Shown: piece after piece, positions 1 through 32,000 of the stretch
How the letters are laid out: each line of letters opens with the position of its first letter
Position numbering within the stretch: position 1 is the first letter of the stretch
Assembly: GCA_964373795.1 (NCBI GenBank)
Contig: CAYJVY010000004.1
Location: 60,001-92,000, forward strand
Reading direction: 5' to 3'
Origin: an uncultured archaeon
Lineage (GTDB): Archaea > Iainarchaeota > Iainarchaeia > Iainarchaeales > DATDZZ01
Length of the DNA: 32,000 nucleotides
Notes under the pieces: generated by a model
The model's database searches: none
What the model saw: only the letters and a program-made list of their open reading frames with translations
Told to the model about the DNA's origin: nothing
Position numbers and translations under genes: made by a program

Positions 1-485
1 TTTGAAGACAAATTTTTTCCCTTCTTAATTATTAATACTCCTCTATGTTCAATTGTGTGAACAAATTCAAATTTTTCTTTTAACTTAATTTTTGAATTCA
101 TTTCCTTTGAAAGCTTTCTTCCTTGAACAGTTGTAAGAACTCTTCCAACTCTTCTATCAATAACTATTTTGCAATTTTCATCAACTGTTGCAAAATTTGC
201 TCTTAAAGCAAGGTCTCCATTTTTATATTCTGCTTTACAACCAATTGATTCTAATGGCCCTCTTCCTGTGTGATGCTTAAATGGATCAAATCCAAGCAAA
301 GCAGTTACAGCTACATCTGATTCAGGAGCAATATCTTCTCTAACAGTTATAACTCTTCCATTAACTCCTTTACAAGCTAATTCATCTAAAGCAGGAGTAA
401 AAGCTTTTTCCAAAGGAGTTTTATTTCCAATCGAGGAAATTTTTCTATCCCCTAATCCATCAATTATTACAAAAATGTTTACCAT
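1..485 (-). CDS. apgM: 2,3-bisphosphoglycerate-independent phosphoglycerate mutase, archaeal ApgM type (N-terminal part; gene runs off the window edge)
   Basis: Not in the ORF track. My translation from ATG (complement of 483-485): MVNIFVIIDGLGDRKISSIGNKTPLEKAFTPALDELACKGVNGRVITVREDIAPESDVAVTALLGFDPFKHHTGRGPLESIGCKAEYKNGDLALRANFATV...DRRVGR. The DGLGD, PxSD, TGRGPLE and RxNFATV blocks are typical of the ApgM N-terminus. Confidence 0.8.
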   Translation of the reverse strand, partial: MVNIFVIIDGLGDRKISSIGNKTPLEKAFTPALDELACKGVNGRVITVREDIAPESDVAVTALLGFDPFKHHTGRGPLESIGCKAEYKNGDLALRANFATVDENCKIVIDRRVGRVLTTVQGRKLSKEMNSKIKLKEKFEFVHTIEHRGVLIIKKGKNLSS

Positions 486-542
486 TTACTTAAACAAAAA
501 AGAAAATTGTTTAAATAGTTAATTACAAAGCATTTTTCGAGT

Positions 543-908
543 TTAAATAAGTTCGTACTTTAATTCAGTTCCCTTTGCATTCATTACTCTAAAAGAATTA
601 TCAGTAAAAGGAAAAGCAATAATAATGTGAATTACTCCTAATCTTGAAAATAAATTCAAATCAGCATTTGAAGGAAGATTAATATAACTTGGATGAGAAT
701 GAATTGATCCAATAATTGTTGAATCAAAAGGCATTAAATCCAATCTAATAGAAGAAAAATCCTCTCCAAAAGTTGCTGGCAAAACAACTAATTCTTCAAC
801 TATTTTTTGATCTTCTTTTCCTCCTAATAATGAAATAAATTCATTTGGGTAAACACTTTTAGAAGCAGTTTTAATTGATTCAAATAAAGATTTTTTAATT
901 TTCCACAT
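543..908 (-). CDS. Minimal single-domain JAB/MPN (JAMM) metalloprotease
   Basis: 121 aa. E23 followed by GSIHSHPSYINLPSNAD fits the JAMM zinc site E-x(n)-H-x-H-x7-S-x2-D. Confidence 0.75.
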   Translation of the reverse strand: MWKIKKSLFESIKTASKSVYPNEFISLLGGKEDQKIVEELVVLPATFGEDFSSIRLDLMPFDSTIIGSIHSHPSYINLPSNADLNLFSRLGVIHIIIAFPFTDNSFRVMNAKGTELKYELI

Positions 909-967
909 TTTCTCACTAACTCAAATTAATGCAATATTCTTAAATAAATTGATTCAAGGTTTTTCTA

Positions 968-2206
968 ATGAATTTATCAAATAAAAAAATTGCTTTAATA
1001 CTTTTTGCACTTGCATTAATCAGTTTAACTTCGCTTGGCTTTTTTTTCCGCGCAACATTTACTTACTGGTTCTTCACAGGAACAAGTATTGGAAAAACCT
1101 TTCTATTCTTTTTATTTGCAGGAATTGTTTACTTAACTCCTTGGGAAAAAATTAACTCCAACAAAATATGGATTTTCAATTCATTACATGTATTCATTGC
1201 CTCAATTTTCATTTTATACTTTTTAAGTACTTTTGGATTTTTTTTAACTTTAAATGAATACTCGATTGAAAAGATTTTCACAAATTCAAATAACACTTGG
1301 ATTTTATCTTACTATGAAGAATCATTTATTTCAATAAACTGGCTTGGATTAATTCACAATCATTATTTGAAGCCAATAATTTCTCCAATAACTTTTTTCT
1401 TAAAAGACTTTGCATTTGATTCTGCATTACCATTAGCATCATTAGTGAAAAAAGAAATTCTAATAGTTGCATTTCCATTTTTAATTCTTGCAATTATTGC
1501 TTTAATTAAATCTCTTAAAACAAAAAAAGAAGACAAGTTATTTTTTTTATACATTTTGAATGGCTTTGGATTGCTCACCTCAACCCTAGATGGAGGGCTA
1601 ATTTCAGCAATAACTCAAATAAATGTAACAATTTTTTTAATCCTCTTATTAAATGATTTTTTATCAAATAATAAAAATTTTCCAGTATTAATTAAAGAAC
1701 CAATTATTAGAGCCATAACGTTTTTACTTGCATCAATTATTTCTCTTCAAATATTTAAGTGGCTATCAATAACTTTTTTAGGAGAACCTCCCATTTTCCA
1801 TGAATTTGTTTTAATCCCAACAACATTTATTTCAATATTAATTGCCTCATTGGAAGAAAGCAAATTCAAATATTCAAAATATTTTCTCTTCATATTATCC
1901 TTGATAATAATTTTAATAGCGTTTTATAATTACAGTGAACTATTTAATTCAAATCAATTAATTGATTCAATTGAAAAAACTGAAATAACCGAAGCTTACT
2001 TTAAAGTATTAAATAATTTTCAAGAAAACGAGTTAAGTGCTTCATTAGAAAAGCTTGGAAAGCATTCAAAATTAGGAGAAAAAACTTATTTCATTGAATT
2101 TAATTCAAAAAAAACAATTAAAGAGTTTTTTAAAGAAATGAAAAACAATGGATTTAAAATAATCATTTTTACTAACTCTAAGTGGAACTCGACAACTCTA
2201 GAATGA
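968..2206 (+). CDS. Polytopic membrane protein with soluble C-terminal domain, unknown function
   Basis: 412 aa ORF with many hydrophobic segments over about 330 aa, then a K/E-rich soluble tail. No motif recognised. Confidence 0.55.
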   Translation: MNLSNKKIALILFALALISLTSLGFFFRATFTYWFFTGTSIGKTFLFFLFAGIVYLTPWEKINSNKIWIFNSLHVFIASIFILYFLSTFGFFLTLNEYSIEKIFTNSNNTWILSYYEESFISINWLGLIHNHYLKPIISPITFFLKDFAFDSALPLASLVKKEILIVAFPFLILAIIALIKSLKTKKEDKLFFLYILNGFGLLTSTLDGGLISAITQINVTIFLILLLNDFLSNNKNFPVLIKEPIIRAITFLLASIISLQIFKWLSITFLGEPPIFHEFVLIPTTFISILIASLEESKFKYSKYFLFILSLIIILIAFYNYSELFNSNQLIDSIEKTEITEAYFKVLNNFQENELSASLEKLGKHSKLGEKTYFIEFNSKKTIKEFFKEMKNNGFKIIIFTNSKWNSTTLE

Positions 2207-3878
2207 TAATCCAATTTCCTTGTTGAAATAATTTTTTGCCACACTTATTTTCTTCAATTTCATTATTTAGGTTAGTTAAAAAATTATTTTCATCAAATTC
2301 CTGCAAAATATTGTTTGAATTAAAGAAAACTATTCTATTCACTTTTTGATTATAAAGAAATTCACAAGAGCCAGAAGGAAACCCATCAAAAGAAAAAAAA
2401 TCCAGAATAAATGTATTCTCTAAGCCCAATAAAATCGGATTATATACGTTAGCAAAAAAAACTTTAGAAGAAAAATTATTTGGAATAAATTCATGTAATG
2501 CTTTAACGTAAGAATTTGAGTAAATTGACTCCGAGTTATTTAACAAATCAATTGCATTAGGAGAAATTACTATAACTGAATAAAAAAGTCCTAAAACAAA
2601 AACCAGTTTAGCTATATTTGAATATACGGTTTTTTCAAAAATAATTGAAGAAAAATATTTTCCCGCTAAAACACAAATCAATGCATATAAAGGCAAAAAA
2701 TATCGATAAGTAGATCCAAAAACAAATTCATTCACTTTGCCAAAACTTAAAATAATGAAAAAAATACTTATAAAAAAGGCTAAAAAAAGCGCATTCTTTC
2801 TTAAGTTTTTTGAAAAAAAAGCTAAAATGAAAAAAACAATTACAGGAATAAAATACAAACTTGTAAAAGCAATTAACAACTTATTTAAAACAATAAAAAA
2901 TAAATTAATCAATGGAGCCGATTGCGAAGGAATGCTTGAATATTTGGAATATAACCAAAGCAATGAACTTATTTTTGAAATAAAAAAGAATGAAGAAAAA
3001 ACAACAACTAAAGAAAAATACATCAATACCTCTTTGAGTTTCTTTGATTTAAGTAAAACAAAAACCAACAGAATTAGCAAAAAAACTAATCCAATAAATT
3101 TAGTTAAAATCATTGAAACTGCAAAAAAAACACTTAAAACAAAAAATGCTCTTTGTTGTTTTCTAAAATAAAGTTGAATAAAGTAGAAACTAATCAAAAA
3201 ATTCATTGTCAAAAATAAATCTGAAAGAAAACTATGTGATAAAAAGAAAACTGCCGAAGACAATCCAAAAAAAATCGAGGCAAACCAGTTATTTTTTTTA
3301 TCCTCAAGATTAGTTAATAAATAAATAATAAACAAAGTAAAAAGAAAAATAAATGCAGGAATTGACTTCCACATGAAAATGGAAAACATTCTAGTTAAGC
3401 CAGTAATTGATTCAAATAGTAATGGATATGTGTTTGCAATTACCTTAAATCCATTTAATTGCTCTTGATAGAAAGGCATTTTTCCATTTATGGAAAACTC
3501 ATTTATTAAAGGCAAGTGATAAGAAAGAGAATCAAAATGTAAATCTAAAGAAAAAAACAAAATAAATATTGAAAGAAAAAATAAAATAAAAATAAATATA
3601 ATAAAAGGATTTAAAAAAAACCGGAAATTAATTGAAAAAACATGTTTTAAGTTATTGAAATTTAATAAAAACAAAATCAAAAAAATTAAAGAAACAAAGT
3701 AAATAATAAAAATATTTATTGGAAGAAAAAAAGAAGTAAAATAAAAAATCAATCCAATTAAAGAAATTGAAACTGGAAAACACAAAACCACTATTTCCTT
3801 TTTTTCTAATTTTAAATAATTTAATAATATGATTCCTGGAATGAAAAAGAGTAAGATAAACAGAATTAATTCAACCAT
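2178..3878 (-). CDS. Large polytopic membrane protein with C-terminal soluble domain; possibly a GT-C-type glycosyltransferase (weak)
   Basis: 566 aa with more than 10 predicted hydrophobic helices followed by a soluble domain of about 130 aa. This resembles the PMT/ArnT-like layout. No WWDxG (AglB) motif seen. Confidence 0.5.
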   Translation of the reverse strand: MVELILFILLFFIPGIILLNYLKLEKKEIVVLCFPVSISLIGLIFYFTSFFLPINIFIIYFVSLIFLILFLLNFNNLKHVFSINFRFFLNPFIIFIFILFFLSIFILFFSLDLHFDSLSYHLPLINEFSINGKMPFYQEQLNGFKVIANTYPLLFESITGLTRMFSIFMWKSIPAFIFLFTLFIIYLLTNLEDKKNNWFASIFFGLSSAVFFLSHSFLSDLFLTMNFLISFYFIQLYFRKQQRAFFVLSVFFAVSMILTKFIGLVFLLILLVFVLLKSKKLKEVLMYFSLVVVFSSFFFISKISSLLWLYSKYSSIPSQSAPLINLFFIVLNKLLIAFTSLYFIPVIVFFILAFFSKNLRKNALFLAFFISIFFIILSFGKVNEFVFGSTYRYFLPLYALICVLAGKYFSSIIFEKTVYSNIAKLVFVLGLFYSVIVISPNAIDLLNNSESIYSNSYVKALHEFIPNNFSSKVFFANVYNPILLGLENTFILDFFSFDGFPSGSCEFLYNQKVNRIVFFNSNNILQEFDENNFLTNLNNEIEENKCGKKLFQQGNWIIILELSSST

Positions 3879-3908
3879 ACTAAGTATTTAATTAGGTAAA
3901 CATTTAAC

Positions 3909-5102
3909 TTAATTTGTTAAGTAAAACACTAACACTGGAAAAATTAAAAAAGCCATTAAATGAGTTCTTCTAATTCCATTGCTTATAGGAATTAAGCCAA
4001 TAAAAGTTGAAATAACTAATACAATTAATCCAATCAAATTAGTTAAAAAAGTTGCAAGCATTAAAACAAAAATTAATGAAAATAAATTCAATTGAAAATA
4101 ATTAATTTGTTCAATTAATTTAATTGCTTTAAAAGAAATCAAGTAAACTAAAATAGTTGAAAACCCAATTGCAAAAATAATTGTAAACAAAATAAATAAA
4201 ACATCTAAGTCATTTAATTGAAGAAGACTTTTTACCGCTAAAGCAGCTCCTGTCCTTGTCTTCCCAATAAAATACAATGAAAAAAATCCAAAAATGGCAT
4301 TAACAGTATTAATGCCTCCTAAAATAATTAAATAGTGGGAACGACTTATTTGTTTAAAAAATTGTTGCACTAAAAAACTTGCTTCACTTGGCCCTATTCC
4401 TGGAAAAATCGAAACAATTAATCCTGCAATTGAACTAATAAGAGTACATAAAAAAATAACTTTTCCATTATATGAATCATAGCTAAAAACTTGTTTTTTA
4501 ATAAAAGTTTTTTTAGTTAAACTATATAAAAGATTACTTAAACCAAAAAAACCAGTTATCACAACAAATAAACCATTTTGAACTTCAATTAAATTCCTTA
4601 AAACAATTATTCCTAAAAAAGAGGCTAAAAAAATTACGATTAACGAAATTAATTTTTTCTTATTATCTTCTTCAGAAAAAACCATTAAGAAAAGAGTTAA
4701 ACCTAAAACAACTGGAATTAAAAACTTGAAAAAAGAAAAAAATTTAATTAAAAATAATCCATAAAATGGAATTAAAAAAATTGAGAACACTCCTGCAAAC
4801 AAACCTCCCAAAGCAGTTAATTTAATTGCATACAATCCTCTTCCTTTCAAGAAATAGTGATGTCCTGGAAGAATTGATAAAAAAGTATCATCTGAAGGCG
4901 CACCTAATAAAATGCTTGGAATAAAGTCAAGAAAAGAATGAGTTACACTTAAAGCTACAATAAATAAGACTAAATGCAAATTATTTTCAGAAGCAAAAAG
5001 TAAAACCAAAAGAGAAATAGTATTAACATGAATTCCTGGAAGCAAACCTGTAAAAATTCCTGCAATGCATCCTAAAAAAATCCATGAAAGCAATTCAATC
5101 AT
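3909..5102 (-). CDS. DUF112 / TctA-like integral membrane permease
   Basis: 397 aa. The N-terminal GIFTGLLPGIHVNT and LLGAPSDDTFLSILPGHHYFLKGRG blocks resemble the TctA/DUF112 family. Its start overlaps the stop of the upstream OB-fold gene by 8 nt. Confidence 0.6.
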   Translation of the reverse strand: MIELLSWIFLGCIAGIFTGLLPGIHVNTISLLVLLFASENNLHLVLFIVALSVTHSFLDFIPSILLGAPSDDTFLSILPGHHYFLKGRGLYAIKLTALGGLFAGVFSIFLIPFYGLFLIKFFSFFKFLIPVVLGLTLFLMVFSEEDNKKKLISLIVIFLASFLGIIVLRNLIEVQNGLFVVITGFFGLSNLLYSLTKKTFIKKQVFSYDSYNGKVIFLCTLISSIAGLIVSIFPGIGPSEASFLVQQFFKQISRSHYLIILGGINTVNAIFGFFSLYFIGKTRTGAALAVKSLLQLNDLDVLFILFTIIFAIGFSTILVYLISFKAIKLIEQINYFQLNLFSLIFVLMLATFLTNLIGLIVLVISTFIGLIPISNGIRRTHLMAFLIFPVLVFYLTN

Positions 5103-5469
5103 TTAATTTCACTTCATTTGCAGTTAACTGAATCTCTCCTTTAAATAAATCAATTTTTCCAGTAACAGTTACAAATGGCTTGAGCTTAATTAGTTGAATT
5201 TGTTCTTGAGTCGGATTAAATATAACTACATTTAGTTTTCCCAAATTAAATAAATCAAAAACAATTAGTTTTTCTTTAAATGAATATGAAACAATTTTTC
5301 CTTGAATTCTAACATTCTCTCCAACATTATGTTTTCCTAAATCTTTAATCAAATAATCTTTTGGTTGAGTAAAAAAATAAAGTAATACAATTAAAATTAG
5401 TCCAATAAATGAAATGCCCAACGCGATTCTAGAAATTAATAAATCATTTAATTCCATAAAAGAATTCAA
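5095..5469 (-). CDS. Membrane-anchored OB-fold (tRNA_anti-like nucleic-acid-binding fold) protein
   Basis: 124 aa. One N-terminal TM helix (IALGISFIGLILIVLLYFF) precedes VRIQGKIVSYSFKEKLIVFDLFNLGKLNVVIF...VTVTGKIDLFKGEIQLTANEVKL, a typical OB-fold beta-barrel pattern. Confidence 0.55.
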   Translation of the reverse strand: MNSFMELNDLLISRIALGISFIGLILIVLLYFFTQPKDYLIKDLGKHNVGENVRIQGKIVSYSFKEKLIVFDLFNLGKLNVVIFNPTQEQIQLIKLKPFVTVTGKIDLFKGEIQLTANEVKLND

Positions 5470-5547
5470 AAAAAATAGAGTTAAAATACTTCACAAAAGT
5501 TAGTTGAATGACGAAAGAAAAATAACACTAAAACGACAAGTGCAAGG

Positions 5548-6111
5548 TTATTCAATTACTTTTTCGGGTTTTCTTGAGAAAATAGATTGATTTAATGCGA
5601 CTTTCACTTTTTCCCCTAGTTTAAATTTTTTATTTGACGCAACTATGTATTTGCCTGCAGGCAAAAAAGAACCAAAATCAAAGGAAGTTTGAATTACAGT
5701 TGTATTTTTATCTGAAACTAATACTTTTCCATAAACAAAGTTTTTTCGAAATAAAAAGTAATAAAAAAATATGAATAAAATAAATACAATTATCCAAGCA
5801 ACGATAAAATTTGATTTAAAGAATAAATCTGAAGAAAAATTAATTAAAAAAGTTATTTGAACCGAAACAAGTAAACCAATAAAGAAAACAATTGCTTGAA
5901 TTTTTTCTTCTTTCAACTCATTTTTTAATGCAAAGAAAAGTAAAACTAAATAAATCAGTGAAAATAAAATTTGAGTTAAAATTAGTGATCCTTGAAAGAA
6001 ATAATCTGCAAACCCGTTTAATAAAATTGCAATTAAGATAATTTGAAGTTTTAAAACTAGGAAGGCTTTGTCATCGAAATCTGTAAAATATTTTTTGAAA
6101 AGTTCTTTCAA
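5548..6111 (-). CDS. Membrane protein (4-5 TM) with small soluble C-terminal beta domain, unknown function
   Basis: 187 aa ORF, hydrophobic core, same strand as and immediately downstream of the pilin-like genes. Confidence 0.5.
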   Translation of the reverse strand: MKELFKKYFTDFDDKAFLVLKLQIILIAILLNGFADYFFQGSLILTQILFSLIYLVLLFFALKNELKEEKIQAIVFFIGLLVSVQITFLINFSSDLFFKSNFIVAWIIVFILFIFFYYFLFRKNFVYGKVLVSDKNTTVIQTSFDFGSFLPAGKYIVASNKKFKLGEKVKVALNQSIFSRKPEKVIE

Positions 6112-6126
6112 TTAAATCACTTCAAA

Positions 6127-6504
6127 TTAAACGATTTTAATTGTTACGCTGCCATATTTTGATGAATTAGCAATTTCTGAAGATAAGTCGTTTACAATTT
6201 TGGATTTCAGTATTGAAACTTCAGGATTAGAAGAAAAATCAGTGGGAACAAAATAAAGATTTAAAACCAAATTTGATTTAGTTGTAGAAGAATCGATTTC
6301 CGCTTTTTTTAAAATATATAATTCATTTGATTCACTTAAAATTCCTGTAACCTTTGTTTTAACTTTTGCTAAAATAAAAGTGTCTTCATTAACATTAACC
6401 CATAAAGAAATTACAATCAAAGATACAATCATTATAAAGGCAGTAGCTAAAAGTAATTCAAAACTTGCTTGTCCTTTTACATTCCATTTAAACTTCTTCA
6501 ACAT
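6127..6504 (-). CDS. Class III signal-peptide (type IV pilin-like) protein
   Basis: The track start at 6519 is GTG; the ATG at 6504 gives MLKKFKWNVKG|QASFELLLATAFIMIVSLIV. This has a K-G|Q prepilin cleavage site, Glu at +5 and a hydrophobic helix. Confidence 0.7.
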   Translation of the reverse strand: MLKKFKWNVKGQASFELLLATAFIMIVSLIVISLWVNVNEDTFILAKVKTKVTGILSESNELYILKKAEIDSSTTKSNLVLNLYFVPTDFSSNPEVSILKSKIVNDLSSEIANSSKYGSVTIKIV

Positions 6505-7003
6505 GGGTTGTAGCTCCACTTTTTCTAATCTTTAATTTAACTAGTTTTCCATTTTCAGGAGAAGTGGAAATTTCTGTTGAACTACCACTTAATTTACTGC
6601 AGTCAAGTGAAGTGGCATTAACTGTTTTCATTTTTTTAGTGCATTTTGAATCAGATGAATCTCCATCTTGAGCACAAAAAGTTCCCTGAGCAGGAGAATT
6701 TAAATTTAATTCAAAACTAATTTCTCTACTAGAGGTACATTTAAGCAAAGAATTTGCTGGAAGAAACAATCGTATTTCTTGCTCGGAATTGCTTGGGGAA
6801 AGAGAAATAAAATCAATTGAGTTAACTAGTTTTTCTAAAGAACTATTAATTTGTCCAAGCCTTGAAACATCATCTGTATGCTTGAAGGCATCGCCTAAAA
6901 CTGGTTGAACAACTGTTTGAATATACACTAACATTACAACTAAAATTAAAATAAATTCAATTGAAATTTGGCCTTTTACATTCTTAAAAAAACTATATTC
7001 CAT
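6488..7003 (-). CDS. Class III signal-peptide (type IV pilin-like) protein with four Cys; candidate minor pilin or adhesin
   Basis: MEYSFFKNVKG|QISIEFILILVVMLVYI matches the QxSxExxxL class III signature. The C-terminal domain has 4 Cys (LKCTS, FCAQ, SKCTK, LDCSK). Confidence 0.7.
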   Translation of the reverse strand: MEYSFFKNVKGQISIEFILILVVMLVYIQTVVQPVLGDAFKHTDDVSRLGQINSSLEKLVNSIDFISLSPSNSEQEIRLFLPANSLLKCTSSREISFELNLNSPAQGTFCAQDGDSSDSKCTKKMKTVNATSLDCSKLSGSSTEISTSPENGKLVKLKIRKSGATTHVEEV

Positions 7004-8184
7004 AAAAGATCTCCAATTAAACTTAAAGCAATAAATGCAATCAAGATTGCTGGTGCAAAAGGCACACTTAATTTAATAGTAATTTCATTTTTTAATCTTT
7101 TGTTTTTCACTAATTTTTTTAATTCTGAAAGTTGTTCAAAAGTTATTCCTGCAGCACTTTTAGAGTCAGCTAAAACCTTTCCAGAAGGGTTGAAATGATT
7201 CACTAAAGCTTTAATATTTCCTTTCAATGCAATGGAAAAAATTTCTCCAAAATTCAATGGATTCAAAACAAATGGCTTGTTTTTTCTTAAAACAATTGAT
7301 TCAACTGAAATATCCCCTTCCTTTAAATCAGTTATTTTAATTTTCTTTTGCAAAACTTTTCTACTAAGTGAAAAAAACTTAATTAAAGTAATTAAAGCAG
7401 TGAATAACAAAAATAATGAAAACGCATTAAACAAAAATTCAGGTAAAACAGTAATTCCTTGAATTAGCACTGTTGCAATGAAGACAAGTAAAACTAAAAG
7501 TAATTGCAATGTTCGCGGAAGCTTGCTGATTAAAAAAAGTAAAATTAATGCAATTAAAAATTCAAATAAAAAAACAAATTGAGTGAAAAACAATTTGAAA
7601 TTAATTAATGAATTCACAAAATTAATTCCTTTAAATAAAATAATTAATTCAATTAATTGAATTAATCGCTTCAATGCATTTGAATAAAAGTCTTTCATTA
7701 ATTCTTTTTGCAAATCTTTTCTTTGAATAAAACCAATTAAAGTAATTCCAAATCCATAAGGAAAAACTGCAAATAAGCTAAAGAAAAACAGTGAAACAAA
7801 AAATAAAGGAAAATTTATTACTGAAAACAATTTTTCATTCAAGTTAAGCATGCTGCCCAGAAAAAAATAATTAACTGGATTTAAGGCAGTTAAAGCAGAA
7901 AAAAGTTTTACATCTCCTCCAGCCCACACTCCGATTTTCCAAAAAAACCATGCAAAAACAAAAGCAGAAATTAAAGCAATCAATGAATTAAATAAAAAAG
8001 AAAAATTGTTTTGCATGATAGAAAAAATTAAATGAAGAAAAATTCCTGCAATTGCTAAAGAATAAGTTAACTTGTTTGGAACAATTCTTTCCTTTAAATC
8101 AGTATAAGTTGCTATAAGCAAACCTGCAACCGAAACTAAAAAAATAATTCCTGAAAATAATAAAGTCATTAAAAAAAAGAGCAA
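6976..8184 (-). CDS. Prepilin/preflagellin peptidase, A24 family (PibD/EppA-like), with a large insertion
   Basis: 402 aa. First catalytic Asp lies in ATYTD(29)LKERIVPN and the second in WAGGD(91)VKLF (GxGD-type). The C-terminal LSVPFAPAILIA resembles the PilD-family terminal PFGP motif. Confidence 0.8.
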   Translation of the reverse strand: MLFFLMTLLFSGIIFLVSVAGLLIATYTDLKERIVPNKLTYSLAIAGIFLHLIFSIMQNNFSFLFNSLIALISAFVFAWFFWKIGVWAGGDVKLFSALTALNPVNYFFLGSMLNLNEKLFSVINFPLFFVSLFFFSLFAVFPYGFGITLIGFIQRKDLQKELMKDFYSNALKRLIQLIELIILFKGINFVNSLINFKLFFTQFVFLFEFLIALILLFLISKLPRTLQLLLVLLVFIATVLIQGITVLPEFLFNAFSLFLLFTALITLIKFFSLSRKVLQKKIKITDLKEGDISVESIVLRKNKPFVLNPLNFGEIFSIALKGNIKALVNHFNPSGKVLADSKSAAGITFEQLSELKKLVKNKRLKNEITIKLSVPFAPAILIAFIALSLIGDLLWNIVFLRM

Positions 8185-8262
8185 AGTGCATTTTTTAACT
8201 AAATGCTTTAAAAAAATGTTTTCATATCGGAATTCAGTATTACTAAATGAGGAGGAAATAAA

Positions 8263-8451
8263 ATGAAAAAATTAATTATATTATTAGTTTTAGTTTCTTT
8301 TCTATTTGCCGGATGTGTTTACACTGATCAACCATACTATAACACGGCAAACAATGTTGAAGACACTCCATTAACACATACAAGTATAGATAATGAAATC
8401 AGTGATGAAGCCAGTGATGAAATAAAAAATGAGGCTTTAACAGAACCTTAA
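8263..8451 (+). CDS. Small acidic putative lipoprotein
   Basis: MKKLIILLVLVSFLFAG|C is a signal peptide plus lipobox-like L-F-A-G-C. A GAGGAGG Shine-Dalgarno sits 6-12 nt upstream. The mature part is D/E-rich. Confidence 0.55.
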   Translation: MKKLIILLVLVSFLFAGCVYTDQPYYNTANNVEDTPLTHTSIDNEISDEASDEIKNEALTEP

Positions 8452-8469
8452 TTCATGAATTAAATAAGG

Positions 8470-8476
8470 TTTTTTT
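8470..8476 (+). terminator. Oligo-T tract between convergent genes (candidate archaeal terminator)
   Basis: A T7 run lies 19 nt after the lipoprotein stop, in the 23-nt gap before the convergent pilin gene. Confidence 0.3.
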
Positions 8477-8648
8477 AGTTTCCTAAAAAAGCTGAAATTG
8501 CTTTTAACCTGAAATCAAATATTTTTCCTTGAGCTGCGGCAGCTATATCTCTTATTTGCAAGGCAAGAGTTGCAGCAATTAAAGCCAAAACAATGCTAAA
8601 TAAAACAGTTAACAAGTATTCTATTGAAACCTGGGCTTTTTCATCCAT
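8475..8648 (-). CDS. Mini type IV pilin (class III signal peptide), 57 aa
   Basis: Not in the ORF track. My translation: MDEKA|QVSIEYLLTVLFSIVLALIAATLALQIRDIAAAAQGKIFDFRLKAISAFLGN. Confidence 0.75.
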   Translation of the reverse strand: MDEKAQVSIEYLLTVLFSIVLALIAATLALQIRDIAAAAQGKIFDFRLKAISAFLGN

Positions 8649-8666
8649 ATAAAATTCTCTTTAAAA

Positions 8667-8843
8667 TTATTTAATATTTAAAGTATTGAAAAGAGTATTA
8701 GTTGCAGAGGAAACCTTGTTCTTAGCTGGCTGAGTTGAATTAAATAAAACAAATGCCACTACTGCTGCAACAAGAATTGCTCCACCTAAAAGTAATAAAT
8801 ACTCTAAAGAACCTTGAGCTTTTTCAGTTAATTGAAAATCCAT
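8667..8843 (-). CDS. Mini type IV pilin (class III signal peptide), 58 aa
   Basis: Not in the ORF track. My translation: MDFQLTEKA|QGSLEYLLLLGGAILVAAVVAFVLFNSTQPAKNKVSSATNTLFNTLNIK. Confidence 0.75.
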   Translation of the reverse strand: MDFQLTEKAQGSLEYLLLLGGAILVAAVVAFVLFNSTQPAKNKVSSATNTLFNTLNIK

Positions 8844-8847
8844 TTAA

Positions 8848-9039
8848 TCACTTTACTTTGTTTACTGCTTTTTCAATATTGCTTAAAACATCTCCGTGAA
8901 CAGTTTCTCCTTCTTTTACAACGTTTTTCGCAGAACCGCTTTGAAGTAAAATTATTGCAAGAACTGCTGCAGCTACCAAAACTGCTCCCCCAATTAAAAG
9001 CAAATATTCAACAGATGATTGAGCTTTTTCTTCCAACAT
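8848..9039 (-). CDS. Mini type IV pilin (class III signal peptide), 63 aa
   Basis: MLEEKA|QSSVEYLLLIGGAVLVAAAVLAIILL is an exact QxSxExxxL class III motif. Confidence 0.8.
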   Translation of the reverse strand: MLEEKAQSSVEYLLLIGGAVLVAAAVLAIILLQSGSAKNVVKEGETVHGDVLSNIEKAVNKVK

Positions 9040-9052
9040 TTAATCCCTTAAT

Positions 9053-9232
9053 CTACTTAATCAAGTGTTTTATTTCACCTGCTGAATTTGCAAGTGAATG
9101 TCTTCCAGTTTCAACATTATTTTTAGCTTGATTAGAGAAAGTGAAAAGGAAAGTCATTACAATTGCCGCAATTAATACTGCTCCACCAATTAAAAGCAAA
9201 TATTCTAAGGCTGTTTGAGCTTTTTCATCCAT
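9053..9232 (-). CDS. Mini type IV pilin (class III signal peptide), 59 aa; candidate major pilin
   Basis: Not in the ORF track. My translation: MDEKA|QTALEYLLLIGGAVLIAAIVMTFLFTFSNQAKNNVETGRHSLANSAGEIKHLIK. It is preceded by a GGAGGT Shine-Dalgarno and two TATA-like boxes. Confidence 0.75.
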   Translation of the reverse strand: MDEKAQTALEYLLLIGGAVLIAAIVMTFLFTFSNQAKNNVETGRHSLANSAGEIKHLIK

Positions 9233-9273
9233 TGATTAAACCTCCATATTGATGCAAATACTTTGAACTTCAA

Positions 9274-9307
9274 ATATATTTAAAATATTTCAACCTATAT
9301 TTAAAGG
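9274..9307 (-). promoter_or_regulatory. Two TATA-box-like elements upstream of the four-gene pilin run
   Basis: Minus-strand reading gives CCTTTAAATATAG and ATATTTTAAATATAT, about 45-75 nt upstream of the ATG at 9232. This is the only sizeable spacer (97 bp) inside the pilus locus. Confidence 0.45.
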
Positions 9308-9329
9308 TATCTTGTAAATAAACTAAATT

Positions 9330-9512
9330 TTATCCAATGTTTTGAATTCCGCTTGTTACATTTGAAACCTGATTTGATAACTTGTTTTCAATTGCGCCTT
9401 TAGGCAAGTTCTTTAAAAACAATCCAATTAATGAAGCAATTAAAATTGCGGCTGCAACTAATAACAATGCTTCTAAATTAACTTGAGCTTTAAATTCTTT
9501 AAACAAATTCAT
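9330..9512 (-). CDS. Mini type IV pilin (class III signal peptide), 60 aa
   Basis: MNLFKEFKA|QVNLEALLLVAAAILIASLIGLFL has a K-A|Q site and Glu at +5. It abuts the platform gene stop with a 0-nt gap. Confidence 0.75.
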   Translation of the reverse strand: MNLFKEFKAQVNLEALLLVAAAILIASLIGLFLKNLPKGAIENKLSNQVSNVTSGIQNIG

Positions 9513-10472
9513 TTACCCACCTATTAACATTAAAGTTGAGCCAATAATTGAAGCATAAAATACAAGAAAAGCTATAAACAATAAAACTGGAAAATATAAA
9601 ACACTTTTATTTATTTTTCCTTTCCTCATTAAAGCAATCATTATGCTTGTAGCAAAAATTGAAACAAATATATAAAACTGTAAAAGCAATACAATGAAAA
9701 ACCTTGCATTTTCAGCTGCGTTTTTTGCAGCAGTGGAAACAACTCCAGTTGAAATAGATGACTGAATCAAGAATTGAATTATTGTTGAAACAATTCCAAA
9801 AATAAATGGAGCAATTAATGCTCCTGCAACAAAAATGAATAATGTTTGCATTAAGGTTCTAGCTCTTCTCTCTGCATCAACTCTTTTAGCTTCTCTTACA
9901 TCTCCTGAAATGCTTTCCAGTACATCTGCTAATCCTCCTCCAGACTTAACTGAATCAATAATAATTGTAACAGTTCTATCAACTAGTCTTGAATTCACGT
10001 TTTCTGAAAGAGTTTTCATTGAGTTCTCAAAATTTTCTCCTTCCCTTAACTTATCTAAAACCTTGTTTAATTCAATTGAAAGCAATCCATAATTTGATTC
10101 AGCTATTTCTTGAAATCCTGCTTCATAAGTACTTCCTGTTTTCAAAGTATCAGATAATTGTTTTAAAGCAGGAGCCAAGTTTTCTTCTATTTCATCAATT
10201 CTTTTTTGCTCTTTGTAAACAGGAAATCCAATAAACAAGTCAAGTAATACAGCAAACACTACTAAAGGTGAAACAATTTCAGCAAAAAGCAATACATCTT
10301 TTAAAATACTTGGAACAGTAATTGAAAAAACCTTGAACGAAATTCCTACTCCAAAAGCAATTGCAAGAGAAAGAATAACTGCTATTAAAAAATATAAGAT
10401 TACTGGCAAGCCAATTCTTAAATTATTTAAACTTCTTTGATAATTAAATAAAAAACTTTTATGTACACTCAT
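9513..10472 (-). CDS. Type IV filament platform protein, half-size T2SSF domain (TadC/EpdK-like)
   Basis: 319 aa. A cytoplasmic T2SSF-like block (LAPALKQLSDTLKTGSTYEAGFQEIAE...SVKSGGGLADVLESISGDV) is flanked by TM helices. Confidence 0.8.
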   Translation of the reverse strand: MSVHKSFLFNYQRSLNNLRIGLPVILYFLIAVILSLAIAFGVGISFKVFSITVPSILKDVLLFAEIVSPLVVFAVLLDLFIGFPVYKEQKRIDEIEENLAPALKQLSDTLKTGSTYEAGFQEIAESNYGLLSIELNKVLDKLREGENFENSMKTLSENVNSRLVDRTVTIIIDSVKSGGGLADVLESISGDVREAKRVDAERRARTLMQTLFIFVAGALIAPFIFGIVSTIIQFLIQSSISTGVVSTAAKNAAENARFFIVLLLQFYIFVSIFATSIMIALMRKGKINKSVLYFPVLLFIAFLVFYASIIGSTLMLIGG

Positions 10473-10477
10473 TTAAA

Positions 10478-11647
10478 TCAAACCCTTGGCTGTGAAGCAA
10501 ACAAAAAATACGTTAAATACGCTAACACTAAAGGCATTATTATAACGTAAAAGATAATTAAATTTGTTACCCCTAAAGGCAGTCCAGTAAAAATGCTTGT
10601 TCCTTGCAATCCTAGAGGAGCATTTCTAATTGCTCCTAAAACAGCTACAAATACGGGTAAGACAATTGCAACAAAAATAAATATTACTCCAAAGAAATTC
10701 ATTTTTTCAGAAAATTCTCGCATTTTTAAAATCAAGTTATGAGACACTTCTTCTGCTACATCCTCCATTGTATCTGAAAGATTTCCTCCTGTTTTCATTG
10801 CTCTTACAACATGATTTAAGGCTTCTCTTAAAGCATTAGACTTTGTTCTGTTTCCAAGTTTTTTTAAAGCAGTTTTTTCTTCAGTTCCTTCTTCTATTTC
10901 ATTTAAGGTTCTAGCAAATTCTTCAGATAAAGCTCCGTAATCAGATACAGCAATTGTTTGAAGAGTTTTATTCAAGCCAATTCCTGCTCTTAACTCTGTT
11001 GCAATATGCCTTAAAGCAAAAGGCAATTCAACATCTAATGCATCAGCTCTTTTTTTTGCAACACTTGAAGGAACAATTAATAAAACTAAAATCATTAAAA
11101 AGAATAAAACAATGCTAACTATTAAAGACATAGTAACAGTATTTGCTAATGCAACGTTAACTAAAAAAACTCCTGCTAAAACTAATAGAAAAAAAATCAT
11201 TAAAGAAAAAATAAAAGAAGAAACAACTGTTACCCCTAAATATTGAATAACTGTGAAATGCATGAAAGCACTATCTAAATCGCTTTCTAAAAACCTTAAA
11301 GGAGAAGAAAATAATGGAAACGCTTTAATAAAATTAATCAATAAGTCAAACAATCCTTTAAAGCTTTCATAAACTTTTGCAATAAATTTTAAAAAAAAAT
11401 CTTTTGATTGAAGTAAATGCTCCATTGAAGGCCCTTTAAATCCTGGTTTAACTCCTTCAACCCAGTCCCTTAAATCTCCGTGCTCTTCTCTTGAAACTTT
11501 TTTTCCACTTAGTTCTTCTTTTCTTTTAACTCTTTCAGTAATTTTTTCCGCTAACTCTTTATCAAAAGAAGGCGCTAAAACGTTTTTAGATTTTTCTTCA
11601 ATTTTTTTCCTCAAACTAGCTATTCTGCTTTCTTTTGCTTCAGGCAT
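10478..11647 (-). CDS. Type IV filament platform protein, half-size T2SSF domain (TadB/EpdJ-like)
   Basis: 389 aa. T2SSF-like block: LPFALRHIATELRAGIGLNKTLQTIAV...AMKTGGNLSDTMEDVAEEV, with TM helices on both sides. Confidence 0.8.
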   Translation of the reverse strand: MPEAKESRIASLRKKIEEKSKNVLAPSFDKELAEKITERVKRKEELSGKKVSREEHGDLRDWVEGVKPGFKGPSMEHLLQSKDFFLKFIAKVYESFKGLFDLLINFIKAFPLFSSPLRFLESDLDSAFMHFTVIQYLGVTVVSSFIFSLMIFFLLVLAGVFLVNVALANTVTMSLIVSIVLFFLMILVLLIVPSSVAKKRADALDVELPFALRHIATELRAGIGLNKTLQTIAVSDYGALSEEFARTLNEIEEGTEEKTALKKLGNRTKSNALREALNHVVRAMKTGGNLSDTMEDVAEEVSHNLILKMREFSEKMNFFGVIFIFVAIVLPVFVAVLGAIRNAPLGLQGTSIFTGLPLGVTNLIIFYVIIMPLVLAYLTYFLFASQPRV

Positions 11648-11688
11648 TTAATTTCCTCTAATTCCTTCAAATTAAATGATTTAAATGT

Positions 11689-13374
11689 TTAAATTTGTTT
11701 CTTCTCAAACAAAAACCGTTGAGTCTCTCTTACTACTTCATCAATTGACCTAATTCCTTTATCAACTAATGCTTGCAAAAATTTTTCTCTATCACTTAAA
11801 TCTTCTTTAATATCTTTTTTACTCAAACCACTTAATAATTCTATTTCTTTCAAGTACTTGCTTTGAACATCTGTTGCTTCCAAAGAATCTTTTACTGCAT
11901 TCCTTGAAAAAATTGTTTGCACTTGAATCTTTCCCTCTAAAACCCCTGAAACCTCTGCAATTTCAGTTACTCTTCTAATGCTTCCTTTTTTTCTGTCATG
12001 CAATCTATGCTGAATCAAAATCAAGTCAAGAGATGAAAGCATTAATTCAGGAACATTCATTGGAGGATTTGTAACTCTAACAATTGTTTCCTGAGGAGAA
12101 TTTGAATGAATTGTTCCAAGGCTTCCGTTATGCCCTGTATTCATTGCAGTAAACAAAGTAAAAGCCTCTGAATGCCTTACTTCTCCTACAACAATTCTAT
12201 CAGGCCTCATTCTCAAAGAATTCTTAGTTAAAATATCCATTGTAAGCTCTCCTTTTCCTTCCAATCCAGGAGGCTTTGCTTCTAATCTAATCCAATGACT
12301 TAAAGGAATATTTAATTCAGCTGTATCCTCAATTGAAACAATTCTTTCATTTGAAGGAATAAGCGAAGCCAACACATTTAAAGTAGTTGTTTTTCCAGAA
12401 CCAGTTCCTCCAGCAATTAAAGAATTTGAAGGCTTTACTCCAAAGCCATCAACTGAAAGCCATAAAAAAGCTGCAACTTCAACTGAAATAGTTCCATAAT
12501 TAATTAAATCAATTAAACTAAAAGGATCGTCTCTAAACTTTCTAATAGTTAAAGTCGAACCACTAACAGAAGCAGGAGGAATGGTTGCATTAACTCTAGA
12601 ACCATCAGGCAATCTAGCGTCAAGCAATGGATTTGAAATATCAACTCTTCTTCCAACTCCTCTTGCAATCTTGTTAATTAAATCTTGCACTTCAGTATCA
12701 GAGTAAAACTCAATATTGGTTAACATCATTTCATATTCTCTGTGAAAAACGTATACAGGAGTTTTAGGTCCAATAATCATTATTTCCTCTAATTTATTGT
12801 CTCGAATTAATTCATCAATTAAACCATATCCAACCATTTCTCTTACAACTGCATCAGCATAAAAAGGAAACTTTGATTCAGGAATATTCAATTCCTCTGC
12901 TTCTCTTAAAATGTCTAAAATTTTTTGAAAATAAACATTTCTCTTTTCTTCAGGATCCCTAATTTTATAAGGCTCTATTGCAATCAACCTAGTTGCCACT
13001 TCTTTAATAGTATTAATAATTGTTTTCTCAGTCAAATTCGGGCGAGGAACTGGAACATTATAGACAAGTAAATCCTGTCCTTCAACTTGAAAAATTTCAA
13101 CATTTCCATAAGCAGCAATCTTTGTTTTCTTTGAAGAAACCAAATCACTTTGAATTGAAGCAGTTTTAATTTTTGGAACTGAAACCTCTTCAATTTCTTT
13201 CACTTCTTCAACTGAATCAGTTTTTAAAGAAATTTTTGCAGATTCTTCAACAATTGGTTTTGGTTCTAAAACCTTTTTTTCTTCAGGTTTTTCTTTTACT
13301 GCAAAAAAGCCTTGAGAATACTTTAATTTTTTCTCCTTCTTTAATTTTTTAAACATTTCACTAAAAGAACTCAT
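11689..13374 (-). CDS. Type II/IV secretion-family assembly ATPase (FlaI/TadA/VirB11 superfamily)
   Basis: 561 aa. Walker A AGGTGSGKTTTLN, Asp box IVSIEDTAELN, Walker B RPDRIVVGEVR and His box TGHNGSLGTIHSNS. Has a K/E-rich N-terminal extension of about 90 aa. Confidence 0.9.
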   Translation of the reverse strand: MSSFSEMFKKLKKEKKLKYSQGFFAVKEKPEEKKVLEPKPIVEESAKISLKTDSVEEVKEIEEVSVPKIKTASIQSDLVSSKKTKIAAYGNVEIFQVEGQDLLVYNVPVPRPNLTEKTIINTIKEVATRLIAIEPYKIRDPEEKRNVYFQKILDILREAEELNIPESKFPFYADAVVREMVGYGLIDELIRDNKLEEIMIIGPKTPVYVFHREYEMMLTNIEFYSDTEVQDLINKIARGVGRRVDISNPLLDARLPDGSRVNATIPPASVSGSTLTIRKFRDDPFSLIDLINYGTISVEVAAFLWLSVDGFGVKPSNSLIAGGTGSGKTTTLNVLASLIPSNERIVSIEDTAELNIPLSHWIRLEAKPPGLEGKGELTMDILTKNSLRMRPDRIVVGEVRHSEAFTLFTAMNTGHNGSLGTIHSNSPQETIVRVTNPPMNVPELMLSSLDLILIQHRLHDRKKGSIRRVTEIAEVSGVLEGKIQVQTIFSRNAVKDSLEATDVQSKYLKEIELLSGLSKKDIKEDLSDREKFLQALVDKGIRSIDEVVRETQRFLFEKKQI

Positions 13375-13493
13375 TCAACCACTATTCAGTTAATTCAAAT
13401 CAAATAGTATAATAATTCTCTTTTTCTTTTTAAAACTTCGCAGTGAATTCAAAACAATAAGTATTTTATACTCTGCATTCAAATGAATTCTTT

Positions 13494-14276
13494 ATGAAGC
13501 CAACTGAAAGAATTCAAAGAGTGCATGCCAAAATTCCTTGGGTTCCAAAAGAAGCCTTAAAAGAATTAAATGAAGAAACTCGTGGAAAAATTATTGCACG
13601 AATTTGGCAAGCAAGAATCCCTCAACCAGTAAAAGAATGGCTTAATAGATTTGCTTTACGAAAACACGCAACCCCGTTTGAAGTTAATACTTACCTCAGA
13701 GAATTTCAAAGAATTTTTTCAAACCCACTCCTCTTTGAAGTAACTCCTTTAGATAAATTCCTGCGAAGAGCAAGAATGAGGCCTAGAATGACTCTTCAAA
13801 CATTTCTTAAAAGAAATAAAAAGGTTTCAATGCTATCAATTGCAAAAAAAATTTCAACAGTAAAATTAACTTCGACAAGAATTGCAGAAGAAATTAAAAG
13901 AATTAAAGCAGATAAAGATTTTTTCGGCGAAGAAAAAAAGCCAAACCAAAGATTTTCAGAAGAAGAAAAAAGACAAGTAATTAATGAAATACAAAGAAGA
14001 GCTCAAAAAATTTCTTTAAGACAAATTTACTTCATTGAATTATTTTTTACAATGCCTAAAACTCAAAGCTTTCAAAAAAATGTTAGACCAATGACTTCAC
14101 AACAAAGAGAACGACAATTAAGAGAAGTAGAAGAATATCAAATGTTTACTCCAGAAGAAAAAACAGCAATCAAGGTAGAAATAATGAAACGCCCTTGGCT
14201 TTCAGAATTTGATGCTCATAGAATAATTCATTACTTTATTGGAATGAATCTAATTAAAAAACACGGAATGCAGTAA
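13494..14276 (+). CDS. Basic (K/R-rich) protein of unknown function
   Basis: 260 aa ORF with no recognisable motif. It diverges from the pilus ATPase across a 119-bp AT-rich spacer. Confidence 0.5.
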   Translation: MKPTERIQRVHAKIPWVPKEALKELNEETRGKIIARIWQARIPQPVKEWLNRFALRKHATPFEVNTYLREFQRIFSNPLLFEVTPLDKFLRRARMRPRMTLQTFLKRNKKVSMLSIAKKISTVKLTSTRIAEEIKRIKADKDFFGEEKKPNQRFSEEEKRQVINEIQRRAQKISLRQIYFIELFFTMPKTQSFQKNVRPMTSQQRERQLREVEEYQMFTPEEKTAIKVEIMKRPWLSEFDAHRIIHYFIGMNLIKKHGMQ

Positions 14277-14283
14277 AAAAAAA

Positions 14284-16509
14284 TCACTTTAATTCTCTTG
14301 ACTTAATTTCTTTCAATAATTCTTTCACAAACTCATCCACTTTAACTCCAAAACTAATCTTTCCATCCCTTGATCTAACAGCTAAAGATTTACTTTTAAC
14401 TTCTTTTTCTCCAATTGTAATAATGTAATTCACTTTCTCTAATTGCGCGTCTCTAACCTTTTTACCAATTGACTCGCTTCTAGAATCTAATTCAACTCTA
14501 ACAAAGTTTTTCCTCAAATTTTGTTCAACTTCTCTAGCAAATTCTTCACATTTATCGTTTACAGTAATAATTTTTACTTGCACTGGAGAAAGCCATAAAG
14601 GAAACCTTCCATTAAAATGTTCAATTAAAATTCCAATAAATCTTTCAAAGCTTCCAATTAAAGCTCGATGAATTATTACAGGAAAATGTTTTTTTCCATC
14701 CCGTCCCTCGAAAGATAAATTAAATCTTTGAGGCATTTGGTAATCCAACTGAATTGTGGCTAACTGCCAAGAACGATTTAAAACATCTTTTACATGCAAA
14801 TCAATTTTAGGGCCATAAAAAGCTCCGTCTCCTTCATTAACTCTGAATGCTTTTCCAGTTTTCTTCAACGCATTCTTCAAAGAAGTTTCAGCAGAATTCC
14901 ATGACTCAATTTCTCCTAAAAACTTTTCAGGCCTAGTTGATAACTCTATTGAGTAATTCTTGAAACCAAAAGTTGAATAAATCTTGTCAATTAATTTCAA
15001 TAAATTAAAAATTTCTTGCTCTATTTGTTCTTGAGTACAAAAAATATGCGAGTCGTCTTGAGAAAGCTTTCTCACTCTTATAAGGCCATGCACTACTCCA
15101 GACAATTCATGTCTATGCAAATTTCCAAAATCAGCAATCCTTAAAGGCAATTCTTTATACGAACGAGTTCGTTCAGAAAAAATCAAGCAATGGCTTGGAC
15201 AATTCATTGGCTTTAAAGCAAACTCTCTTTCATCAATTTCTAATTCATACATGTTTTGCCTATAATGACTCCAATGCCCGGATGTTTCCCACAAACTTTT
15301 TGAAAAAATTTGAGGAGTTCTAACAACTTTATATCCTTCAAAAAAATAAATTTCCTCCAAAAAATTTCTAATCTCTCTCCAAACAATGTAACCTTTAGGT
15401 AAAAAAAACGGCATTGCAGGAGACTCTTCATGAAAAGAAAACAATTCTAAATCATTTCCAAAAACAAAATGAATTATTTTTTCAGCCTCGTCACATTGCT
15501 TTAAAAAATCCTCTAAATCTTTTGCAGAAGAAAAAGCAATTCCTTGAATTCTTGTCAAAGACTCTTGCTGAGAATCGCCTTTAAAATATGCATTAGAAAT
15601 TGTCAAAAGTTTTATTGCACCAATTTTTGAAGACTCTTTCAATACTGCATCCTTAAACAAGCCAACTTGCTTCAATTTTCCAAAACCGTAAACTGGAACA
15701 TCTTTCTGTAAATCAGAAACAATTTTTGAAACAACTTTGAAATTCTTGAATTCTTTTTCAGCATCCTTTTTTGTTAAAAATTCTTGGCTAAAAGAATTTT
15801 TCTTTGAAAGCAATTCAGAAACCATTGCTTCAATTTTCGCGAAATCAGTTTCCTTTAACTTCAATCCAAAAAAATCAACTGTAAAGCCTTCCCTTAAAAC
15901 ATCAATCAAAACATTTTCTGTGCCAGAAAACAATTCCTTGACAGCAGAAGAAACAATCAAACCCGAAGAAAAATTCAATTTCTCTTCTTCAGTGAGTTTT
16001 TTCCCACTAACCTCTAAAGGCTTTGCTTCCATTTTTTTCTGTTTCATTACAGTTTTTGTTTCAATTTTTTGTTCTCCGTTCCCTGCATTTATAACTCTTG
16101 ATAATTCAGCTAATGGATGTCCTTTAGCTGTTAAAGAAAATTTTTTATACCAGCCAAAAGGAGCTTTGTGTACTTGAAAACCTTTTTCATGCAATCTTTT
16201 TTCGGCTAACTGCATTATTTTAATAGCTGTTCCAGGTTTTGAAGGAAGCTTTCCAAACAATAAATGCACATAGGGATAAAGAACTATATTCTTTGACTTG
16301 ATTTGACCTGAAATGTCTTCAATGTTTTCCACTAATTTTTCAGCTACTTTTTCTTCATTAAAATCATCTTCTTGAGAAAAACTCATGAAAACAGTTAAAC
16401 ATTCATTAAATTTTTGTTTCTTTAAGTTTCCAGGCAACTCCTCTGCAAGTCTTGTTTTTTGCTTTACTTCTACATTTAATTCATCTGAATGAATAAACAA
16501 TGCATGCAT
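14284..16509 (-). CDS. thrS: Threonine--tRNA ligase with archaeal-type N-terminal editing domain
   Basis: 741 aa. Class II core: FALKPMNCPSHCLIF, RIADFGNLHRHELSG, LSQDDSHIFC, GDGAFYGPKIDL and HRALIGSFERFIGILIEH. Has an anticodon-binding C-terminus. The N-terminal MHALFIHSD...LYPYVHL block resembles the archaeal ThrRS editing domain. Confidence 0.9.
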   Translation of the reverse strand: MHALFIHSDELNVEVKQKTRLAEELPGNLKKQKFNECLTVFMSFSQEDDFNEEKVAEKLVENIEDISGQIKSKNIVLYPYVHLLFGKLPSKPGTAIKIMQLAEKRLHEKGFQVHKAPFGWYKKFSLTAKGHPLAELSRVINAGNGEQKIETKTVMKQKKMEAKPLEVSGKKLTEEEKLNFSSGLIVSSAVKELFSGTENVLIDVLREGFTVDFFGLKLKETDFAKIEAMVSELLSKKNSFSQEFLTKKDAEKEFKNFKVVSKIVSDLQKDVPVYGFGKLKQVGLFKDAVLKESSKIGAIKLLTISNAYFKGDSQQESLTRIQGIAFSSAKDLEDFLKQCDEAEKIIHFVFGNDLELFSFHEESPAMPFFLPKGYIVWREIRNFLEEIYFFEGYKVVRTPQIFSKSLWETSGHWSHYRQNMYELEIDEREFALKPMNCPSHCLIFSERTRSYKELPLRIADFGNLHRHELSGVVHGLIRVRKLSQDDSHIFCTQEQIEQEIFNLLKLIDKIYSTFGFKNYSIELSTRPEKFLGEIESWNSAETSLKNALKKTGKAFRVNEGDGAFYGPKIDLHVKDVLNRSWQLATIQLDYQMPQRFNLSFEGRDGKKHFPVIIHRALIGSFERFIGILIEHFNGRFPLWLSPVQVKIITVNDKCEEFAREVEQNLRKNFVRVELDSRSESIGKKVRDAQLEKVNYIITIGEKEVKSKSLAVRSRDGKISFGVKVDEFVKELLKEIKSRELK

Positions 16510-16901
16510 TTTAATTTCTCCTGAAAAAAGTTATTAAACAAATAATTAAATTAGTATCCATTGAAAGCAATTCAATGCATTTAAATGAATTAAAAAAAGG
16601 GTTCAGAAAAAGATTAAATGATTTAATTAAGTTCTGCAAAAATCTCCAAATATGTTTGAAGATAAGTGGGATAAAAACCTTCTACACTTATTTCAGAATT
16701 CATAACAATCTCTGAAAATATTAATGCCAAGCCAAAGTATTTAAATAAACTCAAAACAAGAATGTATCAAAAAGTACAGTCAAAAAAATTCAAAGGAAAT
16801 AAAATTAGTTTTTGCACGCTATTTGTCGAAATTGAAAATAGAAATATAACAACATTCTAATTTATTTTATTAGCATCAAAATCTAGGCAATGTTTTAATA
16901 T

Positions 16902-16924
16902 TAGTTATAACAATAGTTATAACA
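16902..16924. promoter_or_regulatory. Tandem 11-bp repeat TAGTTATAACA x2 (period 12), each containing the palindrome GTTATAAC; candidate TA operator
   Basis: Copies at 16902-16912 and 16914-16924, ending 16 nt before the GTG start of the toxin-like gene at 16940. Confidence 0.45.
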
Positions 16925-16939
16925 TGAATAAGTGGTTTT

Positions 16940-17227
16940 GTGAAAGACTGGATAAAAACAATCCTGAATGCATTCAACAGGAATACAATATTTATTCATT
17001 TTAGCTTCCACATAGAGTTAAAAAATCTTACACGAAATCTTGACCTTGACAATGTATTCAAAACCGTTAGAAAAGGAAAAGTACTTGAAGCAAAATCAAT
17101 ATATCCTGACAGAATTGCCTTTTATCACTTTTTCAAAGAAGGATTTACATATGTTGCAATTGTGAAGATTTATCCAAACTCTTTCAAAGTAATCACTGCA
17201 TGGAAAAATAAAGGAAGAAAGATATGA
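16940..17227 (+). CDS. DUF4258-like putative toxin
   Basis: 95 aa. FSFHIELKNLTRNLDLDNVFKTVRKGKV plus the C-terminal FKVITAW resemble the DUF4258 pattern (H-A-x-x-R...I, ending V-I-T-x-Y/W). It overlaps the next gene by 4 nt (ATGA). Confidence 0.45.
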   Translation: MKDWIKTILNAFNRNTIFIHFSFHIELKNLTRNLDLDNVFKTVRKGKVLEAKSIYPDRIAFYHFFKEGFTYVAIVKIYPNSFKVITAWKNKGRKI

Positions 17228-17532
17228 AAAAAATAAGATGCCCTTGCGGAGGCGTGTTTGAAGAAAAAAAAGTAAAGACTGAAGGATTTTTAGTTGATGG
17301 ACTAAAATGCAACATGTGTGGGGAGATTACTTTTTCCTTACAACAATTCAAAAAAGTTTTCAGGTTTAGACAGTTAGCAAAAGAAATTGACTCAACAAAA
17401 AAAATTGTTCAAATTGGAAACTCAATTGGCTTAATTCTTCCAAAAGGAATAGAAAAACTTGGACTCAAAGTTGGCGATAAAGTAAAACTAAAACTGGAAA
17501 ACAAGAAAAAGATGGAACTAATTTTAGAGTAA
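17224..17532 (+). CDS. Putative antitoxin: N-terminal Cys4 zinc ribbon fused to C-terminal AbrB/SpoVT domain
   Basis: CPCGG...x...CNMCGE is a MqsA/YgiT-like zinc ribbon. VQIGNSIGLILPKGIEKLGLKVGDKVKLKL is an AbrB/SpoVT swapped-hairpin motif. Confidence 0.6.
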   Translation: MKKIRCPCGGVFEEKKVKTEGFLVDGLKCNMCGEITFSLQQFKKVFRFRQLAKEIDSTKKIVQIGNSIGLILPKGIEKLGLKVGDKVKLKLENKKKMELILE

Positions 17533-17588
17533 TTCAAAGGAAATCTTCTCTGAAAATGCATTTAAACAAATTCTGTTAAAAGTTTTTA

Positions 17589-18836
17589 ATGACTGTAACT
17601 CCTTCTCCAAAGGTTTGCATTAAATGCAAGGGCCGTTTGTGGTGCGGGCCAAAGTGTTTTATTCTTGAAAAGTTTGAACACAAAAAAAGCTTAGTACAAA
17701 AAGCTGGAAAAGAATTTCAAGGAAACTCTCCTCCAGGAGTTTTCGTTTCCTGGCAAAATTATCCAAACATTTCAATTGCTCCACTCAGTCCAACTCAAAT
17801 TGTTGAAAACGCAGATTTATTAGACAATCCAGAAAAATGGATTACTCTTTCAAGCGAAAAAATTGTTTCCTTCCGCGAACAACTCATTAGGCCAACTGAA
17901 AAAATTTTTGCAAAACAAGCAGCAAATCCAAGCAACAGAGTGCAAAAAATTCAAGAAATTGTAATGACTGAAAAAAGCCCTGTAATGGAAATTTCTCTTC
18001 AAAGAGAGCCAAACACTGAACTACGCTTTAGTGATTCCACTGCACCGATTGGTCCAAGCGCTCCATTAAAAGAATTTCATGTAACAGAAAATGTGAAAAT
18101 TGATTCAAAAATTGACTACATTGTTTCGGATACGGATTTGAAGGCAAACCTTGGGCTGAAAGAATTGTATGAGAAAGGAATTCAAGTAAGCAGGCTGGAA
18201 AAATTGATAAGTGCTGGATTGCTTGGAGTGAAGAAAAATCGAAAATTTACGCCGACAAGATGGTCAATTACTGGAACACATTCCAATCTTTCACTGCAGA
18301 TGATTGACAGGATTCGCGAATTTGAAGAAATTGACTGCTGTAAAGTTTTCCAATCACACTATTTGGACAATCATTGGTTTATTTTGCTGATTCCACGCTC
18401 GTGGAGTTATGAACAAATGGAAGTCTACAGGCCTGGAGCAAGTTGGAATTTGTTCGGAAAAGACATAGAAATTTCTTCAGATTATGAATTCTTTGAAGGC
18501 AGAAAAAATTATGCCGAGAATGTTGCAGGAGGATATTATGCTTCAAGGCTTGCAATCTGCGAATATTTGGAAAAAGTACAAAAACAGGCAAGTGTTGTGA
18601 TTTTCCGAGAAATCGGACCAGAGTATAAAGTTGGATTGGGAGTTTGGCAGTGTTTGGAAAATTGTAGAAACGCAATGCAGAATTCCCCACAAGATTTTCC
18701 GAATTTGAATTCCTCTCTTGAATTTATTTTTTCAAATCTTACTATTCCACGCAAGTTTTGGCTGGAAACAAGCAAAGTTTTAAAATTTATTAAAACCCAA
18801 ACCAGGATTACTGATTGGTTTAAAGCAAAGGCTTAA
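17589..18836 (+). CDS. nreA: Archaeal Nre-family protein (DNA repair-associated NreA)
   Basis: 415 aa. The N-terminal CIKCKGRLWCGPKCFIL Cys cluster and PPGVFVSWQNYPNISIAPLSP match my recollection of the Nre_N signature (C-x2-C...LCG...CP; PS-VFVG-x-x-YP-x-V-x-x-GPL). Confidence 0.55.
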   Translation: MTVTPSPKVCIKCKGRLWCGPKCFILEKFEHKKSLVQKAGKEFQGNSPPGVFVSWQNYPNISIAPLSPTQIVENADLLDNPEKWITLSSEKIVSFREQLIRPTEKIFAKQAANPSNRVQKIQEIVMTEKSPVMEISLQREPNTELRFSDSTAPIGPSAPLKEFHVTENVKIDSKIDYIVSDTDLKANLGLKELYEKGIQVSRLEKLISAGLLGVKKNRKFTPTRWSITGTHSNLSLQMIDRIREFEEIDCCKVFQSHYLDNHWFILLIPRSWSYEQMEVYRPGASWNLFGKDIEISSDYEFFEGRKNYAENVAGGYYASRLAICEYLEKVQKQASVVIFREIGPEYKVGLGVWQCLENCRNAMQNSPQDFPNLNSSLEFIFSNLTIPRKFWLETSKVLKFIKTQTRITDWFKAKA

Positions 18837-18876
18837 ATTTATTGAATTAGCAATTATTATAGGAAGTGATGAATTT

Positions 18877-19533
18877 ATGCCAGGGCACGAGCCACCAAAA
18901 AAGCCAAGGACAGGGAAAACCACTAGGACTGTTAGACTTCCGCCTGGAAAAACTCCAGATAATACAAGGGAGCTTTTAAGAGAAATTGGTATTAATGTTC
19001 CAAAAACAGAAAAAAGGCCTACAACTGTAAATGTTAAAGACATGGATTTGAAATTAACAGAAGCACAATCAATTGCTTTAAGCTGGGCGCAACATTTGAA
19101 CAGCGTGCCACATATAAAAGATGTTGCTGATGCATTGGACACAAAATTAAGACAAAAAGGCATTAACACCAGAAAAGTTATAAGAGAATTCCCACAAGAC
19201 AGGACTTCAAAAACAAACATTGCTATTACAAGATACAGGCTAATAAGGACAGCAAAAGAAATATGGTATGCAAAAGAAGAGTTGAAAAACAACACTGATC
19301 CAGAAAAGGTTGATGAATTGAAGGAAAAAATTCGCGCTGCTGAAAGAAAACTTACAATTGGATTAGATGCAAGCTGGAGATTTTTCGAAGGCATGGCAAT
19401 AAAAAGCCGTAATCCAGTGCTTAGAGAGTTTGCAGACGAATTGCATGCTCTTTATGACCCAACAAAAAAAGTAAGGGAAGAATTTGTAGAACTTATTGGC
19501 AGTACAAGCAAAAGAGCGCACAAACCACAATAA
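18877..19533 (+). CDS. Basic protein of unknown function, paralog family member A
   Basis: 218 aa. Shares four collinear blocks with the 20950 protein: LLREIGINVPK/LLRDIGIRVPK, IALSWAQHLNSVPHIK/IILGWAKEVNANPEIK, IAITRYRLIR/ITIAKYRLIR and NPVLREFADEL/NTGLRAFVNEL. Confidence 0.65.
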   Translation: MPGHEPPKKPRTGKTTRTVRLPPGKTPDNTRELLREIGINVPKTEKRPTTVNVKDMDLKLTEAQSIALSWAQHLNSVPHIKDVADALDTKLRQKGINTRKVIREFPQDRTSKTNIAITRYRLIRTAKEIWYAKEELKNNTDPEKVDELKEKIRAAERKLTIGLDASWRFFEGMAIKSRNPVLREFADELHALYDPTKKVREEFVELIGSTSKRAHKPQ

Positions 19534-19644
19534 AAAAGCAAGCCAGCCTGAAAAGTAATGCCTGCAAAAACAGAAAAGAATTACTGAATGACTGCAAGCA
19601 AAAACTTAAATCAAGCAATGCCTAAATTTATTTAAGGCGAAAAA

Positions 19645-20328
19645 TTGCATAAACCTGTAAAACCATTAAAACATAGTGTAAAGCCAGTGGAACATCCTGT
19701 AAAAGAAGAGCCCAAAACTGTTACAGCCACACATGTTTTTCGTATTCCAAGAGAAGAAAAAACAGAGTCAAGACCTATTACACGAAAAAGAGTAATTAAA
19801 AGAGAAGAACTACTTAAACCAAAATTTCATGCAATTCTAAGAAAATGGTTTAATCATTTAAGAAAATTTAAAAAAATAACTCAGTTAGCTGCAAGAATAA
19901 AGATTCCAGAGCCTTTAACTGAATTAGAAGAAATATATGGAAATACATTTGACAGAACATTAAAAGAATTAGCAAGACTATTAAAAAGAGAACTAATCCC
20001 TGAAGAAAAAATTGCGTTATACATGTCAGCAATTATAAGAAAATCAGTTAATGTTGCGAGAAGCAAATCTGGAACAGAGTTCCTTGAAGGCTTTGAAGAC
20101 TTAAAAGATTTTTTCTTTTCATCAAATTATTTTAATTTATTTGATTCAAAGCATTCACTTGGAAAAGAATTCATGGAAGAATTAAATCAATTCAGGCAAG
20201 CTCCTGAAACAATGCTTGAAGCAGTAACAGAAATGCTGCAAGAAACAGATAAAGAAAAAGAATTACAAGAACTAGCTAAACAATTACCTGGCATTAAAAG
20301 AATGCATTTACCTGAATTCAAAAAATAG
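19645..20328 (+). CDS. Basic protein of unknown function (TTG start)
   Basis: 227 aa. The N-terminus has a repetitive KPVKPLKHSVKPVEHPVKEEPK stretch. No recognisable domain. Confidence 0.5.
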   Translation: MHKPVKPLKHSVKPVEHPVKEEPKTVTATHVFRIPREEKTESRPITRKRVIKREELLKPKFHAILRKWFNHLRKFKKITQLAARIKIPEPLTELEEIYGNTFDRTLKELARLLKRELIPEEKIALYMSAIIRKSVNVARSKSGTEFLEGFEDLKDFFFSSNYFNLFDSKHSLGKEFMEELNQFRQAPETMLEAVTEMLQETDKEKELQELAKQLPGIKRMHLPEFKK

Positions 20329-20339
20329 AAGGAAAATAA

Positions 20340-20924
20340 ATGTTAAAAAGAAATCGTCCCTCGGTTAAAACTCAAATTGAAAGATTTCCAAGAATTGCTT
20401 TAGAAGAAATGTTTTGGCAAAAACAACCAAGAAAACCTCTACGTAAAGCCGGAACAAATAGAAAACCAAATTCAGTTCAAATTACTAATCCAATAAAAGG
20501 ATTAAAAGGAGAAAGAAGTTCAATTCACACACATATAGGGGCAACACATGCAAATATTTCAAAAATAAGCCTTCCTTCAGCAGCTGATTTAGCTGCAATG
20601 GTTATTCAAGTTTTTTCAAGGCCTAGAACAATTAGAACTCATGCAATTGCATTAATAAACAAACAAGGAAAAGTAATTGGATATAAAGTAATTCGCATTC
20701 CAACAATTCTTTGGAGAAAAATGAGAACAAAAAAATACTTGCAAGACAAGCGAATTAAAAGATTAATGCATTTAGCTGTTTCAATAGGTTTTTTTGGAAA
20801 CAAAAAGAAAAAATATTTAAAAGAAAGACTAGAAATGCAGAGATTACTTGAAGAACTTGAAGTGCAAACAAGGTTTGTAAAAATTCCTTTAAAAGCAAGC
20901 AGAAAAAAACAACAAAAGCCTTAA
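20340..20924 (+). CDS. Basic protein with JAMM-like H-x-H...S-x-x-D motif (possible divergent JAB/MPN)
   Basis: 194 aa. E22/E23 ... SSIH(63)TH(65)IGATHANISKISLPS(80)AAD(83)L parallels SIHSHPSYINLPSNADL of the 543-908 JAB protein, but with 14 residues between the second His and Ser instead of 7. Confidence 0.5.
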   Translation: MLKRNRPSVKTQIERFPRIALEEMFWQKQPRKPLRKAGTNRKPNSVQITNPIKGLKGERSSIHTHIGATHANISKISLPSAADLAAMVIQVFSRPRTIRTHAIALINKQGKVIGYKVIRIPTILWRKMRTKKYLQDKRIKRLMHLAVSIGFFGNKKKKYLKERLEMQRLLEELEVQTRFVKIPLKASRKKQQKP

Positions 20925-20949
20925 ATACCTTAAATTCAAAGGATATTTA

Positions 20950-21468
20950 GTGAGAAAAATGAGAAGAGAAACAACTAGAAGAATTGGACTCAAAAAAGAA
21001 AAGACAGAAAAACTTCTTAGAGATATAGGAATTAGAGTGCCAAAACCTCCATCAAAACCAGAAAAAGCAAGACAAATTATTTTAGGATGGGCAAAAGAAG
21101 TTAATGCCAACCCTGAAATAAAAAAAACTGGAGATAGTATAAGTTCAGAAGAAAGAACAAAAATGACAGATACAATAAGAAGAGTTAAAAGTGGAACTAG
21201 ACAAGAACTTACAATAGAAGAACATATTACAATAGCTAAATACAGGTTAATAAGAATGTTTAGAAGGGCAGCAGAAAATAAAACAATAAAATCATTAGTT
21301 ATAGACGGATTAAGAATTGCTACTGCTGATTTTGAAAAACTTCTTCAAAGAAATCCAAGCAATACAGGTTTAAGAGCATTTGTCAACGAATTAACAGATT
21401 TAACAACAGACAGTCTTCTACTAGACTCAGTATTTCAAACAGTTGGATCAGTCAAAAAAAAGCCATAA
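20950..21468 (+). CDS. Basic protein of unknown function, paralog family member B
   Basis: 172 aa (GTG at 20950, alternative ATG at 20959). Collinear motif blocks are shared with the 18877 protein. Confidence 0.65.
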   Translation: MRKMRRETTRRIGLKKEKTEKLLRDIGIRVPKPPSKPEKARQIILGWAKEVNANPEIKKTGDSISSEERTKMTDTIRRVKSGTRQELTIEEHITIAKYRLIRMFRRAAENKTIKSLVIDGLRIATADFEKLLQRNPSNTGLRAFVNELTDLTTDSLLLDSVFQTVGSVKKKP

Positions 21469-21551
21469 ATTTAATATTCTTTTTAGACACCAAAAATTTG
21501 ACAATTCTTCCATAGCAAGCTTTAAATATTTCAAAACATTTTATTTTTTCT

Positions 21552-21758
21552 ATGCTGGATAATATTTTGAATCTCCATTATGGAGAAAGAAAAAGAGTAA
21601 ATCAAGAACTTCGTGCTTTCAGAGTTCCAATCCAAGTAATAGGAAACATGCCTGAAAAAGAACAACTTGAATTGCTTTCAACACTGAAAACAAAGAAAAG
21701 AAAAACTGAAATCGACTTCATTATAGAAGAATTAAGAACTAAATACGAAGACAAATAA
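21552..21758 (+). CDS. Small hypothetical protein
   Basis: 68 aa ORF, same strand as the cluster, K/E-rich, no motif. Confidence 0.4.
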   Translation: MLDNILNLHYGERKRVNQELRAFRVPIQVIGNMPEKEQLELLSTLKTKKRKTEIDFIIEELRTKYEDK

Positions 21759-21911
21759 AAAAACTATTTCAAAAACATTTAATCAGTAAGAATTCTTTTT
21801 TGCCGTATTACAGGTAGAACATGCAAGTAAGCTCTTTCATCTCTCCAAGTTTGACGCCTTAAAGCAAAAACCATTAAATACTATAAAAGAAGAATTATTT
21901 AAGGGAAATAA

Positions 21912-22394
21912 ATGCGAATTCAATCTATTAGAGAACTGCTTTTAAGAAGAAGAGAATTAAAAACACAGATTAGAGAAAAACTTGAAAAAGATAAAGCAAA
22001 AATGTTGACTCGAACAAGACAAGGACTAAATTTTTGGGCTAAAAAAATTAAATCAGATGAAGAGCTTTCTCAAGCAGTAAAAGCAGTTGGACTTACTGAA
22101 GAAGCAAAAGTATTAGCTCAAAACCTTAGAGGAAGGGATGCAACAGTCGGAGATGAATTAAATTTTGAAATGCTTAAACTAATTACTCTTGGAAAATCAG
22201 TTGCATTAGGAAAAAAAGGAAAAGAGCTTCTACAAAAAGAATTCAGAAAAATGTTAAGAGAATTAGAAATATTATTTGATGAAAATCCTGAAAACGAAGA
22301 CTTAGGGAACTTTTTACTTGAAATGCTTATTTGGAGTCATAACCCAGATTCATTTATTCAAGTAATTAAAGAACAATTATCAAAACCAAAATAA
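21912..22394 (+). CDS. Protein of unknown function, probable distant paralog C of the 18877/20950 family
   Basis: 160 aa. LNFWAKKIKSDEEL, FEMLKLITLGK and NPENEDLGNFLLEML occur in the same order as the W-A-K/Q, Y-R-L-I and NP..L..F..EL blocks. An AAGGGA Shine-Dalgarno lies upstream. Confidence 0.55.
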   Translation: MRIQSIRELLLRRRELKTQIREKLEKDKAKMLTRTRQGLNFWAKKIKSDEELSQAVKAVGLTEEAKVLAQNLRGRDATVGDELNFEMLKLITLGKSVALGKKGKELLQKEFRKMLRELEILFDENPENEDLGNFLLEMLIWSHNPDSFIQVIKEQLSKPK

Positions 22395-22423
22395 AGATTA
22401 AATCAAAATTGTTAATCTATTAA

Positions 22424-22795
22424 TTATTTAACAAATTCAACATTTTCAAAATGCTCGAATTGTTTGTCTCCAGTGAGGAACTTTACATGTAAACGTTTTG
22501 CAACAACATACCCTATACAGTCTGCCATTGAAAGATTTGATTTTTTGTTGTCAAATCTAAAATTTGCAGCAAATTTTATGTCAGTGTCATCAAAGTCAAC
22601 TACAAACTTTTTAAATCTTTGAAGAAGTTCTTCTGCTTTTTCAAAGCCAAAGTCTTTCAATGAACCATAGTATATTTCAAACAAATTAAGTTTTGTTAAA
22701 ACAACAATTGAATCAAAATATACCTTATAATTCTCATTTTTTTTAGCTATTGAAAATATAGCATAAGAATCAAAAAAATAAACCTTATCTGCTAT
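22424..22795 (-). CDS. vapC: PIN-domain toxin (VapC-like); N-terminus lacks a canonical start codon
   Basis: The track ORF (22424-22684) starts at an internal TTG. The open frame continues upstream as ..IFIADKVYFFDSYAIFSIAKKNENYKVYFDSIVVLTKLNLFEIYYG. This restores the full PIN acidic quartet D(FFDS)-E(LFEI)-D(MADC)-D(TGDK). Only ATT, ATC and ATA are available as starts before the stop at 22820-22822. Confidence 0.6.
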   Translation of the reverse strand: MADKVYFFDSYAIFSIAKKNENYKVYFDSIVVLTKLNLFEIYYGSLKDFGFEKAEELLQRFKKFVVDFDDTDIKFAANFRFDNKKSNLSMADCIGYVVAKRLHVKFLTGDKQFEHFENVEFVK

Positions 22796-23009
22796 AAAGA
22801 TCTCTCCTAACTGAATCCTTTATTTCTTGAGCGGATTTTTTTACACTTTTTGCAAATCCAAAAATTTCTCTTAAATCATTTGTTTTTTTGGCAAAAATTA
22901 CTGTAATTTTTTCATTCTCTTTAAGATGCTCTTTTTCAACAATCTCTTTTGGAATAATAACTCCAAAAGAATTCCCCCACTTTTTTATAACCACGCTACG
23001 CTCAGACAT
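22785..23009 (-). CDS. vapB: AbrB/SpoVT-domain antitoxin (VapB-like)
   Basis: The ATG at 23009 is preceded by a GGTGG Shine-Dalgarno. MSERSVVIKKWGNSFGVIIPKEIVEKEHLKENEKITV is an AbrB/MazE-type fold motif. The gene overlaps the PIN reading frame. Confidence 0.7.
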   Translation of the reverse strand: MSERSVVIKKWGNSFGVIIPKEIVEKEHLKENEKITVIFAKKTNDLREIFGFAKSVKKSAQEIKDSVRRDLYSR

Positions 23010-23074
23010 TAAACCACCAATAAAATAGTTATACAAAGTATAATTTAAATGTATCGAAAATAGCTAACAAATAT

Positions 23075-24040
23075 TTACTGTTTTTTTTGAGGCATGAATT
23101 GCACTAAAAGCGCTTCTAATTGAATTCTTTCATTAGCGCCTTCTACAATTCGAAAATCATATTCGCCTATTTTGTCTACTAAAAAGATTTTTGTTTTTGC
23201 ATCCACATGCTTTTCATCTAAATCCATTAACTCTTTATACAATTGAGTTATTACGTCTTCGCCGGACATGCCAAATTCATACAACAATAAATCTAGTTTT
23301 TCTCTGGCCTTCAAAAAATCTCCTTTTAAAGCCAATAAAATCATTTCCTTAACTTGTTCTGGCCTTGCTCTTGAAGCAACATTAAAAATTACTTCCTCTG
23401 AAATTTTTTCTTCAAGAGAAGCAGCTGATTGAAGAACATTAATTGCTTTTCTTACATCTCCTTCAGCTACGTAAACAATTGCATTCAAAGCCTTTTCCTC
23501 TACTTTTAATTTTTCTTTTTCAATTATTTCATTCAATTTTTCTTTAACTTTTTCACTAGATAAAGGCCTAAAACGAAAAACAACACATCTAGACTGAATT
23601 GGTTCAATTAATTTACTTGAATAATTGCAAGACAAAATAAAGCGAGTTGTTTTAGTGTATTTCTCCATGGTTCTACGCAAAGCCTGTTGAGCATCACTTG
23701 TTAAAGCATCTGATTCATCTAAAAAAATTATTTTAAATTTTGCATTCAAAGCCAATGTTCGCGCAAAATCCTTTATAGTTGAACGAACAACATCAATTCC
23801 TCTTTCATTACTTGCATTTAATTCTAAAAAGTTTTGCTCAAATGCTTCTCCAAAAAGCTCTCTAGCTAAAGCAATTGAAGCAGAAGTTTTTCCAACGCCT
23901 GCAGGCCCGGAAAACAACATGTTAGGCAAAGAACCTTTTAAAATATATGACTTCAATCGCTTAGTTATTTCTTCTTGACCAATTACTTCATCTAATTTGT
24001 GCGGCCTGTACTGTTCAATCCAAGGCAATCCAATCTTCAT
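23075..24040 (-). CDS. rfcS: Replication factor C small subunit
   Basis: 321 aa. PWIEQYRP, Walker [10 protein letters not shown], Walker [15 protein letters not shown] motif [10 protein letters not shown] and GDVRKAIN. No intein. Confidence 0.9.
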
Positions 24041-24142
24041 CTAATCACAACATCAAAGTAAGTATATTCTAAAAAGTAACGCTTTTAATTTAATAGTAGT
24101 TAAATATTTTAAAGAATCAAAGTAGAAGTTAAAGGTGTTTTT

Positions 24143-24493
24143 TTGACTGTAAAAGAAGAAAAAGGAATTCACATTGTTACTTCAAATTTTATTCCAGGAT
24201 TCAAAGTCAAAGAAGTGAAAGGACTTGTATGGGCAAGCAGCGTTAGATCAAAGTTTTTCTTAGAAGACTTAAAAGCCCACATTAGAATGTTTTTAGGCGG
24301 AGAAGTAAACGAATACACTAACTTGTTAAACGAAGGCAGATGGGAAATAATGAATAAATTAAATTCAAATGCAAAAAAAATGAATGCAAATGCAGTAATT
24401 GACATGAAAATGGCTACAAGTCAATTAATTGGTTCAACAGTTGAAATGCTTGCATATGGAACTGCTGTAGTCATTGAAAAAGAAAAAAAGTAA
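24143..24493 (+). CDS. YbjQ/UPF0145 family protein
   Basis: 116 aa (TTG start). VTSNFIPGFKVKEVKGLVWASSVRS...GGEVNEYTNLL...ANAVIDMKM...MLAYGTAVV matches the UPF0145 pattern. Confidence 0.7.
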   Translation: MTVKEEKGIHIVTSNFIPGFKVKEVKGLVWASSVRSKFFLEDLKAHIRMFLGGEVNEYTNLLNEGRWEIMNKLNSNAKKMNANAVIDMKMATSQLIGSTVEMLAYGTAVVIEKEKK

Positions 24494-24506
24494 CTGTGAT
24501 GCTTAA

Positions 24507-25223
24507 ATGAATGAAAACCAAGAATTTAAAGAAGAAGTAAAAAAATTCATTAAAGTTACAGGCCCACTTGAAGCACTAAAATCAAATGAAGAATTTCATC
24601 CATTCAAAATTGCTCGAACATTTATATTGTTTGCAGCAACTTATTTAATTTTATATTTTGGAGTAATTCTAAGTGTTCCATTGCATGGATTTTTAATTGA
24701 TGTATTAACTGCTGCAAACACTTTTCTGCCAATTTTTTGGCCAATTAAATCACTTGTTGAAACAATTCTTCCTTTAGGGAAATGGGATTCTCCAATGTAT
24801 TTCTTGCTTCCAATTCCTGGATTCTTTTTAATGTATTACTTAACTGATTGGTTAGATGAATTCTTTGAATTAAACGACGACTTTCACAACAAGTTATTTG
24901 TATTAGTTTTCTGGATTCTGGTATTAGCAGGATATGCTATTAGCTTGCTATGGTATTACTATAATTTTTATGTTTTAACACTAAACAATTACGCTCAATT
25001 AAAAGAAATAGGACTAAGTTTTACCCAATACTTATTTGGAGGACAATTATCCAATGGGCAAACCTATGGAGGAACTGGATTCAATTATTGGGGAGAATTA
25101 AAAAACTCAGCATATCTAGTTTTCTGCATTGCTGCATTTCTTGCATGGATTTCCAGAAAATTCGTGAAAAACATTATAGATGCAAAAATTAAAAGGTTTA
25201 TTAAAACAGAAAATGCCGAATAA
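24507..25223 (+). CDS. Membrane protein of unknown function
   Basis: 238 aa, about 5 hydrophobic helices, aromatic-rich, no motif. Confidence 0.5.
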   Translation: MNENQEFKEEVKKFIKVTGPLEALKSNEEFHPFKIARTFILFAATYLILYFGVILSVPLHGFLIDVLTAANTFLPIFWPIKSLVETILPLGKWDSPMYFLLPIPGFFLMYYLTDWLDEFFELNDDFHNKLFVLVFWILVLAGYAISLLWYYYNFYVLTLNNYAQLKEIGLSFTQYLFGGQLSNGQTYGGTGFNYWGELKNSAYLVFCIAAFLAWISRKFVKNIIDAKIKRFIKTENAE

Positions 25224-25279
25224 ACGATTACGTTTGATTTAAAATACTTTTTTAAATCAATTTAAGGGAGGCGAAGTAA

Positions 25280-26134
25280 TTGTTTTTAGTTGACTCAATT
25301 CATCATTATATAAATAACTTTAAAGCTGTTGCAGCTTTCCTAATTTTACTTATCTTTGTATTCATTTTCATTCAATTTCCTAATGCTTTTCTTTCAAGCG
25401 GAAATGTTTTCCTTGAATATGGCAATAATCAAACGCCTTTAATTATATTAGCCGTGGAATTTATTTCACTTTTATTGTTTGTTTTATTTTACAGCATTTT
25501 TGTAACAATAATTGTTTTTGGAGTAAGAAAAGAATTAAGCCATGTAAGACTATGGTATTACTTGCAGGAAATGATTCACAAGTTTTCCTTCAAAATATTT
25601 GTTTTATATTTAGCTTTCTTTTTAATTTCATTAATTCTTTCCCTTGCATTAATTTCAAGCAATTTAATTCCTTTCACTCAAGCAATCCTTTTATCAAATA
25701 TGTTAATGTTAGTGCTTTCATTGCTTTTATTGTTTGTTCCGCAAGCAATTGTAGTTGACGAAGAAAACTTAGTTCACTCAATTAAAAACAATTTTGATTT
25801 CATTGTAAAAAATCCTCTTCAAACAATTCTAGTAATCGTTTTATCAATTATCTTAGTTGGAGTAATTCCATTCATTGAAATGTTTTTTGATTCATTTCAA
25901 TTCAGTGGAAGATTTGTATCACTTGTATTAATGCTATTATTTGTAATTCCATTCATTGAAATAGTTAAAACTCATTTCTATATGCTTAGAATTGAATTAG
26001 TTAAATCATCTCATCATGCAAGAAAAATGCATTCAAATTATTCAAAAGAATTTGAACAAGCTTTAAGAGAAAAAGAAGAAAAAATGAAAGACGTTAAACC
26101 AATGATTAAAAACAGAGGAAAAGAAGAAAATTAA
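25280..26134 (+). CDS. Membrane protein of unknown function
   Basis: 284 aa. TTG start preceded by a GGGAGG Shine-Dalgarno, about 6 TM helices and a K/E-rich tail. Confidence 0.5.
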   Translation: MFLVDSIHHYINNFKAVAAFLILLIFVFIFIQFPNAFLSSGNVFLEYGNNQTPLIILAVEFISLLLFVLFYSIFVTIIVFGVRKELSHVRLWYYLQEMIHKFSFKIFVLYLAFFLISLILSLALISSNLIPFTQAILLSNMLMLVLSLLLLFVPQAIVVDEENLVHSIKNNFDFIVKNPLQTILVIVLSIILVGVIPFIEMFFDSFQFSGRFVSLVLMLLFVIPFIEIVKTHFYMLRIELVKSSHHARKMHSNYSKEFEQALREKEEKMKDVKPMIKNRGKEEN

Positions 26135-27771
26135 ATAAATTCTACTTGTTTTGCATTCTTTTTAATTAATTGACTTAAATGATCTTTATTTCTGGTTTTT
26201 AAACTAAACAAGTATTTTCCAACTCCTGTTTTACTTAAATCAATAAAATGATTTGAGCGAAGAGAAAACTTTAAAGACAAATTAAGTTCTGTTTTATTAA
26301 ATTCATTAAATCTCTTTAAACCTCTTGAATCAGTAAAATTAATTAAAAAAGTATTTGAATCAACTTGTTTTGAAACATAATTCAATATTTTGGAAGTAAA
26401 AGAAAGCACCTCTTCATTAATGTATTGGGAAGACAAAAACTCTTTAACAGAGCCAATCAATTGATGAATAGCTATAAAAGAACAAAATTTATTCAAATTA
26501 ATTCCATTTTCTTGGAAAAAAGTTTTCCTCTCCAATAAAGCGTTCTTCAATTCAATTAATTCTTTAATTGATTTAATAAGCAAATCCAGTTTTTCAAACA
26601 AAACAACTTCATTCCCATTTGAATTGAAAACAAGTTTAGGCATATTCAAACCAATTAATGAATTCACTCCTTGAAAGTCTTCAATGAAAAGCTCTTCACT
26701 TAATCCTTGAATATTTGAATTACTGCAATTCAATAAAACTAGGTTTGAATTCAAATGCTTTTGATTTAAGAGTTTCACTTGAAACTCATTTTCAAGTCTA
26801 TAGTTTAACAAAAAATTTCTATCAGATTTTTTAAATTCCTGAATCAATTCATTTACAAACCCAAATCCTAAACCCTTAGATGAATTAAATTCCTCCAATT
26901 CTTCTCCTAAAAATAAATCCAAATTCAAAACAGGTTTTTGCTCTGAACCAAAATAAAAAGCGTCCAAAGAATTAATAATTAAATTTGCTTTTTCCTCGTT
27001 ATGTTTTTTATTCAAAAAAGGAGAGGCAAACAAATTCAATCCAGTAATTGAAGGCTTGATTGAAAAAAATCTTTCAAAAAAAGTTAAATCCTTTAACAAG
27101 GATGAATACATTGAAGCAAAAGACTTTGATTTTTTAGGCGAAATAAAAGAAGTTAAAGGCTTTAAAGAAAAATCCTCTAAAAAAGAAATAAAAATATCTG
27201 AATTAAAATGCAAATCACTTAAATTTTTTGGAATAACTTTAAACAAATTATATTCTACAAGCAAGTCGTTTCCAGAAAAAGGGTTTTTATTTAATTGTTT
27301 TTCAACTTCATATAAAGGCATTCCAACCCTTGTGTACTGCCAATGAATATCTTCTCTTCCATACTGCAATAATTTCACGTCAACTAATTCCCTAATTAAA
27401 GCAGTGTTCAAATAACTTATTTTCAAATCCTTTATTTGCTCTTCAACCTCTGAACCAATTTTTTCAGCTAAAGTCCTAGGAATAGATGTTTCCTTTAACA
27501 AAGAATCAACAATGTTTCCCCTATCAAAGGATTCAATTTCATGCTTTGATGTGTGCACCTGCAATCTATTAAAGCTTGCATAAGTTTCAGCAGCTTTTGG
27601 ATTAAGGTCTTTTAAAACTAAAACAACTTTTTTTCTTAAACGAATCAAATCATTTAAGTCATCTGAATTCAAAGACTTAATTACTTTTAAAATATCCCAT
27701 TCATTTGCTCCTGCTTCCTCACATTCTAAAGCAATTTTTTCAACCAAGGAATTAATTGGTTTTCTATCCAT
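26131..27771 (-). CDS. ATP-cone protein related to the N-terminal part of anaerobic ribonucleotide reductase (NrdD-like, apparently degenerate)
   Basis: 546 aa. ATP-cone-like: ESFDRGNIVDSLLKETSIPRTLAEKIGSEVEEQIKDL..YLNTALIRELVDVKLLQYG. LSDLHFNSDIFISFLEDFS aligns with E. coli NrdD AHERGDIHYHDLDYS (recalled). There is no C-terminal Cys4 cluster or RxxGY glycyl-radical motif. Confidence 0.45.
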   Translation of the reverse strand: MDRKPINSLVEKIALECEEAGANEWDILKVIKSLNSDDLNDLIRLRKKVVLVLKDLNPKAAETYASFNRLQVHTSKHEIESFDRGNIVDSLLKETSIPRTLAEKIGSEVEEQIKDLKISYLNTALIRELVDVKLLQYGREDIHWQYTRVGMPLYEVEKQLNKNPFSGNDLLVEYNLFKVIPKNLSDLHFNSDIFISFLEDFSLKPLTSFISPKKSKSFASMYSSLLKDLTFFERFFSIKPSITGLNLFASPFLNKKHNEEKANLIINSLDAFYFGSEQKPVLNLDLFLGEELEEFNSSKGLGFGFVNELIQEFKKSDRNFLLNYRLENEFQVKLLNQKHLNSNLVLLNCSNSNIQGLSEELFIEDFQGVNSLIGLNMPKLVFNSNGNEVVLFEKLDLLIKSIKELIELKNALLERKTFFQENGINLNKFCSFIAIHQLIGSVKEFLSSQYINEEVLSFTSKILNYVSKQVDSNTFLINFTDSRGLKRFNEFNKTELNLSLKFSLRSNHFIDLSKTGVGKYLFSLKTRNKDHLSQLIKKNAKQVEFI

Positions 27772-27910
27772 AAACAGAGTTAAAGTTAAAAATTCTTAAT
27801 AAGCTAACGCCTAAACAGGTTTTGGTTTTTTGAAAAGCAAACTTTAAATATGTTTTGTGTTTGAATACCTAATATTATTTTTTCCGGGTTTAAAACCAGG
27901 AAGTGAAGCA

Positions 27911-28393
27911 ATGGCTACTGTAACAGATTCATTGGATAAAATTGACTTAAAAATAATTCAATCATTAATTGAGGATGGAAGAGCAAGTTTTTCACAAATT
28001 GCTCGAGAAACAAATTTAACCGATGTAGCAATAAAAAAAAGAGTTGACAGATTGCAAAGAAAAGGAATCATTCAATCCATTACCGCAAACCTAAATTTAA
28101 AAGTATTAGGATATGAAAACCCAATATTTGTTTTAATGCGAACAGAGTTAAGCAAAAACAAAGACGTAATAAAAAAACTTCAAGGCATTGATTACGTAAT
28201 AGAATTATACCAAGTACTAGGAGAATACAATTTATTGGCAAAAATTGTTGTCCCAGATTTAGAAAAAGCAGAAAAATTCATTGAACAATTAGGATTATTA
28301 GACGGCGTGATTGACGCCAAAACCCAAGTAATTCTATCAGAGTTAAAAAAAACCAATTCATTGCCAACTCAAGCCCTGCAAAAAAGCTTGTAA
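27911..28393 (+). CDS. Lrp/AsnC family transcriptional regulator
   Basis: LDKIDLKIIQSLIEDGRASFSQIARETNLTDVAIKKRVDRLQRKGIIQ is the HTH, followed by a RAM/ACT-like C-terminal domain. The ATG at 27911 is preferred over the GTG at 27857 given in the track. Confidence 0.85.
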   Translation: MATVTDSLDKIDLKIIQSLIEDGRASFSQIARETNLTDVAIKKRVDRLQRKGIIQSITANLNLKVLGYENPIFVLMRTELSKNKDVIKKLQGIDYVIELYQVLGEYNLLAKIVVPDLEKAEKFIEQLGLLDGVIDAKTQVILSELKKTNSLPTQALQKSL

Positions 28394-28442
28394 CAGTACA
28401 ACATGAAAAGCATTAAATGCGCGACAAAAAAAATGATTTGAA

Positions 28443-30536
28443 ATGGATTTAATTATTTCTGAAAAAAATATTGCTGGAAAAAGAATTGCTGAAATCTTAG
28501 CTGGAAAAAAAATTGAAACAGAAATTGAAGGAAAATCAAATTCATACAAATTCTCTAAAGAAGGAAAAGAATTCCTTGTAATTCCATTAAAAGGACATAT
28601 TTTGGATGTGGATTTCCCAAAACAATTCAAGCAATGGCTTGGAACCGATTTAAGAAAACTAATTAAATCAGAAATAGAATTCATTGAAACAGAGCCTTCA
28701 ATAGTTTCTCTATTGAAAAAAAAAGCAAAAGACGCTCAAACAGTAATAATTGCAACAGATGCAGACAGAGAAGGAGAAGCAATTGGGGTAGAAGCCCTTC
28801 AAATAATTAAAAAAGTTAATTCAAAAATAAAAATTAAAAGAGCTTATTTTTCTGCAATTACTCCAAAAGACATTTCAAAAGCATTCAATAATTTAACTGA
28901 AGTTGACTACAACTTTGCTGACTCAGCTAATACTCGAAGAGAAATTGATTTAATTTGGGGAGTGGTTCTAACTCGCTTTTTGTCATTAATTTCAGGAAGA
29001 CTAGGAAAAGAATTTATTTCAGCTGGAAGAGTTCAAATGCCTACTCTAGCACTAATAGTAAGCAGGGAAAAAGAACGCTTAGCTTTTGAAATAAAAAAAT
29101 ACTGGGTTTTAGAAGCATTATTTGAAAAAAACAAAAAAGAATTCACAGCAGAACACAAAGAAGGAAGGTTTTGGGAAAAAGAAAAAGCCGAACAAATTTT
29201 AAAGAAAAAAACAAACAAAGGAATTGTAAAAAAAGTTTCTTCAAGCAAAAAAGTTCTAAAAAAACCCTTGCCATTCAATACAACAGGATTTTTAAGATCT
29301 GCTTCAGCTCTAGGATTCAGTGCAGGAGAAGCAATGAATATAGCTGAATCACTTTACATGTCAGGATACACTAGTTATCCTAGAACAGATAACACTGTTT
29401 ACCCTCAAAACCTGGATTTAAAAGAAATACTAAATGCATTAATCTCTGTTCCAGAATTTATTGACGTAATTGAAAAAATTTTTTCATTAGGAGAATTAAA
29501 TCCTTCAAAAGGAACTGAAACAAAAGATCATCCACCAATTCACCCAGTTGCAAGTGCTTTAAAAGAAAAACTTTCATCAAAGGAATGGAAAATATATGAA
29601 TTAATTTGCAGAAGATTTTTCGCTTCACTAGGAGAAGACGCTGAAACACTAAATCAATCAATTGAAATAGAATTAAACAAAGAACCATTTATTGCAAATG
29701 GACAAGTATTACTAAAAGCAGGGTGGAAAGAATTCTATCCATACTCAGTTGTAAAAGAAGTAATTTTACCTGAATTAAAAAAAGGAGAAGAAGTTAACTT
29801 AAAAGATTTAAAAATGGAGGAAAAAGAAACCCAACCTCCAAACAGGTATTCTCAAGGAAAATTAATTCAATTAATGGAAGAGTTAGGAATTGGAACTAAA
29901 TCAACTAGGCACGAAATCTTAAACAAATTATATGCAAGAAAATACATTTCAGGATTAAAATCAATCGAACCAAACAAAATTGCTTTTGCAGTAATTGATT
30001 CATTAGAAAAACATAAAGCTCAAATAAATGAAGCAAAATTAACTGCTGAATTAGAAAAAGAAATGGATAAAATTGCTGCAGCAAAAAAATCAAAAGAAGA
30101 AGTAGTAAACAATTCAAGAGAAATATTGGAAAAAATAATGGAACAATTATTGAAAGAAAAAAACGAAATTGGCTCTGAATTAAGACAAGCAATTCGCGAG
30201 GACTCAATTCTAGTTGAATGCAATAAATGCAAAAAAGGAAATCTAAGAATAATGCATGGAAGAACAGGAAAAAGATTTGTTGGATGCACAAACTATCCTA
30301 AATGCAGCAATTCATTTCCTCTACCTCAAAATGGAAGAATAATTCCGTTAAACAAAATTTGTGATCAATGCCAAAACATAATGATTAAAGTAATAAACAA
30401 ACGCCCATACAACATGTGCATAACCCTTAATTGCCCTTCAAAAGCTGATTGGGGAAAGAAAAAAGAAACCAAAACAGAAGAAGAAAAAACTGAAATTGCA
30501 AAAGAAGAAACAGTGAAAGAAAAAATTGTTAAGTAA
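28443..30536 (+). CDS. topA: Type IA DNA topoisomerase (archaeal topoisomerase I/III-like)
   Basis: 697 aa. TOPRIM: MDLIISEKNIAGKRIA and IIATDADREGEAIG. Active-site Tyr in SGYTSYPRTDN. C-terminal zinc ribbons: CNKCKKG...CTNYPKC and CDQC...C..LNC. Confidence 0.9.
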   Translation: MDLIISEKNIAGKRIAEILAGKKIETEIEGKSNSYKFSKEGKEFLVIPLKGHILDVDFPKQFKQWLGTDLRKLIKSEIEFIETEPSIVSLLKKKAKDAQTVIIATDADREGEAIGVEALQIIKKVNSKIKIKRAYFSAITPKDISKAFNNLTEVDYNFADSANTRREIDLIWGVVLTRFLSLISGRLGKEFISAGRVQMPTLALIVSREKERLAFEIKKYWVLEALFEKNKKEFTAEHKEGRFWEKEKAEQILKKKTNKGIVKKVSSSKKVLKKPLPFNTTGFLRSASALGFSAGEAMNIAESLYMSGYTSYPRTDNTVYPQNLDLKEILNALISVPEFIDVIEKIFSLGELNPSKGTETKDHPPIHPVASALKEKLSSKEWKIYELICRRFFASLGEDAETLNQSIEIELNKEPFIANGQVLLKAGWKEFYPYSVVKEVILPELKKGEEVNLKDLKMEEKETQPPNRYSQGKLIQLMEELGIGTKSTRHEILNKLYARKYISGLKSIEPNKIAFAVIDSLEKHKAQINEAKLTAELEKEMDKIAAAKKSKEEVVNNSREILEKIMEQLLKEKNEIGSELRQAIREDSILVECNKCKKGNLRIMHGRTGKRFVGCTNYPKCSNSFPLPQNGRIIPLNKICDQCQNIMIKVINKRPYNMCITLNCPSKADWGKKKETKTEEEKTEIAKEETVKEKIVK

Positions 30537-31308
30537 ACTTTTGAATTTGTTTCCTTGTTTTTGCTTTTTTCCACATACTAAAAAAATAGTTTCTAAATGA
30601 ATCTGCAATTTCTTGACTTTGAATAAGAAAAGCGTATGGTTTTTCCTTCCAAACAGTCATCAAAACTTTATCTTTATACATGTTTGCAATTGAAGGCGTA
30701 TGCAACTCTCTTTGAATATATCTTACTTCTGTGAGTTTTTCCTCTTCCCTATCCTTTCCTACAGAATCTCTCAAATTCTCATGTATAAGAATTTGGAGTT
30801 TGACTTTTTTTGCAGCTCTTCTAAGCTGAAAACCGCGAATAAACTTTCTAAATTTTTCAGGAGTTTCAGGAAGTTGTGTTACTCCAAGTGCTTGATATGT
30901 TTCGCCAGATTTCAGGCGTTCATAAAAATCATCAAATGCTGTTTTCATTCCTTTCCAGCCTTCAAAAACAGTTGCAGAATGCAATTCTTTCTCTCTATGC
31001 ATTGATAAAAGTTTAGGAATTAATTCTTTTACTTCTTCTTTTTGTTTTTCAATATTTTTTGATTTTTGATTTAAGAAATCAAGTAACCTATTAGGATTAG
31101 AAGCTTCAAAAATTTTTATTTTCTGTTTAATAAAATAACTAACCAAACCTTTTGAAATTAAGGAATTCAAACAAAAATATACAGTTGTTTTCTGCAAATT
31201 TATATCGGAAACAATTTGTCCAACTTTTGACGCTCCTAATTTATGTAATGAAAGGTAAACTTTTATTTCTCCTTCAGTTAAACCAATGTCTTGTAAAACA
31301 GGTTTCAT
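30529..31308 (-). CDS. TrmB family transcriptional regulator
   Basis: MKPVLQDIGLTEGEIKVYLSLHKLGASKVGQIVSDINLQKTTVYFCLNSLISKGLVSY is the TrmB N-terminal wHTH. The ATG at 31308 is preferred to the track start at 31347. The 3' end overlaps topA by 8 nt, convergently. Confidence 0.8.
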   Translation of the reverse strand: MKPVLQDIGLTEGEIKVYLSLHKLGASKVGQIVSDINLQKTTVYFCLNSLISKGLVSYFIKQKIKIFEASNPNRLLDFLNQKSKNIEKQKEEVKELIPKLLSMHREKELHSATVFEGWKGMKTAFDDFYERLKSGETYQALGVTQLPETPEKFRKFIRGFQLRRAAKKVKLQILIHENLRDSVGKDREEEKLTEVRYIQRELHTPSIANMYKDKVLMTVWKEKPYAFLIQSQEIADSFRNYFFSMWKKAKTRKQIQKFT

Positions 31309-31404
31309 ATAGTGAAAAAGAACCAAAAACAATTTATTTATATACATTAGTAGGCTAGTAACTGTACTACTAATTTCTTTAAACTAAAATAACGTAAATT
31401 TGTT

Positions 31405-31752
31405 ATGCTGAACATAATTTCTGCAATTATTTCATTTGATTTAGGATTAATACTAAAAATAATATTTGCAAACAGTTACTGGTTTTTTGCATTTATTTTA
31501 TTTTTTTATTACAGATTTGAAAACAGAAAAATGATTGAATTTATTTTTTCTTTTGCATTAATTTTTGGAATGTTTTTTGTATTTGATTTACTTAAAATAA
31601 ATTTTATTGGAAAAACATTTCCTTTTGAAACCATTGGCGTTATTGCCACTGCTTTGCCAATTTTTCTCCAAAAAACAAGGTTTGAAAAAAGTAGTGGAAA
31701 AATCGTTCTAAGCTTAATAGTTTTTTTAAGCATTTTTTTCAGTTGGTTTTAA
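31405..31752 (+). CDS. Small membrane protein of unknown function
   Basis: 115 aa, 4 hydrophobic helices. Confidence 0.45.
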   Translation: MLNIISAIISFDLGLILKIIFANSYWFFAFILFFYYRFENRKMIEFIFSFALIFGMFFVFDLLKINFIGKTFPFETIGVIATALPIFLQKTRFEKSSGKIVLSLIVFLSIFFSWF

Positions 31753-31791
31753 AAACCAAAAATTTAAATTAAAGTTAACTCTAATTCTAGC

Positions 31792-32000
31792 ATGTGGATT
31801 GCAAAACTCAAAATCACTCATCAAGGTTCATTAACAATTCCTTATGCAAAAAAGCACAACATTACTATTCTTGCTTATCCAATGAATCATTATTTCGAAG
31901 GAAACACAGGATACTTGACAACTGGACACTTTGTTTTAGGCAGAGAAGAAGACAGAATAAATTATTTCAATGATGTAATAAAAAACAAACGAGTACTTGA
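31792..32000 (+). CDS. Hypothetical protein, N-terminal fragment (runs off window)
   Basis: Not in the track. The ATG at 31792 gives MWIAKLKITHQGSLTIPYAKKHNITILAYPMNHYFEGNTGYLTTGHFVLGREEDRINYFNDVIKNKRVL, open to the window end. There is a vague resemblance to N-termini of some archaeal HTH-regulator families. Confidence 0.4.
   Translation, partial: MWIAKLKITHQGSLTIPYAKKHNITILAYPMNHYFEGNTGYLTTGHFVLGREEDRINYFNDVIKNKRVL

Follow-up and report, generated by a model that had tools for sequence, protein, structure and literature searches.

Results

Genes of the locus

The window analyzed here is a 32,000-nucleotide stretch of archaeal DNA. An earlier note had described a type IV filament locus on its minus strand at 6127-13374, and a check of the ORFs of the window found eleven at these coordinates, all on the minus strand, whose Pfam domains and pilin motifs agree with that description. 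The features are as follows (↓, cleavage site).

6127-13374, minus strand: pilus gene block (ATPase, two platform genes, five mini-pilins, A24 peptidase, two larger pilin-like proteins)
11689..13374, minus strand: assembly ATPase, 561 aa, CpaF/TadA/EpdL-like T2SSE member (Pfam T2SSE, 1.8e-46)
10478..11647, minus strand: platform protein 1, 389 aa (one Pfam T2SSF domain, 1.1e-18)
9513..10472, minus strand: platform protein 2, 319 aa (one Pfam T2SSF domain, 4.2e-17)
9330..9512, minus strand: mini-pilin 1, 60 aa, KA↓QVNLE (motif scan; weak Class_IIIsignal match, E=0.029)
9053..9232, minus strand: mini-pilin 2, 59 aa, KA↓QTALEY (motif scan; Class_IIIsignal, 2.6e-07, above cut-off)
8848..9039, minus strand: mini-pilin 3, 63 aa, KA↓QSSVEY (motif scan; Class_IIIsignal, 4.3e-4)
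8667..8843, minus strand: mini-pilin 4, 58 aa, KA↓QGSLEY (motif scan; Class_IIIsignal, 9.4e-08, above cut-off)
8475..8648, minus strand: mini-pilin 5, 57 aa, KA↓QVSIEY (motif scan)
6976..8184, minus strand: prepilin peptidase, 402 aa (Pfam Peptidase_A24, 1e-13, and Arc_PepC, 6e-13)
6488..7003, minus strand: minor pilin, 171 aa, KG↓QISIEF (motif scan)
6127..6519, minus strand: minor pilin, 130 aa, KG↓QASFE (motif scan)
5548..6111, minus strand: DUF2101 membrane protein, 187 aa, four TM helices (Pfam DUF2101, 6.9e-08)
5095..5469, minus strand: single-TM OB-fold protein, 124 aa (TM helix 15-33)
3909..5102, minus strand: TctA-like membrane protein, 397 aa (Pfam TctA, 1.4e-44)

The last three genes form a conserved tail (3909-6111) that was overlooked when the locus was taken to start at 6127; the conserved co-directional block reaches past this position, down to 3909. 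The gene order of the whole block is kept in ∼36 related Iainarchaeota-like genomes. The genomes nearest to the window are those of Iainarchaeota/Diapherotrites, and the host of the locus is an Iainarchaeota-like DPANN archaeon with a small genome. A plus-strand ORF with a lipobox (62 aa, 8263-8451) breaks the block between the last mini-pilin gene and the peptidase gene.

The assembly ATPase

The Walker A motif (GGTGSGKT), Asp/Glu box, and His box of the ATPase are all intact. When the protein was compared with solved structures, CpaF was the best match (254 bits), followed by AfGspE (239 bits) and FlaI (215 bits), and CpaF outscored FlaI although its alignment was shorter. The ATPase core is 65% identical to a Thermococcus protein, 55% identical to a Methanocaldococcus protein, 46-50% identical to bacterial CpaF, and about 40% identical to FlaI, AfGspE, and haloarchaeal PilB. 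The earlier note had proposed a phylogeny of the ATPase as a check, and in a neighbor-joining tree, the only kind built, the protein does not cluster with archaellum FlaI but falls outside the FlaI/AfGspE/haloarchaeal PilB clade (80% bootstrap for the split). This tree leaves the order within the CpaF/Epd-like superclade unresolved; the bacterial CpaF sequences cluster apart from the clade of the window ATPase, a grouping that carries no bootstrap value. In these comparisons, the ATPase groups with the Thermococcus and Methanocaldococcus proteins and bacterial CpaF/TadA, not with FlaI.

Among NCBIfam models, the top match by total bits was the FlaI equivalog (300 bits, cut-off 550), with TadA at 233 bits (cut-off 373) and BasE a weaker match at 183 bits. 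The best matches in a plasmid database were all bacterial CpaF proteins, 39-43% identical to the ATPase. Many homologues are labeled “flagellar protein FlaI” by JGI, and NCBI names them “CpaF family protein.” The block had been said to encode every core part of an archaeal type IV filament; this holds for the ATPase, platform, pilins, and peptidase, but no second ATPase (FleN/MinD/TadZ or FlaH-like) of the kind present in described Epd and Tad loci was found among the window ORFs.

The platform is encoded by two genes

As the earlier note had reported, the two half-size platform genes are separate and each encodes one T2SSF domain. Platform protein 1, which has a charged cytoplasmic N-terminal extension, aligns by hhalign to residues 36-300 of haloarchaeal PilC (679-701 aa), and platform protein 2 aligns to residues 457-695. 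By this alignment, the proteins are equivalents of the N-terminal and C-terminal halves, respectively, of the two-domain PilC/FlaJ.

The gap between the two ORFs is only 5 nt, as might be expected if a sequencing frameshift or a recent pseudogenizing mutation had split a single gene. This explanation is exceedingly improbable and is refuted by comparison with related and distant archaea. The platform 1-type ORF (355-427 aa) is separate in 37 related loci and the platform 2-type ORF (285-380 aa) in 36, with no fused platform gene among these 36-37 independent assemblies. A two-gene platform is also found in Thermococcus, Methanocaldococcus, an unclassified archaeon (L053), and Marine Group II, and the order and sizes of the ATPase, platform 1, and platform 2 genes are common to Methanocaldococcus lauensis (523/343/299 aa) and a Thermococcus-like contig (669/350/304 aa). 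In addition, each half has its best match in the orthologue at the corresponding position: platform protein 1 is most similar to the product of the first Thermococcus platform gene (E=2.5e-37; second, 4e-18), platform protein 2 to that of the second (1.6e-36; first, 1.7e-19), and the best matches in Methanocaldococcus follow the same order. Similarity to TadB/TadC is only weak, whereas the archaeal counterparts are positionally orthologous. These relationships mark the platform as truly encoded by two genes, an arrangement that is ancestral.

Pilins and their predicted peptidase

When all six frames of the window were scanned for M-x(1-24)-[KR][GA]Q-x3-E followed by a hydrophobic stretch, exactly seven ORFs were returned, the five mini-pilins and two larger class III signal-peptide proteins previously proposed, and none elsewhere in the window. 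All seven have the motif [K][A/G]↓Q-x3-E, with Q+1 and E+5, which is the EppA substrate signature described in M. maripaludis (PMC4371748). Pfam Class_IIIsignal matches four of the five mini-pilins and the 171-aa protein, and two of these matches pass the Pfam cut-off.

The gene for mini-pilin 1 abuts platform gene 2. Mini-pilin 5 is of a conserved type that is the final pilin ahead of the peptidase gene in 24 related loci, with full-length orthologues of 30-58% identity, and an AlphaFold2 model predicts a single helix (residues 2-56, pLDDT 85). The 171-aa minor pilin is modeled (pLDDT 86) with a helix (6-68) and a β domain in the classic pilin shape, and this model had no match among PDB folds with E<0.2; in the family alignment, Q+1 and E+5 are invariant and four Cys residues nearly so. 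For the 130-aa ORF, the ATG at 6504 is the likelier start, which would give a 125-aa protein; the counterparts of this protein in relatives are divergent (102-125 aa), with the same motif and position. The mini-pilin N termini resemble the Flp motif, with E+5/Y+6 in four of five, and the 171-aa protein has E+5/F+6, as in TadE. Neither the Flp_Fap nor the TadE model of Pfam gives a match, and the hhalign probability against Flp is only 18%.

The A24 prepilin peptidase that the earlier note assigned to the block has the expected Pfam domain and both catalytic Asp residues; this pair (D29 and the GGD91 motif) is kept in 24 family members. Its architecture, an A24 aspartyl protease core followed by an archaeal C-terminal domain, is EppA-like. 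The best NCBIfam model is EppA (residues 13-387 aligned to 4-328 of 334; 56 bits, cut-off 450). Because the EppA and TadA scores are well under their cut-offs, these matches fall short of establishing orthology to the two named proteins.

The DUF2101/OB-fold/TctA-like tail

The DUF2101 protein is a probable accessory component. Its gene is at the same position in six related genome loci and some metagenome contigs, and in a Hydrothermarchaeota contig (L134) a DUF2101 gene lies directly upstream of a stand-alone T2SSE ATPase gene. The OB-fold gene overlaps the TctA-like gene by 8 nt in the window (4-8 nt in the window and relatives), and intergenic gaps are 43-78 nt. In every related locus examined, an ORF with a TM helix and an OB-like domain directly adjoins TctA, as it does, by a crude test, in 29 of 69 metagenome TctA loci. 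Of the 20 related loci that extend far enough, 18 have the OB-fold/TctA-like pair downstream of the pilus genes, and the TctA-like gene is so placed in further metagenome contigs. No TctB/TctC partners were found among the window ORFs.

Discussion

Identity and assembly of the pilus

Short pilins and one T2SSF domain per platform gene define the Epd-like and Tad clade (PMC6668835), and the locus has both. The block very probably encodes the complete assembly system of an EppA-dependent (Epd)-like type IV pilus, the archaeal pilus related to the Tad/Flp pilus of bacteria; the ATPase affinities, split platform, short pilins, and EppA-type motifs all bear out the Epd/Tad-like filament originally proposed. 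On these features, the pilus is a further member of the known Epd-like/Tad-related family and not a new kind. The split platform had been presented as the Epd/Tad architecture, and it does match that of Epd-like/Tad kin, but it is not exclusive to them, as many clade 2 euryarchaeal loci have two tadC-like genes (Makarova 2016).

With the Epd pilus of Methanococcus maripaludis (Makarova clade 1; Denise “Epd-like”), the locus shares one ATPase and two adjacent single-T2SSF genes (EpdL, EpdJ/K), short pilins with Q+1/E+5, a dedicated large EppA-type peptidase, and several minor pilins; gene order and positional orthology are common to the window and the Methanocaldococcus/Thermococcus modules. 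In contrast to the one compact co-directional block of the window, Methanococcus has the pilins/eppA, epdJKL, major pilin, and OB/TctA pair at separate loci. The window also lacks the DUF2341 adhesins of the Epd system, its mini-pilins are 57-63 rather than about 70 aa, and the EppA model matches its peptidase at the low score given above.

The gene content, motifs, family placement, conservation, and predicted folds are results of the analysis, and from them we infer prepilin processing, filament assembly, and the identity of the major pilin. All seven prepilins, the five of 57-63 aa and the pair of about 125-171 aa, would be inserted into the membrane and cut after [K][A/G] by the EppA-like 402-aa A24 aspartyl peptidase, leaving Gln at +1 and Glu at +5. 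A CpaF-like hexameric ATPase would then drive the platform of two half-size T2SSF proteins (N-half and C-half), which would extract the mature, essentially all-helical mini-pilins from the lipid bilayer and add them to a thin filament. The likeliest role of the two larger pilins, which carry a globular β domain, is to prime assembly or to form the tip.

Other readings of the core genes seem far less probable. That the locus is an archaellum, intact or degenerate, might be suggested by the top NCBIfam score of the ATPase and the JGI label of its homologues, but the FlaI score is far under the equivalog cut-off, CpaF is the better structural match, the tree separates the ATPase from FlaI, and the platform is split, unlike the two-domain FlaJ. 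Neither the window nor the conserved flanking regions of relatives yielded FlaH, FlaF/G, FlaC-E/X, or archaellin-sized subunits. These observations contradict a motility organelle, which the earlier note had also rejected, and leave it a negligible chance. A bacterial Tad system recently acquired by horizontal transfer is most unlikely. The locus does share with the Tad/Flp (type IVc) pilus, for example Caulobacter CpaF-CpaG/H-PilA, an ATPase whose closest solved structure is CpaF, a TadB/TadC-like split platform of similar sizes, and Flp-sized pilins with E+5/Y+6 (four of five) beside larger pilin-like proteins, and the plasmid-database matches and NCBI naming also point to CpaF. Against this, the ATPase is nearer the Thermococcus and Methanocaldococcus proteins than any bacterial CpaF, and the bacterial sequences form their own group (without bootstrap); the platform halves have archaeal orthologues; the peptidase is of the archaeal A24 plus Arc_PepC type, with a C-terminal domain unlike Tad; the cleavage site reads [K][A/G]↓Q instead of G↓A/V; the TadA score is below its cut-off and the Flp and TadE models fail to match; and secretin, TadZ, RcpC/CpaB, and TadD, present in Tad systems, are absent from the window. 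Finally, T2SS and the Sulfolobus Bas system build pseudopili from the same core parts, and BasE is a weaker match to the ATPase, so that a short pseudopilus for protein secretion or surface binding-protein assembly (bindosome/T2SS-like) might be considered instead of a long filament. This is very unlikely, as the locus contains neither substrate-binding proteins with class III signals nor secretion substrates, and five tandem Flp-sized pilins with Epd/Tad affinities suit filament-forming systems.

Adhesion and possible DNA uptake

As a whole, the locus is likely best explained by an Epd-like pilus that serves in adhesion, with possible DNA capture. In M. maripaludis, transformation depends on eppA and the epd genes as well as on a single-TM OB-fold protein with its TctA-like neighbor (PMC10133366). 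The window shares with the transformation set of M. maripaludis JJ (Fonseca et al. 2023, PMC10133366) the Epd-type genes and an OB-fold protein directly upstream of a TctA-like protein without TctB/C, and its OB-fold protein has an architecture like that described for MMJJ_13020. By analogy, the TctA-like protein is a candidate DNA transporter, after MMJJ_13030, and the OB-fold protein its candidate DNA-binding partner. The surface filament would act in adhesion and may also capture DNA and deliver it to the downstream co-directional pair, as in Methanococcus. Unlike in M. maripaludis JJ, the corresponding genes form a single cluster in the window, and homologues of the MinD-like ATPase, thermonuclease, and ArtE of the JJ set were not seen in the window.

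The alternative is a pilus for adhesion or host attachment only, with the DUF2101/OB/TctA genes being unrelated transport genes held by conserved gene order, and we give it little short of an even chance. Attachment to surfaces is a role of both the M. maripaludis Epd pilus and the Tad pili of bacteria (PMC6668835; PMC4371748), and no pilus genes were found near TctA relatives outside this clade, nor TctA within 10 kb of the compact Epd-like locus L053. Because flanking housekeeping genes are syntenic as well, with ThrRS upstream in 23 of 28 loci and JAB downstream in 19, the conserved order possibly reflects lineage inertia, and the linkage of the pilus genes to OB/TctA is suggestive only. 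On the other hand, the locus has no large adhesin-like protein (e.g. DUF2341/PilY-like), the OB/TctA genes run in the same direction as the minor pilin genes and at close spacing to them, and it is just this pair that Methanococcus uses together with its Epd pilus. Host attachment by the filament is speculation, and none of the papers and computational tools consulted shows Iainarchaeota to depend on a host. The tail beside the pilus genes makes DNA uptake at least as plausible as host attachment; coupling through the OB-fold/TctA-like pair is a tentative proposal that we hold at somewhat less than even. If so, the pilus may take up DNA besides sticking to surfaces.

In excerpts of the report on “dark matter” islands with type IV pilus genes in DPANN archaea (Makarova, Wolf & Koonin 2019, PMC6393860, Fig. 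2A), EppA-type motifs, the mini-pilin set, and the OB/TctA tail, all features of the window, are without mention. The islands shown there share with the window a secretion ATPase and TadB/TadC-like genes, and their many signal-peptide proteins are predicted to be divergent pilins.

The pilus locus and its relatives

All eleven of the closely packed minus-strand ORFs that the earlier note had listed at 6127-13374 are present, and a Pfam search of this block recovered T2SSE, two T2SSF ORFs, Peptidase_A24, and Class_IIIsignal.

Genes of the pilus block with their Pfam matches
11689-13374, minus strand: ATPase, 561 aa; T2SSE (1.8e-46)
10478-11647, minus strand: platform 1, 389 aa; single T2SSF domain (1.1e-18)
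9513-10472, minus strand: platform 2, 319 aa; single T2SSF domain (4.2e-17)
6976-8184, minus strand: peptidase, 402 aa; Peptidase_A24 (1e-13) plus Arc_PepC
Small proteins and 171-aa protein: Class_IIIsignal on most

The Walker A, Walker B, and His box motifs of the ATPase are intact as read from the sequence, and both catalytic Asp residues of the A24 peptidase are conserved. With a T2SSE ATPase, a T2SSF platform, class III pilins, and an A24 peptidase, the locus belongs to the type IV filament superfamily. The window is AT-rich (G+C 22-37%) and archaeal in character; by Pfam it also encodes an archaeal-type ThrRS with the archaea-specific editing domain, Nre, the RFC small subunit, and a topoisomerase. 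tRNA and Rfam scans of the whole window found nothing.

By scanning one genome per species we identified 42 related loci. Over the best-matching segment, the ATPases of these loci share 54-74% identity with the window ATPase, and most of the loci come from MAGs of the DPANN lineage that bears the name Candidatus Iainarchaeum/Diapherotrites. As established by tblastn and ORF analysis, the order ThrRS - ATPase - platform 1 - platform 2 - two to five mini-pilins - peptidase - 171-aa pilin - (125-aa pilin) - (DUF2101) - OB-fold - TctA-like is conserved wherever contigs reach far enough.

The platform is encoded by two genes

The gene for the N-terminal half of the platform precedes that for the C-terminal half: in profile comparisons, platform 1 maps to the N-terminal and platform 2 to the C-terminal half of the 679-701-aa single-gene haloarchaeal PilC. 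A sequencing frameshift, which the earlier note had named as an alternative source of the two ORFs, is refuted by the relatives, where platform-1-type (355-427 aa) and platform-2-type (285-380 aa) ORFs are separate in 36-37 independent assemblies and fused in none. The half-to-half mapping and the consistently separate ORFs fit the scenario of Denise et al. 2019, in which gene fission gave rise to two one-domain platform genes (PMC6668835).

Downstream of each of the nearest labelled ATPases, from Thermococcus and Methanocaldococcus, lie two single-T2SSF genes arranged as in the window (350 and 304 aa after the Thermococcus-like ATPase, 343 and 299 aa in Methanocaldococcus lauensis). Each platform half of the window is much more similar to the gene in its own position than to the other one; platform 1, for example, matches the first Thermococcus gene at 2.5e-37 and the second at 4e-18. 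This positional orthology indicates that the fission is common by descent. Comparisons assigning the two halves to TadB or TadC were ambiguous.

Pilins and prepilin peptidase

All six frames of the window were scanned for M-x(1-24)-[KR][GA]Q-x3-E followed by a hydrophobic stretch. Its matches are limited to seven ORFs, five mini-pilins of 57-63 aa and two larger proteins (171 aa at 6488-7003, and a 130-aa ORF at 6127-6519 that is more likely 125 aa long from the ATG at 6504), a result far beyond chance that establishes the locus as real. Gln at +1 and Glu at +5 are present in all seven. EppA is a much larger peptidase whose substrates carry Gln +1 and Glu +5 (PMC4371748). In the window, the peptidase has EppA as its best NCBIfam model, aligned end to end but scoring 56 bits where the cut-off is 450, and its architecture (402 aa, A24 plus Arc_PepC) fits a putative EppA-like enzyme.

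The mini-pilins, close in size to the short pilins of about 60-75 aa in Epd-like (clade 1) pili, would be ∼50 residues long when mature, and ORFs of this size number 67 in the 42 related loci. In 24 loci, the mini-pilin encoded immediately ahead of the peptidase gene is conserved from end to end, and the remaining mini-pilins differ among loci both in how many there are and in how long they are. One mini-pilin was predicted as a single helix (pLDDT 85) like Flp pilins, and the N-termini resemble the Flp processing region, whose motif is G|xxxxEY (Glu +5 in five of five, Tyr +6 in four of five). Neither Flp_Fap nor TadE of Pfam matched the mini-pilins or larger pilins at E ≤ 1, and hhalign of 72 mini-pilins against three Flp sequences gave a probability of 18%, so we claim resemblance to Flp and not homology.

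The 171-aa pilin has Glu +5 followed by Phe +6, and in its family alignment Gln +1 and Glu +5 are invariant and four Cys nearly so. A single-sequence homologue search returned only the query itself, and a profile search was required. Its predicted structure (pLDDT 86) has the classic pilin shape, in which an N-terminal helix of 60 residues packs against a beta domain. A Foldseek search of this model against the PDB gave no match with E < 0.2, and the pilin assignment is therefore based on topology and motif.

Placement of the ATPase

The solved structures closest to the ATPase are CpaF, the Tad motor (254 bits), archaeal AfGspE (239 bits), and FlaI (215 bits). Its best matches in a plasmid database are all bacterial CpaF (39-43% identity), and a control query with AfGspE preferred haloarchaeal ATPases; NCBI names its homologues "CpaF family." Homologues were drawn from 1.84 billion cluster representatives, with tree labels taken from cluster look-ups, and a neighbor-joining tree was built on the core region with labelled references. 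In this tree, FlaI, AfGspE, haloarchaeal PilB, and their relatives split from all other ATPases with 80% bootstrap support, and the window ATPase sits outside that clade. The other group holds the window, bacterial CpaF, Thermococcus, Methanocaldococcus, Marine Group II, and other DPANN ATPases, with branching inside it not settled by neighbor joining.

Core identity of the window ATPase to labelled references
Thermococcus: 65%
Methanocaldococcus: 55%
Bacterial CpaF: 46-50%
FlaI, AfGspE, haloarchaeal PilB: about 40%

On the neighbor-joining tree and these identities, the ATPase falls in the Epd-like and Tad clade and not in the archaellum, Halo, or Aap/Ups clades. The Thermococcus and Methanocaldococcus lineages belong to clade 1 of Makarova, the Epd-like group of Denise, which is defined by two one-domain platform genes and short pilins (PMC6668835).

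An archaellum fails every criterion tested: the ATPase scores 300 bits with the FlaI model against a cut-off of 550, the platform is split, unlike the two-domain FlaJ, and FlaH, FlaF/G, and archaellins have no above-threshold matches in the window, in agreement with the earlier note's claim that this is not an archaellum. That a bacterial Tad system was imported recently is disfavored by the ATPase identities, the tree, the peptidase type, and the platform orthology. With the TadA model TIGR03819 the ATPase scores 233 bits (cut-off 373), and Pfam found no secretin RcpA/CpaC, TadZ, RcpC/CpaB, or TadD in the window. We also rejected a specially close relation of Iainarchaeota to bacterial CpaF, as a "Tad donor," since identity to CpaF is slightly higher for the Thermococcus protein (50-54%) than for the window ATPase (46-50%). 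A second ATPase (FleN/MinD of arCOG00589, TadZ, or FlaH-like) was not found by Pfam among the scanned window ORFs of at least 90 aa, a set that takes in nearly all non-overlapped ORFs of this size, and a Pfam search of the window found no large adhesin. A second ATPase is usual in Epd and Tad systems, though in archaeal genomes it is often encoded elsewhere (Makarova 2016; PMC6668835), as may also be the case here.

Taken together, domains, pilin motifs, ATPase tree, and platform orthology support the classification proposed from sequence, an adhesion-type filament of the Epd/Tad-like kind whose platform is genuinely split. A role in host attachment is unsupported speculation. Taken as a pilus, the locus is ordinary: split-platform, short-pilin Epd-like systems and their relation to Tad have been published (Makarova 2016; Denise 2019; PMC6668835), and DPANN pilus islands with TadB/TadC-like genes appear at least in a figure of Makarova 2019 (PMC6393860). 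What makes it valuable is that all its genes sit together in an unusually compact arrangement, which is useful for modelling a minimal Epd/Tad core.

A conserved tail of OB-fold and TctA-like genes

The earlier note ended the block at 6127. Closely spaced genes in the same direction continue past that boundary.

Genes of the tail with their Pfam matches
5548-6111, minus strand: DUF2101 membrane protein
5095-5469, minus strand: OB-fold protein, 124 aa; PF01336 (4.2e-06), TM helix at 15-33
3909-5102, minus strand: TctA-family protein; TctA (1.4e-44), overlapping the OB-fold gene by 8 nt

No NCBIfam family was assigned to any of these three proteins, and no TctB or TctC partners were found for the TctA-like protein, for which hydropathy is too crude to separate 11 from 12 TM helices. 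We consider this conserved OB-fold/TctA tail more interesting than the pilus locus and a worthwhile lead toward archaeal DNA uptake. In a transposon screen of M. maripaludis JJ, natural transformation depended on epdA/C/F, eppA, and epdJ/K/L, as well as on a MinD-like ATPase and on two genes lying side by side (PMC10133366). The TctA-like protein of that organism was proposed as a DNA transporter, and a homologue is also essential in Methanoculleus (PMC10133366). By description, the window resembles this gene pair (MMJJ_13020/13030) in having a gene for a single-TM OB-fold protein beside one for a TctA-like protein without TctB or TctC.

In 18 of the 20 loci that extend far enough, the OB-fold/TctA pair lies downstream of the pilus genes. 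The gap from the last minor pilin gene to the OB-fold gene is 43-71 nt in loci without DUF2101, and the OB-fold and TctA genes overlap by 4-8 nt. Several relatives have a class III operon 0.4-2 kb past TctA, so that the pair is flanked on both sides by pilin genes. General synteny could also explain this linkage, as the neighborhood is conserved beyond the pilus genes: of 28 loci, 23 have ThrRS upstream, and in 19 loci TctA is directly followed by a gene with a JAB domain. A metagenome scan from the TctA side (80 loci) found pilus context in five more contigs, with a full block in L055, L059, and L061 and a partial one in L054 and L123, plus pilus-gene fragments in L058 and L132, the TctA identities in pilus context running from 37% to 52%. 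The other 73 TctA loci (30-43% identity) had no pilus context and no Q+1 pilin genes nearby. Pilus context is thus kept only by the closest TctA relatives. Outside the Iainarchaeota-like clade, TctA relatives have no nearby pilus genes, and a compact Epd-like locus of another archaeon (L053) has no TctA within 10 kb; both observations weigh against the linkage. Coupling of the pilus and the OB-fold/TctA tail in DNA uptake, drawn by analogy with M. maripaludis, is therefore offered as a tentative possibility.

Under such coupling, the 9.5-kb block at 3909-13374 may be a single-locus archaeal competence machine of pilus, OB-fold receptor, and TctA-like channel, a reading that we put somewhat short of an even chance. 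The Epd-like pilus would capture DNA, the membrane-anchored OB-fold protein would serve as DNA receptor in the manner of ComEA, and the TctA-like protein would form the DNA channel as an analogue of ComEC. To our knowledge archaea lack ComEC, and for this reason the carrier of DNA across the archaeal membrane is still in question. If the competence reading is true, one locus joins modules that are scattered in Methanococcus and provides independent comparative evidence that the DNA transporter long sought in archaea is the TctA-like protein. The occurrence of pilus, OB-fold, and TctA-like genes as one travelling block supports the TctA hypothesis and points to DNA uptake in some DPANN archaea. 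Under the competence reading, Iainarchaeota-type DPANN would have natural competence and may use it to scavenge DNA as a source of nucleotides or genes, much like CPR bacteria, whose competence depends on a pilus plus ComEC. In the literature searched, TctA and archaeal pili occur together only in the Methanococcus transformation study and its preprint, with no link to DPANN made there.

Additional features of the window and related loci

In most relatives a gene for a Prok-JAB (JAMM/MPN) protein abuts the end of TctA (0-30 nt). In the window (121 aa, 543-908, minus strand) and in one relative, L004, it is displaced by a gene for a 566-aa PMT_2/GT-C-like membrane protein (window 2178-3878), which could be a candidate for pilin glycosylation; the window also carries a 412-aa plus-strand ORF at 968-2206. 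These two genes take the place after TctA where relatives have the second class III operon, which the window lacks. That operon is co-directional, lies 0.4-2 kb beyond TctA/JAB, and encodes three or four overlapping class III proteins, roughly 90-170 aa long apart from one at 355 aa, with KGQ and RGF motifs.

Second class III operon in related loci
L001: 20181-21396
L007: 20156-21365
L009: 14749-15816
L015: 18654-20272
L018: 19007-21264

Three further plus-strand features lie within or near the pilus block. A 62-aa ORF at 8263-8451, with an acidic tail and a lipoprotein-type signal (MKKLIILLVLVSFLFAGC), occupies the 290 nt that separate the last mini-pilin gene from the peptidase gene. It has no counterpart in the related loci inspected, where this gap is a few bases. 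A 260-aa Lys/Arg-rich ORF without a Pfam or NCBIfam match (13494-14276) lies between the ATPase and ThrRS genes and looks like a genome-specific insertion, as the relatives inspected have no room for it. Just past ThrRS, at 16940-17532, is a probable toxin-antitoxin pair, DUF4258 then MazE/AbrB-like, with a 4-nt overlap.

In many relatives (L029, L030, L031, L032, L034, L036, L037, L038, L040, and L042; proteins P0009, P0080, P0108, P0109, and P0117), 0.5-1.5 kb of additional coding sequence breaks up the ATPase gene, near window residue 419 in the His box (GHNGS|LGT) or, in L040, at residue 355. Several interrupted ATPases (748-823 aa) carry Pfam Intein_splicing, which indicates that inteins are frequent in this family and possibly occupy more than one site; the window ATPase has none.

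A paralogous stand-alone CpaF-like ATPase of 524 aa is encoded in an Iainarchaeum/Diapherotrites contig (L135, 3134-4708; P0172 cluster) and has neither platform nor pilin genes within 10 kb of it. It recalls the orphan VirB11-like ATPase of M. maripaludis, which has been discussed as a possible retraction motor. In a Hydrothermarchaeota contig (L134, CAYFZR010000041.1, 569-2936), DUF2101 lies directly upstream of a stand-alone T2SSE ATPase with platform genes not nearby, a second, independent association that hints that DUF2101 belongs to such T2SSE machines. In Methanocaldococcus lauensis (L050, 5679-7943), a TFIIB homologue that itself bears an intein lies directly upstream of the EpdL-like ATPase, matching the observation of Makarova that TFIIB paralogues accompany archaeal pilus loci.

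Follow-up and report, generated by a model that had tools for sequence, protein, structure and literature searches.

Five short open reading frames stand in tandem on the minus strand of the stretch of archaeal DNA analyzed here (32,000 nucleotides, hereafter the window), between genes for two pilus assembly platform proteins and a gene for a prepilin peptidase. Their size and number raise the question of whether they are genes at all and, if they are, what kind of filament their products would build and whether the five products have the same part in it. Type IV filaments are thought to be the main means by which small host-dependent archaea attach to surfaces and partner cells, and to our knowledge no pilus from this archaeal group has been characterized. 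In the searchable literature, our search found no description of a tandem array of this kind in DPANN archaea, nor of its E-Y motif.

Here, we describe the genes, their operon and their relatives. We judge it likely that the products of the five ORFs are prepilins for a type IV pilus of the archaeal Epd-like kind (EppA-dependent, Tad-like), and that the ORFs form part of the operon for its assembly. The archaeon has a low GC content, and its closest labeled relatives are DPANN.

Five small genes in tandem

Translation of the minus strand gave five ORFs of 57-63 aa at exactly the coordinates and lengths reported in the initial annotation. They are listed below with the spacer that precedes the second gene; a slash marks the predicted cleavage site.

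9330..9512 (-): predicted mini-prepilin g1, 60 aa; KA/QVNLEA..., tail ...GLFLKNLP...; 'first-position' class, without Tyr6
9233..9329 (-): AT-rich spacer, 97 nt, with two TTTAAATATA boxes and GGAGGT upstream of g2
9053..9232 (-): predicted mini-prepilin g2, 59 aa; KA/QTALEYLLLIGGAVLIAAIV...; central class
8848..9039 (-): predicted mini-prepilin g3, 63 aa; KA/QSSVEYLLLIGGAVLVAA...; paralog within the central class
8667..8843 (-): predicted mini-prepilin g4, 58 aa; KA/QGSLEYLLLLGGAIL..., tail ...PAKNK...N.L.N.L; central/penultimate class, N-S-T sequon
8475..8648 (-): predicted mini-prepilin g5, 57 aa; KA/QVSIEYLLTVLFSIVLAL..., tail R..AQ..I.D[FY]R...IS; 'last-position' class

The shared N-terminus that had been claimed for the five genes is confirmed by their alignment. 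All five read K-A/Q-x-x-x-E followed by about 20 hydrophobic residues; K, A, Q, E at position +5, L and L are invariant, and position +6 is Tyr in four of the genes and Ala in the gene at 9330. The C-terminal tails, which had been described as diverging completely, are more alike than this suggests, since an AKN motif recurs in the tails of three paralogs, one tail Ala is invariant in the five-gene alignment, and each tail type is conserved across genomes. It is also true that the small genes are absent from the ORF track, but their supposed invisibility comes down to the listing threshold of 60 aa, which is the sole reason for it.

Short ORFs are common at the GC content of the window (28.9%), and three of the five are shorter than 60 aa, which could suggest that they are chance open frames in AT-rich DNA rather than genes. 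The conservation evidence already refutes this reading, and we give it a negligible probability. The motif is repeated five-fold and matches a curated family, whose profile finds at least 1,753 cluster representatives; synteny is kept in eight other loci; and the pooled pN/pS for orthologs in related genomes is 0.28, indicating purifying selection, with 11 synonymous and no non-synonymous differences in one pair of last-position orthologs. Additionally, public assemblies annotated with independent gene callers have all five mini-pilins as genes. The contig itself recurs in runs ERR3478686, ERR4904390 and ERR4904391. Rfam and tRNA scans of the window gave no matches.

Assignment to the class III signal-peptide family

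By sequence, the five mini-pilins are archaeal class III signal-peptide prepilins of the EppA-dependent type (Pfam PF04021, also DUF361 or UPF0333). The gathering threshold of the Pfam model, Class_IIIsignal, is 23.7 bits; g4 (32.2 bits) and g2 (30.8 bits) score above it, and, each scored alone, g3 (20.6 bits) and the other two (14.8 and 14.3 bits) fall below. To place the two weakest classes without circularity, alignments of their orthologs from nine loci were compared with the main family profile, which gave hhalign probabilities of 98.8% for the first-position class and 96.7% for the last-position class. All 112 aligned family members match PF04021. A single-sequence homolog search with g2 found only three matches, and profile searches were needed.

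Across 254 relatives, position -2 is Lys or Arg in 248, and Gly or Ala at -1, Gln at +1 and Glu at +5 are found in every one. Published EppA substrates carry KG/Q or RA/Q, with Gln required at +1 and Glu present at +5 (PMC4371748, PMC3875500); compared by eye, the K-A/Q...E5 motif and the hydrophobic stretch of all five proteins fit these processing sites. AF2 predicts one helix over residues 3-58 of g2 (pLDDT 92.8) and a helix over residues 3-56 of g5 (pLDDT 85), although a helix predicted for a monomer is nearly uninformative on filament packing. The earlier reading of the genes as type IV prepilins with a K-A/Q site, Glu5 and no globular domain is therefore supported by the PF04021 assignment, by these single-helix models and by the operon content described below. 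Public databases already list the proteins under the class III signal peptide name, and they are not a new kind of machine.

Searches against known structures added little. The family profile found nothing significant among PDB sequences, its top weak matches being an archaellin and a 'flagellin-like protein', with no Tad pilin among them; the g2 model gave no Foldseek matches in the PDB, a lone helix not being searchable in that way. An archaellin assignment (PF01917, Arch_flagellin) was considered and rejected, as only one gene showed an N-terminal match, at 18.7 bits for a threshold of 29.5.

The pilus operon

The array sits inside a complete pilus operon consisting of an ATPase, two platform genes, a peptidase and two larger pilin-like genes, as follows.

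11689..13374 (-): pilus assembly ATPase (T2SSE/VirB11 superfamily, FlaI/TadA-like); Pfam T2SSE, E-value 1.8e-46
10478..11647 (-): platform protein 1 (TadB/TadC-like); one T2SSF domain, Pfam 67.8 bits
9513..10472 (-): platform protein 2 (TadB/TadC-like); single T2SSF domain, Pfam 62.7 bits
6976..8184 (-): large EppA-like prepilin peptidase, A24 plus archaeal C-terminal domain; Peptidase_A24 52.1 bits, Arc_PepC 49.4 bits
6488..7003 (-): class III signal protein, 171 aa, KG/QISIEF...; Class_IIIsignal 19.9 bits
6127..6519 (-): class III signal protein, about 120-130 aa, KG/QASFE...; K-G-Q...E invariant

The ATPase scores 300 bits with the FlaI model of NCBIfam and 233 bits with the TadA-family model, both under their cut-offs. 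When compared with solved relatives, it scores best with Caulobacter CpaF (253.9 bits), ahead of archaeal afGspE (238.6) and FlaI (214.7). Platform protein 1 is syntenic in all related loci.

The peptidase has 402 aa, and its best NCBIfam model is EppA, aligned over nearly the full length, with a score of 56 bits against a cut-off of 450 bits, so that the likeness to EppA is one of architecture alone. The protein retains Asp29 and a G-G-D91 motif along with about 8-9 hydrophobic segments, and both catalytic Asp motifs are matched when it is aligned to the FlaK structure 3S0X. EppA itself (arCOG02300) is the large form of the enzyme, with about nine transmembrane segments (PMC4858521). The window peptidase is presumed to be the processing enzyme of the mini-pilins.

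Both larger class III proteins are conserved in six other loci. The one encoded at 6488..7003 has a C-terminal domain and conserved cysteines; M, G, Q, S, I, E, F and two Cys are invariant among its relatives, and we regard it as a candidate larger minor pilin or adhesin. The protein at 6127..6519, which has no Pfam match and whose true start may be an internal Met, is a candidate second larger minor pilin.

Among the window ORFs scanned against Pfam there is no secretin (RcpA/CpaC), no TadZ, TadD, TadE, TadF or TadG and no TadV/CpaA peptidase, the peptidase being of archaeal type. The window also holds no archaellum accessory genes, and no DNA-translocation genes were identified in it. Among the conserved neighbors of the locus are an OB-fold protein with a membrane anchor and a transporter of TctA type.

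Positional classes across related loci

The same operon, with 3-6 mini-pilins each time, was found in eight other archaeal loci. Three of these come from NCBI assemblies, at least two of which are labeled Diapherotrites. One related locus was found by scanning genome contigs with the platform protein, and the others through exact look-ups of homologs.

Position in the array predicts sequence class, the classes being first, central and last. First-position genes make up 7 of the best 8 BLASTP matches of g1, and the best 8 matches of g5 are all last-position genes, with nine orthologs that align. The BLASTP comparison relates g2 to second-position orthologs and g3 to second- and middle-position genes. 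Tail clustering and BLASTP matches connect g4 to penultimate genes, a class that is poorly separated from the central class by BLASTP. The last-position class is the most conserved and has the lowest pN/pS; the second-position class has the highest, in line with what an exposed major subunit would show. The first and last genes are positional orthologs across genomes, which indicates distinct, non-redundant roles for them.

Recent duplication is evident within the central class, where genes 2 and 4 of one locus (L012) are near-identical. In the window, paralog pairs are 65-78% identical over 79 nt of the N-terminal coding region, the highest value being that between g3 and g2. Gene conversion or cassette recombination between paralogs was also considered, and was rejected on this best identity.

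Signals upstream of the second gene

As the initial annotation had it, GGAGGT and twin TTTAAATATA boxes precede the gene at 9053. The boxes lie at 9305-9296 and 9285-9276, and GGAGGT lies at 9245-9240, 7 nt before the g2 ATG. The spacer at 9233..9329 is a candidate internal archaeal promoter, whose function we infer, combined with a strong ribosome-binding site for g2. In the nine loci compared, GGAGG stands before the second gene in all nine, before the first gene in four and before the later genes in none. An enlarged AT-rich spacer of 46-108 nt precedes gene 2 in six of the nine, and the three loci that lack it imply that an internal promoter is not universal. A scan for sigma-70 promoters and intrinsic terminators gave counts at or below shuffle expectation and is uninformative for an archaeon.

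These comparisons favor the earlier suggestion that the gene at 9053 encodes the major pilin, and g2 is probably that subunit. The ATG of g1 directly abuts the stop codon of platform protein 2, which suggests translational coupling; g1 is probably a minor pilin, and g5 probably a dedicated minor pilin.

The sequons from which N-glycosylation had been proposed, N-S-T in the gene at 8667 and N-V-T in the gene at 9330, are present, but two in 297 residues is what chance would give (shuffle mean 2.16, P = 0.66), and neither is in the candidate major pilin. Sequon enrichment was consequently rejected as evidence, and the inference of glycosylation is unsupported as it was written. A PMT-type glycosyltransferase is encoded nearby, and the tails are rich in Ser and Thr.

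A proposed assembly pathway and its alternatives

We propose the following pathway. The precursors would enter the membrane via their hydrophobic segment, and the A24 aspartyl peptidase (6976-8184) would cut after K-A, leaving Gln1, Glu5 and, in four of the five, Tyr6. The ATPase (11689-13374), acting on the two split platform proteins, would lift the all-helical subunits of about 50 residues from the membrane, and these would pack into a thin filament, hydrophobic at its core and devoid of globular domains, like the Tad pilus of Caulobacter. The major subunit would be g2, the one gene of the five with a strong Shine-Dalgarno sequence and with an AT-rich, promoter-like spacer of its own; g3, a recent paralog of g2, would probably co-polymerize with it or substitute for it. 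Translation of g1 is probably coupled to that of the platform gene. The remaining mini-pilins, g4 and above all g5, would be conserved low-abundance pilins that probably act, together with the two larger class III proteins (6488-7003 and 6127-6519), in priming assembly or as components of the tip or base. Such a filament would likely serve in attachment to surfaces or to a host cell.

The division of labor in this pathway has to be set against the idea that the five genes are interchangeable major pilins, used as alternative subunits according to condition or for surface variation, in the manner of Haloferax PilA1-6. A conserved N-terminal helix joined to variable tails would suit such a use, as would a copy number that ranges from 3 to 6 between genomes, the recent central-class duplications and the high pN/pS of the second-position class, and Makarova et al. 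have suggested condition-specific use of small clade-1 pilin paralogs (PMC4858521). We consider it unlikely for the array as a whole, because the first and last genes are orthologous across all loci, with N-terminal and tail signatures of their own and under strong purifying selection, the strong ribosome-binding site is confined to the second gene, and the paralogs share no long identical DNA tracts. The conserved positional orthologs and the lack of such tracts also weaken the initial annotation's picture of a cassette of alternative subunits. Interchange may nevertheless apply to g2 and g3.

A different machine could be built from similar parts, namely a short pseudopilus or piston for uptake or export (of DNA or host nutrients) instead of a long adhesive pilus. 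The many low-abundance pilin classes relative to a single major pilin would be in keeping with this, as would the OB-fold protein and the TctA-type transporter conserved beside the locus; the genes that M. maripaludis requires for natural transformation reportedly include some for its type IV pilus (PMC10133366). Against it stand the long adhesive filaments made by the nearest characterized systems, Epd in M. maripaludis and Tad in bacteria (PMC3875500, PMC6668835, PMC10710030), the translation signal of g2, whose strength suggests bulk production of that subunit, and the lack of identified DNA-translocation genes in the window. We regard a piston as very unlikely, and favor the adhesive Epd-like pilus. 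At about 7 kb, the locus offers a compact and complete parts list, with a motor, a split platform, one probable major pilin, several conserved single-helix minor pilins, a peptidase and two larger pilins, which makes it well suited to structural studies of all-helix pili and to their heterologous expression.

Comparison with known systems

The PilA1-6 pilins of Haloferax volcanii share with the window genes a near-identical hydrophobic N-terminus among paralogs and a divergent C-terminus (PMC4371748). They differ in being larger, in being processed by PibD, in lacking Gln at +1 and Glu at +5, and in being encoded away from the assembly genes. They are, moreover, redundant major pilins, whereas the positional classes described here are conserved and distinct.

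The Epd system of M. maripaludis is much closer. It has a major pilin, EpdE/MMP1685, with a precursor of 74 aa and a mature form of 62 aa, a small minor pilin, EpdD/MMP1283, larger minor pilins EpdA-C of 130-156 aa, the peptidase EppA, the platform proteins EpdJ/K and the ATPase EpdL (PMC3875500, PMC4371748, PMC4858521). Both systems have leaders that end in [KR][GA] followed by Gln at +1 and Glu at +5, small pilins together with pilin-like proteins of roughly 130-170 aa, a dedicated large A24 peptidase, two platform genes, and a tiny major pilin without a globular domain, which in the window would be g2. The hallmark of Epd-like systems, also called 'clade 1' or 'system 1', is a pair of platform genes with one T2SSF domain each beside a T2SSE ATPase gene (PMC6668835; bioRxiv 10.64898/2026.04.22.720090). 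This is the arrangement at 10478-11647 and 9513-10472, next to the ATPase at 11689-13374. The window genes also show the short pilins typical of these systems, with precursors of about 60-75 aa and no globular domain, in that they encode 57-63 aa and are modeled by AF2 as a single helix. The differences concern organization and detail. Here, a single operon contains all parts, and the mini-pilin genes follow one another between those for the platform proteins and that for the peptidase, whereas in M. maripaludis the parts are distributed among at least four loci and the gene for the major pilin stands by itself (PMC3875500). The M. maripaludis pilins lack Tyr at +6 and the Flp motif (PMC3875500), unlike four of the five window genes, which have Tyr6; the predicted mature mini-pilins of 51-57 aa are shorter than EpdE; and the window peptidase scores far under the EppA equivalog cut-off.

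With regard to bacterial Flp/Tad pilins, the initial annotation had called the mini-pilins strikingly similar to them, in agreement with an archaeal origin of Tad pili. The resemblance is real at the level of motif and profile, and lies below the Pfam Flp threshold. The family profile aligns to Caulobacter-type Flp pilins in register, with cleavage sites aligned (hhalign probability 70.7%), and its score of 27.9 exceeds all 100 column shuffles (10.1 +/- 2.6); g2 aligns in register to Caulobacter PilA by BLASTP, with 27% identity. Taken as Flp membership, the claim goes too far, as the family is the archaeal Class_IIIsignal: none of the five matches Flp_Fap (PF04964) at E <= 1, and only 10 of the 112 family members touch that model, the best of them at an E-value of 0.016 and all short of the threshold. 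In bacteria, too, tad operons are known that begin with flp paralogs in tandem.

Mature Flp/Tad subunits of 40-60 residues form one continuous helix, as described for the Caulobacter Tad pilin (PMC10710030), which the continuous helix predicted by AF2 matches. Besides this single helix (C. crescentus PilA, PDB 8U1K), the two systems have in common an x-A-[IL]-E-Y core with Glu5 and Tyr6, the E5-Y6 pair being found in four of the five window genes, and a split platform of TadB/TadC type, and the window ATPase core is closest to CpaF among solved relatives. About half of the archaeal family has Gly at -1 (130 of 254), giving the literal G/xxxxEY, and Tyr6 is present in 253 of 254. In contrast to Flp pilins, the window genes have Gln at +1, Ala at -1 and, at position 7, Leu instead of the Gly that opens the G-L-I-type hydrophobic stretch of the Flp motif; their peptidase is a large archaeal EppA-like enzyme rather than one of TadV/CpaA type, and the host is a single-membrane archaeon.

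An archaeal Epd-like origin of bacterial Tad has been proposed before, and the reading given in the initial annotation is largely a restatement of published work (PMC6668835, PMC3875500, PMC4858521, bioRxiv 10.64898/2026.04.22.720090). The near-literal Flp-type site ([GA]/Q-G-A-L-E-Y), in contrast to the Epd pilins of M. maripaludis, the only archaeal ones characterized, the single tad-like operon and an ATPase core with a better score for bacterial CpaF than for any archaeal ATPase of solved structure lead us to suggest, very tentatively and with more doubt than confidence, that among living archaea the closest relative of the bacterial Tad pilus may be found in this lineage. If that were true, with the systems placed as sister to Tad in a rooted phylogeny, they would represent the donor side of the inter-domain transfer that has been proposed, or a back-transfer, and their conserved multi-class set of single-helix pilins would be a model for the priming and capping of an all-helix filament. 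To the published idea of an archaeal origin of Tad, the locus adds sequence detail in the form of an Flp-like E-Y site and a CpaF-like ATPase core.

The mini-pilin operon

Five minus-strand open reading frames (ORFs), numbered g1 to g5 in the direction of transcription, were found at precisely the coordinates proposed in the initial annotation. The genes around them are all on the same strand.

Genes of the pilus operon in transcription order (window coordinates, strand, product; domains from Pfam; a slash marks the cleavage site, here and in the text)
11689-13374 (-), T2SSE ATPase
10478-11647 (-), platform protein, one T2SSF domain
9513-10472 (-), platform protein, one T2SSF domain
9330-9512 (-), g1, mini-pilin, 60 aa
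9053-9232 (-), g2, mini-pilin, 59 aa
8848-9039 (-), g3, mini-pilin, 63 aa
8667-8843 (-), g4, mini-pilin, 58 aa
8475-8648 (-), g5, mini-pilin, 57 aa
6976-8184 (-), 402-aa Peptidase_A24 + Arc_PepC protein
6488-7003 (-), larger protein, start KG/QISIEF
6127-6519 (-), larger protein, start KG/QASFE

Lys, Ala, Gln, Glu(+5) and two Leu are invariant in the g1-g5 alignment, and at +6 g1 has Ala and the other four have Tyr. Some of these genes had been described as invisible to the ORF track; they do fall below its listing, but merely because the ORFs are shorter than its 60-aa threshold, and all five are annotated by independent public gene calls in three other assemblies with the same sequence. The main interpretation, a Flp/Tad-like prepilin array, is supported, and we read the feature as an array resembling Tad and the Epd (EppA-dependent) pilus of Methanococcus maripaludis, inside a complete pilus operon. 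A 99-aa ORF antisense to g2 and g3, at 8832-9131 (+), is unsupported and in all likelihood arises from the AT-rich composition of the strand facing genuine genes.

For the peptidase, the top NCBIfam model is EppA, matched over nearly its full length at 56 bits against a 450-bit cut-off, so the resemblance to EppA is confined to architecture. The protein retains the two catalytic Asp motifs (D29 and G-G-D91), there are approximately 8-9 hydrophobic segments, and the sequence can be aligned to the FlaK structure 3S0X over both motifs.

The window as a whole has a GC content of 28.9%, and its remainder is ordinary archaeal chromosome, including ThrRS with an archaea-specific editing domain, Nre, RFC, TrmB, Lrp/AsnC and topoisomerase. 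Two small overlapping genes at 16940-17532 (+) resemble a toxin-antitoxin pair (DUF4258, 21.4 bits; MazE-like SpoVT/AbrB domain, 23.2 bits; each just under the Pfam threshold). Three genes follow the two larger pilin-like genes, at 5095-5469 (-), 5548-6111 (-) and 3909-5102 (-): a membrane-anchored OB-fold protein (tRNA_anti-codon domain, 27.1 bits), a DUF2101 membrane protein and a TctA-family transporter. The same trio follows the larger pilin-like genes in several loci from related genomes or contigs (L004, L006, L008, L010 and L011).

Conserved array and positional classes

Conservation of the array is good across related archaea; those that carry a label are DPANN. Eight further loci, drawn from a GTDB genome record, three assemblies at NCBI, of which at least two bear the label Diapherotrites, and metagenome contigs of JGI and ENA, share the gene order ThrRS, ATPase, T2SSF, T2SSF, three to six mini-pilins and A24 + Arc_PepC peptidase, usually followed by a class III protein of ~170 aa and then one of ~120 aa. 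In the window, a 62-aa ORF at 8263-8451 (+), starting with the lipobox-like signal MKKLIILLVLVSFLFAGC, sits in the gap separating g5 from the peptidase gene and converges on the array; between its stop codon and that of g5 are an imperfect palindrome (about 8452-8474) and an A/T run. This ORF is also called in a Logan contig (L001) and is missing from this position in the eight related loci, where the peptidase directly follows the last pilin. The orthologous pilus ATPases of four related genomes carry one or two inteins each (Intein_splicing and LAGLIDADG domains; L005 729-5411, L009 2353-5463, L010 3358-5604 and L012 902-5584), with products of up to 1,560 aa; the 561-aa ATPase of the window has none.

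The C-terminal tails had initially been regarded as diverging completely. Translation of all 41 mini-pilins shows instead that they sort into conserved classes, so that sequence class is predictable from array position. First-position genes (g1) abut or overlap the stop codon of the platform gene, have the tail ...G-[LAM]-[FY]-L-K-x-x-P and often lack Tyr6. Second-position genes (g2) have the consensus QGALEYLLLIGGAVLIAAIV and are sometimes trailed by one or two close copies (g3 in the window). The penultimate class (g4) is a weakly distinct type ending ...NKL..FLNQI, and the last (g5) combines QVSIEYLL[ST]VLF... with a conserved tail, R..Q..A..IL.YR..TI..L. Sequence similarity confirms the link. 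In BLASTP searches against the 36 mini-pilins of the related loci, among the top eight hits, g1 retrieved seven first-position, g2 six second-position and g5 eight last-position genes, and those of g4 were of mixed positions.

Between closely related genome pairs, pooled pN/pS is 0.28. The last-position class is the most constrained (non-synonymous versus synonymous changes of 0 versus 11 in one pair and 8 versus 27 in another) and the second-position class the least. The helix-plus-variable-tail pattern had suggested a cassette; a recombining one is unlikely because DNA identity between paralogs is at most 78% over 79 nt.

Family membership

Pfam Class_IIIsignal (PF04021, formerly DUF361, with member proteins labelled UPF0333) has a gathering score of 23.7 bits, which g4 (32.2 bits) and g2 (30.8 bits) exceed and g3 (20.6), g1 (14.8) and g5 (14.3) do not reach. 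In a non-circular test, hhalign comparison with the main family profile gave probabilities of 96.7% for the alignment of the last-position class and 98.8% for that of the first-position class, so the two weakest scorers, g1 and g5, are real family members.

Searching with a profile built from the five window genes and two close hits yielded 556 proteins at E <= 0.01. Almost all have 51-68 aa and PF04021; those with a name are labelled ‘class III signal peptide-containing protein’ and come from MAGs of Diapherotrites, Iainarchaeum or Micrarchaeota. When 1.84 billion cluster representatives were scanned exhaustively with HMMER, 1,753 matched at E <= 0.001 (496 at E <= 1e-10), many of them longer proteins with only the N-terminal module in common. 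Across 254 retrieved members, the processing-site consensus is [KR][GA]/Q-G-A-L-E-Y-L-L-L-I-G-G, with Gly (130) or Ala (124) at -1.

The second-position pilin of the window's nearest genome-collection relative (L004 8943-9203) has 86 aa, a TTG start and a Cys-rich, Thr/Asn-rich tail with several N-x-S/T sequons. Together with the many 80-250-aa proteins with a mini-pilin N-terminus that the profile search also retrieved, it indicates that the module doubles as an anchor for extra C-terminal domains.

Candidate major pilin and glycosylation

The Shine-Dalgarno site GGAGGT (9245-9240) and two TTTAAATATA boxes (9305-9296 and 9285-9276) are present ahead of g2, as claimed. All nine loci have a GGAGG core ahead of the second gene; four have one ahead of the first, and none has one ahead of a later gene. 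Between the first and second genes, six of the nine loci have an AT-rich spacer of 46-108 nt and the remaining three a spacer of 16-21 nt. From the second TTTAAATATA box to the g2 ATG is 53 nt; given the usual archaeal TATA-to-start spacing, transcription would start ~20 nt upstream of the ATG, and the predicted leader would thus contain the Shine-Dalgarno site. The GGAGG and spacer pattern, tails that evolve faster and a propensity for duplication lead us to infer that g2 probably encodes the major subunit, which supports the original guess.

N-glycosylation had been proposed from two sequons, N-S-T in g4 and N-V-T in g1 (g2 has none). This count is at chance: shuffles average 2.16 (P(>=2) = 0.66), and at the frequency seen in the remaining proteins of the window, 297 residues would hold 1.6 sequons. 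A multi-pass GT-C glycosyltransferase (PMT/PMT_2 type) recurs near the pilus operon in several loci: window 2178-3878 (-), at only 19.4 bits and below threshold; L010 12532-14244; and L012 10088-11683, directly after the peptidase. In L005 and L012, there are adjacent GT2 genes as well. The recurrent GT-C gene could be a candidate sign of pilin or surface glycosylation, and its proximity may offer a more specific lead for pilin glycosylation than the two sequons.

Structure and similarity to Flp pilins

Given an alignment of 112 sequences, AlphaFold2 models g2 as one helix spanning residues 3-58 (mean pLDDT 92.8), and g5 is predicted as a helix over residues 3-56 (pLDDT 85). Foldseek with the lone-helix model returned no match, and a profile search of PDB sequences gave no significant one.

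The claimed likeness to Flp pilins, the bacterial Tad pilins, holds in part. Against a 51-sequence Flp alignment, the archaeal family aligns with 70.7% hhalign probability (score 27.9, 36 columns), with the cleavage sites and A-[IL]-E-Y in register; with its columns shuffled 100 times, the Flp alignment scores 10.1 +/- 2.6 (maximum 18.7), and in reverse 14.9. The last-position class reaches 59%, and g2 shares 27% identity over 51 residues with Caulobacter PilA in BLASTP (reference sequence checked against PDB 8U1K and the protein database, 100% match). On the other side, Pfam Flp_Fap matches only 10/112 family members (best E 0.016) and no window mini-pilin at E <= 1. These profile comparisons place the mini-pilins in the archaeal family, outside Flp_Fap; they are plausibly distant relatives of Flp pilins and are predicted to work like them. 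The top solved relative of the ATPase is the Tad motor CpaF (253.9 bits, residues 171-489), ahead of archaeal afGspE (238.6 bits) and FlaI (214.7 bits).

Comparison with known systems

Family-level annotation of the mini-pilins already exists, and according to a 2026 preprint, some DPANN archaea have ‘system 1’ (10.64898/2026.04.22.720090). We found no description of the DPANN tandem array or its E-Y motif in the searchable literature, which is not proof of absence. In the clade-1 systems of Makarova et al., major pilins are ~70 aa long and usually encoded by stand-alone genes, and EppA is a 9-TM protein (PMC4858521). EppA substrates in M. maripaludis are cut at KG/Q or RA/Q, need Gln+1 and have Glu+5 (PMC4371748). 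Its pilin sizes closely parallel those of the window locus: the major pilin MMP1685 has 74 aa (62 mature), small minor pilins have 67-76 aa and EpdA-C 130-156 aa (PMC3875500). The E-Y pair is a real difference from this characterised archaeal system, since neither the +6 Tyr nor the Flp motif occurs in M. maripaludis pilins (PMC3875500). In the Tad pilin, a continuous helix that packs like archaeal pili, Tyr6 lies beneath the N-terminus of the next subunit (Sonani et al., PMC10710030). Denise et al. placed the origin of bacterial Tad in an Epd-like archaeal system, citing short pilins and a split platform (PMC6668835). To these descriptions, the present analysis adds that array positions have conserved sequence classes, that comparison between loci supports g2 as the probable major pilin, that the ATPase core is CpaF-like and that the similarity to Flp, now quantified, is sub-threshold yet in register.

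Follow-up and report, generated by a model that had tools for sequence, protein, structure and literature searches.

A cluster of six genes for basic proteins in the variable nreA–rfcS interval of an Iainarchaeota chromosome

The nreA–rfcS Interval

The window analyzed here, a stretch of 32,000 nucleotides, belongs to the chromosome of a member of the Iainarchaeota (Diapherotrites, DPANN). In it, six genes for basic proteins and an adjoining vapBC-like pair occupy an interval of 4.2 kb flanked by two convergent, conserved replication/repair genes. On the left lies nreA (17589–18836, plus strand; Pfam Nre_N 5e-81 and Nre_C 3e-33), whose product carries a PIP box at its C-terminal end (QTRITDWF, residues 404–411), and on the right lies rfcS (23075–24040, minus strand; Pfam Rep_fac_C and AAA), the gene for the small subunit of replication factor C. 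The arrangement ThrRS-nreA> <rfcS is maintained among relatives, and nreA> <rfcS is kept in every relative that has both genes on a recovered contig. The spacing between the two genes ranges from approximately 0.2 to 4 kb, and the cargo is unrelated between lineages: for example, a ParE toxin, a CoA-binding protein together with a methyltransferase, an AAA_14/DUF4143 ATPase with a DDE transposase fragment, or other orphans. The shortest interval, of approximately 0.2 kb in one relative, is devoid of long open reading frames. Since spacing and content both vary between lineages, the cluster and vapBC fill a variable hotspot, and by this position the six-gene region is accessory. The other contigs are 100% identical throughout the cluster and thus offer no population variation.

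The pair on the right, encoded on the minus strand, consists of a vapC-like PIN gene (22424–22783), convergent with the last gene of the cluster, and a vapB-like AbrB/MazE antitoxin gene (22785–23036; Pfam MazE_antitoxin 32.6 bits, E 8e-8). The open reading frame listed for the former (22424–22684) is devoid of the N-terminal part of the PIN domain. Its 86-aa product scores 21.6 bits in Pfam, and the addition of 33 in-frame upstream codons, among which there is no ATG, GTG, or TTG, brings the PIN score to 28.0 bits, over the cut-off. The preliminary description had the cluster bracketed by toxin-antitoxin (TA) pairs. The vapBC-like pair directly adjoins it, but the TA-like pair on the left (DUF4258 21.4 bits, AbrB/MazE 23.2 bits, both slightly under the Pfam cut-offs) is separated from it by the conserved core gene nreA. 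The deviating composition of the left end, which had been read as typical of an island, is mostly that of nreA itself, plus the first gene of the cluster; this GC content (0.36–0.37) is not a sign of foreign origin.

Coding Signal and Promoter-Like Elements

The six open reading frames are all present on the plus strand as first described, with products of 218, 227, 194, 172, 68, and 160 aa (p218, p227, p194, p172, p68, and p160), and cover nearly the whole 3.5-kb stretch on that strand only. From nreA onward, the gaps are 40, 111, 11, 25, 83, and 153 bp. The proteins had been noticed as rich in Lys and Arg, and all six are indeed basic (pI 9.05–11.60; K+R 20–24%). Five of them carry a net positive charge in their first 45 residues, and no transmembrane segments were found in the six. 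The presence of a coding signal, raised as a question in the preliminary description, was addressed with a codon model trained on 14 conserved genes of the window. The annotated frames score +0.12 to +0.46 bits/codon, compared with +0.23 to +0.46 for housekeeping genes, while the remaining frames score at most +0.12 and are mostly negative. Synonymous sites are saturated between the paralogues described below, so that a dN/dS comparison is uninformative; despite this saturation, blocks of amino acids are conserved among the paralogues and with P0004, a homologue from another genome. The six open reading frames are real, host-adapted protein-coding genes.

A BRE/TATA-like motif, GCAAR-N1-5-TTAAAT, occurs six times in the two strands of the 32 kb taken together, and four of these occurrences are upstream of genes of the cluster. 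The TTAAAT part is found at −20 to −44 of five of the six genes, compared with 11% of random 50-nt windows. The elements, all on the plus strand, are GCAAAGGCTTAAAT (18825–18838) upstream of p218, GCAAAAACTTAAAT (19598–19611) upstream of p227, the variant ACAAAAGCCTTAAAT (20912–20926) upstream of p172, GCAAGCTTTAAAT (21515–21527) upstream of p68, and GCAAAAACCATTAAAT (21864–21879) upstream of p160. Because every gene but p194 has its own host-type element, the genes look individually transcribed and not like one operon-encoded machine. The gene for p194, which starts 11 bp past the stop codon of p227, is likely co-transcribed with the latter.

The p218 Family

The founding member of the family, p218 (18877–19533; codon score +0.33), is composed of an N-terminal tail rich in Pro, Lys, Arg, and Thr (net charge +5 in the first 45 aa, eight of which are Pro) and a helical body. 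A clear paralogue is p172 (20950–21468), which has a GTG start or, from an alternative ATG at 20959, a 169-aa form; the two proteins share 30% identity across 199 columns (BLASTP E 8e-14), and the four sequence blocks originally quoted for them are all found. The relationship of p160 (21912–22394), proposed earlier as a weaker third member, does not reach significance in BLASTP or HMM comparisons, but profile–profile comparison places it as a remote paralogue. Against a family profile of three sequences it reaches a modest hhalign score of 33.9 (E 9e-5, probability 59%, 126 collinear columns), whereas none of 100 shuffles exceeds 23.2 and none of 31 non-family proteins of the window exceeds 18.6. 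The score is 26.5 with the leave-one-out profile and 26.0, over 141 columns, against p172 alone. The three members proposed at first are in this way upheld, and p227 (19645–20328; TTG start) probably joins them as a remote fourth. Its score against the same three-sequence profile is likewise modest (29.7, E 8e-4, probability 25%) and becomes 27.2 over 114 columns with the leave-one-out profile, compared with shuffle maxima of 20–23; by BLASTP (E 0.043), p227 and p218 are collinear along 180 columns. With p227 and p160 as remote members, four of the cluster's six genes would probably constitute one tandemly expanded family.

The AF2 model of p172, built on a three-sequence alignment (pLDDT 67, pTM 0.59), is all-helical, with nine helices, a basic N-terminal region, and disorder at residues 1–16 and 27–34. 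Its fold has no match among solved and viral structures (lowest E 0.6 in PDB, 0.19 in BFVD). The best Foldseek match, a four-helix bundle of the “S23 ribosomal protein”/Avd type (2rld), was rejected, with E 0.6 and TM 0.30–0.38. These proteins are, as p172, small, basic, and helical; regarding the Avd-type reading, the scan of the window open reading frames against Pfam found no reverse transcriptase, and no template/variable repeat was detected.

p194 and p68

The third gene of the cluster (20340–20924, plus strand) encodes a protein with a pI of 11.6 and a net charge of +36. Residues 64–118 of p194 are a degenerate JAMM/MPN-like remnant, with basic extensions on both sides. The only detectable relative of this core is the product of a genuine AfJAMM-type Prok-JAB gene at 543–908 of the minus strand (Pfam PF14464 5e-10; E 4e-27 against the AfJAMM entries 1r5x and 1oi0 of PDB), which is the only match of p194 among 35 window proteins (E 7e-4). 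Residues 64–118 align with residues 64–121 of this AfJAMM orthologue, the two proteins being in register from residue 64 onward (BLASTP 28.5 bits, pairwise E 1e-5), and this score was reached by one of 3000 shuffles. The JAMM-like motif reported earlier does exist as a remnant, but it is located at T-H70-A-N72...S80-x-x-D83 and not at the “HTH” of residues 63–65. p194 aligns with the motif helix and the C-terminal strands of this orthologue and retains the first His, the Ser, the Asp, and the 7-residue spacing. It differs in the Asn that takes the place of the second zinc-binding His (HxN replacing HxH), in its N-terminal 63 residues, which are basic and unalignable, and in an extra basic helical tail of 75 residues. 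Neither the Pfam JAB models nor the JAMM sequences of PDB matched p194, and its AF2 model is unusable (pLDDT 47). The protein looks more like an MPN- domain that is catalytically dead, or like a fragment of such a domain, than like a peptidase; since one zinc ligand and a recognizable N-terminal half are missing, it probably has no peptidase function.

The small orphan p68 (21552–21758, plus strand; codon score +0.12) is unrelated to the other five proteins. It has a weak local match to PHROG 5736, a “transcriptional regulator” (E 7e-5, residues 27–64), and reaches E 0.07 with the Pfam Cdc6_C winged helix, with no match in PDB and no viral relative; it may be a DNA-binding regulator. No other match to PHROGs was obtained for the cluster, and searches of Pfam, NCBIfam, PADLOC, and PDB sequences gave nothing significant for any of the six proteins, in agreement with the first impression that they contain no recognizable domains. 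Judging from these searches, the six proteins are outside any described family. No HTH, RHH, zinc finger, or other DNA-binding domain is recognizable in them by Pfam, PDB, or BFVD.

Distribution of the Family

In a search of 5.8 billion clustered proteins, p218 and p194 each retrieved only themselves. The family profile, compared with 1.84 billion representative proteins, retrieved p218 and p172 of the window and one true extra homologue, P0004. Orphan status is fully shown for p218, p172, and p194, the proteins covered by individual large-database searches. In the closest relative (L013), the gene for P0004 comes immediately after nreA, 180 bp away compared with 40 bp in the window, and is followed by a gene for a membrane protein-like product that is not a family member. 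The NreA C-terminus is 72% identical between these two genomes, compared with 34–45% for other relatives, whereas the identity of the family between them is only 25–32%. The family is absent from 22 more distant relatives having nreA, and these searches restrict it to a narrow lineage of two genomes. The order of the six genes is found in no other genome, and a single family homologue exists elsewhere; neither the conservation of this order in relatives nor the idea of an undescribed six-gene system is sustained.

That the second known family member is also located beside nreA could reflect a functional link rather than an inherited position.

Nature and Origin of the Cluster

The explanation that we regard as best, and as somewhat better than an even bet, is that these real, host-adapted genes form a tandem, fast-diverging, lineage-specific family in the nreA–rfcS hotspot and encode non-enzymatic accessory factors. 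As in other chromosomal variable hotspots and accessory islets, the flanks are conserved (nreA and rfcS), the cargo, in which TA genes and a transposase fragment occur, differs from lineage to lineage, and one relative has an interval of approximately 0.2 kb with no long open reading frame. Unlike in them, most of the cargo here belongs to one tandemly expanded family that is seen nowhere else, and recombinase, att sites, and compositional signature of transfer are all missing.

The cluster could alternatively be the decayed remnant of an integrated DPANN virus or plasmid, in which the basic orphans would be DNA-binding or structural proteins of the element and the TA genes its addiction modules. 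We consider this unlikely. The tight packing of genes without homologues on one strand, the adjacent vapBC, the weak match of p68 to a phage regulator, and an insertion hotspot that holds TA genes and a DDE transposase fragment in other lineages are what such a remnant could leave. Nonetheless, the Pfam scan of the window open reading frames detected no integrase, transposase, reverse transcriptase, capsid, or replication gene; the region has no tRNA and no flanking direct repeats or att sites; and searches of IMG/VR, GenBank phages, and PLSDB returned no relatives, and BFVD no fold matches. Codon usage is indistinguishable from that of core genes and the promoter-like elements are of host type, so that foreign origin is not supported, and a family member at the same site in a genome with 72% NreA identity fits vertical inheritance better than separate integration events.

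Among the known systems of defence, CBASS (Cap3) and Bil, for example, contain JAB domains. A new conflict system, either of anti-virus defence or of anti-defence and host interaction, with the diversifying paralogues as specificity or decoy modules and p194 in signaling or processing, would be in line with this, with a variable hotspot beside TA genes, with tandem expansion to four copies, and with a divergence (25–32% identity) much faster than that of the neighboring core gene (72%). It is nevertheless improbable. PADLOC, one of the checks proposed at the outset, gives nothing for the TA genes or for any of the six proteins except a single match at E 0.03, which is noise. Domains typical of a nuclease, ATPase, sensor, or effector are absent; in p194 the second zinc-binding His is gone, as is the N-terminal half of the fold; and the combination of genes was seen in no other genome, which deprives this reading of the usual support from guilt by association. 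From the preliminary description, the accessory character of the region and the absence of integrase, capsid, and defence domains are retained; the defence or mobile-element reading is left with no PADLOC, viral, integrase, tRNA, or repeat support.

NreA is a PCNA-dependent repair factor, and TIP (Thermococcales inhibitor of PCNA) is a small lineage-restricted PCNA-binding protein (PMC4929162). We give a similarly low probability to the possibility that the proteins are lineage-specific accessory factors of the NreA/PCNA/RFC repair and replication machinery, with a status like that of TIP. In both genomes with the family, a member lies directly downstream of nreA; rfcS is on the other flank, NreA has a canonical C-terminal PIP box, and the proteins are basic. 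They share with TIP a small size, a distribution limited to one narrow lineage, and a location amid genes of replication and repair. In contrast, they have no sequence similarity to TIP, and the likeness is one of analogy only; a strict PIP search of the six proteins and P0004 was empty, and a loosened pattern gave one site, in P0004. Moreover, a separate promoter-like element precedes p218, nreA occurs without the family in 22 more distant relatives, the gene next to P0004 in the second genome is not a further member, and, given the close relationship of the two genomes, the shared position may be simple inheritance.

It is extremely unlikely that some or all of these are chance open frames in A-rich DNA: although the six proteins have no homologue outside the lineage and p68, a short frame, scores lowest in the codon model, the frame-specific scores match those of housekeeping genes with the other five frames at about zero or lower, amino acid blocks are preserved between paralogues and P0004, the promoter-like elements are rightly placed, and long frames fill the region on one strand.

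In the favored explanation, that of a fast-diverging host family in a variable hotspot, p218, p227, p172, and p160 would have originated as tandem duplicates that diverged very fast, and their products would be soluble, basic, and all-helical, most of them with a short, strongly basic N-terminal stretch; p194 would derive from a JAMM/MPN domain by degeneration. Non-enzymatic nucleic-acid binding is the best guess for their activity: through their positive charge and basic N-termini, the proteins may bind nucleic acid or chromatin-associated partners. A coordinated new system is nowhere shown by these results; the six genes are an accessory cluster of an ordinary kind, the proteins of which may be dispensable, fast-evolving accessory factors.

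Genomic setting of the cluster

The six plus-strand genes considered here, together with the adjoining vapBC pair, occupy a variable chromosomal hotspot, or accessory islet, since the genes on both sides are conserved and the cargo between them is lineage-specific. According to the NreA homologues from reference genomes, the window belongs to the Iainarchaeota/'Diapherotrites' (DPANN), and its Pfam content is that of an ordinary chromosome: a type IV pilus/archaellum-like assembly, ThrRS with an archaeal editing domain, NreA, the RFC small subunit, an Lrp/AsnC regulator, topoisomerase I, and a TrmB regulator. Among the related loci (10 of them in reference genomes, 13 in metagenomes), those on sufficiently long contigs all keep the order ThrRS, nreA, rfcS (in convergent orientation to nreA) and downstream genes. 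The interval between nreA (17589–18836, plus strand) and rfcS (23075–24040, minus strand), on the other hand, is variable. It spans around 0.2 kb in locus L017, with only short ORFs (60–82 aa) and none of at least 90 aa; 0.57–0.71 kb in L005, L006, L008/L021, and L020, with one unrelated orphan or short ORFs; around 1.9–2.1 kb in L004, L007/L016, L010, and L014, and 4.0 kb in L011/L025, with cargo that differs by lineage; and 4.2 kb in the window, with the six orphans and vapBC. This cargo is completely different from one lineage to another, for example a ParE-type toxin pair, a CoA-binding protein with a methyltransferase, an AAA_14/DUF4143 ATPase with a DDE transposase fragment, proteins that from their sequences seem secreted or membrane-like, and further orphans. 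Conserved flanking core genes, unrelated cargo, and a near-empty state (L017), as known from chromosomal variable hotspots, are all present, and the accessory character proposed in the preliminary description is supported by them. The composition of the left end, which had been read as another accessory sign, does not serve this purpose: the GC content of 0.36–0.37 belongs largely to the core gene nreA and so says nothing on foreign origin.

The ThrRS–nreA and rfcS–25280 intervals are likewise variable in relatives. The first (window 16509–17589) ranges from around 0.03 to 3.2 kb among loci and holds a DUF4258/AbrB-like pair in the window; in three loci (L003 9031–9735, L015 264–968, and L026 2847–3551) it carries a basic orphan of 235 aa, identical in all three, that contains an internal repeat. 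This orphan was considered as a relative of p218, the first protein of the cluster (E 0.06–0.09), but the match is local, of only 28 columns, and was rejected. The second interval (window 24143–25223, plus strand) spans 0.56–3.5 kb in relatives; in the window it contains a YbjQ-family gene, with no match among the relatives, and a 238-aa orphan with a single marginal one (L007, E 9e-7).

Two of the related loci (L004 12807–13289 and L005 11296–11790) share a basic orphan of around 160 aa in the nreA–rfcS interval. Its profile matches only those two sequences and has no hhalign link to the window proteins; this makes two lineage-restricted families at the hotspot, that of L004 and L005 being unrelated to that of the window. 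The idea that a fast-evolving basic protein follows nreA in all relatives, suspected from similar 'MP..P.KK' N-termini, was unsupported.

Elsewhere in the window, a 561-aa T2SSE/FlaI-like ATPase (11689–13374) has homologues in several relatives, where the open frame is approximately 1,100 codons long (L003 3257–6622, L005 4684–7965, L006 1867–5190, and L011 358–3807); this suggests that they carry an intein, or some other large insert, that the window copy lacks. The region 968–5100 has the lowest GC of the window (0.22–0.25 over approximately 1500–5000), with a strong AT skew from around 2000, and includes two large ORFs lacking Pfam matches (968–2206, plus strand, and 2178–3878, minus strand).

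Coding signal and domain searches

The six ORFs, named here by the length of their products in amino acids, are p218 (18877–19533), p227 (19645–20328), p194 (20340–20924), p172 (20950–21468), p68 (21552–21758), and p160 (21912–22394), all on the plus strand and exactly at the positions first assigned to them. Every one of the six proteins is basic (pI 9.05–11.60, K+R 20–24%) and none contains a membrane-spanning hydrophobic segment. Under a codon model trained on 14 conserved genes from the same window, the annotated frames score +0.12 to +0.46 bits per codon, next to +0.23 to +0.46 for housekeeping genes in leave-one-out scoring and approximately zero or lower for the other five frames of the cluster ORFs. 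The six ORFs look like real genes, with host-like codon usage. A 204-aa antisense ORF over p218 (18780–19394) scores only +0.02 and is regarded as a shadow frame.

The absence of known domains noticed at the outset held in the searches against Pfam, NCBIfam, PADLOC, and PDB sequences, in which none of the six proteins has a significant match. Against PHROGs, only p68 gives a match, a short one (E 7e-5) to a 'transcriptional regulator' family.

A family of probably four tandem paralogues

By BLASTP, p218 and p172 share 30% identity (E 8e-14) and all four conserved blocks described for them are present; at the level of sequence they are unambiguous paralogues. Neither p160 nor p227 reaches significance by BLASTP or with a two-sequence HMM. 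Compared by hhalign with a three-sequence family profile, p160 scores 33.9 (E 9e-5, 126 collinear columns) and p227 scores 29.7 (E 8e-4, 64 columns), while 100 shuffles of each reach at most 23.4 and the 31 non-family proteins of the window at most 18.6. With leave-one-out profiles the scores are 26.5 for p160 and 27.2 for p227, over 111–114 columns, with shuffle maxima of 20–21. The family alignment comprises only three to five sequences, which gives the remote-paralogue calls and the structure model a moderate reliability. With moderate confidence, four of the six genes would be diverged tandem copies of one family. The three-member family originally proposed was probably correct in relating p160 to p218 and p172; by the profile-profile comparison its count should probably be raised to four, p227 being the addition. 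The remaining proteins, p194 and p68, show no relation to the family or to each other by hhalign.

An AlphaFold2 model of p172, built from the only alignment obtainable (three sequences), has a pLDDT of 67 and a pTM of 0.59 and presents nine helices behind disordered N-terminal residues (1–16 and 27–34). Foldseek searches with this model gave no significant match in the PDB (best E 0.6) or in BFVD, a set of viral predicted structures (best E 0.19); the non-significant matches were generic or designed helical bundles and an S23/Avd-type bundle, and were discarded. The family consists of new, undescribed proteins within a familiar kind of genomic feature.

p194, a putative JAMM derivative

A genuine AfJAMM-type gene lies elsewhere in the window, at 543–908 on the minus strand (Pfam Prok-JAB, PF14464, 5e-10, 39.6 bits; AfJAMM in the PDB, 4e-27). 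This gene, 20 kb apart, is the sole detectable relative of the p194 core. Residues 64–118 of p194 (THIGATHANISKISLPSAADL) align in the same register with residues 64–121 of the JAMM protein (TIIGSIHSHPSYINLPSNADL), with 28.5 bits and a pairwise E of 1e-5, a score reached by only one of 3000 shuffles of p194; in a comparison of the JAMM protein to the whole set of 35 window proteins, p194 alone matches (E 7e-4). The motif of p194 reads H70-x-N72-x7-S80-x-x-D83. Compared with the AfJAMM orthologue, it retains the first His, Ser, and Asp, with S80-A-A-D83 facing S80-N-A-D83 in register, and H70-A-N72 stands where the orthologue has the zinc-binding pair H70-S-H72, an Asn replacing the second zinc ligand. 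The JAMM-like motif attributed to p194 was therefore right as regards the presence of such a core and wrong in its placement, because the 'HTH' of residues 63–65 is non-homologous and stands 14, not seven, residues before the Ser.

As for the catalytic Glu, E23 coincides in ungapped register, in a stretch where by our own count only three of the 63 N-terminal residues are identical. These 63 residues are not alignable to the JAMM protein, the hydrophobic strands of which are replaced by basic sequence, and the core is followed by a 75-residue basic helical tail. Searches of p194 against Pfam gave no JAB-family match at E ≤ 1, and those of the whole protein or the core segment against the PDB gave no JAMM chain at E ≤ 10. 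A single-sequence AlphaFold2 model of p194 (pLDDT 47) was unusable, and its Foldseek matches, beta-meander fragments of around 40 residues, were set aside as meaningless. p194 is best regarded as a degenerate and probably inactive MPN-like remnant. Its resemblance to the JAMM protein of its own genome, and not to the solved JAMM proteins, would fit an origin as a local duplicate of that gene.

Toxin–antitoxin pairs

The cluster had been described as bracketed by toxin–antitoxin pairs; of these, only the right one adjoins it directly. On the right side, a PIN toxin adjoins an AbrB/MazE-type antitoxin located upstream of it, as in VapBC type II systems; the antitoxin matches MazE_antitoxin with 32.6 bits in Pfam, and PIN is detected with 28.0 bits, above the Pfam threshold, when 33 upstream codons are included. 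On the left side (16940–17532), the two genes overlap and their arrangement fits a toxin–antitoxin module; the domain scores are below the cut-offs (DUF4258, 21.4 bits against 25; MazE/AbrB, 23.2 against 24.7), and the core gene nreA lies between this pair and the cluster.

In its listed form (86 aa, starting at TTG), the vapC/PIN ORF is devoid of the beginning of the PIN domain, which is encoded by the 33 in-frame codons upstream (window 22684–22783, minus strand; ..VYFFDSYAI..). Since these codons include no ATG, GTG, or TTG, vapC is either a start-less pseudogene or expressed from a non-canonical start or by coupled translation.

Promoter-like elements and repeats

A TTAAAT hexamer is found 20–44 nt upstream of the start codon in five of the six genes (background, 11% of random 50-nt windows), the exception being p194, which starts 11 bp after p227. 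On the two strands of the 32 kb there are six occurrences of the extended element GCAAR-N1-5-TTAAAT. Four are in front of p218, p227, p68, and p160, another copy lies upstream of the conserved Lrp/AsnC gene, and a variant is found upstream of p172. Judged by what is generally known of archaeal promoters, this element resembles the BRE/TATA architecture of the host. The distribution of these promoter-like elements suggests that the cluster comprises five separate transcription units and not one operon.

A 14-mer, AATTCAAAGGAWAT, is present in three plus-strand intergenic copies (16787–16800, 17531–17544, and 20933–20946), upstream of the left pair, nreA, and p172, respectively, with no extended similarity around them; 0.36 copies are expected, and none of 100 shuffles contained three or more.

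Distribution and rate of divergence

The six proteins are singletons at 90% identity, and a k-mer-seeded search of 5.8 billion protein clusters with p218 and p194 recovered only the queries. In an exhaustive HMMER search of 1.84 billion representatives, the p218+p172 profile matched p218, p172 in an ATG-start version, and two further proteins. One of these, P0005 (1405 aa), was judged spurious from its sequence, which looks like that of a eukaryotic repeat protein matched via six repeats. The other, P0004 (168 aa, E 1.7e-5), is the sole true extra homologue. It comes from another 'Diapherotrites' MAG (MDO8627946.1), in which its gene comes immediately after the 3' end of nreA on a contig of 1.3 kb (L013), ahead of what appears to be the gene of a membrane protein. 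The NreA C-terminus of this genome is 72% identical to that of the window, compared with 34–45% in all others, and by this measure it is the closest relative available. P0004, on the contrary, is only 25–32% identical to p218 and p172, which indicates that the family evolves far faster than its core neighbor. dN/dS estimates among the paralogues and the orthologue are uninformative because dS is saturated at 1.2–1.6.

No cluster protein or family profile finds a match in the 23 more distant loci, so that none of them carries the six-gene set; for the nearest relative, the 1.3-kb contig is a weak test of gene order. Judged by these searches, the family appears confined to a narrow lineage and to have expanded from one visible copy to four in the window. 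The same strain is present in three other sequencing runs (Logan contigs) with identical cluster sequence, and these runs consequently show no polymorphism in it. One Logan contig of 11.4 kb (L001, ERR3478686) differs from the window by eight mismatches within 42 bp of ThrRS (window 15454–15495), each of which would change an amino acid, and is otherwise identical; the mismatches are probably an assembly or sequencing artefact and not strain variation.

Origin and possible role

The cluster is probably best explained as a set of accessory genes, specific to the lineage, that formed for the most part at this site. A single family of basic helical proteins, evolving fast, would have been duplicated in tandem to four copies, among which a decayed JAMM/MPN derivative (p194) and a small orphan (p68) would be found, in a chromosomal interval open to insertions, in which toxin–antitoxin genes also gather. 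The alternative that the genes are the remains of an old, decayed mobile element is improbable and receives no positive support from the searches. The 32 kb contain no tRNA, no Rfam match, and no pair of direct repeats bracketing the cluster; Pfam scans of the six cluster ORFs, four toxin–antitoxin ORFs, and 25 further window ORFs (nearly all of at least 90 aa) detect no integrase, other recombinase, transposase, or reverse transcriptase; IMG/VR scans with the family profile, p194, p227, p160, and p68 give nothing; no relatives of the cluster are found among GenBank phages (tblastn), PLSDB plasmids (blastn), or BFVD folds; and the codon usage, as already noted, is that of the host. An undescribed conflict system, likewise improbable, gains no positive support either: PADLOC-DB v2 returns nothing for the six cluster and four toxin–antitoxin proteins save one noise match (E 0.034). 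The suggestion of an undescribed system has consequently not been borne out, as the gene set is known from one strain and the family from two genomes, with no defense, viral, or mobility signature.

As regards the mode of action, the proteins would most likely act non-enzymatically, by binding nucleic acid or partners associated with chromatin or replication; this is judged only from their charge, basic N-terminal ends, and absence of catalytic signatures. The sole hint of a specific functional link is that a family member stands immediately after nreA in both genomes; these are close relatives, and it is simpler to suppose that the position was inherited. NreA itself carries a Cys cluster in its N-terminal part (CIKCKGRLWCGPKC) and ends in a canonical PIP box, QTRITDWF (residues 404–411; window 18798–18821, plus strand), which fits its described role in PCNA-dependent repair (PMC4929162). 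A strict search for the PIP motif finds none in the six cluster proteins or P0004, and a loosened pattern matches a single site, in P0004 only. A more ambitious proposal would see here a new regulatory or conflict module of Iainarchaeota: a family of new fold, rapidly diversifying through tandem duplication, that would work with p194 as an inactive MPN- paralogue of AfJAMM, for instance in a pairing of these two like the MPN+/MPN- pairs of eukaryotic deubiquitinase complexes, or else chromatin or PCNA factors for NreA-dependent repair. We consider this proposal very improbable.

DPANN archaea possess a very large share of genes without assigned function. As they stand, the six genes are a well-delimited but ordinary set of orphan accessory genes, seen so far in only two genomes. 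Read as an accessory set that arose largely in place, the cluster would offer a concrete case of how such an orphan block arises, by in-place tandem duplication and very rapid divergence within a hotspot, and also by the decay of a duplicated housekeeping-type domain (JAMM), and not by the arrival of a recognizable mobile element. If it is true that the family binds DNA or partners NreA, PCNA, or the JAMM enzyme, it would constitute a lineage-specific layer of archaeal chromosome biology.
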